DNA from: Candidatus Magasanikbacteria bacterium RIFOXYB2_FULL_38_10
Lineage (GTDB): Bacteria > Patescibacteriota > Patescibacteriia > Magasanikbacterales > UBA10003
Length of the DNA stretch: 47,449 nt
Assembly: GCA_001783145.1 (NCBI GenBank)
Contig: MFQT01000010.1
Span: 1 to 47,449 of the forward strand
Direction: 5' to 3'
Position numbers and translations under genes: made by a program. The notes beneath the pieces are model-generated. The model searched no databases, was not told where the DNA came from, and saw only the letters and a list, made by a program, of their open reading frames with translations. Numbering within the stretch: position 1 is the first letter of the stretch; every line of letters begins with the position of its first letter. Positions 1-47,449 of the stretch are shown piece after piece.

Positions 1-758
1 TTAGGCCCAACTTTGGAGACTCCATAATCTAAACCTAATCCAAAAAAACCTAAAATCACCACAAACCAAATTATTTTAAGAGTTAGACCAACGACCAATA
101 AACCAAACAATAAACCAAAAACACCTCCCCACACACCTCCGGGCCACCAGCGCTTGCTACGCGCGAAGATTGAAAAAAATATACGTAAAACAAAAAACAA
201 AAAAAACAAAATTAAATAACCATATTGATCAAATTTTTGTTGAAAATTTTTGTTGCCGGGTCTTAGTTTGTCGGAAACATCTTCATTTTTTATAACTGAT
301 TCTATTGTTTTAATTGTTTCCACCACGCCTTTGTCGTAATCACCCAGTTTAAAATAATGTGCGGTTATCTGATCAATAATATTGTGAGCTGTGGCATCGG
401 GCAAAGCGCCCTCTAAGCCATAACCAACCTCCAAACGCATTTTTCTGTCGTCCCTTGCAACTAAAAATAAAACGCCATTATCAGCACCCTTTTTGCCAAT
501 TTGCCAATCTTCAAACAATTTTACGGCAAAATTTTCTATAGTATCTCCTTCTAAACTGGGAATGGTTATCACCGCTATTTCGTGTTTTGTTTGATTCTCA
601 AAAGCACTAAGCTCTTGTTCTAAATTTGCCTTATTTTCTTGGCTTAACATTCCGGCAAAATCGCTAACAAACCCGGTTGGTTTACCGGGATTATAATAGG
701 CGAAGACGATTTGTGGAAAAAACAAAAATGTAAAAATTACTAAAATTAATCGCCTCAT
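1..758 (-). CDS. TPM-domain (TLP18.3/Psb32/MOLO-1 family) membrane protein, 3'-partial (C-terminus runs off the window start)
   Basis: Not in the ORF track because there is no stop in the window. Manual minus-strand translation from ATG at 758..756 gives MRRLILVIFTFLFFPQIVFAYYNPGKPTGFVSDFAGMLSQENKANLEQELSAFENQTKHEIAVITIPSLEGDT...VLFLVARDDRKMRLEVGYGLEG..., then a TM helix and a Gly-rich tail. It lies directly downstream of lemA, as in the widespread LemA-TPM pair. Confidence 0.75.
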   Translation of the reverse strand, partial: MRRLILVIFTFLFFPQIVFAYYNPGKPTGFVSDFAGMLSQENKANLEQELSAFENQTKHEIAVITIPSLEGDTIENFAVKLFEDWQIGKKGADNGVLFLVARDDRKMRLEVGYGLEGALPDATAHNIIDQITAHYFKLGDYDKGVVETIKTIESVIKNEDVSDKLRPGNKNFQQKFDQYGYLILFFLFFVLRIFFSIFARSKRWWPGGVWGGVFGLLFGLLVVGLTLKIIWFVVILGFFGLGLDYGVSKVGP

Positions 759-800
759 ATTTTGAAACAAAATTGGGAGAGGTTTCCTTTTCTTAGATTC

Positions 801-1376
801 CTATTTAACTTCTAAATTAACCTTAGGTGCTGTAGCGGCTTCTTGTACTGCCGCAAACATGGTGCGTGGAGAAAAACCAAACCAACCGGCAACAATATTG
901 CGAGGGAATATTTTAACGGAAACATTGTAGATCTGCACGGCGTCATTATATCTTCCTCTTTCCACACTAACGCGATTTTCCGTACCTTCTAATTGCGCCA
1001 TGAGCGTTTGCACAGCTTCTACAGATTTTAATTGCGGATAGTTTTCCATAATTACCAGCAATCGAGCCAAAGCACCCTCTACTTGATTAACCGCTCCCAC
1101 TTTTTCTTCTGTGGTGGCAGCTCCGGCATATTTAGTTCTGGCTTCGGCCAAGTCTCCAAAAACTTGCTGTTCTTGTTTCATTGCCCCTTTAACAGATTCC
1201 ACCAAATTAGGAATCAAATCAAAACGTCTTTGATACTGATTTTCTACTTGCGCCCAAGATTTGTTTACATTTTCGCGACCGCCAACCAAACCATTATAAA
1301 TACCAACTAAGGAAATGATGATAATGATTATCACTGCCACCACCGCCCCTAAAACAATCTTTGTTGTTTTGGACAT
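801..1376 (-). CDS. lemA: LemA family membrane protein
   Basis: 191 aa with an N-terminal TM helix; LemA-like sequence throughout (NVNKSWAQVENQYQRRFDLIPNLVE...YNDAVQIYNVSVKIFP). Confidence 0.85.
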   Translation of the reverse strand: MSKTTKIVLGAVVAVIIIIIISLVGIYNGLVGGRENVNKSWAQVENQYQRRFDLIPNLVESVKGAMKQEQQVFGDLAEARTKYAGAATTEEKVGAVNQVEGALARLLVIMENYPQLKSVEAVQTLMAQLEGTENRVSVERGRYNDAVQIYNVSVKIFPRNIVAGWFGFSPRTMFAAVQEAATAPKVNLEVK

Positions 1377-1392
1377 AAAATATAATTAAGAA

Positions 1393-2772
1393 TTAATTAA
1401 GTAATTTATTTCTAAAATATTCTCTTAATTCACTCACCGCAATTCTCTCTTGCTCCATGGTATCACGGTCGCGCACTGTGACTTTATTATCTTCCGGGGT
1501 TTCAAAATCCACTGTCAAACAATAGGGCGTGCCAATTTCATCTTGGCGTCTATAACGCTTGCCAATAGAACCGGTTTCATCATATTGAGTCATAAATTCA
1601 CCCCACAGATCAGCTTGAATTTTGCGCGACAGTTCAATTAAAGGCTCTTTTTTAGATAAAGGCAGAATAGCTACTTTAATTGGCGCGAGTGTTTTATGCA
1701 GACGCAGTACTACTTCTGTTTCGTGTTTGCCCTCGCTTTCTCCGCTTCTGGTTTCCACCTCTTCAAAAGCATCCAATAAAAACAATAGTGCGGCCCTGTC
1801 ACACCCCATAGACACTTCGGCAATCCACGGGATAAATTCTTCCCCTGTTTCCTGATCCTTATAGTTCATATCCATCTTGCTGTATTCGCCGTGACGAGAT
1901 AAATCCCAACTCCCTCGGTTATGCACACCGGCAAACTCTTTCCAGCCCATGGGAGTGTTATATTCAATATCCCAAGCATCCTTGGCATAATGAGCCCTTT
2001 CATTTTCTTCATGCTGGCGCCAACGTAAATTTTCTTGATTGTTAACTAATCTTTTATACCAATCCATACTCCACATTCTCCATTCCTGATAAATTTTATC
2101 CACTTCTTTGGGATTAACAAAATACTGCATTTCCATTTGTTCAAATTCACGCATGCGAAAAATAAAATTCTTCACAGTGATTTCATTGCGAAAGGCTTTG
2201 CCTATTTGAGCAATACCAAAAGGCAATTTTTTTCTCATGGAGTCTTTAACACTTAGATAATCAAGATAAATCCCTTGACAAGTTTCGCCGCGCAAATAAG
2301 CTTCACTTTTTTCATCTTCCACAGCGCCTAGCTCTGTTTTCATTAATAAATTAAAATTCTTGGGTGCGGTTAATTCTCCGCCACAATCAGGACAATTAAT
2401 GTTCTTTATGTCTAAAGGCTCTTCTTTAACATAACCCGGCTCCGCCTGTCTTTCTTCTAACAAATGATCCGCCCTAAAACGATGATGGCATGTTTTACAT
2501 TCTACCAACGGATCGTGAAAACTGGCTATGTGACCGCTGGCCTCCCAAACAATTCTAGGAGTCAAAATAGAAGAATCCAAACCAATTACATCGTTGCGCT
2601 TTTGCACTAATGCTTTCCACCATGATTTTTTAATATTATTTTTAAATTCCACGCCCAGCGGGCCGTAATCATAACTGGCTGAAAAACCGCCATAAATTTC
2701 CGAGGAAGGAAAAATAAATCCGCGTCGTTTGCAAAGGGAAATCAATTTGTCCATTTTAGATTGTTCCGCCAT
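1393..2772 (-). CDS. glyQS: glycyl-tRNA synthetase (class II, alpha2 GlyQS type)
   Basis: 459 aa; N-terminus MDKLISLCKRRGFIFPSSEIYGGFSASYDYGPLG is characteristic of GlyRS; class II motifs present. Confidence 0.9.
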   Translation of the reverse strand: MAEQSKMDKLISLCKRRGFIFPSSEIYGGFSASYDYGPLGVEFKNNIKKSWWKALVQKRNDVIGLDSSILTPRIVWEASGHIASFHDPLVECKTCHHRFRADHLLEERQAEPGYVKEEPLDIKNINCPDCGGELTAPKNFNLLMKTELGAVEDEKSEAYLRGETCQGIYLDYLSVKDSMRKKLPFGIAQIGKAFRNEITVKNFIFRMREFEQMEMQYFVNPKEVDKIYQEWRMWSMDWYKRLVNNQENLRWRQHEENERAHYAKDAWDIEYNTPMGWKEFAGVHNRGSWDLSRHGEYSKMDMNYKDQETGEEFIPWIAEVSMGCDRAALLFLLDAFEEVETRSGESEGKHETEVVLRLHKTLAPIKVAILPLSKKEPLIELSRKIQADLWGEFMTQYDETGSIGKRYRRQDEIGTPYCLTVDFETPEDNKVTVRDRDTMEQERIAVSELREYFRNKLLN

Positions 2773-2783
2773 AAATTTTAAAA

Positions 2784-3335
2784 TTAAATCGTCATTACTT
2801 CTTTTTCTTTTTCGTCAGCTAATTGTTTTAAAAAATCATTTTGCTCTTTCATCGTTTTTTCCAATTTTTCCTGCAAAGCAAAACGCTGATCCTCACTTAA
2901 TAATTTGGATTTTTCTTGTTCAGATATTTCGTCTCTTATTTTATCGCGCAGTTGACGCAAGGAAATCCTAGAAGCCTCCAATTTTTGATTAACTACTTTT
3001 AAAAGTTCCTTTCTAAATTCTTCGGTCATAGGAGGCATTACCAAACGTACCATTTTACCGTCATTTACGGGATTTAAACCAATATTAGAAACCAAAATAG
3101 CTTTTTCAATTTCCTTAAGCATGGTTTTATCCCAAGGTTCAATAGTTATGGTTTTAGGGTCAGGAACCGCAATAGAGGCCACGCCCTTTAAATTCATTTT
3201 AGTACCATAAGATTCTACCAGAACAGAATCCAAAATGGCGGAATTAGCGCGACCGGTGCGCAAATGGCTTAATTCTTCTTTTAAGTGTTCCTGAATTTTT
3301 TTAAATTCCGGTAAAAAATTTTCTATTGTTAGCAT
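2784..3335 (-). CDS. frr: ribosome recycling factor
   Basis: 183 aa; full-length RRF-like sequence (LKEELSHLRTGRANSAILDSVLVESYG...). Confidence 0.9.
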   Translation of the reverse strand: MLTIENFLPEFKKIQEHLKEELSHLRTGRANSAILDSVLVESYGTKMNLKGVASIAVPDPKTITIEPWDKTMLKEIEKAILVSNIGLNPVNDGKMVRLVMPPMTEEFRKELLKVVNQKLEASRISLRQLRDKIRDEISEQEKSKLLSEDQRFALQEKLEKTMKEQNDFLKQLADEKEKEVMTI

Positions 3336-3344
3336 AATTGATAA

Positions 3345-4445
3345 TTATTTTTTAATTGCTTGCCCAAAACCCAGATACATTATTTTGGGATCGTTAGAAT
3401 CGATAAGTAAAAAAGTTGGCGGACGAGAACTGGGCAATTTAGAAGTCATCCACTTTACACCGCCGTCAACCGATTTGTAGAAGGTAGAGGCGGTAGCATA
3501 ATAGATCTCATTAGAATTTTGCGGATTAACCGCCACTACTTTAATATCCGCACCATTAGGAGGGGTTAGCAATGTCAAAGCCTGCCAACTCACACCAGCG
3601 TCCCCGGTTTTAATTAAACCATATTGCGAGGCCAAAAGTAAACCTTCTGCTTTAGGATCAAACAAAATTAAATCATGATAAACATACGCTCCGCCATACT
3701 GTTTTAATCCTTGATTTAAATCGGTCCAGGAAACCCCGCCGTCTCCGCTTCTATAAAGTCCTTTTTCTTGTGTGGCCAAATAAATGATCTTGCTATTTAA
3801 AGGATTAACAATCATTTTAACGATTGGATTTTCAAATCTGTTTAAAACCACCCAGTTTTTTCCAAAATCAGTGCTTTTAAGAAAATCCCCCACACTGTTG
3901 CCGGCATATAAGATGGCGCTGGAAAAATTATCAGTTGCAACGGTGGTTAATCTAACCTCCGGACGCCCTTCTTGATAAATAGGAACATAAGTGCGACTAC
4001 AATCTTCCGTTTTTAAAATTAAATTGCCCAAAGCCATGTAAACCCAGCATTTATTTTTATAATCAATAGCCACCCCGCTAACCGTTCCAGCCTTAATTTG
4101 TTCTGGTTTTTGCCAACCATTGCCACCATTATAACTAAAAAGTAAGCCGGTATTAACGCCGGTCGCGTAAAGAGCGGCGTGATCCTGCGGATCAAATGAA
4201 AGGCTTAATACCGCTTCTTTAGAAAAATTCAAAACTTGTCCGCCAATTGTTAAAAATTGTGATCTGGAAACCCAAGTTGCACCCTTATCACCGCTTTTAA
4301 AAATCCCACCATCGGTCACGGCTGGCGCAGAACCAATTTGTACGCAACCAACGCCAACTAAAACTAAGGTGGCTATTAAGAAAAAAGAAAAAAGAAAAAA
4401 TTTACGCATACTGATAAAATTTTCTGCCAGACTTAACCGGCGCAA
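3345..4445 (-). CDS. secreted or membrane-anchored BNR/Ycf48-like beta-propeller protein
   Basis: Six S/G-x-D-x-G-x-x-W BNR-type repeats (KSGDKGATW, SYNGGNGW, KSTDFGKNW, RSGDGGVSW, KTGDAGVSW, KSVDGGVKW). Hydrophobic signal/anchor near the N-terminus; the true start is probably the internal MRKFFLF. Confidence 0.7.
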   Translation of the reverse strand: MRRLSLAENFISMRKFFLFSFFLIATLVLVGVGCVQIGSAPAVTDGGIFKSGDKGATWVSRSQFLTIGGQVLNFSKEAVLSLSFDPQDHAALYATGVNTGLLFSYNGGNGWQKPEQIKAGTVSGVAIDYKNKCWVYMALGNLILKTEDCSRTYVPIYQEGRPEVRLTTVATDNFSSAILYAGNSVGDFLKSTDFGKNWVVLNRFENPIVKMIVNPLNSKIIYLATQEKGLYRSGDGGVSWTDLNQGLKQYGGAYVYHDLILFDPKAEGLLLASQYGLIKTGDAGVSWQALTLLTPPNGADIKVVAVNPQNSNEIYYATASTFYKSVDGGVKWMTSKLPSSRPPTFLLIDSNDPKIMYLGFGQAIKK

Positions 4446-4459
4446 AAATATGATTTAAA

Positions 4460-5446
4460 TTAATAATAAAAAAGGATTAAATTTTCTAAAATTAAACGCG
4501 GATGAATATTCTGTCTTAACATAACCTGGGCTTCTTCTATTTTTTTAATTATTTCTCTTATTTCACCAATTTTTCTTTTTCCTGACTGCGCTCTTAAATC
4601 CGGTAAAAAGGAAATATTTTTAATCAAGTCCTCTTTGTTATCTAACTTAAGTAAAAACAAGTCGCGCCAAAAACTTAGCCAAATATCCAAAATGTTTATC
4701 AAATTATCCCTAGCCTCTATATGGTCTTCTTTATCTTTAAAAAAACTTTCTAGTATTCGCCATCTTTCTTTTAAAGTCCCTTTTAGTGATTTTAAAAAAC
4801 GTTCAGCTTCCGTTTTATAAAAATCATAAGTGGCTATATCAATTAATAAATTTTCGGCTTTAGCCGGACGATTAAAAGATAAACCGGCAATTTCTAAAGC
4901 CTTTTTTTGATCCACCCCTTCTTTAAGGAGGGATTGATAAATGGTTTTTGTGGCCACGGGTAAAAAACGAATTATTTGGCAACGTGATTTAATAGTAGGC
5001 AAAAGTAAACTTTCATCACTAGTCAAAAGTATAAGTAAGGCCTCCTTAGCCCGGGGTTCTTCCAAAGTTTTTAAAAGAGCATTAGCGGCTCCTTTGCTTA
5101 AAAATTCCGCCTCATCTACTACTACAATTTGCCGCCCGCCAACCAAAGAAAAATGATTAAGATAATCTCTAATTTTCCGAACACCATCAATAGAGATGTC
5201 TTTATGTTTTTTGCCACTTTTTAAATCAATTTCCCTTTTAACTAAAAGCCATTCGGCTCCCCCGCCATCTTCTAAACTAATTTTTCCTTTCTTAAACCAG
5301 CCAAGCAATTCTTTGGTCATTTCCCTCGTTCCTGATCCAACAGCTCCTACAAACAAGTAAGCGTGAGATAAATTTCCTTTTTCCCAAGCTCGGTGCAAAA
5401 ACTCCCTTTGTGCTTCATTTCCTACCATATTTTTAATTCTAGCCAA
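4460..5446 (-). CDS. holB: DNA polymerase III delta-prime subunit (AAA+ clamp-loader)
   Basis: 328 aa; Walker A-like GAVGSGT, clamp-loader box IVVVDEAEFLSKGAANALLKTLEEP and SRC motif (KSRCQII). Confidence 0.85.
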   Translation of the reverse strand: MARIKNMVGNEAQREFLHRAWEKGNLSHAYLFVGAVGSGTREMTKELLGWFKKGKISLEDGGGAEWLLVKREIDLKSGKKHKDISIDGVRKIRDYLNHFSLVGGRQIVVVDEAEFLSKGAANALLKTLEEPRAKEALLILLTSDESLLLPTIKSRCQIIRFLPVATKTIYQSLLKEGVDQKKALEIAGLSFNRPAKAENLLIDIATYDFYKTEAERFLKSLKGTLKERWRILESFFKDKEDHIEARDNLINILDIWLSFWRDLFLLKLDNKEDLIKNISFLPDLRAQSGKRKIGEIREIIKKIEEAQVMLRQNIHPRLILENLILFYY

Positions 5447-5472
5447 ATATTTTAAATCACTGGTCCATTATA

Positions 5473-6591
5473 TCATTTTATCAGCCTTAAGACAACCTCA
5501 AAAACTCCTTTAGCTGTCGCCTTCCAGCTAAAATCTTTAGCCCTAATAAAACCTTTTAAAATAATCTCTCTTTTTAAATTTTCATCTTTAATTAATTCTT
5601 CCAAAGCCGTGGCAATTTCTATTGGTTGATAAGGATTAACTAATAAGGCGGCACCATGAGAAATTTCTGGCATAGAAGCTAGATTAGAAGTGATAACCGG
5701 GGTTCCTACGGCAAAAGATTCAACAATTGGTATACCAAAACCTTCATAAAAACTGGGAAAGACAAAAGCCTCGGCTCCGGCCATAAGATAAGGCACGTCT
5801 TTTTCCTCCACCCAACCAGGAAAAATAATATCTTCTTTCCACGGGGAATTTTCCGCCTCTTGTTTAACTCTGGCAAAACCAAAACCCGGTTTACCTAAAA
5901 GTAATAACTGAAAATTAGGGTTGTCTTTTTTAAAAATATTAAAAGACTGAATGATACCGTTGGTGTTCTTTTTTTCTTCCAACCGCCCAATGGTTAAAAA
6001 ATATTTTTTCCGCAAGCCATATTTTTTCTTTGTGTTCTCAATTAAATTTTTGTCCAGATTTTCTTTAAAAGAAATATTATCAAAGCCATTATAAATTGTT
6101 TCCACTTTCCCTTTTTTAAAAATATACTTAATTTCTTCCTTAACAAAATTAGATGGCGTAATAATGGTGGCCCTCTTAAGAGCAAATCGGCTGGCAAAGC
6201 GGGAATAAAACCTTTCAAAAAAAGAATAGCCTCGGGGGAAACGCAAGCCGCCCAAATCATGAATGGTGATTAAAGTTTTGATCGGGCAAAAAAGGGGTAA
6301 AACATGAGCCGGCACAAATAAAACAACATCACTATGCCGATTAAATCTAAGCATTTCCAAGGAAAGACGCACCTGCGTCCAAAGACGCCGCGGCGGCCAA
6401 CTTAAAACTTTTTCCTGCCAATTAGGCGGTAAATTGGCTAATTCACCTTTTAATTTTTCACGGCTGTAAAGAATTACTTGCCAGTCGCCAGGGATAATCT
6501 TCTTTAGTTCTTGGATGACAAAATAAGCATACCATTCTACGCCGGTTTTTTGTTCATTATTGGCACGGGAGGCATCTATTAAAAATAGCAT
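5473..6591 (-). CDS. glycosyltransferase family 4 (GT-B, retaining)
   Basis: 372 aa; C-terminal E-x7-E motif FPSFYEGFGIPIVESFAVGTPVITS. Confidence 0.85.
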   Translation of the reverse strand: MLFLIDASRANNEQKTGVEWYAYFVIQELKKIIPGDWQVILYSREKLKGELANLPPNWQEKVLSWPPRRLWTQVRLSLEMLRFNRHSDVVLFVPAHVLPLFCPIKTLITIHDLGGLRFPRGYSFFERFYSRFASRFALKRATIITPSNFVKEEIKYIFKKGKVETIYNGFDNISFKENLDKNLIENTKKKYGLRKKYFLTIGRLEEKKNTNGIIQSFNIFKKDNPNFQLLLLGKPGFGFARVKQEAENSPWKEDIIFPGWVEEKDVPYLMAGAEAFVFPSFYEGFGIPIVESFAVGTPVITSNLASMPEISHGAALLVNPYQPIEIATALEELIKDENLKREIILKGFIRAKDFSWKATAKGVFEVVLRLIK

Positions 6592-6724
6592 AATAATATC
6601 TTTGTTTAGTGGTACTGAAAATAAACAAACTTGTTATCAGAATAACCTTTTTAGATACCTTTTGGCAAGAGCTAAATAAAAAACCAACACTCACAATTGA
6701 GCGCCGGTTTTTTATTTTTTACTT

Positions 6725-7732
6725 TTATCTTGTAGCTAAAATGGAACGTTTATAGGCGTCTAAATTTTCCAGAGCAATACCCGCCCCTTTGACCACGCAA
6801 AGCACCGGATCGTCGGCTACAAAAGCCGCCACACCAATGGCTTTGGAAAAAAGTTGATCAATATTTCTTAATTGCGATGTTCCGCCGGATAGAACCATGC
6901 CTTTATTCATTATATCTGCGGAAAGCTCGGGGGGCGTATCAAACAAAACTTCTTTTAAGGCCGACACCATTCCCAGCAAATCATCTTGGATAGCTTCGGT
7001 AATATCGTCAGAAGACAAAACAATAGTGCGAGGCAGACCATTTATCATATCACGACCCTTTACTTCCATGGTCAATTTTTTATCTAAGTACGTTGCTGAA
7101 CCCACTTCTATTTTAGCTTCTTCAGCCGTACGTTCGCCAATTGCCAAATTATATTTACGGCGTGTAAATTCCTGAATTGATTTATCTAATTTATTGCCAC
7201 CGATTCTGACTGAGCGGCTACAAACAATGCCACCCAAAGAAAGTACGGCCATTTCCGCTGTGCCGCCACCAATATCAATGATCAAATGACCGGAAGCGCT
7301 ACCAATGGGAATATCGGCGCCAATAGCCGCAACGATTGGTTCTTTAATAATATAAGCAGCGCGAGCTCCGGCAGCAATAGTGGCATCAATTACGGCGCGT
7401 CTTTCAGTGGAAGTAATACCACCGGGCACCGCCACCATAACTTCCGGCCTAAAAAGATGCACCCCGCCTAAGGCCTTATTGATAAAATAACGCAGTAAGG
7501 CTTCGGTGGCTTTGTAATCAGCAATGACACCGTCTTTTAAAGGACGGCTGGCCACTATAGTATCAGGTGTCCTACCAAGCATATCATGCGCTTCTATGCC
7601 CACTGCCAAAATTTTATTATCATTTTTAGAAATAGCAACAACCGAGGGTTCGTTTATTACCACGCCTCTTCCCGGCACATAAACCAAAATACTGGTTGTG
7701 CCTAAATCAATGGCCAATTTCTTTAAAAACAT
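6725..7732 (-). CDS. mreB: rod-shape-determining actin homologue MreB
   Basis: 335 aa; LAIDLGTTSILVY...; actin/Hsp70 phosphate-1, phosphate-2 and adenosine motifs (IIDIGGGTAEMAV). Confidence 0.9.
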   Translation of the reverse strand: MFLKKLAIDLGTTSILVYVPGRGVVINEPSVVAISKNDNKILAVGIEAHDMLGRTPDTIVASRPLKDGVIADYKATEALLRYFINKALGGVHLFRPEVMVAVPGGITSTERRAVIDATIAAGARAAYIIKEPIVAAIGADIPIGSASGHLIIDIGGGTAEMAVLSLGGIVCSRSVRIGGNKLDKSIQEFTRRKYNLAIGERTAEEAKIEVGSATYLDKKLTMEVKGRDMINGLPRTIVLSSDDITEAIQDDLLGMVSALKEVLFDTPPELSADIMNKGMVLSGGTSQLRNIDQLFSKAIGVAAFVADDPVLCVVKGAGIALENLDAYKRSILATR

Positions 7733-7759
7733 AAATTAAGTGAGAGCGGCTAAAACTTC

Positions 7760-9196
7760 CTATTTAATCTCATTTATTTTAAACTCTCTGTCTACGGTTA
7801 AATCCGTATCTTGAGAAAAACTCTTCTCCTCCCCTTCTGTCTTATCAAAATTCAAATCTACTGTCAACGCCGATCCGATAGAACCCAATTGCTTTTGAAC
7901 AAATAATGTGTACGAACCATTTTTAATTTGTTCGGCAACTCTTGGAGGCAAAAAATATTCAATAGTTAAAGTTTTCTTGGTTTTTGGTTCCACACTTAAA
8001 AAACCGCCAAAAAAAACTTTATCCAAATCATTACTCACATCTGCTTCAACTTTTTTATTCTGCTCATTTATAAAACCATCGGCACTGATCAGACGCGAAC
8101 CTTCCGGAACATAAATTCTAGTATAAGTACGATAGCGCGTAGTTTTCCAATCAAACTCTCCCCCGTGGTCATATTCAATAGATACCCTGGCTTTATAATC
8201 ATTTCCTTCCAAACTAAGTTCATATTTAATTTTTCGCTTAACGGCCGGATCGGTTTTTAAACTGGCCAAATTGGCATCTACCACCAAAAGATAATCGGAA
8301 TCGGTTTTCTTGATAGCGCCGGACCAATTATTTCTTTCTAAATTTTTTTGCAACTCTTCGTTGTTGCTAAAAATCATAATTTGTTTTTGTTTAAATAAAT
8401 CCATTCCCAAACTCAACAAATCCTGCCACTTCCAAGGGGGCAAGGAGGTGACTTTTTTTAACAACTCAAAACTTAAATCTTTAATTATAGATTTACGTTC
8501 CTCTTTTTTTGCCCCTTCATCTTTGTAACCGTATTCCACGTGATACTCCAAAGCCTCGGTAAAATTTTCAGCAGAAAATTTCTTATCCCTGACACTTAAA
8601 GGCCCTGTAAGCGCCATTAATCTTTCTACTACCGTAGGAGTTAAACCTAAAACACCGTCAATTTTAGAACCGTTTATTCCTCCCTCAAAACGATAAAACC
8701 ACAAGGAGGTTTTGGCTGAAGTGGGAAAATCCGGCGACCAATTAGAATCTCTAAAAAACCAAAGCTCTTGCTTCAAAAACTTTTTCAAAGGCGCTGGCGA
8801 TTCTACTCTAAAATCTGTGGGAGCCGCCCAATCCAAATTTTCCGAACCGTCGGTTTTTAAAATATCAATCTTTCCGCTATCAACCTTAACTAAGGCATAA
8901 CTGCCAATAAAACCCCCGCCGGGTCTAATTTCCGTATTATTCAAAAACAGAACCAAATAAGTCTGAGGTCTGGTAAAACCCAAAAAAGAGGGCACAAAAG
9001 AAAGCGCATCTTTAAAACTTTCCGCTTGATTAAAAAAAGTTTCTTCTTGTTTGTTATTAATGAAACTATTTTTATAAAAGAACCAAAAACCAAGACCAAA
9101 AATCAACAATGAAAAAAAGACAACGGAAAAAAATTTCCAATATTTAAAACGTCTTTCTCTGTGGGCAAATGGTTGAATCAGGGGTGATTTTTCCAT
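7760..9196 (-). CDS. membrane-anchored DUF4012-like envelope protein
   Basis: 478 aa; N-terminal TM; RPGGGFIGSYALVKVD motif as in DUF4012 proteins that accompany glycosyltransferases in Patescibacteria. Confidence 0.6.
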   Translation of the reverse strand: MEKSPLIQPFAHRERRFKYWKFFSVVFFSLLIFGLGFWFFYKNSFINNKQEETFFNQAESFKDALSFVPSFLGFTRPQTYLVLFLNNTEIRPGGGFIGSYALVKVDSGKIDILKTDGSENLDWAAPTDFRVESPAPLKKFLKQELWFFRDSNWSPDFPTSAKTSLWFYRFEGGINGSKIDGVLGLTPTVVERLMALTGPLSVRDKKFSAENFTEALEYHVEYGYKDEGAKKEERKSIIKDLSFELLKKVTSLPPWKWQDLLSLGMDLFKQKQIMIFSNNEELQKNLERNNWSGAIKKTDSDYLLVVDANLASLKTDPAVKRKIKYELSLEGNDYKARVSIEYDHGGEFDWKTTRYRTYTRIYVPEGSRLISADGFINEQNKKVEADVSNDLDKVFFGGFLSVEPKTKKTLTIEYFLPPRVAEQIKNGSYTLFVQKQLGSIGSALTVDLNFDKTEGEEKSFSQDTDLTVDREFKINEIK

Positions 9197-9223
9197 AAAA
9201 ATATCAAACAGTTAATAACGGAC

Positions 9224-10696
9224 TTATTTCTTTTTGGCAACGTAGAAACCTAAATACTTGCCAAACATCAGTCTGGTTTGAGCATCAATGGCAGGGACAG
9301 AACCAAAAATAATTAAGGTGACGGGCAAAAGAATCCACTGCAGAATCATTATTAAATATCCCCAGTGTTTACGCCTTGTCGGCGGGGGTAAAAGAAAGAG
9401 ACTGAAAATTGAAGAAAAAACAATACCGGCCATTGATAGATTCATTAAATTTTCTAAAGTGAAAGGTGTGTTTTGATAAATGGCCATACTGCGCACGGCT
9501 TCTGGAGCAAAATAAAGAGGCAGGCGACCACAAATGAAAATTAAAATTGGCACACTGGCCCAAGAATACATCCCCTCTCCCAAATTAAATAGATACTTAA
9601 TTTTTTTACCCCAAGAAATATGCCTGTGTTTTTTAAAATGCCAAACCATAAAAGGAAAATGCTCCACACCCCAAGCCCAGCGGCGCTGTTGTTTATAAAG
9701 ATTTTTTACACTGTCCCAAAAATTTTCTCCTTTAGCCGTGTACATGGAAACCGGTAAATACATAGGCACCACGCGGTAATCCCCACCATAACGTAAAAAG
9801 CATTGTAAAAAAATACGCGAATCTTCTGTGACGATATTTTTTTGCCAAAAACCCACATCAACCAAGGCCTGCCAAGACATACTATGTGAAGAAAAAGTAA
9901 AAAGCCGATCCGGCCTCTCTAATTCTGTCATAATCCAAAAAGTGGTACCAAAAGCAGTCACTCTAAGCAAGGGATTACTTTCCCAAATATTATTATTGTA
10001 TAGGGCCACCGGCTGATAAGAAGCTCTCAGGGGATTTTCCACCGTGGAATATAAATAAGAAAGATGGGCAAAATAATTTTTGTGAACTCTAGTGTCTATA
10101 TCAAAACTGGAAACAACAATATCTTCGTAAGGAATTTGCCATCCATCAATCATTTGTTGCACCAGATGACCGGCATAATTTAAATTAGATCCCTTGCCGG
10201 GAATTTCTCCGGGCATATCAACCGGATGAACAGTGACAATAAACTTTTTGAAAAAACTGCCATAAATTTTTTCCAACTCAAAGGCATTTTTTTCAAATTG
10301 TGCCTTATCCCTGGCTTCTCCGCACAAAACAATAATTATTTTGTTCAAAGGATAGTTAACCTGGGTTAAATTTTTTAAAGTTGCATCTATAATTTCAAAA
10401 GATTCTTCATAAGTGGGCAAGAAAACCAAATGAACTAATTTTTGCCAACCAGGAACTTCGTCCTCCAATTTTTTTTGCCAATCAATTTTTAAAGTTCGGC
10501 GCATTCTAAAGCCGGAGAGAAAAAGGTAAAAAATAAAATAACTAACTCTTAAAAACCAATACAAATCAAAAACGATAATAAAATAAATCAACCACAGAGG
10601 TTTAACAAAAGATAAAATAACGGACAAAATTAAGGTTGTCCAAACAAGAAACCCCGGGATAATTTCTAAGATTCTATATTTAAAATAATCTGACAT
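9224..10696 (-). CDS. integral-membrane processive GT2 glycosyltransferase (cellulose/chitin/PNAG-synthase-like)
   Basis: 490 aa; multiple TM helices at both ends; cytoplasmic GT-A core with D-x-D (FDIDTRV) and Q-x-x-R-W (QQRRWAWG) motifs. Confidence 0.8.
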   Translation of the reverse strand: MSDYFKYRILEIIPGFLVWTTLILSVILSFVKPLWLIYFIIVFDLYWFLRVSYFIFYLFLSGFRMRRTLKIDWQKKLEDEVPGWQKLVHLVFLPTYEESFEIIDATLKNLTQVNYPLNKIIIVLCGEARDKAQFEKNAFELEKIYGSFFKKFIVTVHPVDMPGEIPGKGSNLNYAGHLVQQMIDGWQIPYEDIVVSSFDIDTRVHKNYFAHLSYLYSTVENPLRASYQPVALYNNNIWESNPLLRVTAFGTTFWIMTELERPDRLFTFSSHSMSWQALVDVGFWQKNIVTEDSRIFLQCFLRYGGDYRVVPMYLPVSMYTAKGENFWDSVKNLYKQQRRWAWGVEHFPFMVWHFKKHRHISWGKKIKYLFNLGEGMYSWASVPILIFICGRLPLYFAPEAVRSMAIYQNTPFTLENLMNLSMAGIVFSSIFSLFLLPPPTRRKHWGYLIMILQWILLPVTLIIFGSVPAIDAQTRLMFGKYLGFYVAKKK

Positions 10697-10699
10697 AAA

Positions 10700-11107
10700 T
10701 TAATTTTTTTGACGCGGCAAGGTAATATTAGGCTCTCCGCCGTAAAGCGGCTTAATAAAAGATGCGGGGTGATTAAATTTTTTTTCTATTTCTAAAATTA
10801 ATTTTTCATTAGTGGAATTTTTTTTTATATCCAAACCGATAACCTTAATTTTTTTTGCCAAGACTAAAATGTTTAAAACAGCCACGGCCTGGCGTACTCC
10901 GGAAAAGCTCCCTTCTCCCTCCAACAAAACCAATCCTTTAATTTTATTCCAAGAGAGATTGTTTTCTTTTAGGAAACTATCCAAAAAAAATAAAAGGTTT
11001 AAGCGCCTTCCTTTTTTATTTTTTTCTTTTATTACTTTTTTATCCCGCAAAAGTTTAAGGGTCAGCACGCCCAACTTGGTGACATCAATTAAAACAATGG
11101 AAGGCAT
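10700..11107 (-). CDS. tsaB: TsaB/YeaZ-like protein (truncated Kae1-paralogue, t6A biosynthesis)
   Basis: 135 aa; IVLIDVTK...GEGSFSGVRQAVAVLNILVLAKKIKVIG matches the TsaB N-terminal domain. Confidence 0.65.
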   Translation of the reverse strand: MPSIVLIDVTKLGVLTLKLLRDKKVIKEKNKKGRRLNLLFFLDSFLKENNLSWNKIKGLVLLEGEGSFSGVRQAVAVLNILVLAKKIKVIGLDIKKNSTNEKLILEIEKKFNHPASFIKPLYGGEPNITLPRQKN

Positions 11108-11109
11108 AA

Positions 11110-11715
11110 TTAAAAAAGACTTTTGGGAACTTTAATTTTATCAATCAAAATCAAGTGTTTATCGCTTAGAACGTCGGACAAAAATTTATCGGCCACATCA
11201 CGGCGAAAAATAAATTCTTTTGTTTTCATCAAAGTGTAGCGTAATTCTTCTTCTGTTTCTTTTTCAAAATTTTTAATTGTCTTTTCCGCCTCTTTGGGTA
11301 AAATTGTGCCCACCAGCAAAATATCCACCGAGGATCCCTTATTTTCCACAAAATGGCCGCTTAAAAGCAAAAATTCTATTCCGCTTAAATTTTTTAAAGA
11401 GGAAATAAAATTTTGTTCTTTAGAAAACCTATCCTTAATTAAAAGATTTTCCAATTCCTTATTTAAGTGACCCCCGGTGTTTAATTTGTAATATTTTCTT
11501 TTTTCTGCCCCCGGAGACTTATCCAGGGAATCCTTTTTGTCGCTATCCATCACCACTTGCAAGGCGGATAAATTACCTAATTCGCGCCTGATGGCATTAA
11601 TAGGCAGGCCTAACTTCCGAGAAAGTTCCCTAACAAAAAAATCCTTGTCCGGATTAGCCAAAAAAAACTTTAAAACTTTAAGTCTGGTTTTTGAACCAAA
11701 AAGATGTTCAAGCAT
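11110..11715 (-). CDS. winged-HTH transcriptional regulator with a C-terminal nucleotidyltransferase-like domain
   Basis: 201 aa; N-terminal wHTH (FFVRELSRKLGLPINAIRRELGNL). Confidence 0.5.
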   Translation of the reverse strand: MLEHLFGSKTRLKVLKFFLANPDKDFFVRELSRKLGLPINAIRRELGNLSALQVVMDSDKKDSLDKSPGAEKRKYYKLNTGGHLNKELENLLIKDRFSKEQNFISSLKNLSGIEFLLLSGHFVENKGSSVDILLVGTILPKEAEKTIKNFEKETEEELRYTLMKTKEFIFRRDVADKFLSDVLSDKHLILIDKIKVPKSLF

Positions 11716-11824
11716 GTTTGGTTAAATTAAAAGCACTTTTCTTGTGCCTTGACTTTAAATTTAGTATAATACAAAAAGATTTAAACAGCAAGACAGCTTA
11801 TTTATTTTTCTAGATTGTCCCCAT

Positions 11825-14047
11825 ATGCTGGACAAGCCGGAATTGAATACTTTTTTAATTCAACCACCCGCCAGAGACAGATCACAGATAATCATTTTTT
11901 TAGGTCCGGCAATTCACGGCGGAGCCAATAAGGAAAGAATTTTCATTCTAGGAGAAATCTTGTCCTCAAATTTGGATTTAAAAAATAAAATCCAAATTTT
12001 TATTAATCAACTGGCTAAAAAATACCAAGAATTGGAAAGGGAATCTCCTTTAATTGCTTTTGAAAACACCCTGGAATGGGGCAATAATTTTTTGCGAGAA
12101 AATTTTGACAGTCAACAATTATCCACTATCAGTATTCTTTTTGGATCATTGCGCAATGAACAAATGCAATTTGCCGTAGGAGGAAGAATCGGCGCCCACA
12201 TTTTTTATAAAGAAAACGACGAATATAAAAACATTGATCTGATTAAAAATTATTCTGTGGAAAACGAGGGAAACGTTTTTTTTCCCAATCTTGTCTCCGG
12301 AACCATTCATCATAATAATTTTACTTTATTTGCCACCCCAACGACTTTTAATTATTTAACCACAGATCGTTTACAAAAAATAATTACTGGCAATAAATTA
12401 GAAGATATTTGTCCGCGTTTGGAAACTCTGCTTAATGAAATTGAAAATCACGCTGCTTTTGGAGGAATTTTATTGGCTTGGCCGGAAAACAATGAAACAA
12501 TAGAAAGACCGTCTGCTTTTAAACTAACCCCCAATGAATCTGTCCGCCAACTAATGACAAAACAAAAAGAAACAGCACAGATTATGTCTCCAGCTCTTTT
12601 CAATAGCATCAAAAAATATTTGCGTGAAAGAAAAAACAAAAATTCAGGGACAGCTAAAAAAGAAGACACAGAAACAATTAAAAAAATCACCAAAATTTAT
12701 ACCCGGTTAACTGGCTGGCAAGGAAAGTTAAGAAATTTAGTGCAAAAAATCTTAACAATTTTGGGCCAAACAATTTATAAATTTTACTTAGCTTTTAAAA
12801 AAACAATCATTTTTCTATTAAAAATAGAGTGGCGAACACCAAACAAAGCCAAGGAAACTTTGAATCTGGGAATAAAACAAACTGCGGCCCAAATTAAAAT
12901 TCCTTTTATTTATTTAGTTAAAAAGTATTTAGCCATCGAAATTAAAAAAAGAATTTTGTGGACTCTTTGCGTGATAGCTTTGATAGCTGTTATTATTAAC
13001 CTTTCTTTCAACTATCACCGCCAAAAAACAGTGCAGGAGACAGCCTCCTACATGCAAATAGTCACTTCTATAAAAGAAAAAATAGATGAAGCGGACTCTA
13101 ATCTTATCTATAAAAATGAAGATCGGGCGCAAGAATTATCCAAAGAGGCCAAAGAGCTACTGACACAGCTTCCTGCGGTAACAAATAACCAAAGAAAAAC
13201 TTATTCCGATCTTTCTAACGATCTTAAACAAATCATCTACAAAATGCAAAAAATTCAAACCGTTGTTCCACAAGATGAGCTGAATTTAAAAGCCCTTAAA
13301 ATGGAAAAAGGTCCCGAGGCTTTCTTTAAAACTTCCACTGGATTTATTTTTTTAGCGGTTAATTCCCCCACACTTTACATTTACAATTCCGCCACACAAA
13401 AAACCAAAAAAATAATCAATGATAAATTATCCGATTTAATTTATGCAGGCGTGCAAAAAGATAATTCCATTCTTTTAGTTTTGAAAAATAATGAAATCAT
13501 TCAATTTGACCCCGATAATGAAACTTTTTCCTCCAGCCAAATTGTTTTACCCAACCAAAGTAATCAAATATCTTTAGCCGCCACCTATAATGCCAAGCTC
13601 TACTCTTTAGACATTCAAAACAATCAAATTTTTAAGCATCTGCCTTCTACCACCGGTTTTGGCAAAGGGGAAGAATGGCTTAAAAAACAAACCAAAGTGG
13701 ATTTCACCGGCGCCACTTCGCTAATGATTGACGGTAATATTTATTTATCAAAAAATAACGGTCAAATATACAAATTAGAAAATGGGGTATTACAATCATT
13801 TGATTTAAATTTGCTGGATCCGGTTTTATCTACCGCCACAAAAATTTATACTAAAAACGGTTCAGATAATTTTTTTGTCTTGGATCAAGATAAAAAAAGA
13901 GTAATTATTTGGAATAAAATAACCAATAAATTATTTTCTCAATTAACGGCTGCCGAATGGGACGATCTTAAAGACTTTTCCGTTGATGAAAAACAAAAAA
14001 AAATTTACCTTTTAAACCACGATAAAATATACAGCGCTAAATATTAA
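11825..14047 (+). CDS. large hypothetical membrane protein (single central TM helix, cytoplasmic N-domain, extracytoplasmic C-domain)
   Basis: 740 aa, low GC, native codon usage; TM at LWTLCVIALIAVIINLSF; no confident family assignment. Confidence 0.6.
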   Translation: MLDKPELNTFLIQPPARDRSQIIIFLGPAIHGGANKERIFILGEILSSNLDLKNKIQIFINQLAKKYQELERESPLIAFENTLEWGNNFLRENFDSQQLSTISILFGSLRNEQMQFAVGGRIGAHIFYKENDEYKNIDLIKNYSVENEGNVFFPNLVSGTIHHNNFTLFATPTTFNYLTTDRLQKIITGNKLEDICPRLETLLNEIENHAAFGGILLAWPENNETIERPSAFKLTPNESVRQLMTKQKETAQIMSPALFNSIKKYLRERKNKNSGTAKKEDTETIKKITKIYTRLTGWQGKLRNLVQKILTILGQTIYKFYLAFKKTIIFLLKIEWRTPNKAKETLNLGIKQTAAQIKIPFIYLVKKYLAIEIKKRILWTLCVIALIAVIINLSFNYHRQKTVQETASYMQIVTSIKEKIDEADSNLIYKNEDRAQELSKEAKELLTQLPAVTNNQRKTYSDLSNDLKQIIYKMQKIQTVVPQDELNLKALKMEKGPEAFFKTSTGFIFLAVNSPTLYIYNSATQKTKKIINDKLSDLIYAGVQKDNSILLVLKNNEIIQFDPDNETFSSSQIVLPNQSNQISLAATYNAKLYSLDIQNNQIFKHLPSTTGFGKGEEWLKKQTKVDFTGATSLMIDGNIYLSKNNGQIYKLENGVLQSFDLNLLDPVLSTATKIYTKNGSDNFFVLDQDKKRVIIWNKITNKLFSQLTAAEWDDLKDFSVDEKQKKIYLLNHDKIYSAKY

Positions 14048-14052
14048 AAAAA

Positions 14053-14077
14053 TCTCCGTTGAAACGGAGATTTTTTT
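14053..14077. terminator. bidirectional rho-independent terminator between convergent genes
   Basis: tctccg-ttgaaa-cggaga hairpin followed by TTTTTTT and preceded by AAAAAAA. Confidence 0.8.
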
Positions 14078-14086
14078 AAAACCAAT

Positions 14087-14488
14087 TTATTTTAAGGCAA
14101 CTTTTCCGCCGGCTTCTTCAACTTTCTTTTTGATGGATTCGGCAGTGGCTTTATCAGCGCCTTCTTTTACCATTTTAGGAGCACCATCAACCAAAGCCTT
14201 AGCATCGGCAAGTCCCAACCCGGTAACTTCACGCACAACTTTAATCACATTGATTTTGTTGGCGCCGGCTTCTAATAATTCCACATTAAAAGAAGTCTTT
14301 TCTTCTTCGGCAGGAGCGGCAGTGACGGCACCAACGGCCATAGCCATAACTGGAGCGGCGGCGGAAACACCAAACTTTTCCTCCAAGACTTTAACCAATT
14401 CGGCTAAGTCTAAAACCGACAATTTCTCAATTTGTTCAACGAGAGTTTTAAATTTCTCGGGAACAACTACATTTTTTTCTTCACTCAT
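14087..14488 (-). CDS. rplL: 50S ribosomal protein L7/L12
   Basis: 133 aa; Ala-rich hinge and conserved C-terminal domain ([30 protein letters not shown]). Confidence 0.95.
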
Positions 14489-14500
14489 AGTTGTATTAAA

Positions 14501-15043
14501 TTAAGCTGTTACTTTTTTATCTTTATAAGCGTTAAAAACTTGTACAAGTCCGCGTAAATTTCCGGCCAAGACATTTACAAAACCGGAGATTGGGGCTTGG
14601 ATAGAACCAACCAATTTGGCCAAAAGTTCTTCGCGAGAAGGCAAGGTGGACAAAACTTTTACTTCGTTGGCGGAAATAAAAGAATTCTGCCAAAGGCCTC
14701 CTAAAAGCGCCATTTTGTCATTGGTCTTAGAAAACTTGGTAATTATTTTTACCGCATCTAATTTATCACCAAAGTCAAAATTTAAACCAATAATGTGGCC
14801 CGGTAAAGTTTTAGCGTCATAATTGATACCGGCTTCTTTAAAAGCCAAATTCATTAAGGTTTTTTTAATAACAGCGCATTCAGAATTATTTTTGGATAAT
14901 TCACGTCTTAAATTGGTAATGTCCTTAACTTTTAAACCTTTGAAGTCAGTCAAAATAACCATCTTGGATTCTTTTAAAGCCTCCACTAAGGTTTTAATTA
15001 CCGACTCTTTTTGATTTCTACTCTTAGGCATAATTGTAAACAA
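14501..15043 (-). CDS. rplJ: 50S ribosomal protein L10
   Basis: 180 aa; L10 family; immediately upstream of rplL. Confidence 0.9.
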   Translation of the reverse strand: MFTIMPKSRNQKESVIKTLVEALKESKMVILTDFKGLKVKDITNLRRELSKNNSECAVIKKTLMNLAFKEAGINYDAKTLPGHIIGLNFDFGDKLDAVKIITKFSKTNDKMALLGGLWQNSFISANEVKVLSTLPSREELLAKLVGSIQAPISGFVNVLAGNLRGLVQVFNAYKDKKVTA

Positions 15044-15199
15044 AAAATCTGTGTTCTGCCACAGACTTGAAAACGGGTTTGCTTCGACCTATTTTGCCTT
15101 ATTTAAGACAAAATTAGCTCACCTCGGCAGGAAATTAAAGCCTTAAGGGCTACCTGCTATCTATGGTTAAAGATATTATAGATGAGAATATAAAAAATG
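15044..15199 (-). promoter_or_regulatory. putative L10(L12)4 autoregulatory leader of the rplJL operon
   Basis: 156-nt structured untranslated leader between pyrH and rplJ; hairpins tctgtg-ttctgc-cacaga and gcagg...cctgc; position matches the ribosomal L10 leader of other bacteria. Confidence 0.4.
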
Positions 15200-15928
15200 T
15201 CAAGTAATAATTGTGCCCTTAAAAGGCTTATTCAAAATGGCTTTGACCACTTCTTTTAAATTTAAACCATTCATTACAACTACCTTGGCGCCTATTTTTT
15301 GCGCCTCGCGACTGGCGACCGGATCAAAAGGCCAATTGGCCCCCGGCTCCCAAACATCACCTACTATTTTTCTATAATCGCTCCAAGATATTTTTTCAAA
15401 TTTTACGGCATCAGAAAATTTACGCGGATCTTTGTTATAAACATATTCGGTGTTGGAAAGATTAATCACGGTTTTGGCCCCATAAAGTTCCGCTAATTTT
15501 ACCGCGTCATAATCTGTAGACCAACCCGGCTTCCAACCAGCGGCAATTAAAATTTTTTCCGTCCATTTTATTTTTTTTGTCGGATCTTTAATTACAGCCG
15601 GATGTGCTACATCACGAAAAATTGTTCTCATTAAATGGGCATTCAGTCTGGTAGAGTGAATACCTATCCAATCTATATCATCTGTTTCCAAATCTCCCAA
15701 GTCATAGGCTACTTTTTGATAATTTCTGGCAGTTTGCCCACCGCCGCAAACAATTATGAACCGACATTCTTTTTTAAGAAAATCTAAAATCAATTTTTTA
15801 AAACCTTGTAAAAATTCCAAATTAAAACCCTCTTTAGGAATAATTAAAGATCCGCCTAATGATAAAACAATAATTTTTCTGGGCATAATTAGCAAGAACA
15901 CCTGCCTTTTAAACCACTCTTGCAACAA
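15200..15928 (-). CDS. pyrH: UMP kinase (amino-acid kinase fold, archaeal-like subtype)
   Basis: Alignable to PyrH along its whole length (IVLSLGGSLI, IIVCGGGQTARN, AAGWKPGWSTDYDA). The functional start is probably the internal MPRKIIVL at 15886. Confidence 0.75.
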   Translation of the reverse strand: MLQEWFKRQVFLLIMPRKIIVLSLGGSLIIPKEGFNLEFLQGFKKLILDFLKKECRFIIVCGGGQTARNYQKVAYDLGDLETDDIDWIGIHSTRLNAHLMRTIFRDVAHPAVIKDPTKKIKWTEKILIAAGWKPGWSTDYDAVKLAELYGAKTVINLSNTEYVYNKDPRKFSDAVKFEKISWSDYRKIVGDVWEPGANWPFDPVASREAQKIGAKVVVMNGLNLKEVVKAILNKPFKGTIIT

Positions 15929-16035
15929 CCGGCCTTAACATCTCTTACTTCAATAGAACGATTGGCTTGACTGCGGCTGGGAGAACGAAAAGCCACCTTG
16001 CCCGCCGTGGATTTTTTGCGTGAATAATTTTTCAT
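15889..16035 (-). CDS. small basic Ser/Arg/Lys-rich ORF (48 aa, with CC-x4-C-x-C tail) ending 3 nt before the probable pyrH start
   Basis: Manual translation MKNYSRKKSTAGKVAFRSPSRSQANRSIEVRDVKAGCCKSGLKGRCSC; below the ORF-track size cutoff; could be a small ribosomal-type protein or spurious. Confidence 0.25.
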   Translation of the reverse strand: MKNYSRKKSTAGKVAFRSPSRSQANRSIEVRDVKAGCCKSGLKGRCSC

Positions 16036-16069
16036 ACTTTTAAAAAAGAATTTTTAATTATAAAATTTT

Positions 16070-16330
16070 TTAAAACAAAGTAGCCGTATCCTCTTCGTCT
16101 TCTTCATCTCTTTCTACTGCTTCATCTTTTTCAAATTTTATTTTAATTTGTTTTACTTTATTTTCTATATTGCCCAAATATTTTTTTAATTCCTGAACTA
16201 AAATTATACCCTCTTCAAATTTTTTAACACCTTCCTCCAAATCCACATTACCCTTTTCAAACCATTCCACAGTTTTTTGCAAATCGTTATAAGCTTTAGC
16301 AAAATTTATTTTATTTGTTTTAGCAGACAT
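16070..16330 (-). CDS. xseB: exodeoxyribonuclease VII small subunit
   Basis: 86 aa; XseB-like (FEEGIILVQELKKYL), acidic tail; directly downstream of xseA. Confidence 0.85.
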   Translation of the reverse strand: MSAKTNKINFAKAYNDLQKTVEWFEKGNVDLEEGVKKFEEGIILVQELKKYLGNIENKVKQIKIKFEKDEAVERDEEDEEDTATLF

Positions 16331-16336
16331 AAAATT

Positions 16337-17518
16337 TTAATTATTAAGTTTGGTCACTTTGGCTCCCAGGTTGCCTTTTCCTAATTCTATCATAAGATTA
16401 TCCCCCAAAGCTACCTCTTTAATACTTTTAACAATTCCTTTGGGGCCATGCACGATACCATAACCTCTTTGAAGCAATCTTTTAGGATCTAAATTATTTA
16501 AAAGCCGGTCAAAAGAATTAAGATTATCAAAATAATTTTTAATCTGATAAAAAAATCCGTCAAAATTATTTTGAAATTTAATTAAAAGCTCGCGGCATTT
16601 AATAAGAGGTTCTCTAATTCCCTGTTCAATAAAAGAAAAAAGTTGATCAACCTGATGATTTAAACTTTTGATTTTAAAATTTAAAGTACTTTCCATTTGC
16701 TCGAAAGTAAAATTTAATTCCGACAAAATTTCTCCGCGACTAGGGACAACCAATTCTGCCGCATTAGACGGCGTAGAGGCCCTAACATCGGCCACATACT
16801 CTGCCAAGCACTCATCGCGTTCATGACCAATACCGCAAACCACTGGCAGACGAGTGGCGTAAACAGCACGAGCCACTTCTTCGCTATTAAAGGCAATCAA
16901 ATCTTCCATAGATCCTCCTCCACGCGTCAAAACACAAACGTCATAATCAGAAGCGTGCACATTTAACCATATAAAAGCCTGCAAAATTTCTTCCACTGCT
17001 GTTTGTCCTTGCACACTTACAGGGAGAAAATCCACCTCCACTCCACCCCAACGATTGTTTAAAATCCGTACAAAATCTGTGTAAGCAGCAGCCTCGGGCG
17101 AAGTTATCAAAGCAAGACGTTGGGGAAATCTTGGCAAAGGCCTCTTGCGGGCCTCATCAAATAATCCTTCGGTTTGCATTTTTTTCTTCAGCGCCTCATA
17201 AGCCTTTTTTAAAGTCCCTTCACCCACCAGTTCTAAGGTATTAACAGTAAAAGACATTTTGCCGGATTTGGGGTAAACCTTGGGATAACCGGTGACACGA
17301 ACTTTCATGCCATCTTCCAAAGGAACCTTTAGCGTCCAAGTTGTGGCAAAACAAGATAACAATCCGTTTTCATCTTTTATATCAAACCAAATCCATTTTT
17401 GTTGAGAAACTTTAAAACCGGTTATCTCGCCTTCTACCACAATAGTACGATAAGGATCAAGAGAAATTAAAGTATCATTAAGAAATTGTAAGTATTCGGA
17501 AACGGAAAAAATTTTCAT
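16337..17518 (-). CDS. xseA: exodeoxyribonuclease VII large subunit
   Basis: 393 aa; N-terminal OB fold, central catalytic region LITSPEAAAYTDFVRILNNRWGGVEVDFLPVSVQG and VLTRGGGSMEDL. Confidence 0.9.
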   Translation of the reverse strand: MKIFSVSEYLQFLNDTLISLDPYRTIVVEGEITGFKVSQQKWIWFDIKDENGLLSCFATTWTLKVPLEDGMKVRVTGYPKVYPKSGKMSFTVNTLELVGEGTLKKAYEALKKKMQTEGLFDEARKRPLPRFPQRLALITSPEAAAYTDFVRILNNRWGGVEVDFLPVSVQGQTAVEEILQAFIWLNVHASDYDVCVLTRGGGSMEDLIAFNSEEVARAVYATRLPVVCGIGHERDECLAEYVADVRASTPSNAAELVVPSRGEILSELNFTFEQMESTLNFKIKSLNHQVDQLFSFIEQGIREPLIKCRELLIKFQNNFDGFFYQIKNYFDNLNSFDRLLNNLDPKRLLQRGYGIVHGPKGIVKSIKEVALGDNLMIELGKGNLGAKVTKLNN

Positions 17519-17523
17519 AAAAA

Positions 17524-18261
17524 CTATCTTATAACCACTTTTGTGCCTACTTCACTAAAATTATATAAATCTTCCATATTACTATAAGCCACATTAACAC
17601 AACCATGGCTCATAGGGTGACCAAAATTATTATGCCAATAAGCTCCATGAACAAAAACACCCAGCCCTCCTTTGTAAGTAAAAAGCAAATTCCATTTGGT
17701 GTTGGGAAGATAATATCCAGGACCACTGTAATTGATTATTGGTTTTTTCTTTAAAATTTCAAATTGCCCCTTAGGAGTAGGCAGACTGGGAATGCCCGAA
17801 GAGATTAAGAACTCGTCCATTTTTTTATCCCCAAAATAATAAACCAGAGTTTGCGTTTTTAAATCAACTTCTATTTTTTTGGCAATTTTTTCTGTGCTAG
17901 AGTTTAAAGGATCAAAGCCCCTATCCACCTCTAAACCATCTGAATAACCATCACCGTCAGTATCGGCTTTTCCTAAATCACTACCCACAATTAATTCTTG
18001 GGCGTCATTTAAGCCGTCATTATCTGAATCAACTTCTTTTAATTGTTTACCGGCTACTAGCGACGAAAAACCTTTAGAAACCTCTTGATTATCTAAATAA
18101 CCGTCGCCGTCAGTATCGGCCAGCTGAGGATCAGTATGATAAATGTACATTTCATCTACATCAGAAAGACCATCCTTATCCGAATCCAAAACTTCGGCTT
18201 TAGCTGGTAAGACGATAAGAAAAAAAAAGATAAAAGATGCAAAAAATAAGCGTTTCAACAT
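17524..18261 (-). CDS. secreted L,D-transpeptidase (YkuD domain) with four N-terminal thrombospondin-type-3-like Ca-binding repeats
   Basis: Signal peptide; repeats DSDKDGLSDVDE, DTDGDGYLDNQE, DSDNDGLNDAQE, DTDGDGYSDGLE; catalytic HGAYWHNNFGHPMSHGCVNV. Confidence 0.85.
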   Translation of the reverse strand: MLKRLFFASFIFFFLIVLPAKAEVLDSDKDGLSDVDEMYIYHTDPQLADTDGDGYLDNQEVSKGFSSLVAGKQLKEVDSDNDGLNDAQELIVGSDLGKADTDGDGYSDGLEVDRGFDPLNSSTEKIAKKIEVDLKTQTLVYYFGDKKMDEFLISSGIPSLPTPKGQFEILKKKPIINYSGPGYYLPNTKWNLLFTYKGGLGVFVHGAYWHNNFGHPMSHGCVNVAYSNMEDLYNFSEVGTKVVIR

Positions 18262-18286
18262 AACTTAATACATTTTAGCACACCTC

Positions 18287-18315
18287 TTGACAAAATGCCT
18301 AAAATGTGCTATAAT
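18287..18315 (+). promoter_or_regulatory. perfect sigma-70 consensus promoter TTGACA-N17-TATAAT
   Basis: ttgaca at 18287..18292, 17-nt spacer, tataat at 18310..18315; GGAGGAG Shine-Dalgarno 8 nt before ATG 18365. Confidence 0.7.
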
Positions 18316-18349
18316 TTTAGGTTAAAAGTGGACCTTAAAATCGCCTTAA

Positions 18350-18703
18350 ATGGAGGAGCAAAGGATGAAGACCTTGGAAGGACTACAAGGACGGAACCTG
18401 GAGGGTGCGGTTATCGTGGAGCACCAGACTTTCGGCCGGGAGCCAGTGCACGGCCACATTGAGAGCGCGGCCGTGGAGGGTTACCCGGACACGGTCTTCG
18501 CCATGCGCTGGCAGAGCTACCGCAAGGATGGGAGATCATTCGATCGAACCACCTCCTTCCCCGTGCACAAATGGGCGTTCTCCGAGGGCGAAGGCGGGGT
18601 GATCAACCTGCACCGCCTCTTCGACAACGGCGCCGGAGAGGTGTTCGATGCTCCCTGGCCAAACGCCGGCCTGTACACCATCATCCCCAAGGAGCAACAC
18701 TAG
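18350..18703 (+). CDS. GC-rich hypothetical protein of unknown family (about 112 aa from ATG 18365)
   Basis: About 62% GC against a 35% background, with high-GC codon usage (CTG, GCC, GGC, CGC); sequence MKTLEGLQGRNLEGAVIVEHQTFGREPVHGHIESAAVEGYPDTVFAMRWQSYRKDGRSFDRTTSFPVHKW...; no recognisable motif. Confidence 0.6.
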   Translation: MEEQRMKTLEGLQGRNLEGAVIVEHQTFGREPVHGHIESAAVEGYPDTVFAMRWQSYRKDGRSFDRTTSFPVHKWAFSEGEGGVINLHRLFDNGAGEVFDAPWPNAGLYTIIPKEQH

Positions 18704-18708
18704 CACTT

Positions 18709-18758
18709 GCCCCCTGACAGAAGCCTATAACAAAGGCTTTCTGTCACGGGGCTTTTTT
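18709..18758 (+). terminator. strong rho-independent terminator (long interrupted stem plus U-tract)
   Basis: gccccctgacagaa / ttctgtcacggggc arms with an inner gcct...aggc hairpin, followed by TTTTTT. Confidence 0.8.
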
Positions 18759-18781
18759 ATTATCAAAAAGAGCCGTTCAAA

Positions 18782-19744
18782 TTATTTTTTCCCCACTTTT
18801 TCCCCATCGCTCAACAATTCTACACTTCCCATTTCATCCGTTCTTAAAATTTCCACTCCGTGTCTTTCTAACCGCCGCAGTGTGCGTAAATGTGGATGGC
18901 CGAAATCATTATTTTTGCCAACAGAAATTATGGCATATTTTGGATTCACAGCCTTTAAAAATTCTTCATTGGTAGAAGAATTACTGCCATGATGGCCAAT
19001 TTTTAAAACATCAGCCTGCACATCTGCATCTTGAGCAAACAACTCTTTTTCTACCGGAACTTCCGCGTCACCCATGAACAAAAAACTTGTTCGACCAAAA
19101 ATCAATTTAAAAACAATAGAAGTATTATTTAAATTACTAAGCGCCAAACTTTTTAATTCCGGCTTGTTCAAATCAGCCGGACCCAAAGCCGATAAATCTC
19201 TTATAGGATACAAAAAATCTAATTTAACCCCACCAACCTTTACATCTTCTTTTGTTTTAACAAGATTTAAAGTAATTTTTTGTTCTTTAATCATTTTTAG
19301 CCACTCCAAAAAAGTTCCTGTAGTTTGTAATACTCCTGTATAATAAATACGACCCACTTCATAACGTTTTAAGACCTCCACCAAACCATCTAAATGATCG
19401 GCATGCGGATGGGTTAAAATCATTACGTCAATCTTTTTTTGGCCAAGCGGCAAATAGGTACCTAAACGCGACAGTACTTTATCATCCGATCCACCATCAA
19501 CTAAAATGGTTTGGTTCTCTGGCGTCATAATCAACGCCGAATCCCCTTGCCCCACATCAAAATAAATAACTCGCAAAACAGATTTAGACAAAGACGGCGG
19601 GAGAGAAAAATTCTGCGCGACAGCAGAACAGCCTGATAAAAAAATAGTTGATAATAAAAAAATTAAAAGCACACCAGATTTGGTTAAACATAACCGCTGT
19701 GGCCAAAAAATTTTTCTAGATTTTGCTTTTTTTAGAATTAACAT
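18782..19744 (-). CDS. ComEC/Rec2-type metallo-beta-lactamase domain protein with lipoprotein-like signal
   Basis: 320 aa; LSGC lipobox-like signal; MBL motifs LTHPHADHLDG and KIGHHGSNSS; overlaps the upstream ComEC channel gene by 29 nt in another frame. Confidence 0.8.
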   Translation of the reverse strand: MLILKKAKSRKIFWPQRLCLTKSGVLLIFLLSTIFLSGCSAVAQNFSLPPSLSKSVLRVIYFDVGQGDSALIMTPENQTILVDGGSDDKVLSRLGTYLPLGQKKIDVMILTHPHADHLDGLVEVLKRYEVGRIYYTGVLQTTGTFLEWLKMIKEQKITLNLVKTKEDVKVGGVKLDFLYPIRDLSALGPADLNKPELKSLALSNLNNTSIVFKLIFGRTSFLFMGDAEVPVEKELFAQDADVQADVLKIGHHGSNSSTNEEFLKAVNPKYAIISVGKNNDFGHPHLRTLRRLERHGVEILRTDEMGSVELLSDGEKVGKK

Positions 19745-21227
19745 AAATTAAATAAACTAAAAATAAATAAAATAACGCCGCGAGCCACCAAGGCAGGGAT
19801 AAATTTAAGGCAGAAAATTTCCAACCGGCCAAATATTCCGCCACCTTTAAAATATAACTTAAGACGGCCCAGGCCGCATAGGCAATAATTTTTCCCAAAG
19901 GCAGATAAATTATGCCTAAAAATAAGCACAAAAAACCTAAAAGCATAGCTAAAGGAACGACCGGCAAAATTAACAAATTAGCCAAAGGTGCTACCAGGGA
20001 AAATTGTCCAAAAGTATAAATAATTAAAGGCGAAGTAAAAATGATAGCGGAAAAAGTAGCTATAATAATTTCTTTTAGCCCCCAAAGAGCTGAAATTTTA
20101 ACCAAAATTTTTTCCAGAATTGGTGAAAAATAAATTAGGCCCAGGGTGGATAAAAAAGACAATTGAAAACCAACATCAAATAAAAGCAGACGCGGATTAA
20201 ATAATAGCATAATGGCGGCCGCTAAAATTAAAACTCGGCCGGCTGAAGATTGGCGCCCTATTTGTCTACCCCATAAAACCAAAACACCCATAAGGCCGGC
20301 ACGAATTACCGACGCCGAGGCACCGCTTAACAAAATGAAAAACAATATTACTCCCAAGATTAGTATAAAGGCGCGGCGACGGCTAAGACCAAAAAATTTT
20401 AACAACACCAAAAGACCAACCACGATAATAGTAATGTTATAACCGGAAATAGCAATAATGTGAGTGACTCCGGTTTTACTAAAAGCATTTCTCAATTCCG
20501 GTGGAAAAGTAGTTCTGTCGCCGTATAAGAGCCCTCGCAAAAAAGAAGATTGCGGCTCCGGCAAAAGATAATTTATTTTTTGGTTAAAGTAATTTCTCAA
20601 ATCCAAAAAAATTTTATAAAAAGAAAAATGCCGAGGTTGAAGATTGCTAATAATTTGGGCATTAAAACAAGCCGTCCAAACTCCTTCTTTTTGCAAGAAA
20701 GCCGCATAAGAAAATTGATCGTCTTTTAGTAATTCCTTAGGATCTGTTAAATTACAACGCACTTCCACCTCTTCACCAAAATCATGTAAAGGATATTTTT
20801 CTAAATATAAAATGGTTTTTCCTTGAATTTTTTTATAATTATCATCAACAAAAAATTTTAAAGCTTGAGAGTTTAGATAAACTCTTTGATAATTGCCGGA
20901 AATTTCCCCAGCACTAATAAGTATTCCTTTAACAATTACTAAGTGGCCGGTAAAAAAACGCAAATTTTGCGGACTTTTAGCAGGTTCCGATAAAACAAAA
21001 CGCCAAACCCCTAAAAACAAAAAAATGGAGAGCACAATTAATACTCGCCATTTTTTAGAGATTGTGATTCCTAAAGATACCAAAAGCAAAATTAAACAAC
21101 AACTAAGAAAAAATAAATTTTTTCTAGTTAAACCCAAAACAGAAGCACCGGCTATCCCTATAATAAAACTAACCAAACCGAACAAAAAAAATTTGGATTG
21201 AGATTCGGCTATTTTTTCTAAGAACAT
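19716..21227 (-). CDS. comEC: ComEC/Rec2 competence DNA-uptake channel (DUF4131 plus competence domain)
   Basis: 503 aa polytopic membrane protein; VTHIIAISGYNITIIVVGL competence-domain signature. Confidence 0.8.
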   Translation of the reverse strand: MFLEKIAESQSKFFLFGLVSFIIGIAGASVLGLTRKNLFFLSCCLILLLVSLGITISKKWRVLIVLSIFLFLGVWRFVLSEPAKSPQNLRFFTGHLVIVKGILISAGEISGNYQRVYLNSQALKFFVDDNYKKIQGKTILYLEKYPLHDFGEEVEVRCNLTDPKELLKDDQFSYAAFLQKEGVWTACFNAQIISNLQPRHFSFYKIFLDLRNYFNQKINYLLPEPQSSFLRGLLYGDRTTFPPELRNAFSKTGVTHIIAISGYNITIIVVGLLVLLKFFGLSRRRAFILILGVILFFILLSGASASVIRAGLMGVLVLWGRQIGRQSSAGRVLILAAAIMLLFNPRLLLFDVGFQLSFLSTLGLIYFSPILEKILVKISALWGLKEIIIATFSAIIFTSPLIIYTFGQFSLVAPLANLLILPVVPLAMLLGFLCLFLGIIYLPLGKIIAYAAWAVLSYILKVAEYLAGWKFSALNLSLPWWLAALFYLFLVYLIYVNSKKSKI

Positions 21228-21248
21228 CTCCCCCTTAAATTAAATTGA

Positions 21249-24092
21249 TTAAACAACAATACTTAACAGCTTACCCTTAACAAAGATAATTTTTTTAGGT
21301 TCTTTGCCTTCCAGCCATTTTTTAATTTTTTCGCTAGATAAAACAATTCTTTTGGCCTCTTCTTCTGTAATATCCACCGCCACCTCTAAAGTATCACGCA
21401 ATTTACCATTAACTTGCACAGCCAAAATAAAAGTTTCATCTTTGGCCAATTCGGCGTTAAACTCTGGCCAAGCAGATTGAAAGATTGTTTTCTTATTACC
21501 TAGTTCCTGCCAAATATCCTCTGCCAAATGCGGAGCAAAAGGAGCCAGGAGTTTAATAAATTTTCCAAAATCGTCTTGGCTAATGATGGAAGAATCATTT
21601 AAATTATTAACAAAAATCATTAATTGCGAAACGGCTGTATTAAATTTCAATTCTCCAATATCATCGGTCACTTTCTTAATTGTTTTTTCAATTTCTCTTC
21701 TCAATTCTTTATTTGTCTCTTTGGCCCATTTAATTTTTTGTGAAAAGTTCCAAATTCTCTCTAAAAACCTTCTCATGCCTACCACGCCTTTGGTGCTCCA
21801 AGCACAAGGCTGACCAAATGGCCCCATAAACATTTCATAGAGCCTCATAGCGTCAGCGCCATATTCACCCACAACATCATTAGGATTGATAACATTATTC
21901 CAACGCTTGCTCATTTTGCGGCCATCCTCGGCCAAAATCAAGCCGACGTGTTGTAATTTAGTAAATGGTTCATCATAGTTTACCGCGCCGATATCAAATA
22001 AAAATTTATGCCAAAAACGCGCGTAGATTAAATGCCTGGTGGCATGTTCTGCCCCACCAACATACAAATTTATGGGCGACCAATATTTTTCTAAATTCTT
22101 ATCAACCAATGCTTTTTTATTATTGGGATCCTCATAGCGCAGATAATACCAACAAGATCCGGCCCATTGCGGCATAGTGTTAGTCTCGCGCTTGGCTGGT
22201 CCGCCACACTTGGGACAAGTTGTATTCACCCACTTTGTGATATTAGCTAGTGGAGATTCCCCTGTTCCTGTCGGCTCATATTTTTTAACTTTGGGCAATT
22301 CTAATGGCAAATCTTTTTCTGGCACGCTCACCCAGCCATCTTTCTCACATTTCACCAGCGGAATTGGTTCTCCCCAATAACGTTGCCTGGAAAAAACCCA
22401 ATCACGGATTTTGTATTGCACCTTTTTTTCTCCCAAACCTTTTTCTTTTAGCCAGTTAATTATTTTTTCTTTAGCCTCTAAAGTTGAAAGCCCATCCAAA
22501 AAATCAGAATTGATTGCGATGCCTTCACCAGCAAAACATTTTTCTTTAGGATCAATTGCGCGACGAATAAACTCCACTTGACCTTGTATATTATATTTTT
22601 CAAATAAAGATAAGGCATCTTTTAAATTTTGCCACTCACCGGTGTAATCCTCAAGATCTTCCATCTGCGGTGGTTGTTGTTTTTCTGATTTTAAATTGAC
22701 AATATATCCTTTTTGATATTTTAAACGTTGTATTTTTAAATCCTCAATATAAAAATTAGCCTGAATTGTTCCTAAAAAATCCCCCCTCTCAAAATCCAAA
22801 AATCCTGTCTCTTCAATTATTTCTCTTCTAAGTGTTTGTTCGTCACTTTCTCCTTTATTATATCTACCAGCCGGCAATTCATACTCGCCATTCGGGCGTT
22901 TCAACACATAAATCTGTCCTTTTTTATTTAACAAAACACCTGCCACGCCATCGGCGCGGATAAAATTGGTTTCAACTTCACCAAATTGTTTAGCTACCAC
23001 CTCTTTAATCCCCAATCCATACTTCTTAGCAAACTCATAGTCCCTTTCATCATGCGCGGGCACGGCCATAATGGCGCCGGTGCCATAACCCATCAAAACG
23101 TAATCCGCCACCCAAACCGGCAGTTCCTCTCCATTCACTGGATTTATGGCCACCACGTCTTCCAACTTCACGCCAGTTTTTTCTTTAGCCAAATCAGTCC
23201 TCTCCAATTCTGATTTATTTTTTGCTAGAGCAACGTAATCTTTTACTTCCACCAAATTACAAATTTCCCCTTCTAAACTATGTAGCAAAGGATGCTCTGG
23301 CGTAAGGACAACATAAGTAGCTCCAAACAAAGTGTCGGGACGAGTGGTAAACACTTCCAAACTTTCCTCCTGCCCACCTGCTTTTAATTTAAATGTCACC
23401 AAAGCCCCTTCGCTTTTCCCAATCCAATTTCTTTGCATCTCTTTTATGGATTCTTCCCATTCAGGCAAATTATCCAAGCCCTGCAATAATTTTTCTGCGT
23501 AATCGGTAATTCTAATCACCCACTGACGCAAGGGCTTGCGTTCTACAACAGAACCACAACGTTCACAAAGTCCTCCTTCCAAATCTTCATTAGCCAAACC
23601 GGTTTTACATCCCGGGCACCAGTTAATAGGCTCGTTTGATTCATAAACCAAACCTTTTTTAAACATTTCCAAAAACGCCCACTGCGTCCATTTGTAATAA
23701 GCCGGGTCGGTAGTATTAACTTCTCTGTCCCAATCATAGGTAAAACCCAAAAGTTCCAACTGCTTTTTAAAAATTTTGATGTTTTTTTCCGTAGCCACCG
23801 ATGGATGAACTTTATTCTTGATAGCGTAATTTTCCGCTGGCAGACCAAAAGCGTCCCAACCCATTGGATGCAAAACATTAAACCCCTGCATCATTTTCAT
23901 TCTGGCAATGACATCTGTGGCAATATAGCCCTTAGGATGGCCCACATGCAAACCTGCACCGGAAGGATAGGGAAACATATCCAAAACATAATATTTTGGT
24001 TTGTCGCCACCTTCTTTGGTTTTATAAATCCCCTTTTTAATCCACTCTTTCTGCCACTTCTTTTCTATTTCTTTGTGATTATATTTTTTCAT
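21249..24092 (-). CDS. leuS: leucyl-tRNA synthetase carrying an in-frame Nudix hydrolase domain insertion
   Basis: 947 aa; HVGHP, ZN-1 knuckle CPGC...CERC, editing domain TTRPDTLFGATY, RDWVFSRQRYWG, KMSKR. About 130 extra residues (aa ~375-500) after the editing domain contain a perfect Nudix box GRYNKGESDEQTLRREIIEETGF. Confidence 0.9.
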   Translation of the reverse strand: MKKYNHKEIEKKWQKEWIKKGIYKTKEGGDKPKYYVLDMFPYPSGAGLHVGHPKGYIATDVIARMKMMQGFNVLHPMGWDAFGLPAENYAIKNKVHPSVATEKNIKIFKKQLELLGFTYDWDREVNTTDPAYYKWTQWAFLEMFKKGLVYESNEPINWCPGCKTGLANEDLEGGLCERCGSVVERKPLRQWVIRITDYAEKLLQGLDNLPEWEESIKEMQRNWIGKSEGALVTFKLKAGGQEESLEVFTTRPDTLFGATYVVLTPEHPLLHSLEGEICNLVEVKDYVALAKNKSELERTDLAKEKTGVKLEDVVAINPVNGEELPVWVADYVLMGYGTGAIMAVPAHDERDYEFAKKYGLGIKEVVAKQFGEVETNFIRADGVAGVLLNKKGQIYVLKRPNGEYELPAGRYNKGESDEQTLRREIIEETGFLDFERGDFLGTIQANFYIEDLKIQRLKYQKGYIVNLKSEKQQPPQMEDLEDYTGEWQNLKDALSLFEKYNIQGQVEFIRRAIDPKEKCFAGEGIAINSDFLDGLSTLEAKEKIINWLKEKGLGEKKVQYKIRDWVFSRQRYWGEPIPLVKCEKDGWVSVPEKDLPLELPKVKKYEPTGTGESPLANITKWVNTTCPKCGGPAKRETNTMPQWAGSCWYYLRYEDPNNKKALVDKNLEKYWSPINLYVGGAEHATRHLIYARFWHKFLFDIGAVNYDEPFTKLQHVGLILAEDGRKMSKRWNNVINPNDVVGEYGADAMRLYEMFMGPFGQPCAWSTKGVVGMRRFLERIWNFSQKIKWAKETNKELRREIEKTIKKVTDDIGELKFNTAVSQLMIFVNNLNDSSIISQDDFGKFIKLLAPFAPHLAEDIWQELGNKKTIFQSAWPEFNAELAKDETFILAVQVNGKLRDTLEVAVDITEEEAKRIVLSSEKIKKWLEGKEPKKIIFVKGKLLSIVV

Positions 24093-24116
24093 AAACTAAT
24101 CTTAACAAAATTGTAC

Positions 24117-25217
24117 CTATTTAGACAACTCCTCTTTAAAAATTTGTTTGGCTGTCCACCACATAGAATCATCACTCTTTTTTTCCTTTAACCAATACCA
24201 GTATTCCACACCCCAAAAATAGGCCTGACCAAAACCCGTGCGCCTGGCAAAACTAGCCGTCTGTTCCAATTTTAAAGCATTCATAGAGCGACGCTGTTCC
24301 ACCAAAGAAACCTTGCTAATATCCTCTCTTAACCAGGGTTCGGCTTGCAACTCTGCAATTATGACACTAGCGGGATAAAGACCATTCACACGCGCTTTTA
24401 AATTATAAAACGCCGGCGGAACCAGATATTTATATTCAAAATAATTATTAAACAAACTGTTCCACACCACCCTATACATAGTGGTACCAAAAAAATCTCC
24501 GCCCAAATGCGCCGCCCTCCACCAAAAAGATAATTCCCCACTATCGGTAATTAAGATTGGTCTAAAATCATTGGCTTTGACAAACGCAATTTCACTTTTA
24601 ACAAAAACGGGATCAGGCGGTGGACAAGTACCAAACCAATTTACCAGCGGTTCATTATCTACTTGCCACATTATAATAGAGCTTTCTTTTTTGTACCTAT
24701 TGATGATTTCTTTTTCCAATCTCAAAATTTTTTCTTGCAGCTGATTTTCTGGATATTTGTTTGCCCATTCTGGCACATGACATTCGGGCCAATGAGGCAA
24801 ACGCCGACCAATAACTAAAATGATTCTAGCTTGTCTTTTTTTAGCTTCCTTAATTTGCCAATCCAAACTGCCAAAATCATACCGCCCCTCTTCTTTTTCA
24901 ATTTCTGGCCAATAAGCTAACAAACGCAAACGGCGCGCACCCAAATCATCTAAAATTTGAGTGTAAGTTTTCTGCCAATCCAAACCTAAATACTCGGCCT
25001 GGGGCTTGCTAAAAGTGACTCCAAACTCCATTGATTGATTTTTACCAAAATTCCAAAACCACAAAATTGCCCCCAAAACTATAATAATTATTAAAATCAA
25101 AAATAAAAATTTCTTCATACTAATAAAAACAAACCCCAGCCAATTAAAATAATCGCCAAAATCTTTTGCACTAAAACCCAACCTTTTATTTTTTCTTCCA
25201 AAAGATTGGGGCGCCAT
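24117..25217 (-). CDS. membrane-anchored glycoside hydrolase (clan GH-A-like, NEP catalytic motif)
   Basis: MWQVDNEP acid/base motif, TIM-barrel-like periodicity, N-terminal TM anchor. The true start is probably MKKFLFL at 25118, giving a 4-nt overlap with the upstream gene. Confidence 0.6.
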   Translation of the reverse strand: MAPQSFGRKNKRLGFSAKDFGDYFNWLGFVFISMKKFLFLILIIIIVLGAILWFWNFGKNQSMEFGVTFSKPQAEYLGLDWQKTYTQILDDLGARRLRLLAYWPEIEKEEGRYDFGSLDWQIKEAKKRQARIILVIGRRLPHWPECHVPEWANKYPENQLQEKILRLEKEIINRYKKESSIIMWQVDNEPLVNWFGTCPPPDPVFVKSEIAFVKANDFRPILITDSGELSFWWRAAHLGGDFFGTTMYRVVWNSLFNNYFEYKYLVPPAFYNLKARVNGLYPASVIIAELQAEPWLREDISKVSLVEQRRSMNALKLEQTASFARRTGFGQAYFWGVEYWYWLKEKKSDDSMWWTAKQIFKEELSK

Positions 25218-26053
25218 TTAAATAAAATTAAAACTAAAACAAGCAAAAAAGCATATTGCAAACCCTGCAAGGCATTAACCAAAGTGACACTGGCGAGTGA
25301 AATAGCATAATTGATAAGCAAAAAACTGGCCGCTCCGGCAACCTGGCCAAACAAAAATAAAAAACCTGATTGACGCGCTATTTTTTTATCTTGATGAAAA
25401 ATATCATGTCGGTTTTGAGCGCTAAGTAATAAAAATAAAGCCCCGACAAAAGTGGTTAAGCGCAGCCAAACAAAAGCATTGACAAAAGATAAATTATTAA
25501 AGAGATACTTGGTTAAAGCATAAGACAAGCCAAAAAAGAAAGCGGAAAAAAGAGCCAACCAATAAACGCGGCGAGAATTAGATTTTCCGGTTTTGCCCAA
25601 AGAAATTAAAACTGTGCCTAAAATAATCACAACAAAAGCCATAATTTGTTTAGGGTTCAACCTTTCATTCAATATAAAAAAAGAAAAAATAAAAACAAAA
25701 ATCGGAGAAAAGCCGCCAATAAAAGGCGTGATGCGTGAGGATTCAGAAATTTTTAAAGATTTAAAAAGATAAAGTAACGCCAAAGCAAAAGAGATGCCGG
25801 CAATTAAAGAAACAAATAAATTCCACCAACTTATTAAAGCCAAACCCCAAGGCGCCAGCACCAGACCAAAGAGTCCCAATAAAGAAATATAAAAAACATA
25901 TACCGCGGGGTTGGAAATTTTTTTGGAAATCAAAATTTTATCTACCACAGCGGAGAGAGCATTTAAAAAATAGCCTATTAGGGAAATTAAAAGCCACATA
26001 AATATAGATACTGAAATTATAACAAATTTGAGGAATAAAAAAAGAGGACACAA
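25115..26053 (-). CDS. DMT/EamA-family 10-TM transporter
   Basis: Two tandem 5-TM EamA-like repeats. The ORF-track start at 26053 is a TTG; a more likely ATG is at 25999. Confidence 0.6.
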   Translation of the reverse strand: MCPLFLFLKFVIISVSIFMWLLISLIGYFLNALSAVVDKILISKKISNPAVYVFYISLLGLFGLVLAPWGLALISWWNLFVSLIAGISFALALLYLFKSLKISESSRITPFIGGFSPIFVFIFSFFILNERLNPKQIMAFVVIILGTVLISLGKTGKSNSRRVYWLALFSAFFFGLSYALTKYLFNNLSFVNAFVWLRLTTFVGALFLLLSAQNRHDIFHQDKKIARQSGFLFLFGQVAGAASFLLINYAISLASVTLVNALQGLQYAFLLVLVLILFKWRPNLLEEKIKGWVLVQKILAIILIGWGLFLLV

Positions 26054-26071
26054 GCGTTAACTCGTGTCCTC
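26037..26071 (-). terminator. rho-independent terminator ending the GC-rich minus-strand operon
   Basis: gaggacac...gtgtcctc 8-bp stem followed on the minus strand by TTTTTTT. Confidence 0.6.
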
Positions 26072-26242
26072 GGAGGTTCGTGCTTTGTCTTTGGAGTTAT
26101 CCTTAGACTGGCAATCCTCTTGACCGTACGGTTTTACGGCCACTTTATTTGGCTGACCTCCGCCTATGGAGCTTTCATTTACCCTTTTGGGGATGGTTAA
26201 AGCAGAAACCGTTAGATTGTAGATGTCGTAGCCCTGCTACGA

Positions 26243-26857
26243 CTAGGCCGCGGCGGCCTTCTTCTTCGGGGCGGCCTTGGCCTTCTTCCCGGCCTTGGGC
26301 TTGGCCGGCGCCTTCTTGCCCTCGTCCGCGGGCTGGGTCGGGGCGGCGGGCTCCGGCTTGGGCGGCGGGGTGTAGCCCGTGGCCTCGTGGAACCAGCTCG
26401 GCGCCGCGTCGTTGACCAGCACGCCCTTCTCACCGGCCTGGATGCCGAGCGCCTTGACCGCGCGCACCAGCACCATCTTGACCTCGGCGGCCGTGGTCAG
26501 CACCTTGGAGTAACGCGGCTGGTCGTCCTGCCCCGGCTGCTTCCAGTCGTACTTGGCCGGGAAGCTGGACTTGAGGTCCACGCCCTTGGCCGGCTCCACC
26601 CGCACGCGCACCTGGTGCCCCAGGTCTCGCACTCCGATCCTGCCCTTGGGGGTCACCGCCAGCACCAGGTACTGCCCAGTGCTCTCGGTCCCGCCCATGA
26701 AGAACGGGTTGACCTTCTTGCCGTCCTTCTTGACCACCTTCAGTGGCCAGTCCGGGAAGCCGAGCGCCTTGAACGCCTTGCTCATGTCCATGGGGTTCTC
26801 CTTCGGCGCCTTCTTCTGGGGCGCCGCGCCGGTGGTGGGGGTCTCTCCGCACGCCAT
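26243..26857 (-). CDS. basic protein: unknown N-terminal domain plus histone-H1-like Lys/Ala/Pro-rich C-terminal tail
   Basis: 204 aa, about 68% GC; tail PPPKPEPAAPTQPADEGKKAPAKPKAGKKAKAAPKKKAAAA; GAGGAGG Shine-Dalgarno upstream; last gene of the 3-gene operon. Confidence 0.7.
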   Translation of the reverse strand: MACGETPTTGAAPQKKAPKENPMDMSKAFKALGFPDWPLKVVKKDGKKVNPFFMGGTESTGQYLVLAVTPKGRIGVRDLGHQVRVRVEPAKGVDLKSSFPAKYDWKQPGQDDQPRYSKVLTTAAEVKMVLVRAVKALGIQAGEKGVLVNDAAPSWFHEATGYTPPPKPEPAAPTQPADEGKKAPAKPKAGKKAKAAPKKKAAAA

Positions 26858-26874
26858 TGTTGCCTCCTCGGAGC

Positions 26875-27717
26875 CTACTTTAGCTCCTTATCAGTTGGGA
26901 AACTTTCCTTTACACCCGTACCCGAACCGAATGCTCCAAACGTCCCCTGGCTTCCACCAGGCAAACGTGCTTGATCCAAATAACCATAGCGCGATGATCC
27001 CGGAGGATTAAAGCTGTCGTCTGCCAAATCCTCCAAGTAGTAAACGCCACTCTTTCCCCCGGTTCCGTAGTTGGTGATGCCAAGGGAGTAATCCCTCAAA
27101 GAAGGATCGTTCGAGTAGCTCTCGGGAAGATCTTCTCCCCGCAGAGCGAAAATCGCTTCCGCTTGCTCCAGCGTTTCCACCGACTTGTGGCAATGACGCT
27201 TACGAGCGGCAGAGATTGGATCCGGAGTCTGCTCCCTGTTCTCCAACAAAGCGATGAGAGACGCTAGGAACGTCCCTGTTCGCCCGTGAGAGCCGATGCA
27301 GTACACCATCACCTTTTTACCAGCCTGCAACAACGGAATGACTTTGTCAAGCAAGAACTCTTCAAAGCCATCCGGTGGTGGACTAAAGTCAGGCCAAGGG
27401 CAACCCAAGACCTGAACTGTCTGCCCCAGTTCCAAACGGATCGCCCGAGTATCATCCAGGGGTATCAAGACATCAAACCCGTCAAAATCCCCTTCTTTCA
27501 GATACCGTGTCCCGCCCGGATAGATCTGGTAAGGGCCAACCTGCACCGCCTTCTTACCGCGGTGTGCAGGGTGGCTATCTTTTTTAATCTTCAATTTTTT
27601 GGCAGAACCACCGCTTGCTGGGACAAAGCCCTTCTCGGTCCAATCCCAGGCTTGGTCAGAACCCTTACGGCCATGTCCAGTTGGCAGGCCGCCCTTTCCT
27701 CCTTGCTCTATCATCAT
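26875..27717 (-). CDS. dual-specificity / protein-tyrosine phosphatase (CX5R P-loop) with G/S/Y-rich low-complexity C-terminal tail
   Basis: 280 aa; catalytic VYCIGSHGRTGTF with upstream WPDFSPP...; tail YSLGITNYGTGGKSGVYYLEDL...GGSQGTFGAFGSGTG. Confidence 0.8.
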   Translation of the reverse strand: MMIEQGGKGGLPTGHGRKGSDQAWDWTEKGFVPASGGSAKKLKIKKDSHPAHRGKKAVQVGPYQIYPGGTRYLKEGDFDGFDVLIPLDDTRAIRLELGQTVQVLGCPWPDFSPPPDGFEEFLLDKVIPLLQAGKKVMVYCIGSHGRTGTFLASLIALLENREQTPDPISAARKRHCHKSVETLEQAEAIFALRGEDLPESYSNDPSLRDYSLGITNYGTGGKSGVYYLEDLADDSFNPPGSSRYGYLDQARLPGGSQGTFGAFGSGTGVKESFPTDKELK

Positions 27718-27738
27718 CCCCTCCTTTCGGCAGCCTGC

Positions 27739-30087
27739 CTAAGCTGCTTTTTGTAAAATCTTAGTCTTCCAAAGGCCAAGATTTTTACCCCTTTCAAACA
27801 ACTCCTGAACTTCTTTACTAAATTCCCACCGAGCCAAACCTTCGTAGAGAGAAGCAATGCTCGTAGCGTTCTTCTTAATCTCCAACTGCTCTTGAACCTC
27901 GTATCTGTCTCCGGACAACATCTCGTGCTTGTCAAAGACATTGCCCGTGTTGTGCTGAAGATCAAAAACGTGATCGGCAAAAGCAGAGTGATTCAGCTTG
28001 CCACTGAGGAACAAAAGGCCGGCCGTAGCAATAACAGCCCACTTGGGACCGCCAAAGCTATAGCCGCGCCATTTTCCCTTTTCAAAGGCTTCGGCGTTAA
28101 GGCGGAAGAATTCAATTGCCTCGGCCAAGTCCATCTTCTTTAAGGCCTCTTTCAGAATCTTCTGGGTATTCTCTCTGTTACTGGGACTAGTGCCCCAGTA
28201 GTCGTTCGGAAGATGATACTTAGCCCTAAGGATAAAGTAGGCCGGTGAGGCAGCTGTCACTTTGCTTTCATCGGCGAATTCATCATCCTTTTTTTGCGGA
28301 GAATAATGCCGCGATTCGGCACCAACGGCCATGGCCAGGTAGGCCACAAAACGCTCGGCCGTTTCAATATGGATCCGCCGACGCAAGCTGGCAACGGCAG
28401 ATTCCAACGCTGTTCCCTTGGACGCTTGGGTCATGGCGTCCACCAGGTAAAAGTCATTGAGAGTGGTATTGACGGAGACACGGCTCTCAATGTACGCGGG
28501 ATCAAGGCGGGGCTTTGGCCAATACAAGTTGCTCTTTTCCATCCAGCGCAAGAAGATGTTGGTTTCCTTCTTGGGCACTGGATTAGCCATTTCCACCACG
28601 CCATTCATAACCATTCCGGTTGCTCCGTCTACCGAAATGATCTGTCCTTGCTTCACCAAAAGATCTTGGACGCCGACCACCGCCGGCTTGCCAAAGCTTC
28701 TGGCTACGACAGCCGCGTGCGATGTTGCTCCGCCAACCTTAGTTACCACGGCGGCAGAAATGAGCAGTCCGGGAAGATCCGCTGGTGATGTCTCGTCGCG
28801 CACCAGGATCACCTTGACTCCGTTGTTTGCCAACTCAATGGCTTCAGCAGAACTCAAGGCAACTGTGCCCACGACCGCACCAGGCGAAGCCGGCAGACCC
28901 TTGGCTAAAAGTTTGGCTTGCGCCGCCCTCGCCAAGGCCTCTGGCTTGAACACCTGACGGCTCACCGCCTCTATCTGCTCTGCAGTAACCCGCCGCAAAG
29001 CTTCATCCTTGGTCAACAGCCTCTCCCAAACCATGTGAGTGGCAATAATGACCGCAGCTTCGGGGGTGCGCTTAGCTGCCCGATACTGCAGGATGTAAAG
29101 ACGGCCGTTTTCCACGGTGAACTCCACGTCCACCGCGTCTTTCAAATGGGCCTCCAGCTTCCGCACAATCTGCTGGAGTTCGATGAAGAGGTGGGAGTTC
29201 CACTCCTTCATCTTAGCAATTGGCAACGGGGTGCGGATCCCGGCCACCACGTCCTCACCCTGGGCATTAACCAAGAACTCGCCGTAAAGCTCAGGGTTGC
29301 CAGTGGAGACATCGCGGCTAAAAACGACCCCTGTGCCAGAGTCGTTGCCACGGTTGCCAAAAACCATGGCCTGCACATTGACCGCCGTTCCCCACCATTC
29401 GGGAATCTCGTGCGCCTGGCGGTAAGCCTTGGCGCGCTCGCTATCCCAAGAGAGAAACACGGCCGTGATCGCCATCTGTAGCTGCTGCCAAACATCGTCC
29501 GGCACCGAACGCTTAGTCGCACTGGAGATAAGCTCGCGATAATTCTCGCAAAGCTCTTCCAGCGACTTAATGGTCAGCTTGCTGTCCTCAGTTATGCCTT
29601 GCTTGCGCTTGGCCTTGGTGAGGATTTTCTCAAAGCGCTGACGATCAATACCCAGGACCACGTCACCGAAAAGGCTTAGAAACCTCCGGTAAGTATCCAA
29701 GGCGAAACGCTTTGAGCCGGTATCCTTGGCCAGACCCTTAACGGTCTTAGGATTCAGACCAAGATTGAGCACCGTGTCCATCATACCGGGCATGGACTTG
29801 GCCGCGCCCGAACGCACGGACACGAGAAGCGGAGAGGAGTTGCCCCCAAACCGCTTCCCGGTCCGTGCTTCCAGCGCCTTTACACCTCTTTGAAGCTGCC
29901 CGGCGAACCGGGCAGGAAAACCACCGTGCTCGCCAAAAGCGCGGGCAACAGTCGTCGTCACCGTGAACCCGGGCGGAACCGGCACGCCAAGGCGCACCAT
30001 TTCCGCAAGACCCGCTCCCTTACCGCCCAAAACCTGGGCAGTACGGGCTACCTCTCCAAAGAGGTAGACCACTTGTCCGTTCCTCAT
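27739..30087 (-). CDS. PPDK-derived phospho-histidine phosphotransferase: PPDK_N ATP-grasp plus PEP-utilizer swivel His domain plus a novel ~260-aa C-terminal domain replacing the pyruvate/PEP TIM barrel
   Basis: 782 aa; residues 1-520 align closely to pyruvate phosphate dikinase (LGGKGAGLAEM, LLVSVRSGAAKSMPGMMDTVLNLGLN, WGTAVNVQAMVFGN, NAQGEDVVAGIRTP, GGATSHAAVVARSFG). The C-terminal third lacks every PEP-utilizers_C motif and is about 48% GC against about 61% for the PPDK part. Confidence 0.85.
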   Translation of the reverse strand: MRNGQVVYLFGEVARTAQVLGGKGAGLAEMVRLGVPVPPGFTVTTTVARAFGEHGGFPARFAGQLQRGVKALEARTGKRFGGNSSPLLVSVRSGAAKSMPGMMDTVLNLGLNPKTVKGLAKDTGSKRFALDTYRRFLSLFGDVVLGIDRQRFEKILTKAKRKQGITEDSKLTIKSLEELCENYRELISSATKRSVPDDVWQQLQMAITAVFLSWDSERAKAYRQAHEIPEWWGTAVNVQAMVFGNRGNDSGTGVVFSRDVSTGNPELYGEFLVNAQGEDVVAGIRTPLPIAKMKEWNSHLFIELQQIVRKLEAHLKDAVDVEFTVENGRLYILQYRAAKRTPEAAVIIATHMVWERLLTKDEALRRVTAEQIEAVSRQVFKPEALARAAQAKLLAKGLPASPGAVVGTVALSSAEAIELANNGVKVILVRDETSPADLPGLLISAAVVTKVGGATSHAAVVARSFGKPAVVGVQDLLVKQGQIISVDGATGMVMNGVVEMANPVPKKETNIFLRWMEKSNLYWPKPRLDPAYIESRVSVNTTLNDFYLVDAMTQASKGTALESAVASLRRRIHIETAERFVAYLAMAVGAESRHYSPQKKDDEFADESKVTAASPAYFILRAKYHLPNDYWGTSPSNRENTQKILKEALKKMDLAEAIEFFRLNAEAFEKGKWRGYSFGGPKWAVIATAGLLFLSGKLNHSAFADHVFDLQHNTGNVFDKHEMLSGDRYEVQEQLEIKKNATSIASLYEGLARWEFSKEVQELFERGKNLGLWKTKILQKAA

Positions 30088-31150
30088 GTTCTCCTCCTTG
30101 CGAGAGTGGGATTTTTGGGTTTTGTCACAGCAGGGTCACCAGAATAATTCCGGAGGTTTTCCTTATACCGGCCACACCCATTCGCCCGGATTGGATTTTT
30201 GTCCAGAATTTTTCTTTTCAATGGCTATTCCAGTTTTATCTCCACTAGTTAATTAGTTAAGGATTTACACTCACCGAAGTGAGTCCTTGCTAAAATTCCA
30301 GTGGCTTAGACTGGTATCACCATCTAGGCAAGCTTATACCCGCTATCTAGGTTCACCCAAGGCTAAAACCTTTAGCTGATCCCGGTTGCTGATCTGCGGA
30401 TTTTTCAACCCTTCAATTCAACCTTTCACAGCCTCAGGCCATAACTGCATTTGCTACAGCCGCGGTCGCCAACCGCTCTTTACAATTGCCTAGCCACCGG
30501 GGCTAGGTTACCTTTACCAGCAAGAAAACAGACAGCAAATATCTGTAAACTTGCGACCATCACCGCCCAGGCCGGCTTGATGATTTCCAACTCCTAGAGA
30601 CCCTCGAGCCTCTTTAGAATTGGAGGTGTAGTAGAAGGACCCAATCTGTTCCTTTCCTGCCACACAGGTAGATCTTGCAGAAGGCATGCCCGGTCCTTTC
30701 CGCAAGAGTCTGTTTCTCCCCCTTCCCAGTCAGTCCCTTTCAGGAAGACTCCAGGGGAGAAAGAAGAACTACCAACAGGGTCAGACCAACCTGCTGGCAA
30801 ACGTTTTAACCTAGGGGTGGCCACCCCCATGGTCGCGTGGTGCACCACAGGACGCGTTACCGCCCCACAACCAACCCCGCGTCATTGCCAACGCCGGGAA
30901 GGTTGATTTTTAAACTTAACAAAAATTTAGTTTTATTAGTGTCTTTATATCAAATTTTGATATAAAGACTTCAGGCACTGCATACTACCCCCTTGCTAAT
31001 TCCGGCAATTGAATTAGCAGGGTTGCTGATTTATTTTTGCGAGGTGGGTTCAGCTCCCACCGTCTGTTGCTTAAGGCAGTGCATTTCTTCCTCCTTTTTG
31101 TTGATGTGTTGAATTGTCAACGAGCACGCAACCACGGTTTTTCACTAACC
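30088..31150. other. about 1.1-kb non-coding, intermediate-GC, palindrome-rich tract upstream of the GC-rich operon (candidate structured RNA, operator array or decayed DNA)
   Basis: No ORF of 100 aa or more on either strand; perfect palindromes ggggtggccacccc (30814..30827), gtggtgcaccac (30837..30848) and gtctttatatcaaa-t-tttgatataaagac (30941..30969); many short hairpins. Confidence 0.4.
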
Positions 31151-31358
31151 ATAGCGGCGAATATAATTTGGATATCTAAACAAACGAAGGTAGATATCAA
31201 AACATTATTTGCCACTAATTTAAGCTTAAAATTATATTTTTTAGGAAACGTATTATTGTATCACAAATTTTAACTTTTGTCAAGTCCCCTGTGGTCGTCC
31301 CAGATAAAACATAAAACCAGCCCAAACAAGGGCTGATTTTTATGTCATCAATTAAATA

Positions 31359-32627
31359 TTAAACAGTTCCCCTGCCTTTTAATGATTCCGCCAACCTCTT
31401 TAAAGCCACAGCAAAAGCAGTGGTACGCAAAGGTAGTTTCTTTTCTAAATGCATTTGCCAAATACCCTCCAAAGCGCTGTGCAATTTATCTTTCATCCTA
31501 GAAATTACTTCGTCTTCTGTCCAAGAATAGCCATACAAATTTTGCACCCATTCCATATAGCTACCCACCACGCCGCCGGAATTAGCCAAAACATCGGGAA
31601 TTACCAAAACACCTTTTTTATTCAATTTTTCATCAGCCTCAAAAGTGATCGGGCCGTTAGCCAGCTCCAAAATAATTGGAGCTTTGATTCTGCCGGCATT
31701 TTCTTTAGTAATTTGATTTTCCAAAGCGGCCGGAACCAAAACATCGCAAGGCATTTCCAATAATTTAGCATTGCTCATTCCTTGAAAATTAGAACAATCA
31801 CAAACCGAACCACTGCAATAACAACCCGCTAATAAGCCTTTGTTCTTTTTTGTTTCCATGATTTTATCTAAATTCATACCCAGGCCGCGCTTATCATAAA
31901 TTCCACCCTGAGAATCGGCCACGCCAACAATTTTTAAACCGGCTTTTTCCGCTTCTTTGGCAAACCAATAACCAACATTACCTAGTCCTTGAATAATCAC
32001 CTTAGTTTTTTTAGGATCTTTTTTTAATTTTTTTAAAATTTCAGCTAAAACATAAAAACCACCGGTACCGGTTGCCCTTTCCCTGCCTTCGGATCCGCCC
32101 AAAGCCAAAGGCTTGCCGGTCACTACCGCCGGTTTGAATTCACCGGAGAGATTGCCAAATTCATCAACAATCCAACCCATAATCTTGGCATTGGTGTTAA
32201 CGTCCGGCGCAGGAATATCTGTTTTAGGACCAATATCAGCGCGCAAGGCTCTGGTGTAACTTCTGGTCAAATGTTCCAATTCATGTTCGGACAAAGTTTT
32301 AGGATCTAATTTAATGCCGCCCTTACCGCCACCGTATGGCAAATCCGCCACCGCGCATTTTATGGTCATCCAAAAAGCCAAGGCTTTAACCTCATCCAAG
32401 TTGGCTTGTGGATGAAAACGAATTCCACCTTTAAAAGGACCGCGAGCATTGTTGTATTGCACGCGATAGGCCTCAAAGACTTCCACAGTTCCATCATCTT
32501 TTTTAAGAGGCAAAGATAATTCTATGATGCGCTGAGGTTTTTTTAAAATTTCCCAAACTCCCGGGTCAAGATTTATAGCCTCAGCCGCGGTTTTTAACTG
32601 TTCCAAAGCAGATTTAAAAACTGACAT
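31359..32627 (-). CDS. gdhA: NAD(P)-dependent glutamate dehydrogenase
   Basis: 422 aa; Glu/Leu/Phe/Val dehydrogenase signature GPFKGGIRFHP, catalytic-Lys region, GxGNVG Rossmann motif. Confidence 0.9.
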   Translation of the reverse strand: MSVFKSALEQLKTAAEAINLDPGVWEILKKPQRIIELSLPLKKDDGTVEVFEAYRVQYNNARGPFKGGIRFHPQANLDEVKALAFWMTIKCAVADLPYGGGKGGIKLDPKTLSEHELEHLTRSYTRALRADIGPKTDIPAPDVNTNAKIMGWIVDEFGNLSGEFKPAVVTGKPLALGGSEGRERATGTGGFYVLAEILKKLKKDPKKTKVIIQGLGNVGYWFAKEAEKAGLKIVGVADSQGGIYDKRGLGMNLDKIMETKKNKGLLAGCYCSGSVCDCSNFQGMSNAKLLEMPCDVLVPAALENQITKENAGRIKAPIILELANGPITFEADEKLNKKGVLVIPDVLANSGGVVGSYMEWVQNLYGYSWTEDEVISRMKDKLHSALEGIWQMHLEKKLPLRTTAFAVALKRLAESLKGRGTV

Positions 32628-32665
32628 ATTTTACACGTCTTTAAAATTATTTGATTTTTTACAAA

Positions 32666-32980
32666 TTATTTTTTCAACAACTCTAAAAGAGCTGCTTTGG
32701 CTTGGGCGCCCATTACTCTTTCCACTTCCTTGCCTCCTTTAAACAAAACAAAACAAGGAATACTCATGATGCCGTATTCTTCGGCCAATTCGGAATTTTC
32801 ATCAACATTAACTTTGGCAATTTTCATTGCGGCACTGCCCTCTATTTCTTTGGAGATTTCTTCTACGACAGGCAACATCATTTTGCAAGGTCCGCACCAG
32901 GGAGCAAAAAAATCTACCAACACTGTGGCGGTAAAATCTAAAACTTCTTTTTTAAAATTATCTTTATTTAGTTCTAGCAT
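32666..32980 (-). CDS. trxA: thioredoxin
   Basis: 104 aa; WCGPC active site. Confidence 0.95.
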   Translation of the reverse strand: MLELNKDNFKKEVLDFTATVLVDFFAPWCGPCKMMLPVVEEISKEIEGSAAMKIAKVNVDENSELAEEYGIMSIPCFVLFKGGKEVERVMGAQAKAALLELLKK

Positions 32981-33004
32981 AAAAAAATAATTAAATTTTA
33001 ATTT

Positions 33005-35044
33005 TTAGAATCCTAATTTTTTAATTTTAATTTCTTCGCGATACAATTCTAATTTATCCCCTGCTTCTATTTTTTCTTTGGTTTCAATTTGCAAGCCGCA
33101 TTCTTGTCCGGTCATAATATCTTTAACTTTTTGTTTGCCGGCCTGCAATTCCGTCACCTCTCCATTACCAATAATTTCTCCCTGACGAAAAATGCGTACT
33201 TTCACATTATTTTCCGCTTGGCCATCAATCACGCGTCCGCCTACAATTTGGTATTTTTTTTCGGTTCTAAAAATCGCCAAAATTTCCATTTTACCAATTT
33301 CGTGCACTATTACTTCCGGCGGCAATAATTTTTCCAATTCTTTTTTAACATCACCTAACAAATCGTAAATAATTTTATAATGTTTAATAGTAACCTTTTT
33401 TTGTTTAGCTAATAATTCAGCCGCCGGAATAATGGGAACATGAAACCCTAAAATATGAGCGCTGGAAGCCTCGGCACGTAAAACCTCTGCCTCGGTAATA
33501 GAACCCAATCCCTTGGCCACCACCTCTACTTCTACTTCTGGATGAACCATTCTTTGCAAGGCTCCCAAAATAGCTTCCAAAGATCCCAAAACATCCACCC
33601 GCAAAATAATGGCGTACTTCTTTTTTTCTAGGCCTTCTTCACCGCCAATACCGGCGCTGGTTGTAGCAGTGATGATATTTTTTTCTTGCACCAAATAAGT
33701 GGGTTTAATTTTTTTCTCCAAACCTTTAATATCTTTGGGAACCTCTAGAACGTCCCCCACAGCCGGAGCAATTTTAAAACCCAAAATTTGTACCGGAGTA
33801 GAAGGCGGAGCAGTTTTGACCATTTCACCTTTCCAATCCTTTAGGGCCTTAATACGTCCATACCAAGCAAAATTGATTGCCAATTCATCGCCTACTTTTA
33901 AAGTACCGCTTTGCACCAAAAGTGTAGCCACTGGGCCAGCCTTGGGATCTATATGGGATTCCACAATTGTTCCAACGGCGAGCCGTTTAGGATTAGCGGT
34001 AATTTTGGATTTATCTAAATCCGCCACCAATAAAACCATTTCCAATAATTTATCTATATGCAAATTAGCCTTAGCTGAAACAGGAACCATTACAACCTTA
34101 CCACCCCATTCTTCTGGTTGCACGCCCAATTCTGATAGTTGAGTTTTAACTCTGTCCAAATCTGCCTCGGGCTTATCAATTTTGTTTAAAGCCACGATGA
34201 AAGGCAACTTAGCCGCTTCAATAATTTTAATGGCTTCTTTGGTTTGCGGTTGCACACCATCATCGGCGGCCACTACCAAAATGGCTACGTCAGCCACTTT
34301 AGCGCCGCGGCTGCGCATAACAGTAAAAGCTTCGTGTCCCGGGGTATCAATAAAAGTCATTTGTCTTAAAACTTTTTCTCCAGCCTCGGTAGTAAAAGGC
34401 ACTTTTACTTGATAAGCGCCAATGTGCTGAGTAATTCCGCCAGCCTCACCGGCTACTACATTGGTACTTCTGATAGCATCCAAAAGTTTGGTTTTGCCAT
34501 GATCAACATGACCCATCACCACCACTACTGGCGGACGTGGTTCCAGATCCTCTTCTTTTTCACTTTCTAAAATATTCTTTAAACGATCTAACGATTCTCC
34601 ATTTTCTATCGTCTCTTCTTTTTTTTCTTCTGGCGTCACTTCAAAACCAAAATCCTGCGCGATAATATTGGCAGTATCATAATCAATGCGTTCATTCATG
34701 GAAGCCAAAATACCATTTTTAATTAGTTCGCGAATAACATTGGTGACGGGCAAATTCAACTTAACGGCAAAATCACGCACGGTGATAGCTTGAGGTAATT
34801 GGATTGTTTTCTTTTCCGCCTCCGCCCCTTCGGTAGCCACTTCCGCGGTTTTAGCTTGGTCTTTAATAAACTGATTTTCTTGAATTTTTCTCCTAATCTT
34901 GGGCCAGGCGGCAACAATTTGACTGGCTACACGATTATCAACTTTAATGGCGCGACGGCCAATGTCAAAACCGAATTGCGGCAAAGTATCATACAATTCT
35001 TGAGGGGAAGTTTTAAGTTGTCTGGCTAGTTCCGAAACATTCAT
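33005..35044 (-). CDS. infB: translation initiation factor IF-2
   Basis: 679 aa; G-domain [20 protein letters not shown]; IF-2 C-terminal domains. Confidence 0.95.
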
Positions 35045-35202
35045 AACTTATAATTAGTATCTTAAATATACTCTTATTTTAACAAAGGGTCAAATTGCAG
35101 ACAGATAACCGACCATAGAGACCGCCTGCAGGCTTTTGACTTTTTTAAAGAAAAAAGCTAATATTTAATTCAAGACTACTAAAATTAATATTATTTAAAT
35201 AT

Positions 35203-36781
35203 ATGGCAGAAACAGCCAAAGCACCCTTACCACCCGCCGAAGTTTCAGAAAAAAGATTTCCCGAGTTGAAAGAATTAAAAAATCCGGAAACATTGAGACC
35301 AGTGGAGCTGATAGAAAAAGAAGTGGATTCACTTTACGTCCCCACTTGGATGCGCACCGGCAAAAAATTAGAACAGCAACTTTACTGGCCGATTGGAGCT
35401 TTAAATATAGAAAAATCCATATCTCCGGAAAATCTCCCCAAAAACTTGGTTGAACTTTTTAAAAACCCCAACGTGGCCAGGGCTTTTTTGCTTAGCCAAA
35501 ATTTATTAAAAACTCCTAATTTTCAAGGCGGCCTTGTTTACATTTGGCCCACTCGGCTTTGTCCCTTAGGTTGTTCTCATTGTATGTTCGGCGCTCCTAA
35601 ATCAACAGAAAGATTGCGTGGTGCCTTAGGGAATAGATTAACTTCCGAACAAGCCGACAAAGCTATACAATTTACCAACGACATGAAAGCGGACGTGGTA
35701 GCCTTAAGCGGTGGCGGTGAACCCTTGGAAGAACGCGACACCACTTTTAAAGTAATCAGGGAAACCCACGCCACCAACATTCATCTAATCACCAACAGTT
35801 TCTGGGCCGGAGAACAAAAAGGAGCTGCGGAATTTTTTGATGAACTGGAAAAAAATTTTCAAGATCGTGAAGCGTCCAAATTACCCAAAGCTAAATTTGT
35901 TTTAAAACTCAGTTTGGATGAGGCTCACCTGCATCATTTGCCCATGGCTAATATGCATCACATCCTTACTGAATTTTTAGCCAGAAATTTTGCTTTTGAT
36001 TTTGAATTAAGCCAGAAATTTTGCTTTTGATTTTGAATTAAGAATGAAATCCATCTTTAAAGAAGACAAGGCGGTGGCCCAATTTGTTAAAGAGTTGCAG
36101 GAAATGCATCACGGCGCCAAAATAGAAGAAATTAATCCTTACAAAGTGCGTATTTTGTTGGCTCCTGGCAAAGAAATTTTCATCACTTTTAAAAATAGCG
36201 TACCTAGCGGAAGAGGCAAGGTGGCGCAAACAGATGGAATTACAGCTAATTACAACCAAGGCTATGTTGATTTTATTACTTCACAGTTGCCACATAAAAA
36301 AATCAACCCTACCAACCAAGCTTTGGGCGGCGATAATGTGGAATATCCTAATGGCGCAAATTACACTATTGAATATGACGGCTCCACAAAATTATTAGAA
36401 GGCTCTCCTTTAGATAATGTGCCTAACATTGATGATTTTAATTTTGTTGATGCCCAGGCTATGATTTTTAAAGACCCTATTTCTTATTTATCCAGATTGG
36501 AAGGACCGGAAGCTATTTATGCCATTGCCGCAGAAATAGATGCCCAAAAATTGGCGGATTTAAGATACCAAAATGCTTTGTATTATAACTTGGAAAGATT
36601 ATTAGATACACCGAATAAAAGAGTTTATGCCACCATCAGAGCCTTTCAAGTCTTAAAATCAACTCATCCGGAAATTTTTAAGGAAGAAATTGATGATCCC
36701 CAAAAGAAATTTTGGTTAGAAGCAGAAGTACCTACTTTAAAAGAATTACTGGGCTTGGACAAAACAGAAAGCGGGAGCTAA
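35203..36781 (+). pseudogene. radical-SAM protein gene split into two ORFs (35203..36030 and 36044..36781) by a 31-bp perfect tandem duplication that shifts the frame
   Basis: CX3CX2C cluster CPLGCSHC plus SGGGEPL in ORF1. Removing one repeat copy joins ...FAFDFEL to RMKSIFKEDK... in frame (~520 aa). Confidence 0.7.
35980..36041 (+). repeat. perfect 31-bp direct tandem duplication (gccagaaattttgcttttgattttgaattaa x2)
   Basis: Copy 1 at 35980..36010, copy 2 at 36011..36041, identical. Confidence 0.95.
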
Positions 36782-36866
36782 AAGTTTGATAAATTAAAAT
36801 AAGCTTATTTCAGCAAAAATAGGCTTATTTTTATTTTGGCTTAATTGAGTGTACGGAGGGCTGGGG

Positions 36867-36895
36867 TTGACAAAAAGGCTAAAAAGTGATATAAT
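36867..36895 (+). promoter_or_regulatory. perfect sigma-70 consensus promoter TTGACA-N17-TATAAT upstream of sufS
   Basis: ttgaca at 36867..36872, 17-nt spacer, tataat at 36890..36895; AAGGAGGG Shine-Dalgarno 7 nt before ATG 36987. Confidence 0.7.
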
Positions 36896-36986
36896 AAGCA
36901 GTTGCCAGAATGAGTTTTCTGGTGATTGCATTTAATTTGGCGATCTTTAACAGGGCCATAATGGCCACCACAAGGAGGGCGACGAG

Positions 36987-38237
36987 ATGACGAAGCTCCT
37001 CAACATCAAGGGCGATTTCCCAATCCTGAGAGAACCCAGGGGAGACGAAGGTGTTTTCCTGACCTACCTGGACAGCGGGGCATCGTCGCAGAAGCCCGAG
37101 GCGGTGATCAAGGCGGAGGAGCAGTTCTACTGCGCCTCCAACGCCAACATCCACCGCGGTGCCTACCGGCTGGCCCGCAAGGCCACGGAGATGTACGAGG
37201 CCGCGAGGGTCACGGTGGCCGCGTTCATCGGGGCCGGCGATCCCCGGTCCCTCGTCTTCACCAGCGGCACCACCATGGGCACGAACATCGTGGCCCACGC
37301 CTGGGCCGAGGGCAACCTCCAGGACGGCGACATCGTGCTCTTCACGGAGATGGAGCACCACGCCAACATCGTCCCTTGGCACCTGCTGGGCAAGCGCCGC
37401 GACATCAAGACCGCGGCCGTCAAGGTGGACGACCGCGGGGTGCTGGACATGGAGGATCTGAAGGCCAAGCTCACGGCCGGCGAGGGACAGGTGAAGCTGG
37501 TGGCCGTGACCCACGTCTCCAACGTGACCGGGGTGAAGAACCCCGTCAAGGAGATCACGTCTCTCGCGCATCAGTTCGGCGTGGCCGTGCTGGTGGACGG
37601 GGCGCAGTCCGCCCCCCATCTGCCCGTGGACGTGGAGGACATCGGGTGCGACTTCTTCGTCTTCTCCGGCCACAAGATGCTGGGGCCGACCGGCATCGGC
37701 GGCCTCTACGTGCGTCCCAGCCGCTGGAGCGAGATCTCCCCCTTCTTTGGGGGCGGTGACATGATCACGGACGTCACCCTGGAGAACTCGGCCTTCAAAC
37801 CCATGCCCAGCCTGCTGGAAGCCGGTACGCCCAACATCGCCGGAGCGGTGACGCTCGCGGCGGCCTGCGACTACCTCAAGAGCATCGGCATGGAGCGGGT
37901 TGAGGAGCACGTCAGGACCGTGGGCACCTACGCCTGGAACAAGCTCAAGGCCATTCCGGGCGTAAAGGTCTACGGACCCGGCCCGGGAGAGCACAGAACC
38001 GGTTCACTCGTCTCCTTCACCGTGGACGGCGTCAAGAACGACGAGATCATGGCGGAGCTGGACGAGTACGGGGTGGCGGTGCGCGTAGGCCGGTTCTGCG
38101 CCTGGCCCATCTTCAAGCGCCTGGGCTTGGGCAACAACGGGGCGGTGCGAGCCTCGTTCCACATCTACAACAACTACCAAGACGTTGATCTGCTGGCCTC
38201 GGTCATCCGGGGACTCGCCGAGCAGGCGCACCAGTAA
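36987..38237 (+). CDS. sufS: SufS/CsdA-type cysteine desulfurase (class V aminotransferase, PLP-dependent)
   Basis: 416 aa, about 65% GC; PLP-lysine motif SGHKMLGPTGIG; catalytic Cys loop RVGRFCAWP; whole-length similarity to group II cysteine desulfurases. Confidence 0.9.
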   Translation: MTKLLNIKGDFPILREPRGDEGVFLTYLDSGASSQKPEAVIKAEEQFYCASNANIHRGAYRLARKATEMYEAARVTVAAFIGAGDPRSLVFTSGTTMGTNIVAHAWAEGNLQDGDIVLFTEMEHHANIVPWHLLGKRRDIKTAAVKVDDRGVLDMEDLKAKLTAGEGQVKLVAVTHVSNVTGVKNPVKEITSLAHQFGVAVLVDGAQSAPHLPVDVEDIGCDFFVFSGHKMLGPTGIGGLYVRPSRWSEISPFFGGGDMITDVTLENSAFKPMPSLLEAGTPNIAGAVTLAAACDYLKSIGMERVEEHVRTVGTYAWNKLKAIPGVKVYGPGPGEHRTGSLVSFTVDGVKNDEIMAELDEYGVAVRVGRFCAWPIFKRLGLGNNGAVRASFHIYNNYQDVDLLASVIRGLAEQAHQ

Positions 38238-38319
38238 CCTTAGAGTCTCGGCAACCCTTGAACAAAAGAACCAATCTCAAAGGGTGGATTGATTCTTAAC
38301 CTAAGCTAACCCTAAACGT

Positions 38320-38373
38320 AAGGCGTGTGTTAACCGGCCCCTAACAGGACTGGAAAGCACACGCCTTTTTTTA
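38320..38373 (+). terminator. rho-independent terminator after sufS
   Basis: aaggcgtgtg ... cacacgcctt stem followed by TTTTTTT (large loop). Confidence 0.6.
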
Positions 38374-38450
38374 ATTCTTAGCAAGCCTACAGGCGCAAAT
38401 TTATTTGCATCTGGGGCGAGCGACGCAAGGCACAAGCGCCATATCAGTTC

Positions 38451-39884
38451 TTATTTCACCTCTTGCAAATCATGTGGGCCACTTTCCTGCAATCCAGCGT
38501 TGGTGATTTGAACAAATTCTGTGTTCATCTGTAATTCCCCTACCGTGCGAGAATTAGTATAGCTCATGCCGGATTTTAATCCTCCAACAAGTTGTCCTAA
38601 TAACTCATCAACCGGTCCTTTATAAGGAATAATAGATTCCACGCCTTCTGGCACTACTTCATTTAAATCCTTTTTTTCTTGATTAACAGTCTTACGGCGC
38701 TGGGCTACGGCAAAAGAAGCCGAACCACGATACACTTTGTATTTTTTGCCTCCCCTATTCATTAAAATTCCCGGAGACTCATCGGTTCCGGCAAACAAAC
38801 TGCCAATCATTACGCTGTCGGCGCCAGCACCCAAAGCCTTCACAATATCCGCGGATTTTTGAATACCGCCATCGGCAATCACCGGCACGCCAAATTTTTT
38901 AGCCACTTCCGCCGCTTCCAGAATGGCAGTTAATTGCGGCACTCCAGCACCGGCCACAAGGCGGGTAATGCAAGCCGCGCCCGGACCTACACCCACTTTT
39001 ACCGCGTCCACTCCCCATTCGCATAAATCTCTAGCCGCCTCGGCTGTGGCAATGTTGCCAGCTATCAATTCCACCTCTGGCACCACTTCCCGCACTTTTT
39101 TAATGGCATTAAACATCATTTCTGAATGTCCATGAGCAATATCAATTACCAAAACATCAGCTCCGGCCTCTACCAAAGCCTTGGCGCGTTCCAAATAATC
39201 ACCGCGCACGCCAATAGCTCCACCCACAATTAATTGGCCCTTTTCATCAGTGTTAGCCAAAGGATAATTGGTTAAGTGCCCAATATCCGCGCCGGTAATG
39301 AGTCCTACAATACAATCATTTTCATCTACCAAAGGCAATTTTTCAATTCTATTAACCCTAAGTAGTTCCCTAGCCTCATCAAAAGTGGTGTTTTTGTTGC
39401 CTACAATTAATTTGTCCCGGCCAGTCATAATTTCATAAACCAACTGGCTGTCATCATGCGCTAAATTCAAATCGCGGCGAGATAAAACGCCTTTTAATTT
39501 TTTATCGCCATTGGCTACCAATAAACCGCTGATGCCTTTTTCCGCGCTAAATTCTTTGGCTTCTTTAATGGTTCTAAACGGATCAATAATGTAGGGATCT
39601 TCAATGATAAAATTTTGCGCGCGTTTTACTCTTTTAATTTCCTGCGCATTTTCTTCCACTGTCATAAAACGATGGATAATGCCGATGCCTCCAAGACGCG
39701 CCACGGCAATAGCCATTTTCGACTCGGTGACGGTGTCCATATTGGCTGTCACCACCGGAATATTCAAACTGATTTTTTTAGTGAGTTTAGTTTTGGTAAT
39801 GGCTTCGCTCCTGGAGAGCATAGAAGTTTTTTTGGGACGGATTAAAACATCATCATAAGTAAGGGCAAGAGGTATGTGGCGCAT
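38451..39884 (-). CDS. guaB: IMP dehydrogenase with tandem CBS domains
   Basis: 477 aa; TIM barrel, catalytic-Cys loop [14 protein letters not shown] pair, [20 protein letters not shown]. Confidence 0.9.
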
Positions 39885-39894
39885 AATTTTAAAA

Positions 39895-40638
39895 TTAAAT
39901 TTCTACAATTAAATCATCATGGGCGGCAGTGGTAGCAGGAAAGATTTTTCTGGCCCGCTCTTCGGCCAAGGCGCGAGACTCCAAAGTAGTAAAGGAATCG
40001 GGCCCAAAATGCACTAAGTATAACTGCTTTACCTTGGCTTCCTGCGCCAACTGCGCCGCCAATTCCGGATTCAAATGGGGCCAAGCCGGATTGGGCGTGT
40101 TAAGAGTGGAACATTCGGAAATTAAAACATCAGCCTTTTGCGCTAACTTTTTAAAACTGTCGCAAACTCCGGTATCAGTACAAAAAGTAATTGCCTTTCC
40201 TTCCAGCAAAAATCGATAACCAAAACAAGGATCGGCATGCACCAAATAACTAGCCTCTTTTAAAAAGGGCAGATTTTGCGCGCCCGGTAGCAACTCTTCT
40301 ACGCTCACCGGATAAGGCAAAAATTCAAAAGGTGCAGCAAAAGGATGGTTACAAACAATGTTTAAAATTTCCTTGGTGCCGGGCTGGCCATAAATGGTAA
40401 GGCCATTTTTAAAATCAAAAGCCGGCAAAGTGTGCAAACCAAAAACATGATCCAAATGAAAGTGGCTTAAAAAAAGACGCACCGGTTTATTTGGGTTGGT
40501 AATATATTGTTGGGCTTTAAAAAACCCACTGCCAGCATCCAAGATAAAATATCCTTCGGCGGCATCAATTAAAATGCTTAAATTCTGACCGGTGCCAGTG
40601 GGGCACCAGCCATTGGTGCCTAAAAAAATAATTTTCAT
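39895..40638 (-). CDS. metallo-beta-lactamase-fold hydrolase (RNase Z/BN-like)
   Basis: 247 aa; HFHLDHVFG motif; low-GC native gene. Confidence 0.7.
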   Translation of the reverse strand: MKIIFLGTNGWCPTGTGQNLSILIDAAEGYFILDAGSGFFKAQQYITNPNKPVRLFLSHFHLDHVFGLHTLPAFDFKNGLTIYGQPGTKEILNIVCNHPFAAPFEFLPYPVSVEELLPGAQNLPFLKEASYLVHADPCFGYRFLLEGKAITFCTDTGVCDSFKKLAQKADVLISECSTLNTPNPAWPHLNPELAAQLAQEAKVKQLYLVHFGPDSFTTLESRALAEERARKIFPATTAAHDDLIVEI

Positions 40639-40749
40639 AAATGTAGTGAGCGGAAATTTTAAAAATATTTTAGCCAGGGACCTGTTAGGAATCTTTTTGG
40701 GCCCTTACAATCTTACAGGAAATTCAGATTTAAGAAAAGAGATAATTTT

Positions 40750-40778
40750 TTTAAAAAAAGCAGGCGTTGGGTGCCTGC
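40750..40778 (-). terminator. rho-independent terminator downstream of the Cys-cluster gene
   Basis: agcaggc...gcctgct stem, U-tract on the minus strand. Confidence 0.55.
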
Positions 40779-40816
40779 TGGTTGGTTGCTGATTTTAAAA
40801 GACTTGAATTTTAAAT

Positions 40817-41491
40817 CTATCTGGCCACATCTTTCGGCTGAGGAGCGGCCTGTCCGTCAAAATATCCTTGTGGATGTTCTGGCGGACATTCCAAAGCTAT
40901 CTCAGTTGGCGACTCTGCCAAAGGTTCAGTCGTTTCTTTCAAACCCAAAATCTCGCGCAATTTATCCAACAGAGAAAAACTGTTGGCTTCCTCAACCTTT
41001 ACGGCTTCTTCGCTAAGACCCAAAATCTGGGCGGCCTTGTTGGCAAAATAGAAAAGATCAGGAAGATGATCAAAAAGAACCAAGCTGGCAATATCGGAAT
41101 CGCCGTCCACCAAAGTATACTGACCGCAAAGACCAAGATACCTTAGGTGATAAAGTTGCTGAAATTCTTTCCACCCCTCATAGCTGGTAAAAGTATATTG
41201 GATTGGCCGGGTACTGGCACAGTGAGGTTCCAAATACTTTTTTTCCAAAGTCACTCGCAAAGAATCACCCTCGCCCCTAATGATTCTTCCTGTAATTTGG
41301 GAAATACCCAAAATATCCTGGCCGTGTCCAGTAAAAGTGGCATCACCTTGGAGTCGCAAGAACATCATTGTACCAAGGACTTGGGCTTTGCTGGGCATAC
41401 AGCCTGGACAGCAAGCGCAAGCCATAGGATGCAAAAGAGAATTGCGAAAGAAACCAATCGCCAAAACCGACTTACCCAAAGCTTCTGACAT
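40817..41491 (-). CDS. hypothetical protein with a C-x-CC-x2-C cysteine cluster (possible metal/redox site); intermediate GC (~47%)
   Basis: 224 aa; HPMACACCPGCMP; no confident family assignment. Confidence 0.5.
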   Translation of the reverse strand: MSEALGKSVLAIGFFRNSLLHPMACACCPGCMPSKAQVLGTMMFLRLQGDATFTGHGQDILGISQITGRIIRGEGDSLRVTLEKKYLEPHCASTRPIQYTFTSYEGWKEFQQLYHLRYLGLCGQYTLVDGDSDIASLVLFDHLPDLFYFANKAAQILGLSEEAVKVEEANSFSLLDKLREILGLKETTEPLAESPTEIALECPPEHPQGYFDGQAAPQPKDVAR

Positions 41492-41643
41492 GATGCGACT
41501 CCCTAGGGTTAAATTTAAATATCAACTGTTTTCAGTTTAGCCTATTTGGCCTGTTTGGTCAAGGAGGGAGACAAGACAAAAGTGAATGATTTTTTGGACG
41601 CAATTGTTGGAAGCGAAAGAAGATATAAAAATTAGATGCAATA

Positions 41644-41694
41644 AAAAAACCGGCAATCGCAGATTTGTCGTTGTGACATTTCTTTGATTGCCGG
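41644..41694 (-). terminator. putative terminator after the flotillin-like gene
   Basis: 9-bp stem ccggcaatc / gattgccgg with a long loop, U-tract on the minus strand. Confidence 0.35.
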
Positions 41695-41759
41695 CGTTAG
41701 CGCTTAGTTGTTGTGCTCAGCGCTCTACCCTTTACAGATAAACTGCTTGGGGGAAAGAG

Positions 41760-43802
41760 TTAATTTTTGCCGAACGCACCAGCCACAGCTTTGGAAAGGT
41801 TGCTGTGCCCCAGAATTGCCGCTGCGGACGAAAAATCCGAGCCACCCCCCTCCACAAGTACTTCGGGCTGTTTGACCATCTCCGGATGGTCCTTTAGCAC
41901 CGTCAAGAGCTCACGGAAAAGAGCCAACTCAAGAGTCTTATCCTGACCAAGAACGGCCACCTGAGCACGCTGGCCTTGTGCCTCGGCTTCCAGTCGCGCC
42001 TTGGCGCCCAAACCAAGCTGTTCATCAGCCTGCTTCTTGATCTGAGCAGCGATCAGCGTCTCCTGCTGATCAGCTTCCGCCTTCTCCTTCTCAGCCTGGA
42101 TACGCGCAGTCTGTGCGATCTTCTCCTGCTGGAAGGTTTCGTTCATCTGCTGAGCAAGCTGCATGCGCTTGCCGGGGATGAGCAGTTCGGGAGGAACGTA
42201 GGGATCACCAAAACGGACATCCCTTGCGATGAGACCGGTCTTGAGAGCTTCCGGCTTGACTCCTCCTTCAACCAGAGCCTCCATCTTCTGCCGCTCATAG
42301 ATCACTTGCAAAACCTTCACGTCGCGGTTGCCCAGGATATTCCTCGACACCGAACGGTAGAGCGGAGTGATTATGCGATCTTCCACCTGCTTCAAATCCC
42401 CGACATACGCCACCACAAAGGGAGCGTTCTCGGGCGTAACCTGAACCAGGATTCGGGAATCGAGCCAGACATCCCATCCTTCAACCTTGTGATTGATGGC
42501 TCCATCGGCCGCTCCCTCCGGAATGTCAACCTTCTCTTCCGACACGGTCTGCACGATGGATCCATCCTTGTCCACCGTGAGGTTGAACGTCCTGCGGATG
42601 TAGCCACCCTCGTACCGCCAAGTTTGTACCCTGGTGTCGATCTTGGTAACCGTGTACGCAAAGGGATTCAAGTAATACTTGCCGGGCAAAAGTACACTTT
42701 CCCAGACACCAATATCGCCCTGCGGAACCAAGGGATTGGACAGATTGGTGAGCGCCATGATGCGCGCTTCTTCCTCGGAAACAGCCTTCAGTCCGTCCAG
42801 TTCGGCCTTGATCTTGTCCTTGCTCACAGGTCCTTCAAGCGACAAGAAGGTCGGAATGGCAACCGGCGCCTTATCATCAAGTTCGGCCTTGGCCGGTTGC
42901 TCGGTGGGGGCAATGGCGGTCTTGGAGAGAACCAGCTTGGACTTCCCGGCTTCCTCTTCTTCCCGCTTGTTAATCTCTTCCAACATTTGATTCAGTCTGA
43001 TTCGCCTCTGACCGATCTCAAGTCTAGACGCTTCAATATATGAAGCGACAATAGACTTGGGAACAATGGGGTCGCCAATGTACTTCTGTCCCACGTTGGA
43101 CTTGACCACGCCAACGAAACCAGCATCAATCTCGGTCTCGTCCACGGGATCTCCAACATCAAACAGGTACCTGTTGACACGGTAAGTACCGGGCTTGAGG
43201 ACAGTCAACTGAAGACCCTTGTATCCTCGCGGAAGGCCGTTTTCAGTATCAATACCCATGAAGTACTGGGCATCCAGGTACTGTTCAAACTCCTTCTCCG
43301 GCCAGCCATCAGCCATATACTGACCATCGGGCAGGGCACGACCATCCTTGGCCGTCAGAACCCTCAACTTGCCAGCTGCCACTTCCACCGTGTTCAGCTC
43401 TTCAATGTCGTTCAACACCTTGAGGAAGAAGCTGAACTGGAATCCGGGAGGCAGGATCTCGGCGCGAGGCCCCTTTTGCCAACCAGTCGCAATGACGCGG
43501 CCGGTAGGCATGTCCGTACCATAGATCCTCTTCAAATGCCCCACCTTGTCCGTATCAATGTAGGTGAAGCTGGTCATGAAAACTAAGAAGCCGGCCAAAA
43601 CAAAAGCCGTAATGGAAATGGCTCGCGTAAGCAAGGAGGACGGCTCTGCGGGAGGGAGATCCTTCTCCACCTCTCCACGCCTGCGCCTGGTCTTGTTGGC
43701 CTCTTCTACAGATGCACGATACTCTTGGTGGATGTTTCTCAGCAATCTGGGAGCGAAAGCCCCCACCAGCACTGCGAGAACTGCCAGAATGAGCAAGGAC
43801 AT
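41760..43802 (-). CDS. SPFH/flotillin-like (YqiK-type) membrane protein
   Basis: 680 aa, about 57% GC; two N-terminal TM segments; C-terminal flotillin-type Ala/Glu/Gln-rich coiled coil (TARIQAEKEKAEADQQETLIAAQIKKQADEQLGLGAKARLEAEAQGQRAQ). Confidence 0.65.
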   Translation of the reverse strand: MSLLILAVLAVLVGAFAPRLLRNIHQEYRASVEEANKTRRRRGEVEKDLPPAEPSSLLTRAISITAFVLAGFLVFMTSFTYIDTDKVGHLKRIYGTDMPTGRVIATGWQKGPRAEILPPGFQFSFFLKVLNDIEELNTVEVAAGKLRVLTAKDGRALPDGQYMADGWPEKEFEQYLDAQYFMGIDTENGLPRGYKGLQLTVLKPGTYRVNRYLFDVGDPVDETEIDAGFVGVVKSNVGQKYIGDPIVPKSIVASYIEASRLEIGQRRIRLNQMLEEINKREEEEAGKSKLVLSKTAIAPTEQPAKAELDDKAPVAIPTFLSLEGPVSKDKIKAELDGLKAVSEEEARIMALTNLSNPLVPQGDIGVWESVLLPGKYYLNPFAYTVTKIDTRVQTWRYEGGYIRRTFNLTVDKDGSIVQTVSEEKVDIPEGAADGAINHKVEGWDVWLDSRILVQVTPENAPFVVAYVGDLKQVEDRIITPLYRSVSRNILGNRDVKVLQVIYERQKMEALVEGGVKPEALKTGLIARDVRFGDPYVPPELLIPGKRMQLAQQMNETFQQEKIAQTARIQAEKEKAEADQQETLIAAQIKKQADEQLGLGAKARLEAEAQGQRAQVAVLGQDKTLELALFRELLTVLKDHPEMVKQPEVLVEGGGSDFSSAAAILGHSNLSKAVAGAFGKN

Positions 43803-43877
43803 GTGTGCCTCCCCAAAAAAGTTAAGGAACCTCTGCCTCTTTTAACTCACCTTGAGCTAATTTAGGCAGTACAAGTC

Positions 43878-43910
43878 ATCTTGACATAATTTACCATTTT
43901 ATGTCAAGAT
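43878..43910. promoter_or_regulatory. 12-bp perfect inverted repeat atcttgacataa-N9-ttatgtcaagat upstream of the flotillin-like gene (candidate operator)
   Basis: Arms at 43878..43889 and 43899..43910; each arm contains TTGACA. Confidence 0.4.
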
Positions 43911-43925
43911 ATTATAAAGTAGTTA

Positions 43926-43954
43926 TTGACAAAAATCTTAAAGTTTGCTACAAT
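43926..43954 (+). promoter_or_regulatory. sigma-70-like promoter TTGACA-N17-TACAAT, probably for rny
   Basis: ttgaca at 43926..43931, 17-nt spacer, tacaat at 43949..43954; about 300-nt leader to rny. Confidence 0.5.
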
Positions 43955-44248
43955 AATCTTATACAACATAATTAATCATTTCGTCTTGATTTTAAAAGCA
44001 GACGGCAAAATTAGTCTAAAATTGGCTGAATAAACAAGCTTGTTTCTTAAAATCACTGGTAAAAGCCTAAAAACAAGCTCAAATCAGAATCGGTTGTTAT
44101 CACTTATGAAACTAAACTCTGGAAAATTAAACTCAAAAGTTTATCTTCCAAACCGCAAATCAGGCGGCAATTTTTTGCTAATCATTCCGCTTCTCTTTTA
44201 AAATCTCCTTAAACAAGGCCCTTTGGGGGACGGTTTAAAAAGAGATTT

Positions 44249-45775
44249 ATGCAAGATTATCTTTCCATCATTACCGTGGGAGGCAGTGTTCTCCTCGGTC
44301 TTATAATTGGCTATTTTGTTCGCAAACAAATTGCCAAAACTCAAGCCGATTCCATAGAAGCCAAGGCGGAAAAAATTATCGCCGAGACCAAAACCAAACA
44401 ACAGGAAATGCTTATCCGCGCCAAGGAAAAGGCCCTGCAAATGATTGACGATTCCAAGCGCGAAGATGAAAATCGCCGCAAAGAATTGCGCGTCATTCAA
44501 CAACGTTTGGAAAAACGCGAAACTTTGTTTGATCAAAAACTTTTGGAGTTGCAGGACAAACAACAAAAAATTCAAGAAAAAGTAGAAAAGATCAACCAGA
44601 TTCAAGCCGAAGTGCAAACAATTAGAGAAGAAGAAATTTCCAAATTACAAAAGATTGCGGAACTAAGCCGCGAAGAAGCCCGCGACGAATTATTTAAAAA
44701 AGTGGAGGCCCAAATTAAAGATGATTTAATGGGCCGCATTATGAAATTGGAGCAAGAATCTTCCGAGGCTTTTGAACAAAAAGCTCGGGAAATTGTAGTG
44801 GATGCCATTCAACGTTATGCCGCGCCCCAGTCTGCCGAAACAACTTCCACTGTAGTGGACTTGCCTAATGACGAAATGAAAGGACGCATTATTGGCAAAG
44901 AAGGACGCAACATTAAAACCTTAGAAAAAATGACAGGTTGTGAACTGATTATTGATGACACTCCCAATGCCATTACTGTTTCCGGATTCTCTCCTATCCG
45001 CCGCCAAGTGGCCGCCTTGGCTTTGCGCAAACTCATTGCCGACGGCCGCATTCAACCAGCCAGAATAGAAGAGTTTGTGGAATCAGCCAAAATTGATTTA
45101 TCCACCGATATTAAAAAAACTGGTGAAGCCGCAGTTTATCAGTTAGGCTTTACTGGACTTGACCCCAAGTTTGTACAAATCATTGGTCGTTTAAAATACA
45201 GAACCTCTTTTGGCCAAAACATTTTAAATCACTCTTTAGAAGTGGCTTACCTTTCCGCTATGATTGCCGAGGAACTTGGTGCTGACGCCATTGTGGCTAA
45301 AAAGGCTGGTTTCTTTCATGACATTGGCAAAGCCATAGATCATGAAACACAAGGCGGACACCCGGAAATTGGTTATCAAATTTTAAAGAAATTTAATTTT
45401 GATGAAGAAATTGCCTACGCCGCCCTGGGTCATCATGAGGACAAACCCAAAACTTTGATTGCTTGCATCGTTAAATCCGCCGACGCCATTTCCGGCGCTC
45501 GCATTGGTGCACGCAAAGATACCTATGAACAATATATTCATCGCCTAGAAGAATTGGAAAAAACCGCCAGTGCTTTTGAAGGCATAGAAAAAGTTTATGC
45601 CATTCAAGCCGGACGCGAAGTGCGCGTGTTTGTTAAACCAGAAGAAATGGATGACACTAAATCCTATAATTTGGCGCGCGACATTGCCAAAAAGATTGAA
45701 GAAGAACTGCAATATCCGGGCGAAATTAAAGTGACTGTGATTAGAGAAAAAAGAATAATTGAGTACGCGAAATAA
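44249..45775 (+). CDS. rny: ribonuclease Y (N-terminal TM, coiled coil, KH and HD domains)
   Basis: 508 aa; KH GRIIGKEGRNIKTLE; HD HSLEVAYLSAMIAEELG...FFHDIGKA. Confidence 0.95.
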   Translation: MQDYLSIITVGGSVLLGLIIGYFVRKQIAKTQADSIEAKAEKIIAETKTKQQEMLIRAKEKALQMIDDSKREDENRRKELRVIQQRLEKRETLFDQKLLELQDKQQKIQEKVEKINQIQAEVQTIREEEISKLQKIAELSREEARDELFKKVEAQIKDDLMGRIMKLEQESSEAFEQKAREIVVDAIQRYAAPQSAETTSTVVDLPNDEMKGRIIGKEGRNIKTLEKMTGCELIIDDTPNAITVSGFSPIRRQVAALALRKLIADGRIQPARIEEFVESAKIDLSTDIKKTGEAAVYQLGFTGLDPKFVQIIGRLKYRTSFGQNILNHSLEVAYLSAMIAEELGADAIVAKKAGFFHDIGKAIDHETQGGHPEIGYQILKKFNFDEEIAYAALGHHEDKPKTLIACIVKSADAISGARIGARKDTYEQYIHRLEELEKTASAFEGIEKVYAIQAGREVRVFVKPEEMDDTKSYNLARDIAKKIEEELQYPGEIKVTVIREKRIIEYAK

Positions 45776-45786
45776 AACCAATTCTC

Positions 45787-46602
45787 ATGTTCAAAGTTTT
45801 AATCTTTGGCGATATAGTGGGCAAAACAGGCCGTCAAGCTGTGGCAAAAATCTTGCCTAAGCTCAAAAAGCAGTTTCATCCCCATCTTATCATCGCCAAT
45901 GTAGAAAATTTAGCTCACGGCACAGGAGTCACGCCTAAAACTTTAGCTATTTTAGAAGAGGCCGGTGTGCAAGTGTTTACCGGTGGCGATCATATTTTTG
46001 CCAAACCAGATGCGGCGAAAATTTTTGAACGTGAGGACTCGCCACTGATCCATCCGGCCAATATGTCCGTGCCTTTGGGCCAGGGTGAAAAAATGCTAAC
46101 CGTTGCCAAAAAACGGGTACTTGTGGTAAACTTATTAGGAAGAGTCTTTCTTGGGGAAAAGTTAAATGAAAAAGGCATTGCCATTAGCAATCCTTTTAAA
46201 ACTTTTGATGAAACCCTTAAAAAATATCAAGATCAAAAACCGCAAATAGTAATTGTGGATTTTCATACCGAAGCCACTTCGGAACAAGTGGCTATGGGTT
46301 ATCACTTAGACGGCCGCGCCAGCGTTTTGTTTGGCACCCACACTCACATCCCTACCGCCGATGCCCAAATTTTAGATGAAGGTTTAGGCTACATTACAGA
46401 TGTGGGCATGAGCGGAGCCAAGAATACGGTTTTAGGAGTTGATAAAAACATCATCTTAAAAAGATTTTTAGAAGATGCCAAAGAAAGCTTTGACTGGCCG
46501 GAATTAAGTGAAGCGGTAGTTAATGCTTTATATGTGGAAATTAGTGAAAAAACCGGCCGCGCCAAAAAAATAAAACTAATTCAAAAAACCATCAAAATTT
46601 AA
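45787..46602 (+). CDS. ymdB: YmdB-family 2',3'-cyclic-nucleotide phosphodiesterase (calcineurin-like metallophosphoesterase)
   Basis: 271 aa; MFKVLIFGDIVGKTGR, GGDHIF, VVDFHTEATSE, GTHTHIPTAD; directly downstream of rny as in Firmicutes. Confidence 0.85.
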   Translation: MFKVLIFGDIVGKTGRQAVAKILPKLKKQFHPHLIIANVENLAHGTGVTPKTLAILEEAGVQVFTGGDHIFAKPDAAKIFEREDSPLIHPANMSVPLGQGEKMLTVAKKRVLVVNLLGRVFLGEKLNEKGIAISNPFKTFDETLKKYQDQKPQIVIVDFHTEATSEQVAMGYHLDGRASVLFGTHTHIPTADAQILDEGLGYITDVGMSGAKNTVLGVDKNIILKRFLEDAKESFDWPELSEAVVNALYVEISEKTGRAKKIKLIQKTIKI

Positions 46603-46641
46603 TTTTTAATTTAAACCCGTGATGGCGGGTAAAAAGAAACT

Positions 46642-46920
46642 ATGAATAAAGCAGAGCTCATCAATTTAATAACAGAAAAATGCACTGTTACTAAAAAACA
46701 GGCAGAATGTTTTGTGGATACTTTTGTAGACACAACCATTAACACTTTAAAAGCCGGTGGCGAAGTGACCATTGCCGGTTTTGGTACTTTTTCCGCTCGC
46801 AGAAGAGCCGGCCGCATTGGTGTCAATCCCCAAAAACCAACAGAAAAAATCCAAATTCCTTCCGTGATTGTGCCTAAATTCAAAGCCGGTAAAACCTTAA
46901 AAGATGCTTTGAAAAAATAA
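46642..46920 (+). CDS. hup: DNA-binding protein HU
   Basis: 92 aa; ELINLI...GFGTFSARRRAGRIGVNPQKPTEKIQIP. Confidence 0.95.
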   Translation: MNKAELINLITEKCTVTKKQAECFVDTFVDTTINTLKAGGEVTIAGFGTFSARRRAGRIGVNPQKPTEKIQIPSVIVPKFKAGKTLKDALKK

Positions 46921-46948
46921 GCGCTATCCCTTTTAATTTCCAATTTAA

Positions 46949-46990
46949 AACACCCCTGCGCAAACGGGGGTGTTTTTGTTTTTACTAATT
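46949..46990 (+). terminator. rho-independent terminator after hup
   Basis: cacccctgcgcaaacgggggtg hairpin followed by TTTTTGTTTTT. Confidence 0.75.
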
Positions 46991-46992
46991 GG

Positions 46993-47265
46993 CTAATTCA
47001 TTGGTGCAGAAGGCGGAGTATTTTTGGGTGACTCCATTTTCTTTTGTCCAAACTTTTCTCCACTAAAAAGAAAGATATAGACAATCTCCAAAATACCTAC
47101 GGTGTTAAATATGAGCAAAGCACCAAACCAAATTTTTTGGCCTTTGCGGGCGGCTAGCCAAAGAGCCCAAGCTTTCCAAAAAAGACTCCAGAGCATTAAA
47201 GGCACCAGAAGCCCTATCCCCCAACCCCAGCCTCCGTAGTTAAAATTGTACATCATATTGTACAT
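46993..47265 (-). CDS. small Trp-rich two-TM membrane protein, hypothetical
   Basis: 90 aa; GGWGWGIGLLVPLMLWSLFWKAWALWLAARKG. Confidence 0.5.
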   Translation of the reverse strand: MYNMMYNFNYGGWGWGIGLLVPLMLWSLFWKAWALWLAARKGQKIWFGALLIFNTVGILEIVYIFLFSGEKFGQKKMESPKNTPPSAPMN

Positions 47266-47328
47266 ATTAGTGAAGGTTAAGAATTAAAAATCATCTTTAA
47301 TTTTCTAAATATATTATAGCACAAATTT

Positions 47329-47360
47329 AAAAATAATCCATTTGCATGGATTATTTTTAT
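47329..47360. terminator. 12-bp perfect palindromic hairpin aaaataatccat-ttgc-atggattatttt (bidirectional terminator-like)
   Basis: A/T-flanked perfect hairpin downstream of the small membrane protein gene. Confidence 0.45.
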
Positions 47361-47449
47361 ATGTTTATATAATTCGGCTCGGACCTTTTTCCTTAACCCC
47401 GGACTTGCGAAACGGGCTGACAAAGAGGTTATTTTCCCGAACTAATTTA

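What the first reader, a model, noticed from the sequence alone, without database searches (positions are those of the whole stretch)
35203..36781. Radical-SAM gene broken by a perfect 31-bp tandem duplication
The 31-bp unit gccagaaattttgcttttgattttgaattaa occurs twice back-to-back (35980..36010 and 36011..36041). Because 31 is not divisible by 3, the second copy shifts the frame and introduces a stop (…SQKFCF*). Deleting one copy fuses the radical-SAM N-terminal ORF (CPLGCSHC, SGGGEPL) in frame to the downstream ORF (…FAFDFEL-RMKSIFKEDK…). This is either a very recent inactivating slippage or duplication event, a phase-variable switch, or an assembly artefact. The radical-SAM protein itself has an unusual ~110-aa extension before the Cys cluster and an unassigned C-terminal domain.
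Basis: seen in the sequence. Interest (0 to 1): 0.55.

Follow-up and report, generated by a model that had tools for sequence, protein, structure and literature searches.

The report
Recent 31-bp duplication splits a radical-SAM gene
A perfect 31-base tandem duplication has recently broken a conserved but uncharacterised radical-SAM enzyme gene in an uncultivated groundwater bacterium; it is a real mutation, because both the broken and the intact version occur in public metagenomes on otherwise identical DNA, but it is an ordinary kind of mutation.

Summary
A perfect 31-bp tandem duplication (35980-36010 and 36011-36041) frameshifts one gene into ORFs of 275 and 245 aa. Removing one copy gives a 515-aa protein that already exists, 100% identical, in public metagenomes.

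Two contigs carry the one-copy allele and are exact substrings of the window minus one copy. Fourteen contigs and three NCBI Candidatus Magasanikbacteria MAGs carry the two-copy allele. The MEGAHIT k141 assembler produced both alleles, so an assembly artefact is excluded.

All four orthologues (487-515 aa) and about 200 distant relatives are single polypeptides that run straight through the junction. dN/dS against a sister strain is 0.055 in both halves, so the gene was under constraint until very recently.

The break lies in strand β5 of the radical-SAM barrel and separates the Fe-S/SAM motifs from conserved downstream residues. The best reading is a recent tandem duplication by replication slippage at a 2-bp microhomology, inactivating and segregating in the population. 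Whether it acts as a reversible switch is untested.

The enzyme belongs to an uncharacterised radical-SAM family. Its nearest fold is EpeE/YydG, but it has no auxiliary-cluster cysteines and no SPASM domain. Its neighbour in every lineage is a very GC-rich sufS gene.

The parts
35203..36030 (+). N-terminal fragment ORF (275 aa): residues 1-269 of the ancestral radical-SAM enzyme plus 6 out-of-frame residues (SQKFCF) and a TGA stop
   Evidence: The sequence is deposited as KKR48756.1, KKS56988.1 and OGH85715.1.
35560..35583 (+). CX3CX2C radical-SAM [4Fe-4S] cluster motif (CPLGCSHC; C120, C124, C127)
   Evidence: These cysteines are invariant in 22 of 22 family members.
35707..35724 (+). SGGGEP (GGE) SAM-binding motif
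   Evidence: G170-G172 are invariant in alignment A3.
35980..36010 (+). Copy 1 of the 31-bp unit. It encodes ARNFAFDFEL in the ancestral frame, at the start of barrel strand β5.
36011..36041 (+). Copy 2 of the 31-bp unit, the derived insertion. It shifts the frame by +1. It is absent from L001, L002, L011 and all orthologues.
36025..36030 (+). TTT TGA at the end of the N-terminal ORF. A +1 slip here would enter the frame of the C-terminal ORF, giving a 525-aa product with a 10-aa insertion. This is speculative.
   Evidence: Sequence inspection and the translation.
36044..36781 (+). C-terminal fragment ORF (245 aa): residues 271-515 of the ancestral enzyme, carrying the conserved D278, G374, G383, D394, D414 and P415
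   Evidence: The sequence is deposited as KKR48757.1, KKS56989.1 and OGH85716.1.
36867..36895 (+). Consensus sigma-70-like promoter (TTGACA-17-TG-TATAAT, 12 of 12) in front of sufS, so the frameshift need not be polar on sufS
36987..38237 (+). SufS-family cysteine desulfurase (416 aa), the conserved neighbour of the radical-SAM gene, with GC 65% and GC3 0.91

Best explanation
The 31-bp repeat is a real and very recent tandem duplication. It arose inside a single 515-aa radical-SAM gene of a Candidatus Magasanikbacteria (CPR) population. The likely cause is replication slippage between two short, imperfect direct repeats 31 bp apart in the ancestral sequence: AGCCAGAAAT and AGAATGAAAT, with exact microhomology AG at the junction. 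Because 31 = 3x10+1, the reading frame shifts and stops six codons later. The break falls in strand β5 of the radical-SAM barrel. The 275-aa product keeps the Fe-S cluster and SAM motifs but loses the rest of the barrel and the conserved C-terminal domain, so the enzyme is most probably inactive. The mutant allele is the common one in the sampled aquifer population, and the intact ancestral (or reverted) allele persists in at least one sample. What is shown: the duplication itself, its derived state, that it is real, its recency, its position in the predicted fold, and past purifying selection. What is inferred: the slippage mechanism, the loss of activity, and the ability to revert.
For: The perfect duplication is unique in the window and far beyond chance. 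The repaired protein equals P0001 at 100% identity. L001 (JGI 3300025152) and L002 (ENA ERZ27254852) are exact substrings of the window minus one copy, with no other difference over 4347 and 2552 bp. The two-copy allele lies on 14 contigs, and L006-L010 are exact substrings of the window, coming from JGI, ENA and Banfield-lab assemblies; three NCBI MAG records also carry it. Orthologues P0002, P0003, P0004 and P0008 (487-515 aa) align through ...F.F.ELRMKSIF... without a gap, and their DNA has one copy. About 204 distant relatives match across query residues ~85-475 as one stretch. A short relative I checked (P0147) is cut by a contig end and is not a natural split. dN/dS against L011 is 0.055 overall, 0.059 for the N half and 0.051 for the C half. 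The AlphaFold2 model (pLDDT 86.4, pTM 0.89) is one globular unit with the junction in strand 266-273. Foldseek matches EpeE across the whole chain. Invariant or nearly invariant residues lie on both sides of the break. Microhomology-mediated tandem duplications that frameshift genes and revert precisely are documented (bioRxiv 10.1101/2020.03.03.972455; pneumococcal capsule genes, Waite 2001 and 2003 as cited in PMC4022640).
Against: The exact microhomology is only 2 bp, which is short for the classical mechanism. No reads were available, so allele frequencies within samples are unknown. The two intact-allele contigs are short and may come from the same underlying sample, assembled by two pipelines. 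The mutant allele is dominant across many samples, which is unexpected for a deleterious loss in a gene with dN/dS 0.055. This suggests a hitch-hiking sweep, a benefit of loss, or retained function through split halves or frameshifting. Loss of activity has not been tested.
Confidence: 0.8

Rival explanations
1. The duplication is one state of a reversible ON/OFF switch. It turns the radical-SAM enzyme off, precise loss of one copy by slippage or recombination between the 31-bp repeats turns it back on, and selection shifts the ratio between samples.
For: Both alleles occur on otherwise identical DNA, with no linked SNP in 4.3 kb. Alleles differ between assemblies whose accession numbers lie in one narrow ENA range (ERZ27254745 two-copy, ERZ27254852 one-copy). 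Perfect tandem duplications are known to revert much faster than they form and to act as switches. The OFF allele is common even though the gene has a history of strong constraint.
Against: Only copy numbers 1 and 2 were seen. There is no pre-existing multi-copy repeat tract and no such repeat in any orthologue. The microhomology is only 2 bp, so re-formation after reversion would be rare. There is no evidence that both alleles coexist in one sample. The intact allele may simply be the ancestral remnant.
Confidence: 0.15
2. The gene still yields a working enzyme. Either the 275-aa and 245-aa products, which together hold every ancestral residue except R270, reassemble, or a +1 ribosomal slip at UUU_UGA (36025-36030) produces a full-length protein with a 10-aa loop insertion (SQKFCFDFEL) before β5.
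For: The second ORF starts at an ATG 13 nt after the stop of the first, in an AT-rich context similar to that of the gene's own start, which also lacks a Shine-Dalgarno sequence. The +1 product is open to the end, and its second DFEL restores the β5 sequence. The broken allele persists at high frequency.
Against: The break is inside a core β-strand of a single globular fold. No member of the family was found naturally split. No frameshift-stimulating element was identified. The T-rich sequence explains the UUU_UGA by chance.
Confidence: 0.08
3. The duplication is an assembly or sequencing artefact.
For: Short tandem repeats can be mis-resolved in de Bruijn graphs at small k. The window is a metagenome-assembled sequence.
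Against: The two-copy form was recovered in 14 contigs from several samples, years and assemblers, and in three NCBI MAGs. MEGAHIT k141 contigs exist for both alleles, and a 141-mer spans the whole 62-bp tract with its flanks, so each allele must be present in reads.
Confidence: 0.02

Closest known systems
[quoted passage not shown] S. pombe ssp1 MTDs (Dan et al., bioRxiv 10.1101/2020.03.03.972455) and pneumococcal capsule-gene duplications (Waite et al. 2001, 2003)
   Same: This is a short (tens of bp) perfect head-to-tail duplication inside an ORF. The unit length is not a multiple of 3, so it causes a frameshift and premature stop. The wild-type single-copy allele coexists with it, and precise loss of one copy would restore the gene.
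   Different: The exact microhomology is only 2 bp (7 of 10 imperfect), against 5-8 bp in the ssp1 cases. Reversion and phenotype have not been observed. The organism is an uncultivated CPR bacterium and the evidence comes only from metagenome assemblies.
EpeE/YydG radical-SAM peptide epimerase (PDB 8ai1-8ai6; TIGR04078)
   Same: It is the best sequence match (32 bits, residues 120-299) and the best structural match (Foldseek E 3e-9, TM 0.61-0.69 on the target). It shares the CX3CX2C and GGE motifs and the barrel-plus-C-terminal-domain architecture.
   Different: The score is far below the family cut-off (32 against 300 bits) and identity is 13-14%. The protein has no auxiliary-cluster cysteines and no equivalent of the catalytic Cys, because it has only three cysteines in total. 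It carries an extra N-terminal domain of about 105 aa. No YydF-like precursor gene was seen, and the conserved neighbour is sufS instead.
Classical simple-sequence-repeat phase variation (contingency loci)
   Same: Repeat copy number changes inside an ORF and toggles the reading frame.
   Different: Contingency loci have many copies of 1-8-bp units that are conserved as a tract. Here there are two copies of a 31-bp unit, with no tract in any relative.

Membership tests
Radical SAM superfamily (PF04055) | CX3CX2C motif binding the [4Fe-4S] cluster | tested here: met
   CPLGCSHC at residues 120-127. The cysteines are invariant in 22 of 22 aligned relatives.
Radical SAM superfamily (PF04055) | GGE (SAM-binding) motif and partial (β/α)6 barrel fold | tested here: met
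   SGGGEP at residues 169-174. The AlphaFold2 model has pLDDT 86.4 and alternating β/α elements. Foldseek matches EpeE, anSME, MoaA and SkfB at probability 1.0.
Radical SAM superfamily (PF04055) | Pfam score at or above the gathering threshold (29.5 bits) | tested here: not met
   The score is 25.6 bits, E 1.6e-5. Relatives P0009, P0010, P0021 and P0030 pass with 32-41 bits, so this is a divergent member rather than a non-member.
YydG/EpeE peptide epimerase (TIGR04078) | Equivalog score of at least 300 bits | tested here: not met
   The score is 32.3 bits.
YydG/EpeE peptide epimerase (TIGR04078) | Second [4Fe-4S] cluster cysteines and a catalytic H-donor cysteine in the C-terminal part | tested here: not met
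   There are only three cysteines in the whole protein, and no conserved extra cysteine in the family alignment.
SPASM/twitch radical-SAM enzymes | Cys-rich C-terminal auxiliary-cluster domain | tested here: not met
   There is no SPASM or Fer4 hit in the C-terminal half and no cysteines after residue 127.
Microhomology-mediated tandem duplication allele | Perfect head-to-tail duplication whose ends share a short identical sequence in the single-copy allele | tested here: met
   Period-31 identity runs over 35979-36042, that is two units plus AG. The single-copy allele has AGCCAGAAAT and AGAATGAAAT 31 bp apart, with exact AG and GAAAT. The exact microhomology at the junction is only 2 bp.
Microhomology-mediated tandem duplication allele | Single-copy allele is ancestral and is present in the population | tested here: met
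Phase-variable (reversible) locus | Both states interconvert within one clonal population at high frequency | not testable with these tools
   This needs read-level or culture data. The tools show only that samples differ in copy number.
Phase-variable (reversible) locus | Repeat tract conserved in relatives, or more than two copy-number states | tested here: not met
   L003, L011, L012 and L015 have no repeat, and only 1 or 2 copies were seen in 11 loci.

The most novel reading that the evidence does not exclude
The 31-bp duplication is one state of a naturally segregating, rapidly reversible tandem-duplication switch in an uncultivated CPR bacterium. It would toggle a clade-specific radical-SAM enzyme that works with its conserved, compositionally anomalous SufS partner, for example in a sulfur-dependent modification. 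The OFF state would be favoured in most aquifer samples.
Probability: 0.1. Interest if true: 0.6.

Novelty: new member of a known kind. Interest (0 to 1): 0.3.

Why it matters
The practical value is for annotation. Three GenBank MAG records list two 'hypothetical proteins' that are halves of one radical-SAM enzyme, and the intact 515-aa sequence is the one to use for family and structure work. The case also shows that public metagenome assemblies alone can distinguish a real segregating frameshift from an assembly artefact and date it as recent. If read data showed both alleles interconverting, this would be a rare natural example of a tandem-duplication switch in a CPR bacterium. The enzyme family itself (Cys-free C-terminal domain, about 200 relatives mostly in actinomycetes, obligately next to a GC-rich sufS in Magasanikbacteria) has no known function and is a reasonable target for characterisation.

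Tried and rejected
1. An exact 38-bp DNA scan of metagenome contigs for the left junction, meant to count alleles per sample, found nothing, so that collection evidently lacks these contigs.
2. Related-locus searches in genome contigs and metagenome contigs returned only orthologue loci already known.
3. A profile search of the 5.8-billion-protein index with the 22-sequence alignment returned only the same four proteins.
4. Hairpin-driven duplication is rejected: ssDNA folding of the tract is no better than shuffles, with z scores of +0.6 and +1.1.
5. A natural split at this position in relatives is rejected. Close orthologues are unsplit, and the short representative I checked (P0147) is truncated by a contig end.
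6. A SPASM or twitch domain is rejected because there are no cysteines beyond the rSAM cluster.
7. A single 'linked SNP' in the BLAST output was an overlap artefact at the repeat, because the contigs are exact substrings.
8. The GC-rich block at 26-31 kb is not an rRNA operon: Rfam finds none there, and the ORFs I scanned there gave protein-family hits such as a PPDK-like enzyme.
9. The gene contexts of distant relatives (P0009, P0173) lack sufS, so they give no functional lead for the Magasanikbacteria pair.

Full report
**Observation**

GCCAGAAATTTTGCTTTTGATTTTGAATTAA occupies 35980-36010 and again 36011-36041, and the two copies are identical. TRF reports 35979-36042, period 31, 2.1 copies, 100% matches.

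It is the only perfect tandem repeat with a unit above 12 bp in the 47 kb window. The chance expectation is about 3e-14, and 20 shuffles gave units of at most 9 bp.

The tract divides ORF 35203-36030 (275 aa, ending ...FDFELSQKFCF*) from ORF 36044-36781 (245 aa, starting MKSIFKEDK).

**Is it real, and which state is ancestral?**

The repaired protein is 100% identical over its full length to a protein already in the public collection (P0001). Its contigs are L001 (JGI 3300025152, 4347 bp) and L002 (ENA ERZ27254852, MEGAHIT k141, 2552 bp). Both are exact substrings of the window once one copy is deleted, so there is no other difference. The single 'mismatch' in the BLAST output was an overlap artefact at the repeat.

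The split version is found on 14 contigs. Five of these were read (L006-L010, from JGI, ENA/MEGAHIT and the ANAN16 assembly), and all are exact substrings of the window. The two halves are also deposited as separate hypothetical proteins in three GenBank MAGs of Candidatus Magasanikbacteria: KKR48756/7, KKS56988/9 and OGH85715/6.

The MEGAHIT k141 assembler produced both alleles in different samples. From how de Bruijn assemblers work, a 141-mer covers the whole 62-bp tract plus its flanks, so each allele must be present in reads. This step is an inference. An assembly artefact is therefore excluded.

- The four orthologues (P0008 92% identity, P0002 58%, P0003 52%, P0004 52%; 487-515 aa) are single ORFs. 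They align without a gap through a well-conserved block...F.F.ELRMKSIF....
- Their DNA has one copy of the unit.
- An exhaustive HMMER search found 204 more distant relatives. Most of those listed match across query residues about 85-475 in one stretch.
- Some short representatives end near the junction. The one I checked (P0147) is truncated by a contig end.

One copy is therefore the ancestral state.

**How recent is it?**

No other substitution separates the two alleles over 4.3 kb. Against the sister lineage L011 (about 89% DNA identity), dN/dS is 0.055 for the repaired gene: 0.059 for the part upstream of the break and 0.051 downstream. Both halves were under equally strong purifying selection, and neither shows decay.

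**Mechanism of formation (inferred)**

In the single-copy allele the unit is bracketed by AGCCAGAAAT and AGAATGAAAT, 31 bp apart. These match at 7 of 10 positions, with AG and GAAAT exact, and the period-31 identity extends exactly 2 bp (AG) beyond two units. This is the signature of slipped-strand or microhomology-mediated tandem duplication, although the microhomology is very short. Single-strand folding gives no hairpin better than shuffles.

Such duplications are documented to frameshift genes and to revert precisely at high rates:
- S. pombe ssp1 (bioRxiv 10.1101/2020.03.03.972455).
- Pneumococcal capsule genes (Waite et al. 2001 and 2003, as cited in PMC4022640).

**Consequence for the protein**

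The AlphaFold2 model built from 22 family members is confident (pLDDT 86.4, pTM 0.89) and forms one globular unit. The junction (L269/R270) lies in strand 266-273, which is β5 of the radical-SAM barrel by my count of the elements.

The cluster motif (C120, C124, C127) and the SGGGEP motif are upstream of the break. Downstream lie the invariant D278, the nearly invariant G374, G383, D394, D414 and P415, and the whole C-terminal domain. The 275-aa product is therefore very probably inactive on its own; this is an inference.

Two ways the gene could still yield activity cannot be excluded:
- The two ORFs together retain every residue except R270, and the second ATG lies 13 nt after the first stop.
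- A +1 slip at TTT_TGA (36025-36030) would give a full-length protein with a 10-aa insertion, SQKFCFDFEL.

The gene downstream, sufS, has its own perfect sigma-70-type promoter at 36867-36895, so polarity on sufS is unlikely.

**What the gene is**

Pfam Radical_SAM scores 25.6 bits, just below the 29.5-bit gathering threshold, while relatives pass it. The best NCBIfam and PDB matches are YydG/EpeE, the radical-SAM peptide epimerase. That match is only 32 bits against a cut-off of 300, and it spans residues 120-299, so it crosses the junction. Foldseek puts EpeE first (E 3e-9, target TM 0.61-0.69), followed by anSME, MoaA and SkfB.

The protein has only three cysteines, and the family alignment shows no further conserved cysteine. 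It therefore has no auxiliary cluster and no SPASM or twitch domain, and it is not a YydG-family member.

The first 80-105 residues form a confidently folded extension. Most distant relatives begin to match only around query residues 81-110, so this extension appears specific to the Magasanikbacteria clade. The wider family (about 430 aa) is annotated only as 'radical SAM protein' or 'hypothetical', largely in actinomycetes such as Amycolatopsis, Streptomyces, Kutzneria, Kitasatospora and Micromonospora. The function is unknown.

**Context**

In all four Magasanikbacteria lineages for which flanks exist, the gene lies next to a SufS-family cysteine desulfurase (window 36987-38237; TIGR01979 476 bits). 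The arrangement differs between lineages: sufS is downstream on the same strand in the window and L015, upstream on the same strand in L012, and divergent in L003.

Conserved adjacency despite rearrangement suggests a functional link, either sulfur or Fe-S supply to the radical-SAM enzyme or a joint sulfur-transfer reaction. That link is an inference. Distant actinomycete relatives lack the sufS neighbour.

**Switch or plain mutation?**

Both alleles exist on identical flanks and differ between samples. The mutant allele is much more frequently assembled (14 contigs against 2), even though the gene has a history of constraint. A perfect 31-bp duplication should be lost far more easily than it forms.

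This fits either of two readings: (a) a recent loss-of-function allele that swept or hitch-hiked, with ancestral remnants remaining, or (b) a reversible switch. Without reads, I favour (a).
- Only two copy-number states were seen.
- No repeat tract exists in relatives.
- The microhomology is minimal, so re-formation after reversion would be rare.

**Verdict**

This is a real, recent, population-polymorphic frameshift by tandem duplication in an uncharacterised radical-SAM gene, which is a known kind of event. Interest is modest. The side observations (the GC3 0.91 sufS partner and the orphan radical-SAM family) are arguably more intriguing than the duplication itself.

Noticed in passing
window 36987-38237 (+); L003 8533-9768 (-); L012 169-1482 (+); L015 4764-5177 (+): The sufS gene next to the radical-SAM gene has GC 65% and GC3 0.906, in a genome whose neighbouring genes have GC3 of about 0.35. 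Its orthologues beside the radical-SAM orthologues are also GC-rich (GC3 0.60-0.70) in hosts of about 40% GC. SufS pairwise identity (53-57%) matches that of the radical-SAM orthologues, so the pair looks co-inherited yet sufS has not ameliorated. This is unexplained.
   Followed up: partly
window 36879-37994 (-) versus 36987-38237 (+); L007 and L008 gene tables: In some public annotations (JGI 3300025309, ENA ERZ27254745) the GC-rich sufS is not called. Spurious 371-aa and 75-aa ORFs on the opposite strand are called instead, while the ANAN16 assembly calls the 416-aa sufS. This looks like a gene-caller artefact of the GC jump.
   Followed up: no
window ~37147-37375: Four independent short contigs (L001, L002, L009, L011) all end inside the GC-rich sufS. 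This suggests coverage loss or graph branching at the composition jump.
   Followed up: no
window 35816-35820; L025 1-1155: ENA contig ERZ27254812 k141_192020 is identical to window 34708-35861 except for an extra A in the A5 run. This gives a different frameshift of the same gene (P0007, 212 aa). The indel is 46 bp from the end of a 1.1-kb contig, so it may be a read error, or it may be a second independent inactivating allele.
   Followed up: partly
window 26243-30087 (-) and 41760-43802 (-): There are further GC-rich coding islands (GC 0.49-0.60 per kb; GC3 about 0.63-0.64 for the two genes measured) in the roughly 40% GC window. They hold an unknown 204-aa ORF, a DSP-phosphatase-like protein, a PPDK_N/PEP-utilizer protein of 782 aa, and a 680-aa Band_7/SPFH protein. 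There is no rRNA here. They may be horizontally acquired genes.
   Followed up: partly
window 36867-36929 (+): A perfect consensus promoter (TTGACA-17-TGnTATAAT) is followed directly by a hairpin with a 13-pair stem (36898-36929) in the sufS leader. This may be a regulatory element.
   Followed up: no
L024 (Amycolatopsis xylanica FNON01000013.1) 6001-13302; L022: In an actinomycete, a distant family member sits in an operon-like run with an adenylate-kinase-like gene, an NTP_transf_5 gene and two ABC exporter genes, with PP-binding carrier proteins upstream. One relative (P0223) is fused to an adenylate-kinase domain. This hints at a natural-product or peptide-modification role for the wider family.
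   Followed up: no
window 15033-15184 (-): A ribosomal protein L10 leader (RF00557, 51.4 bits) is the only Rfam hit in the window.
   Followed up: no
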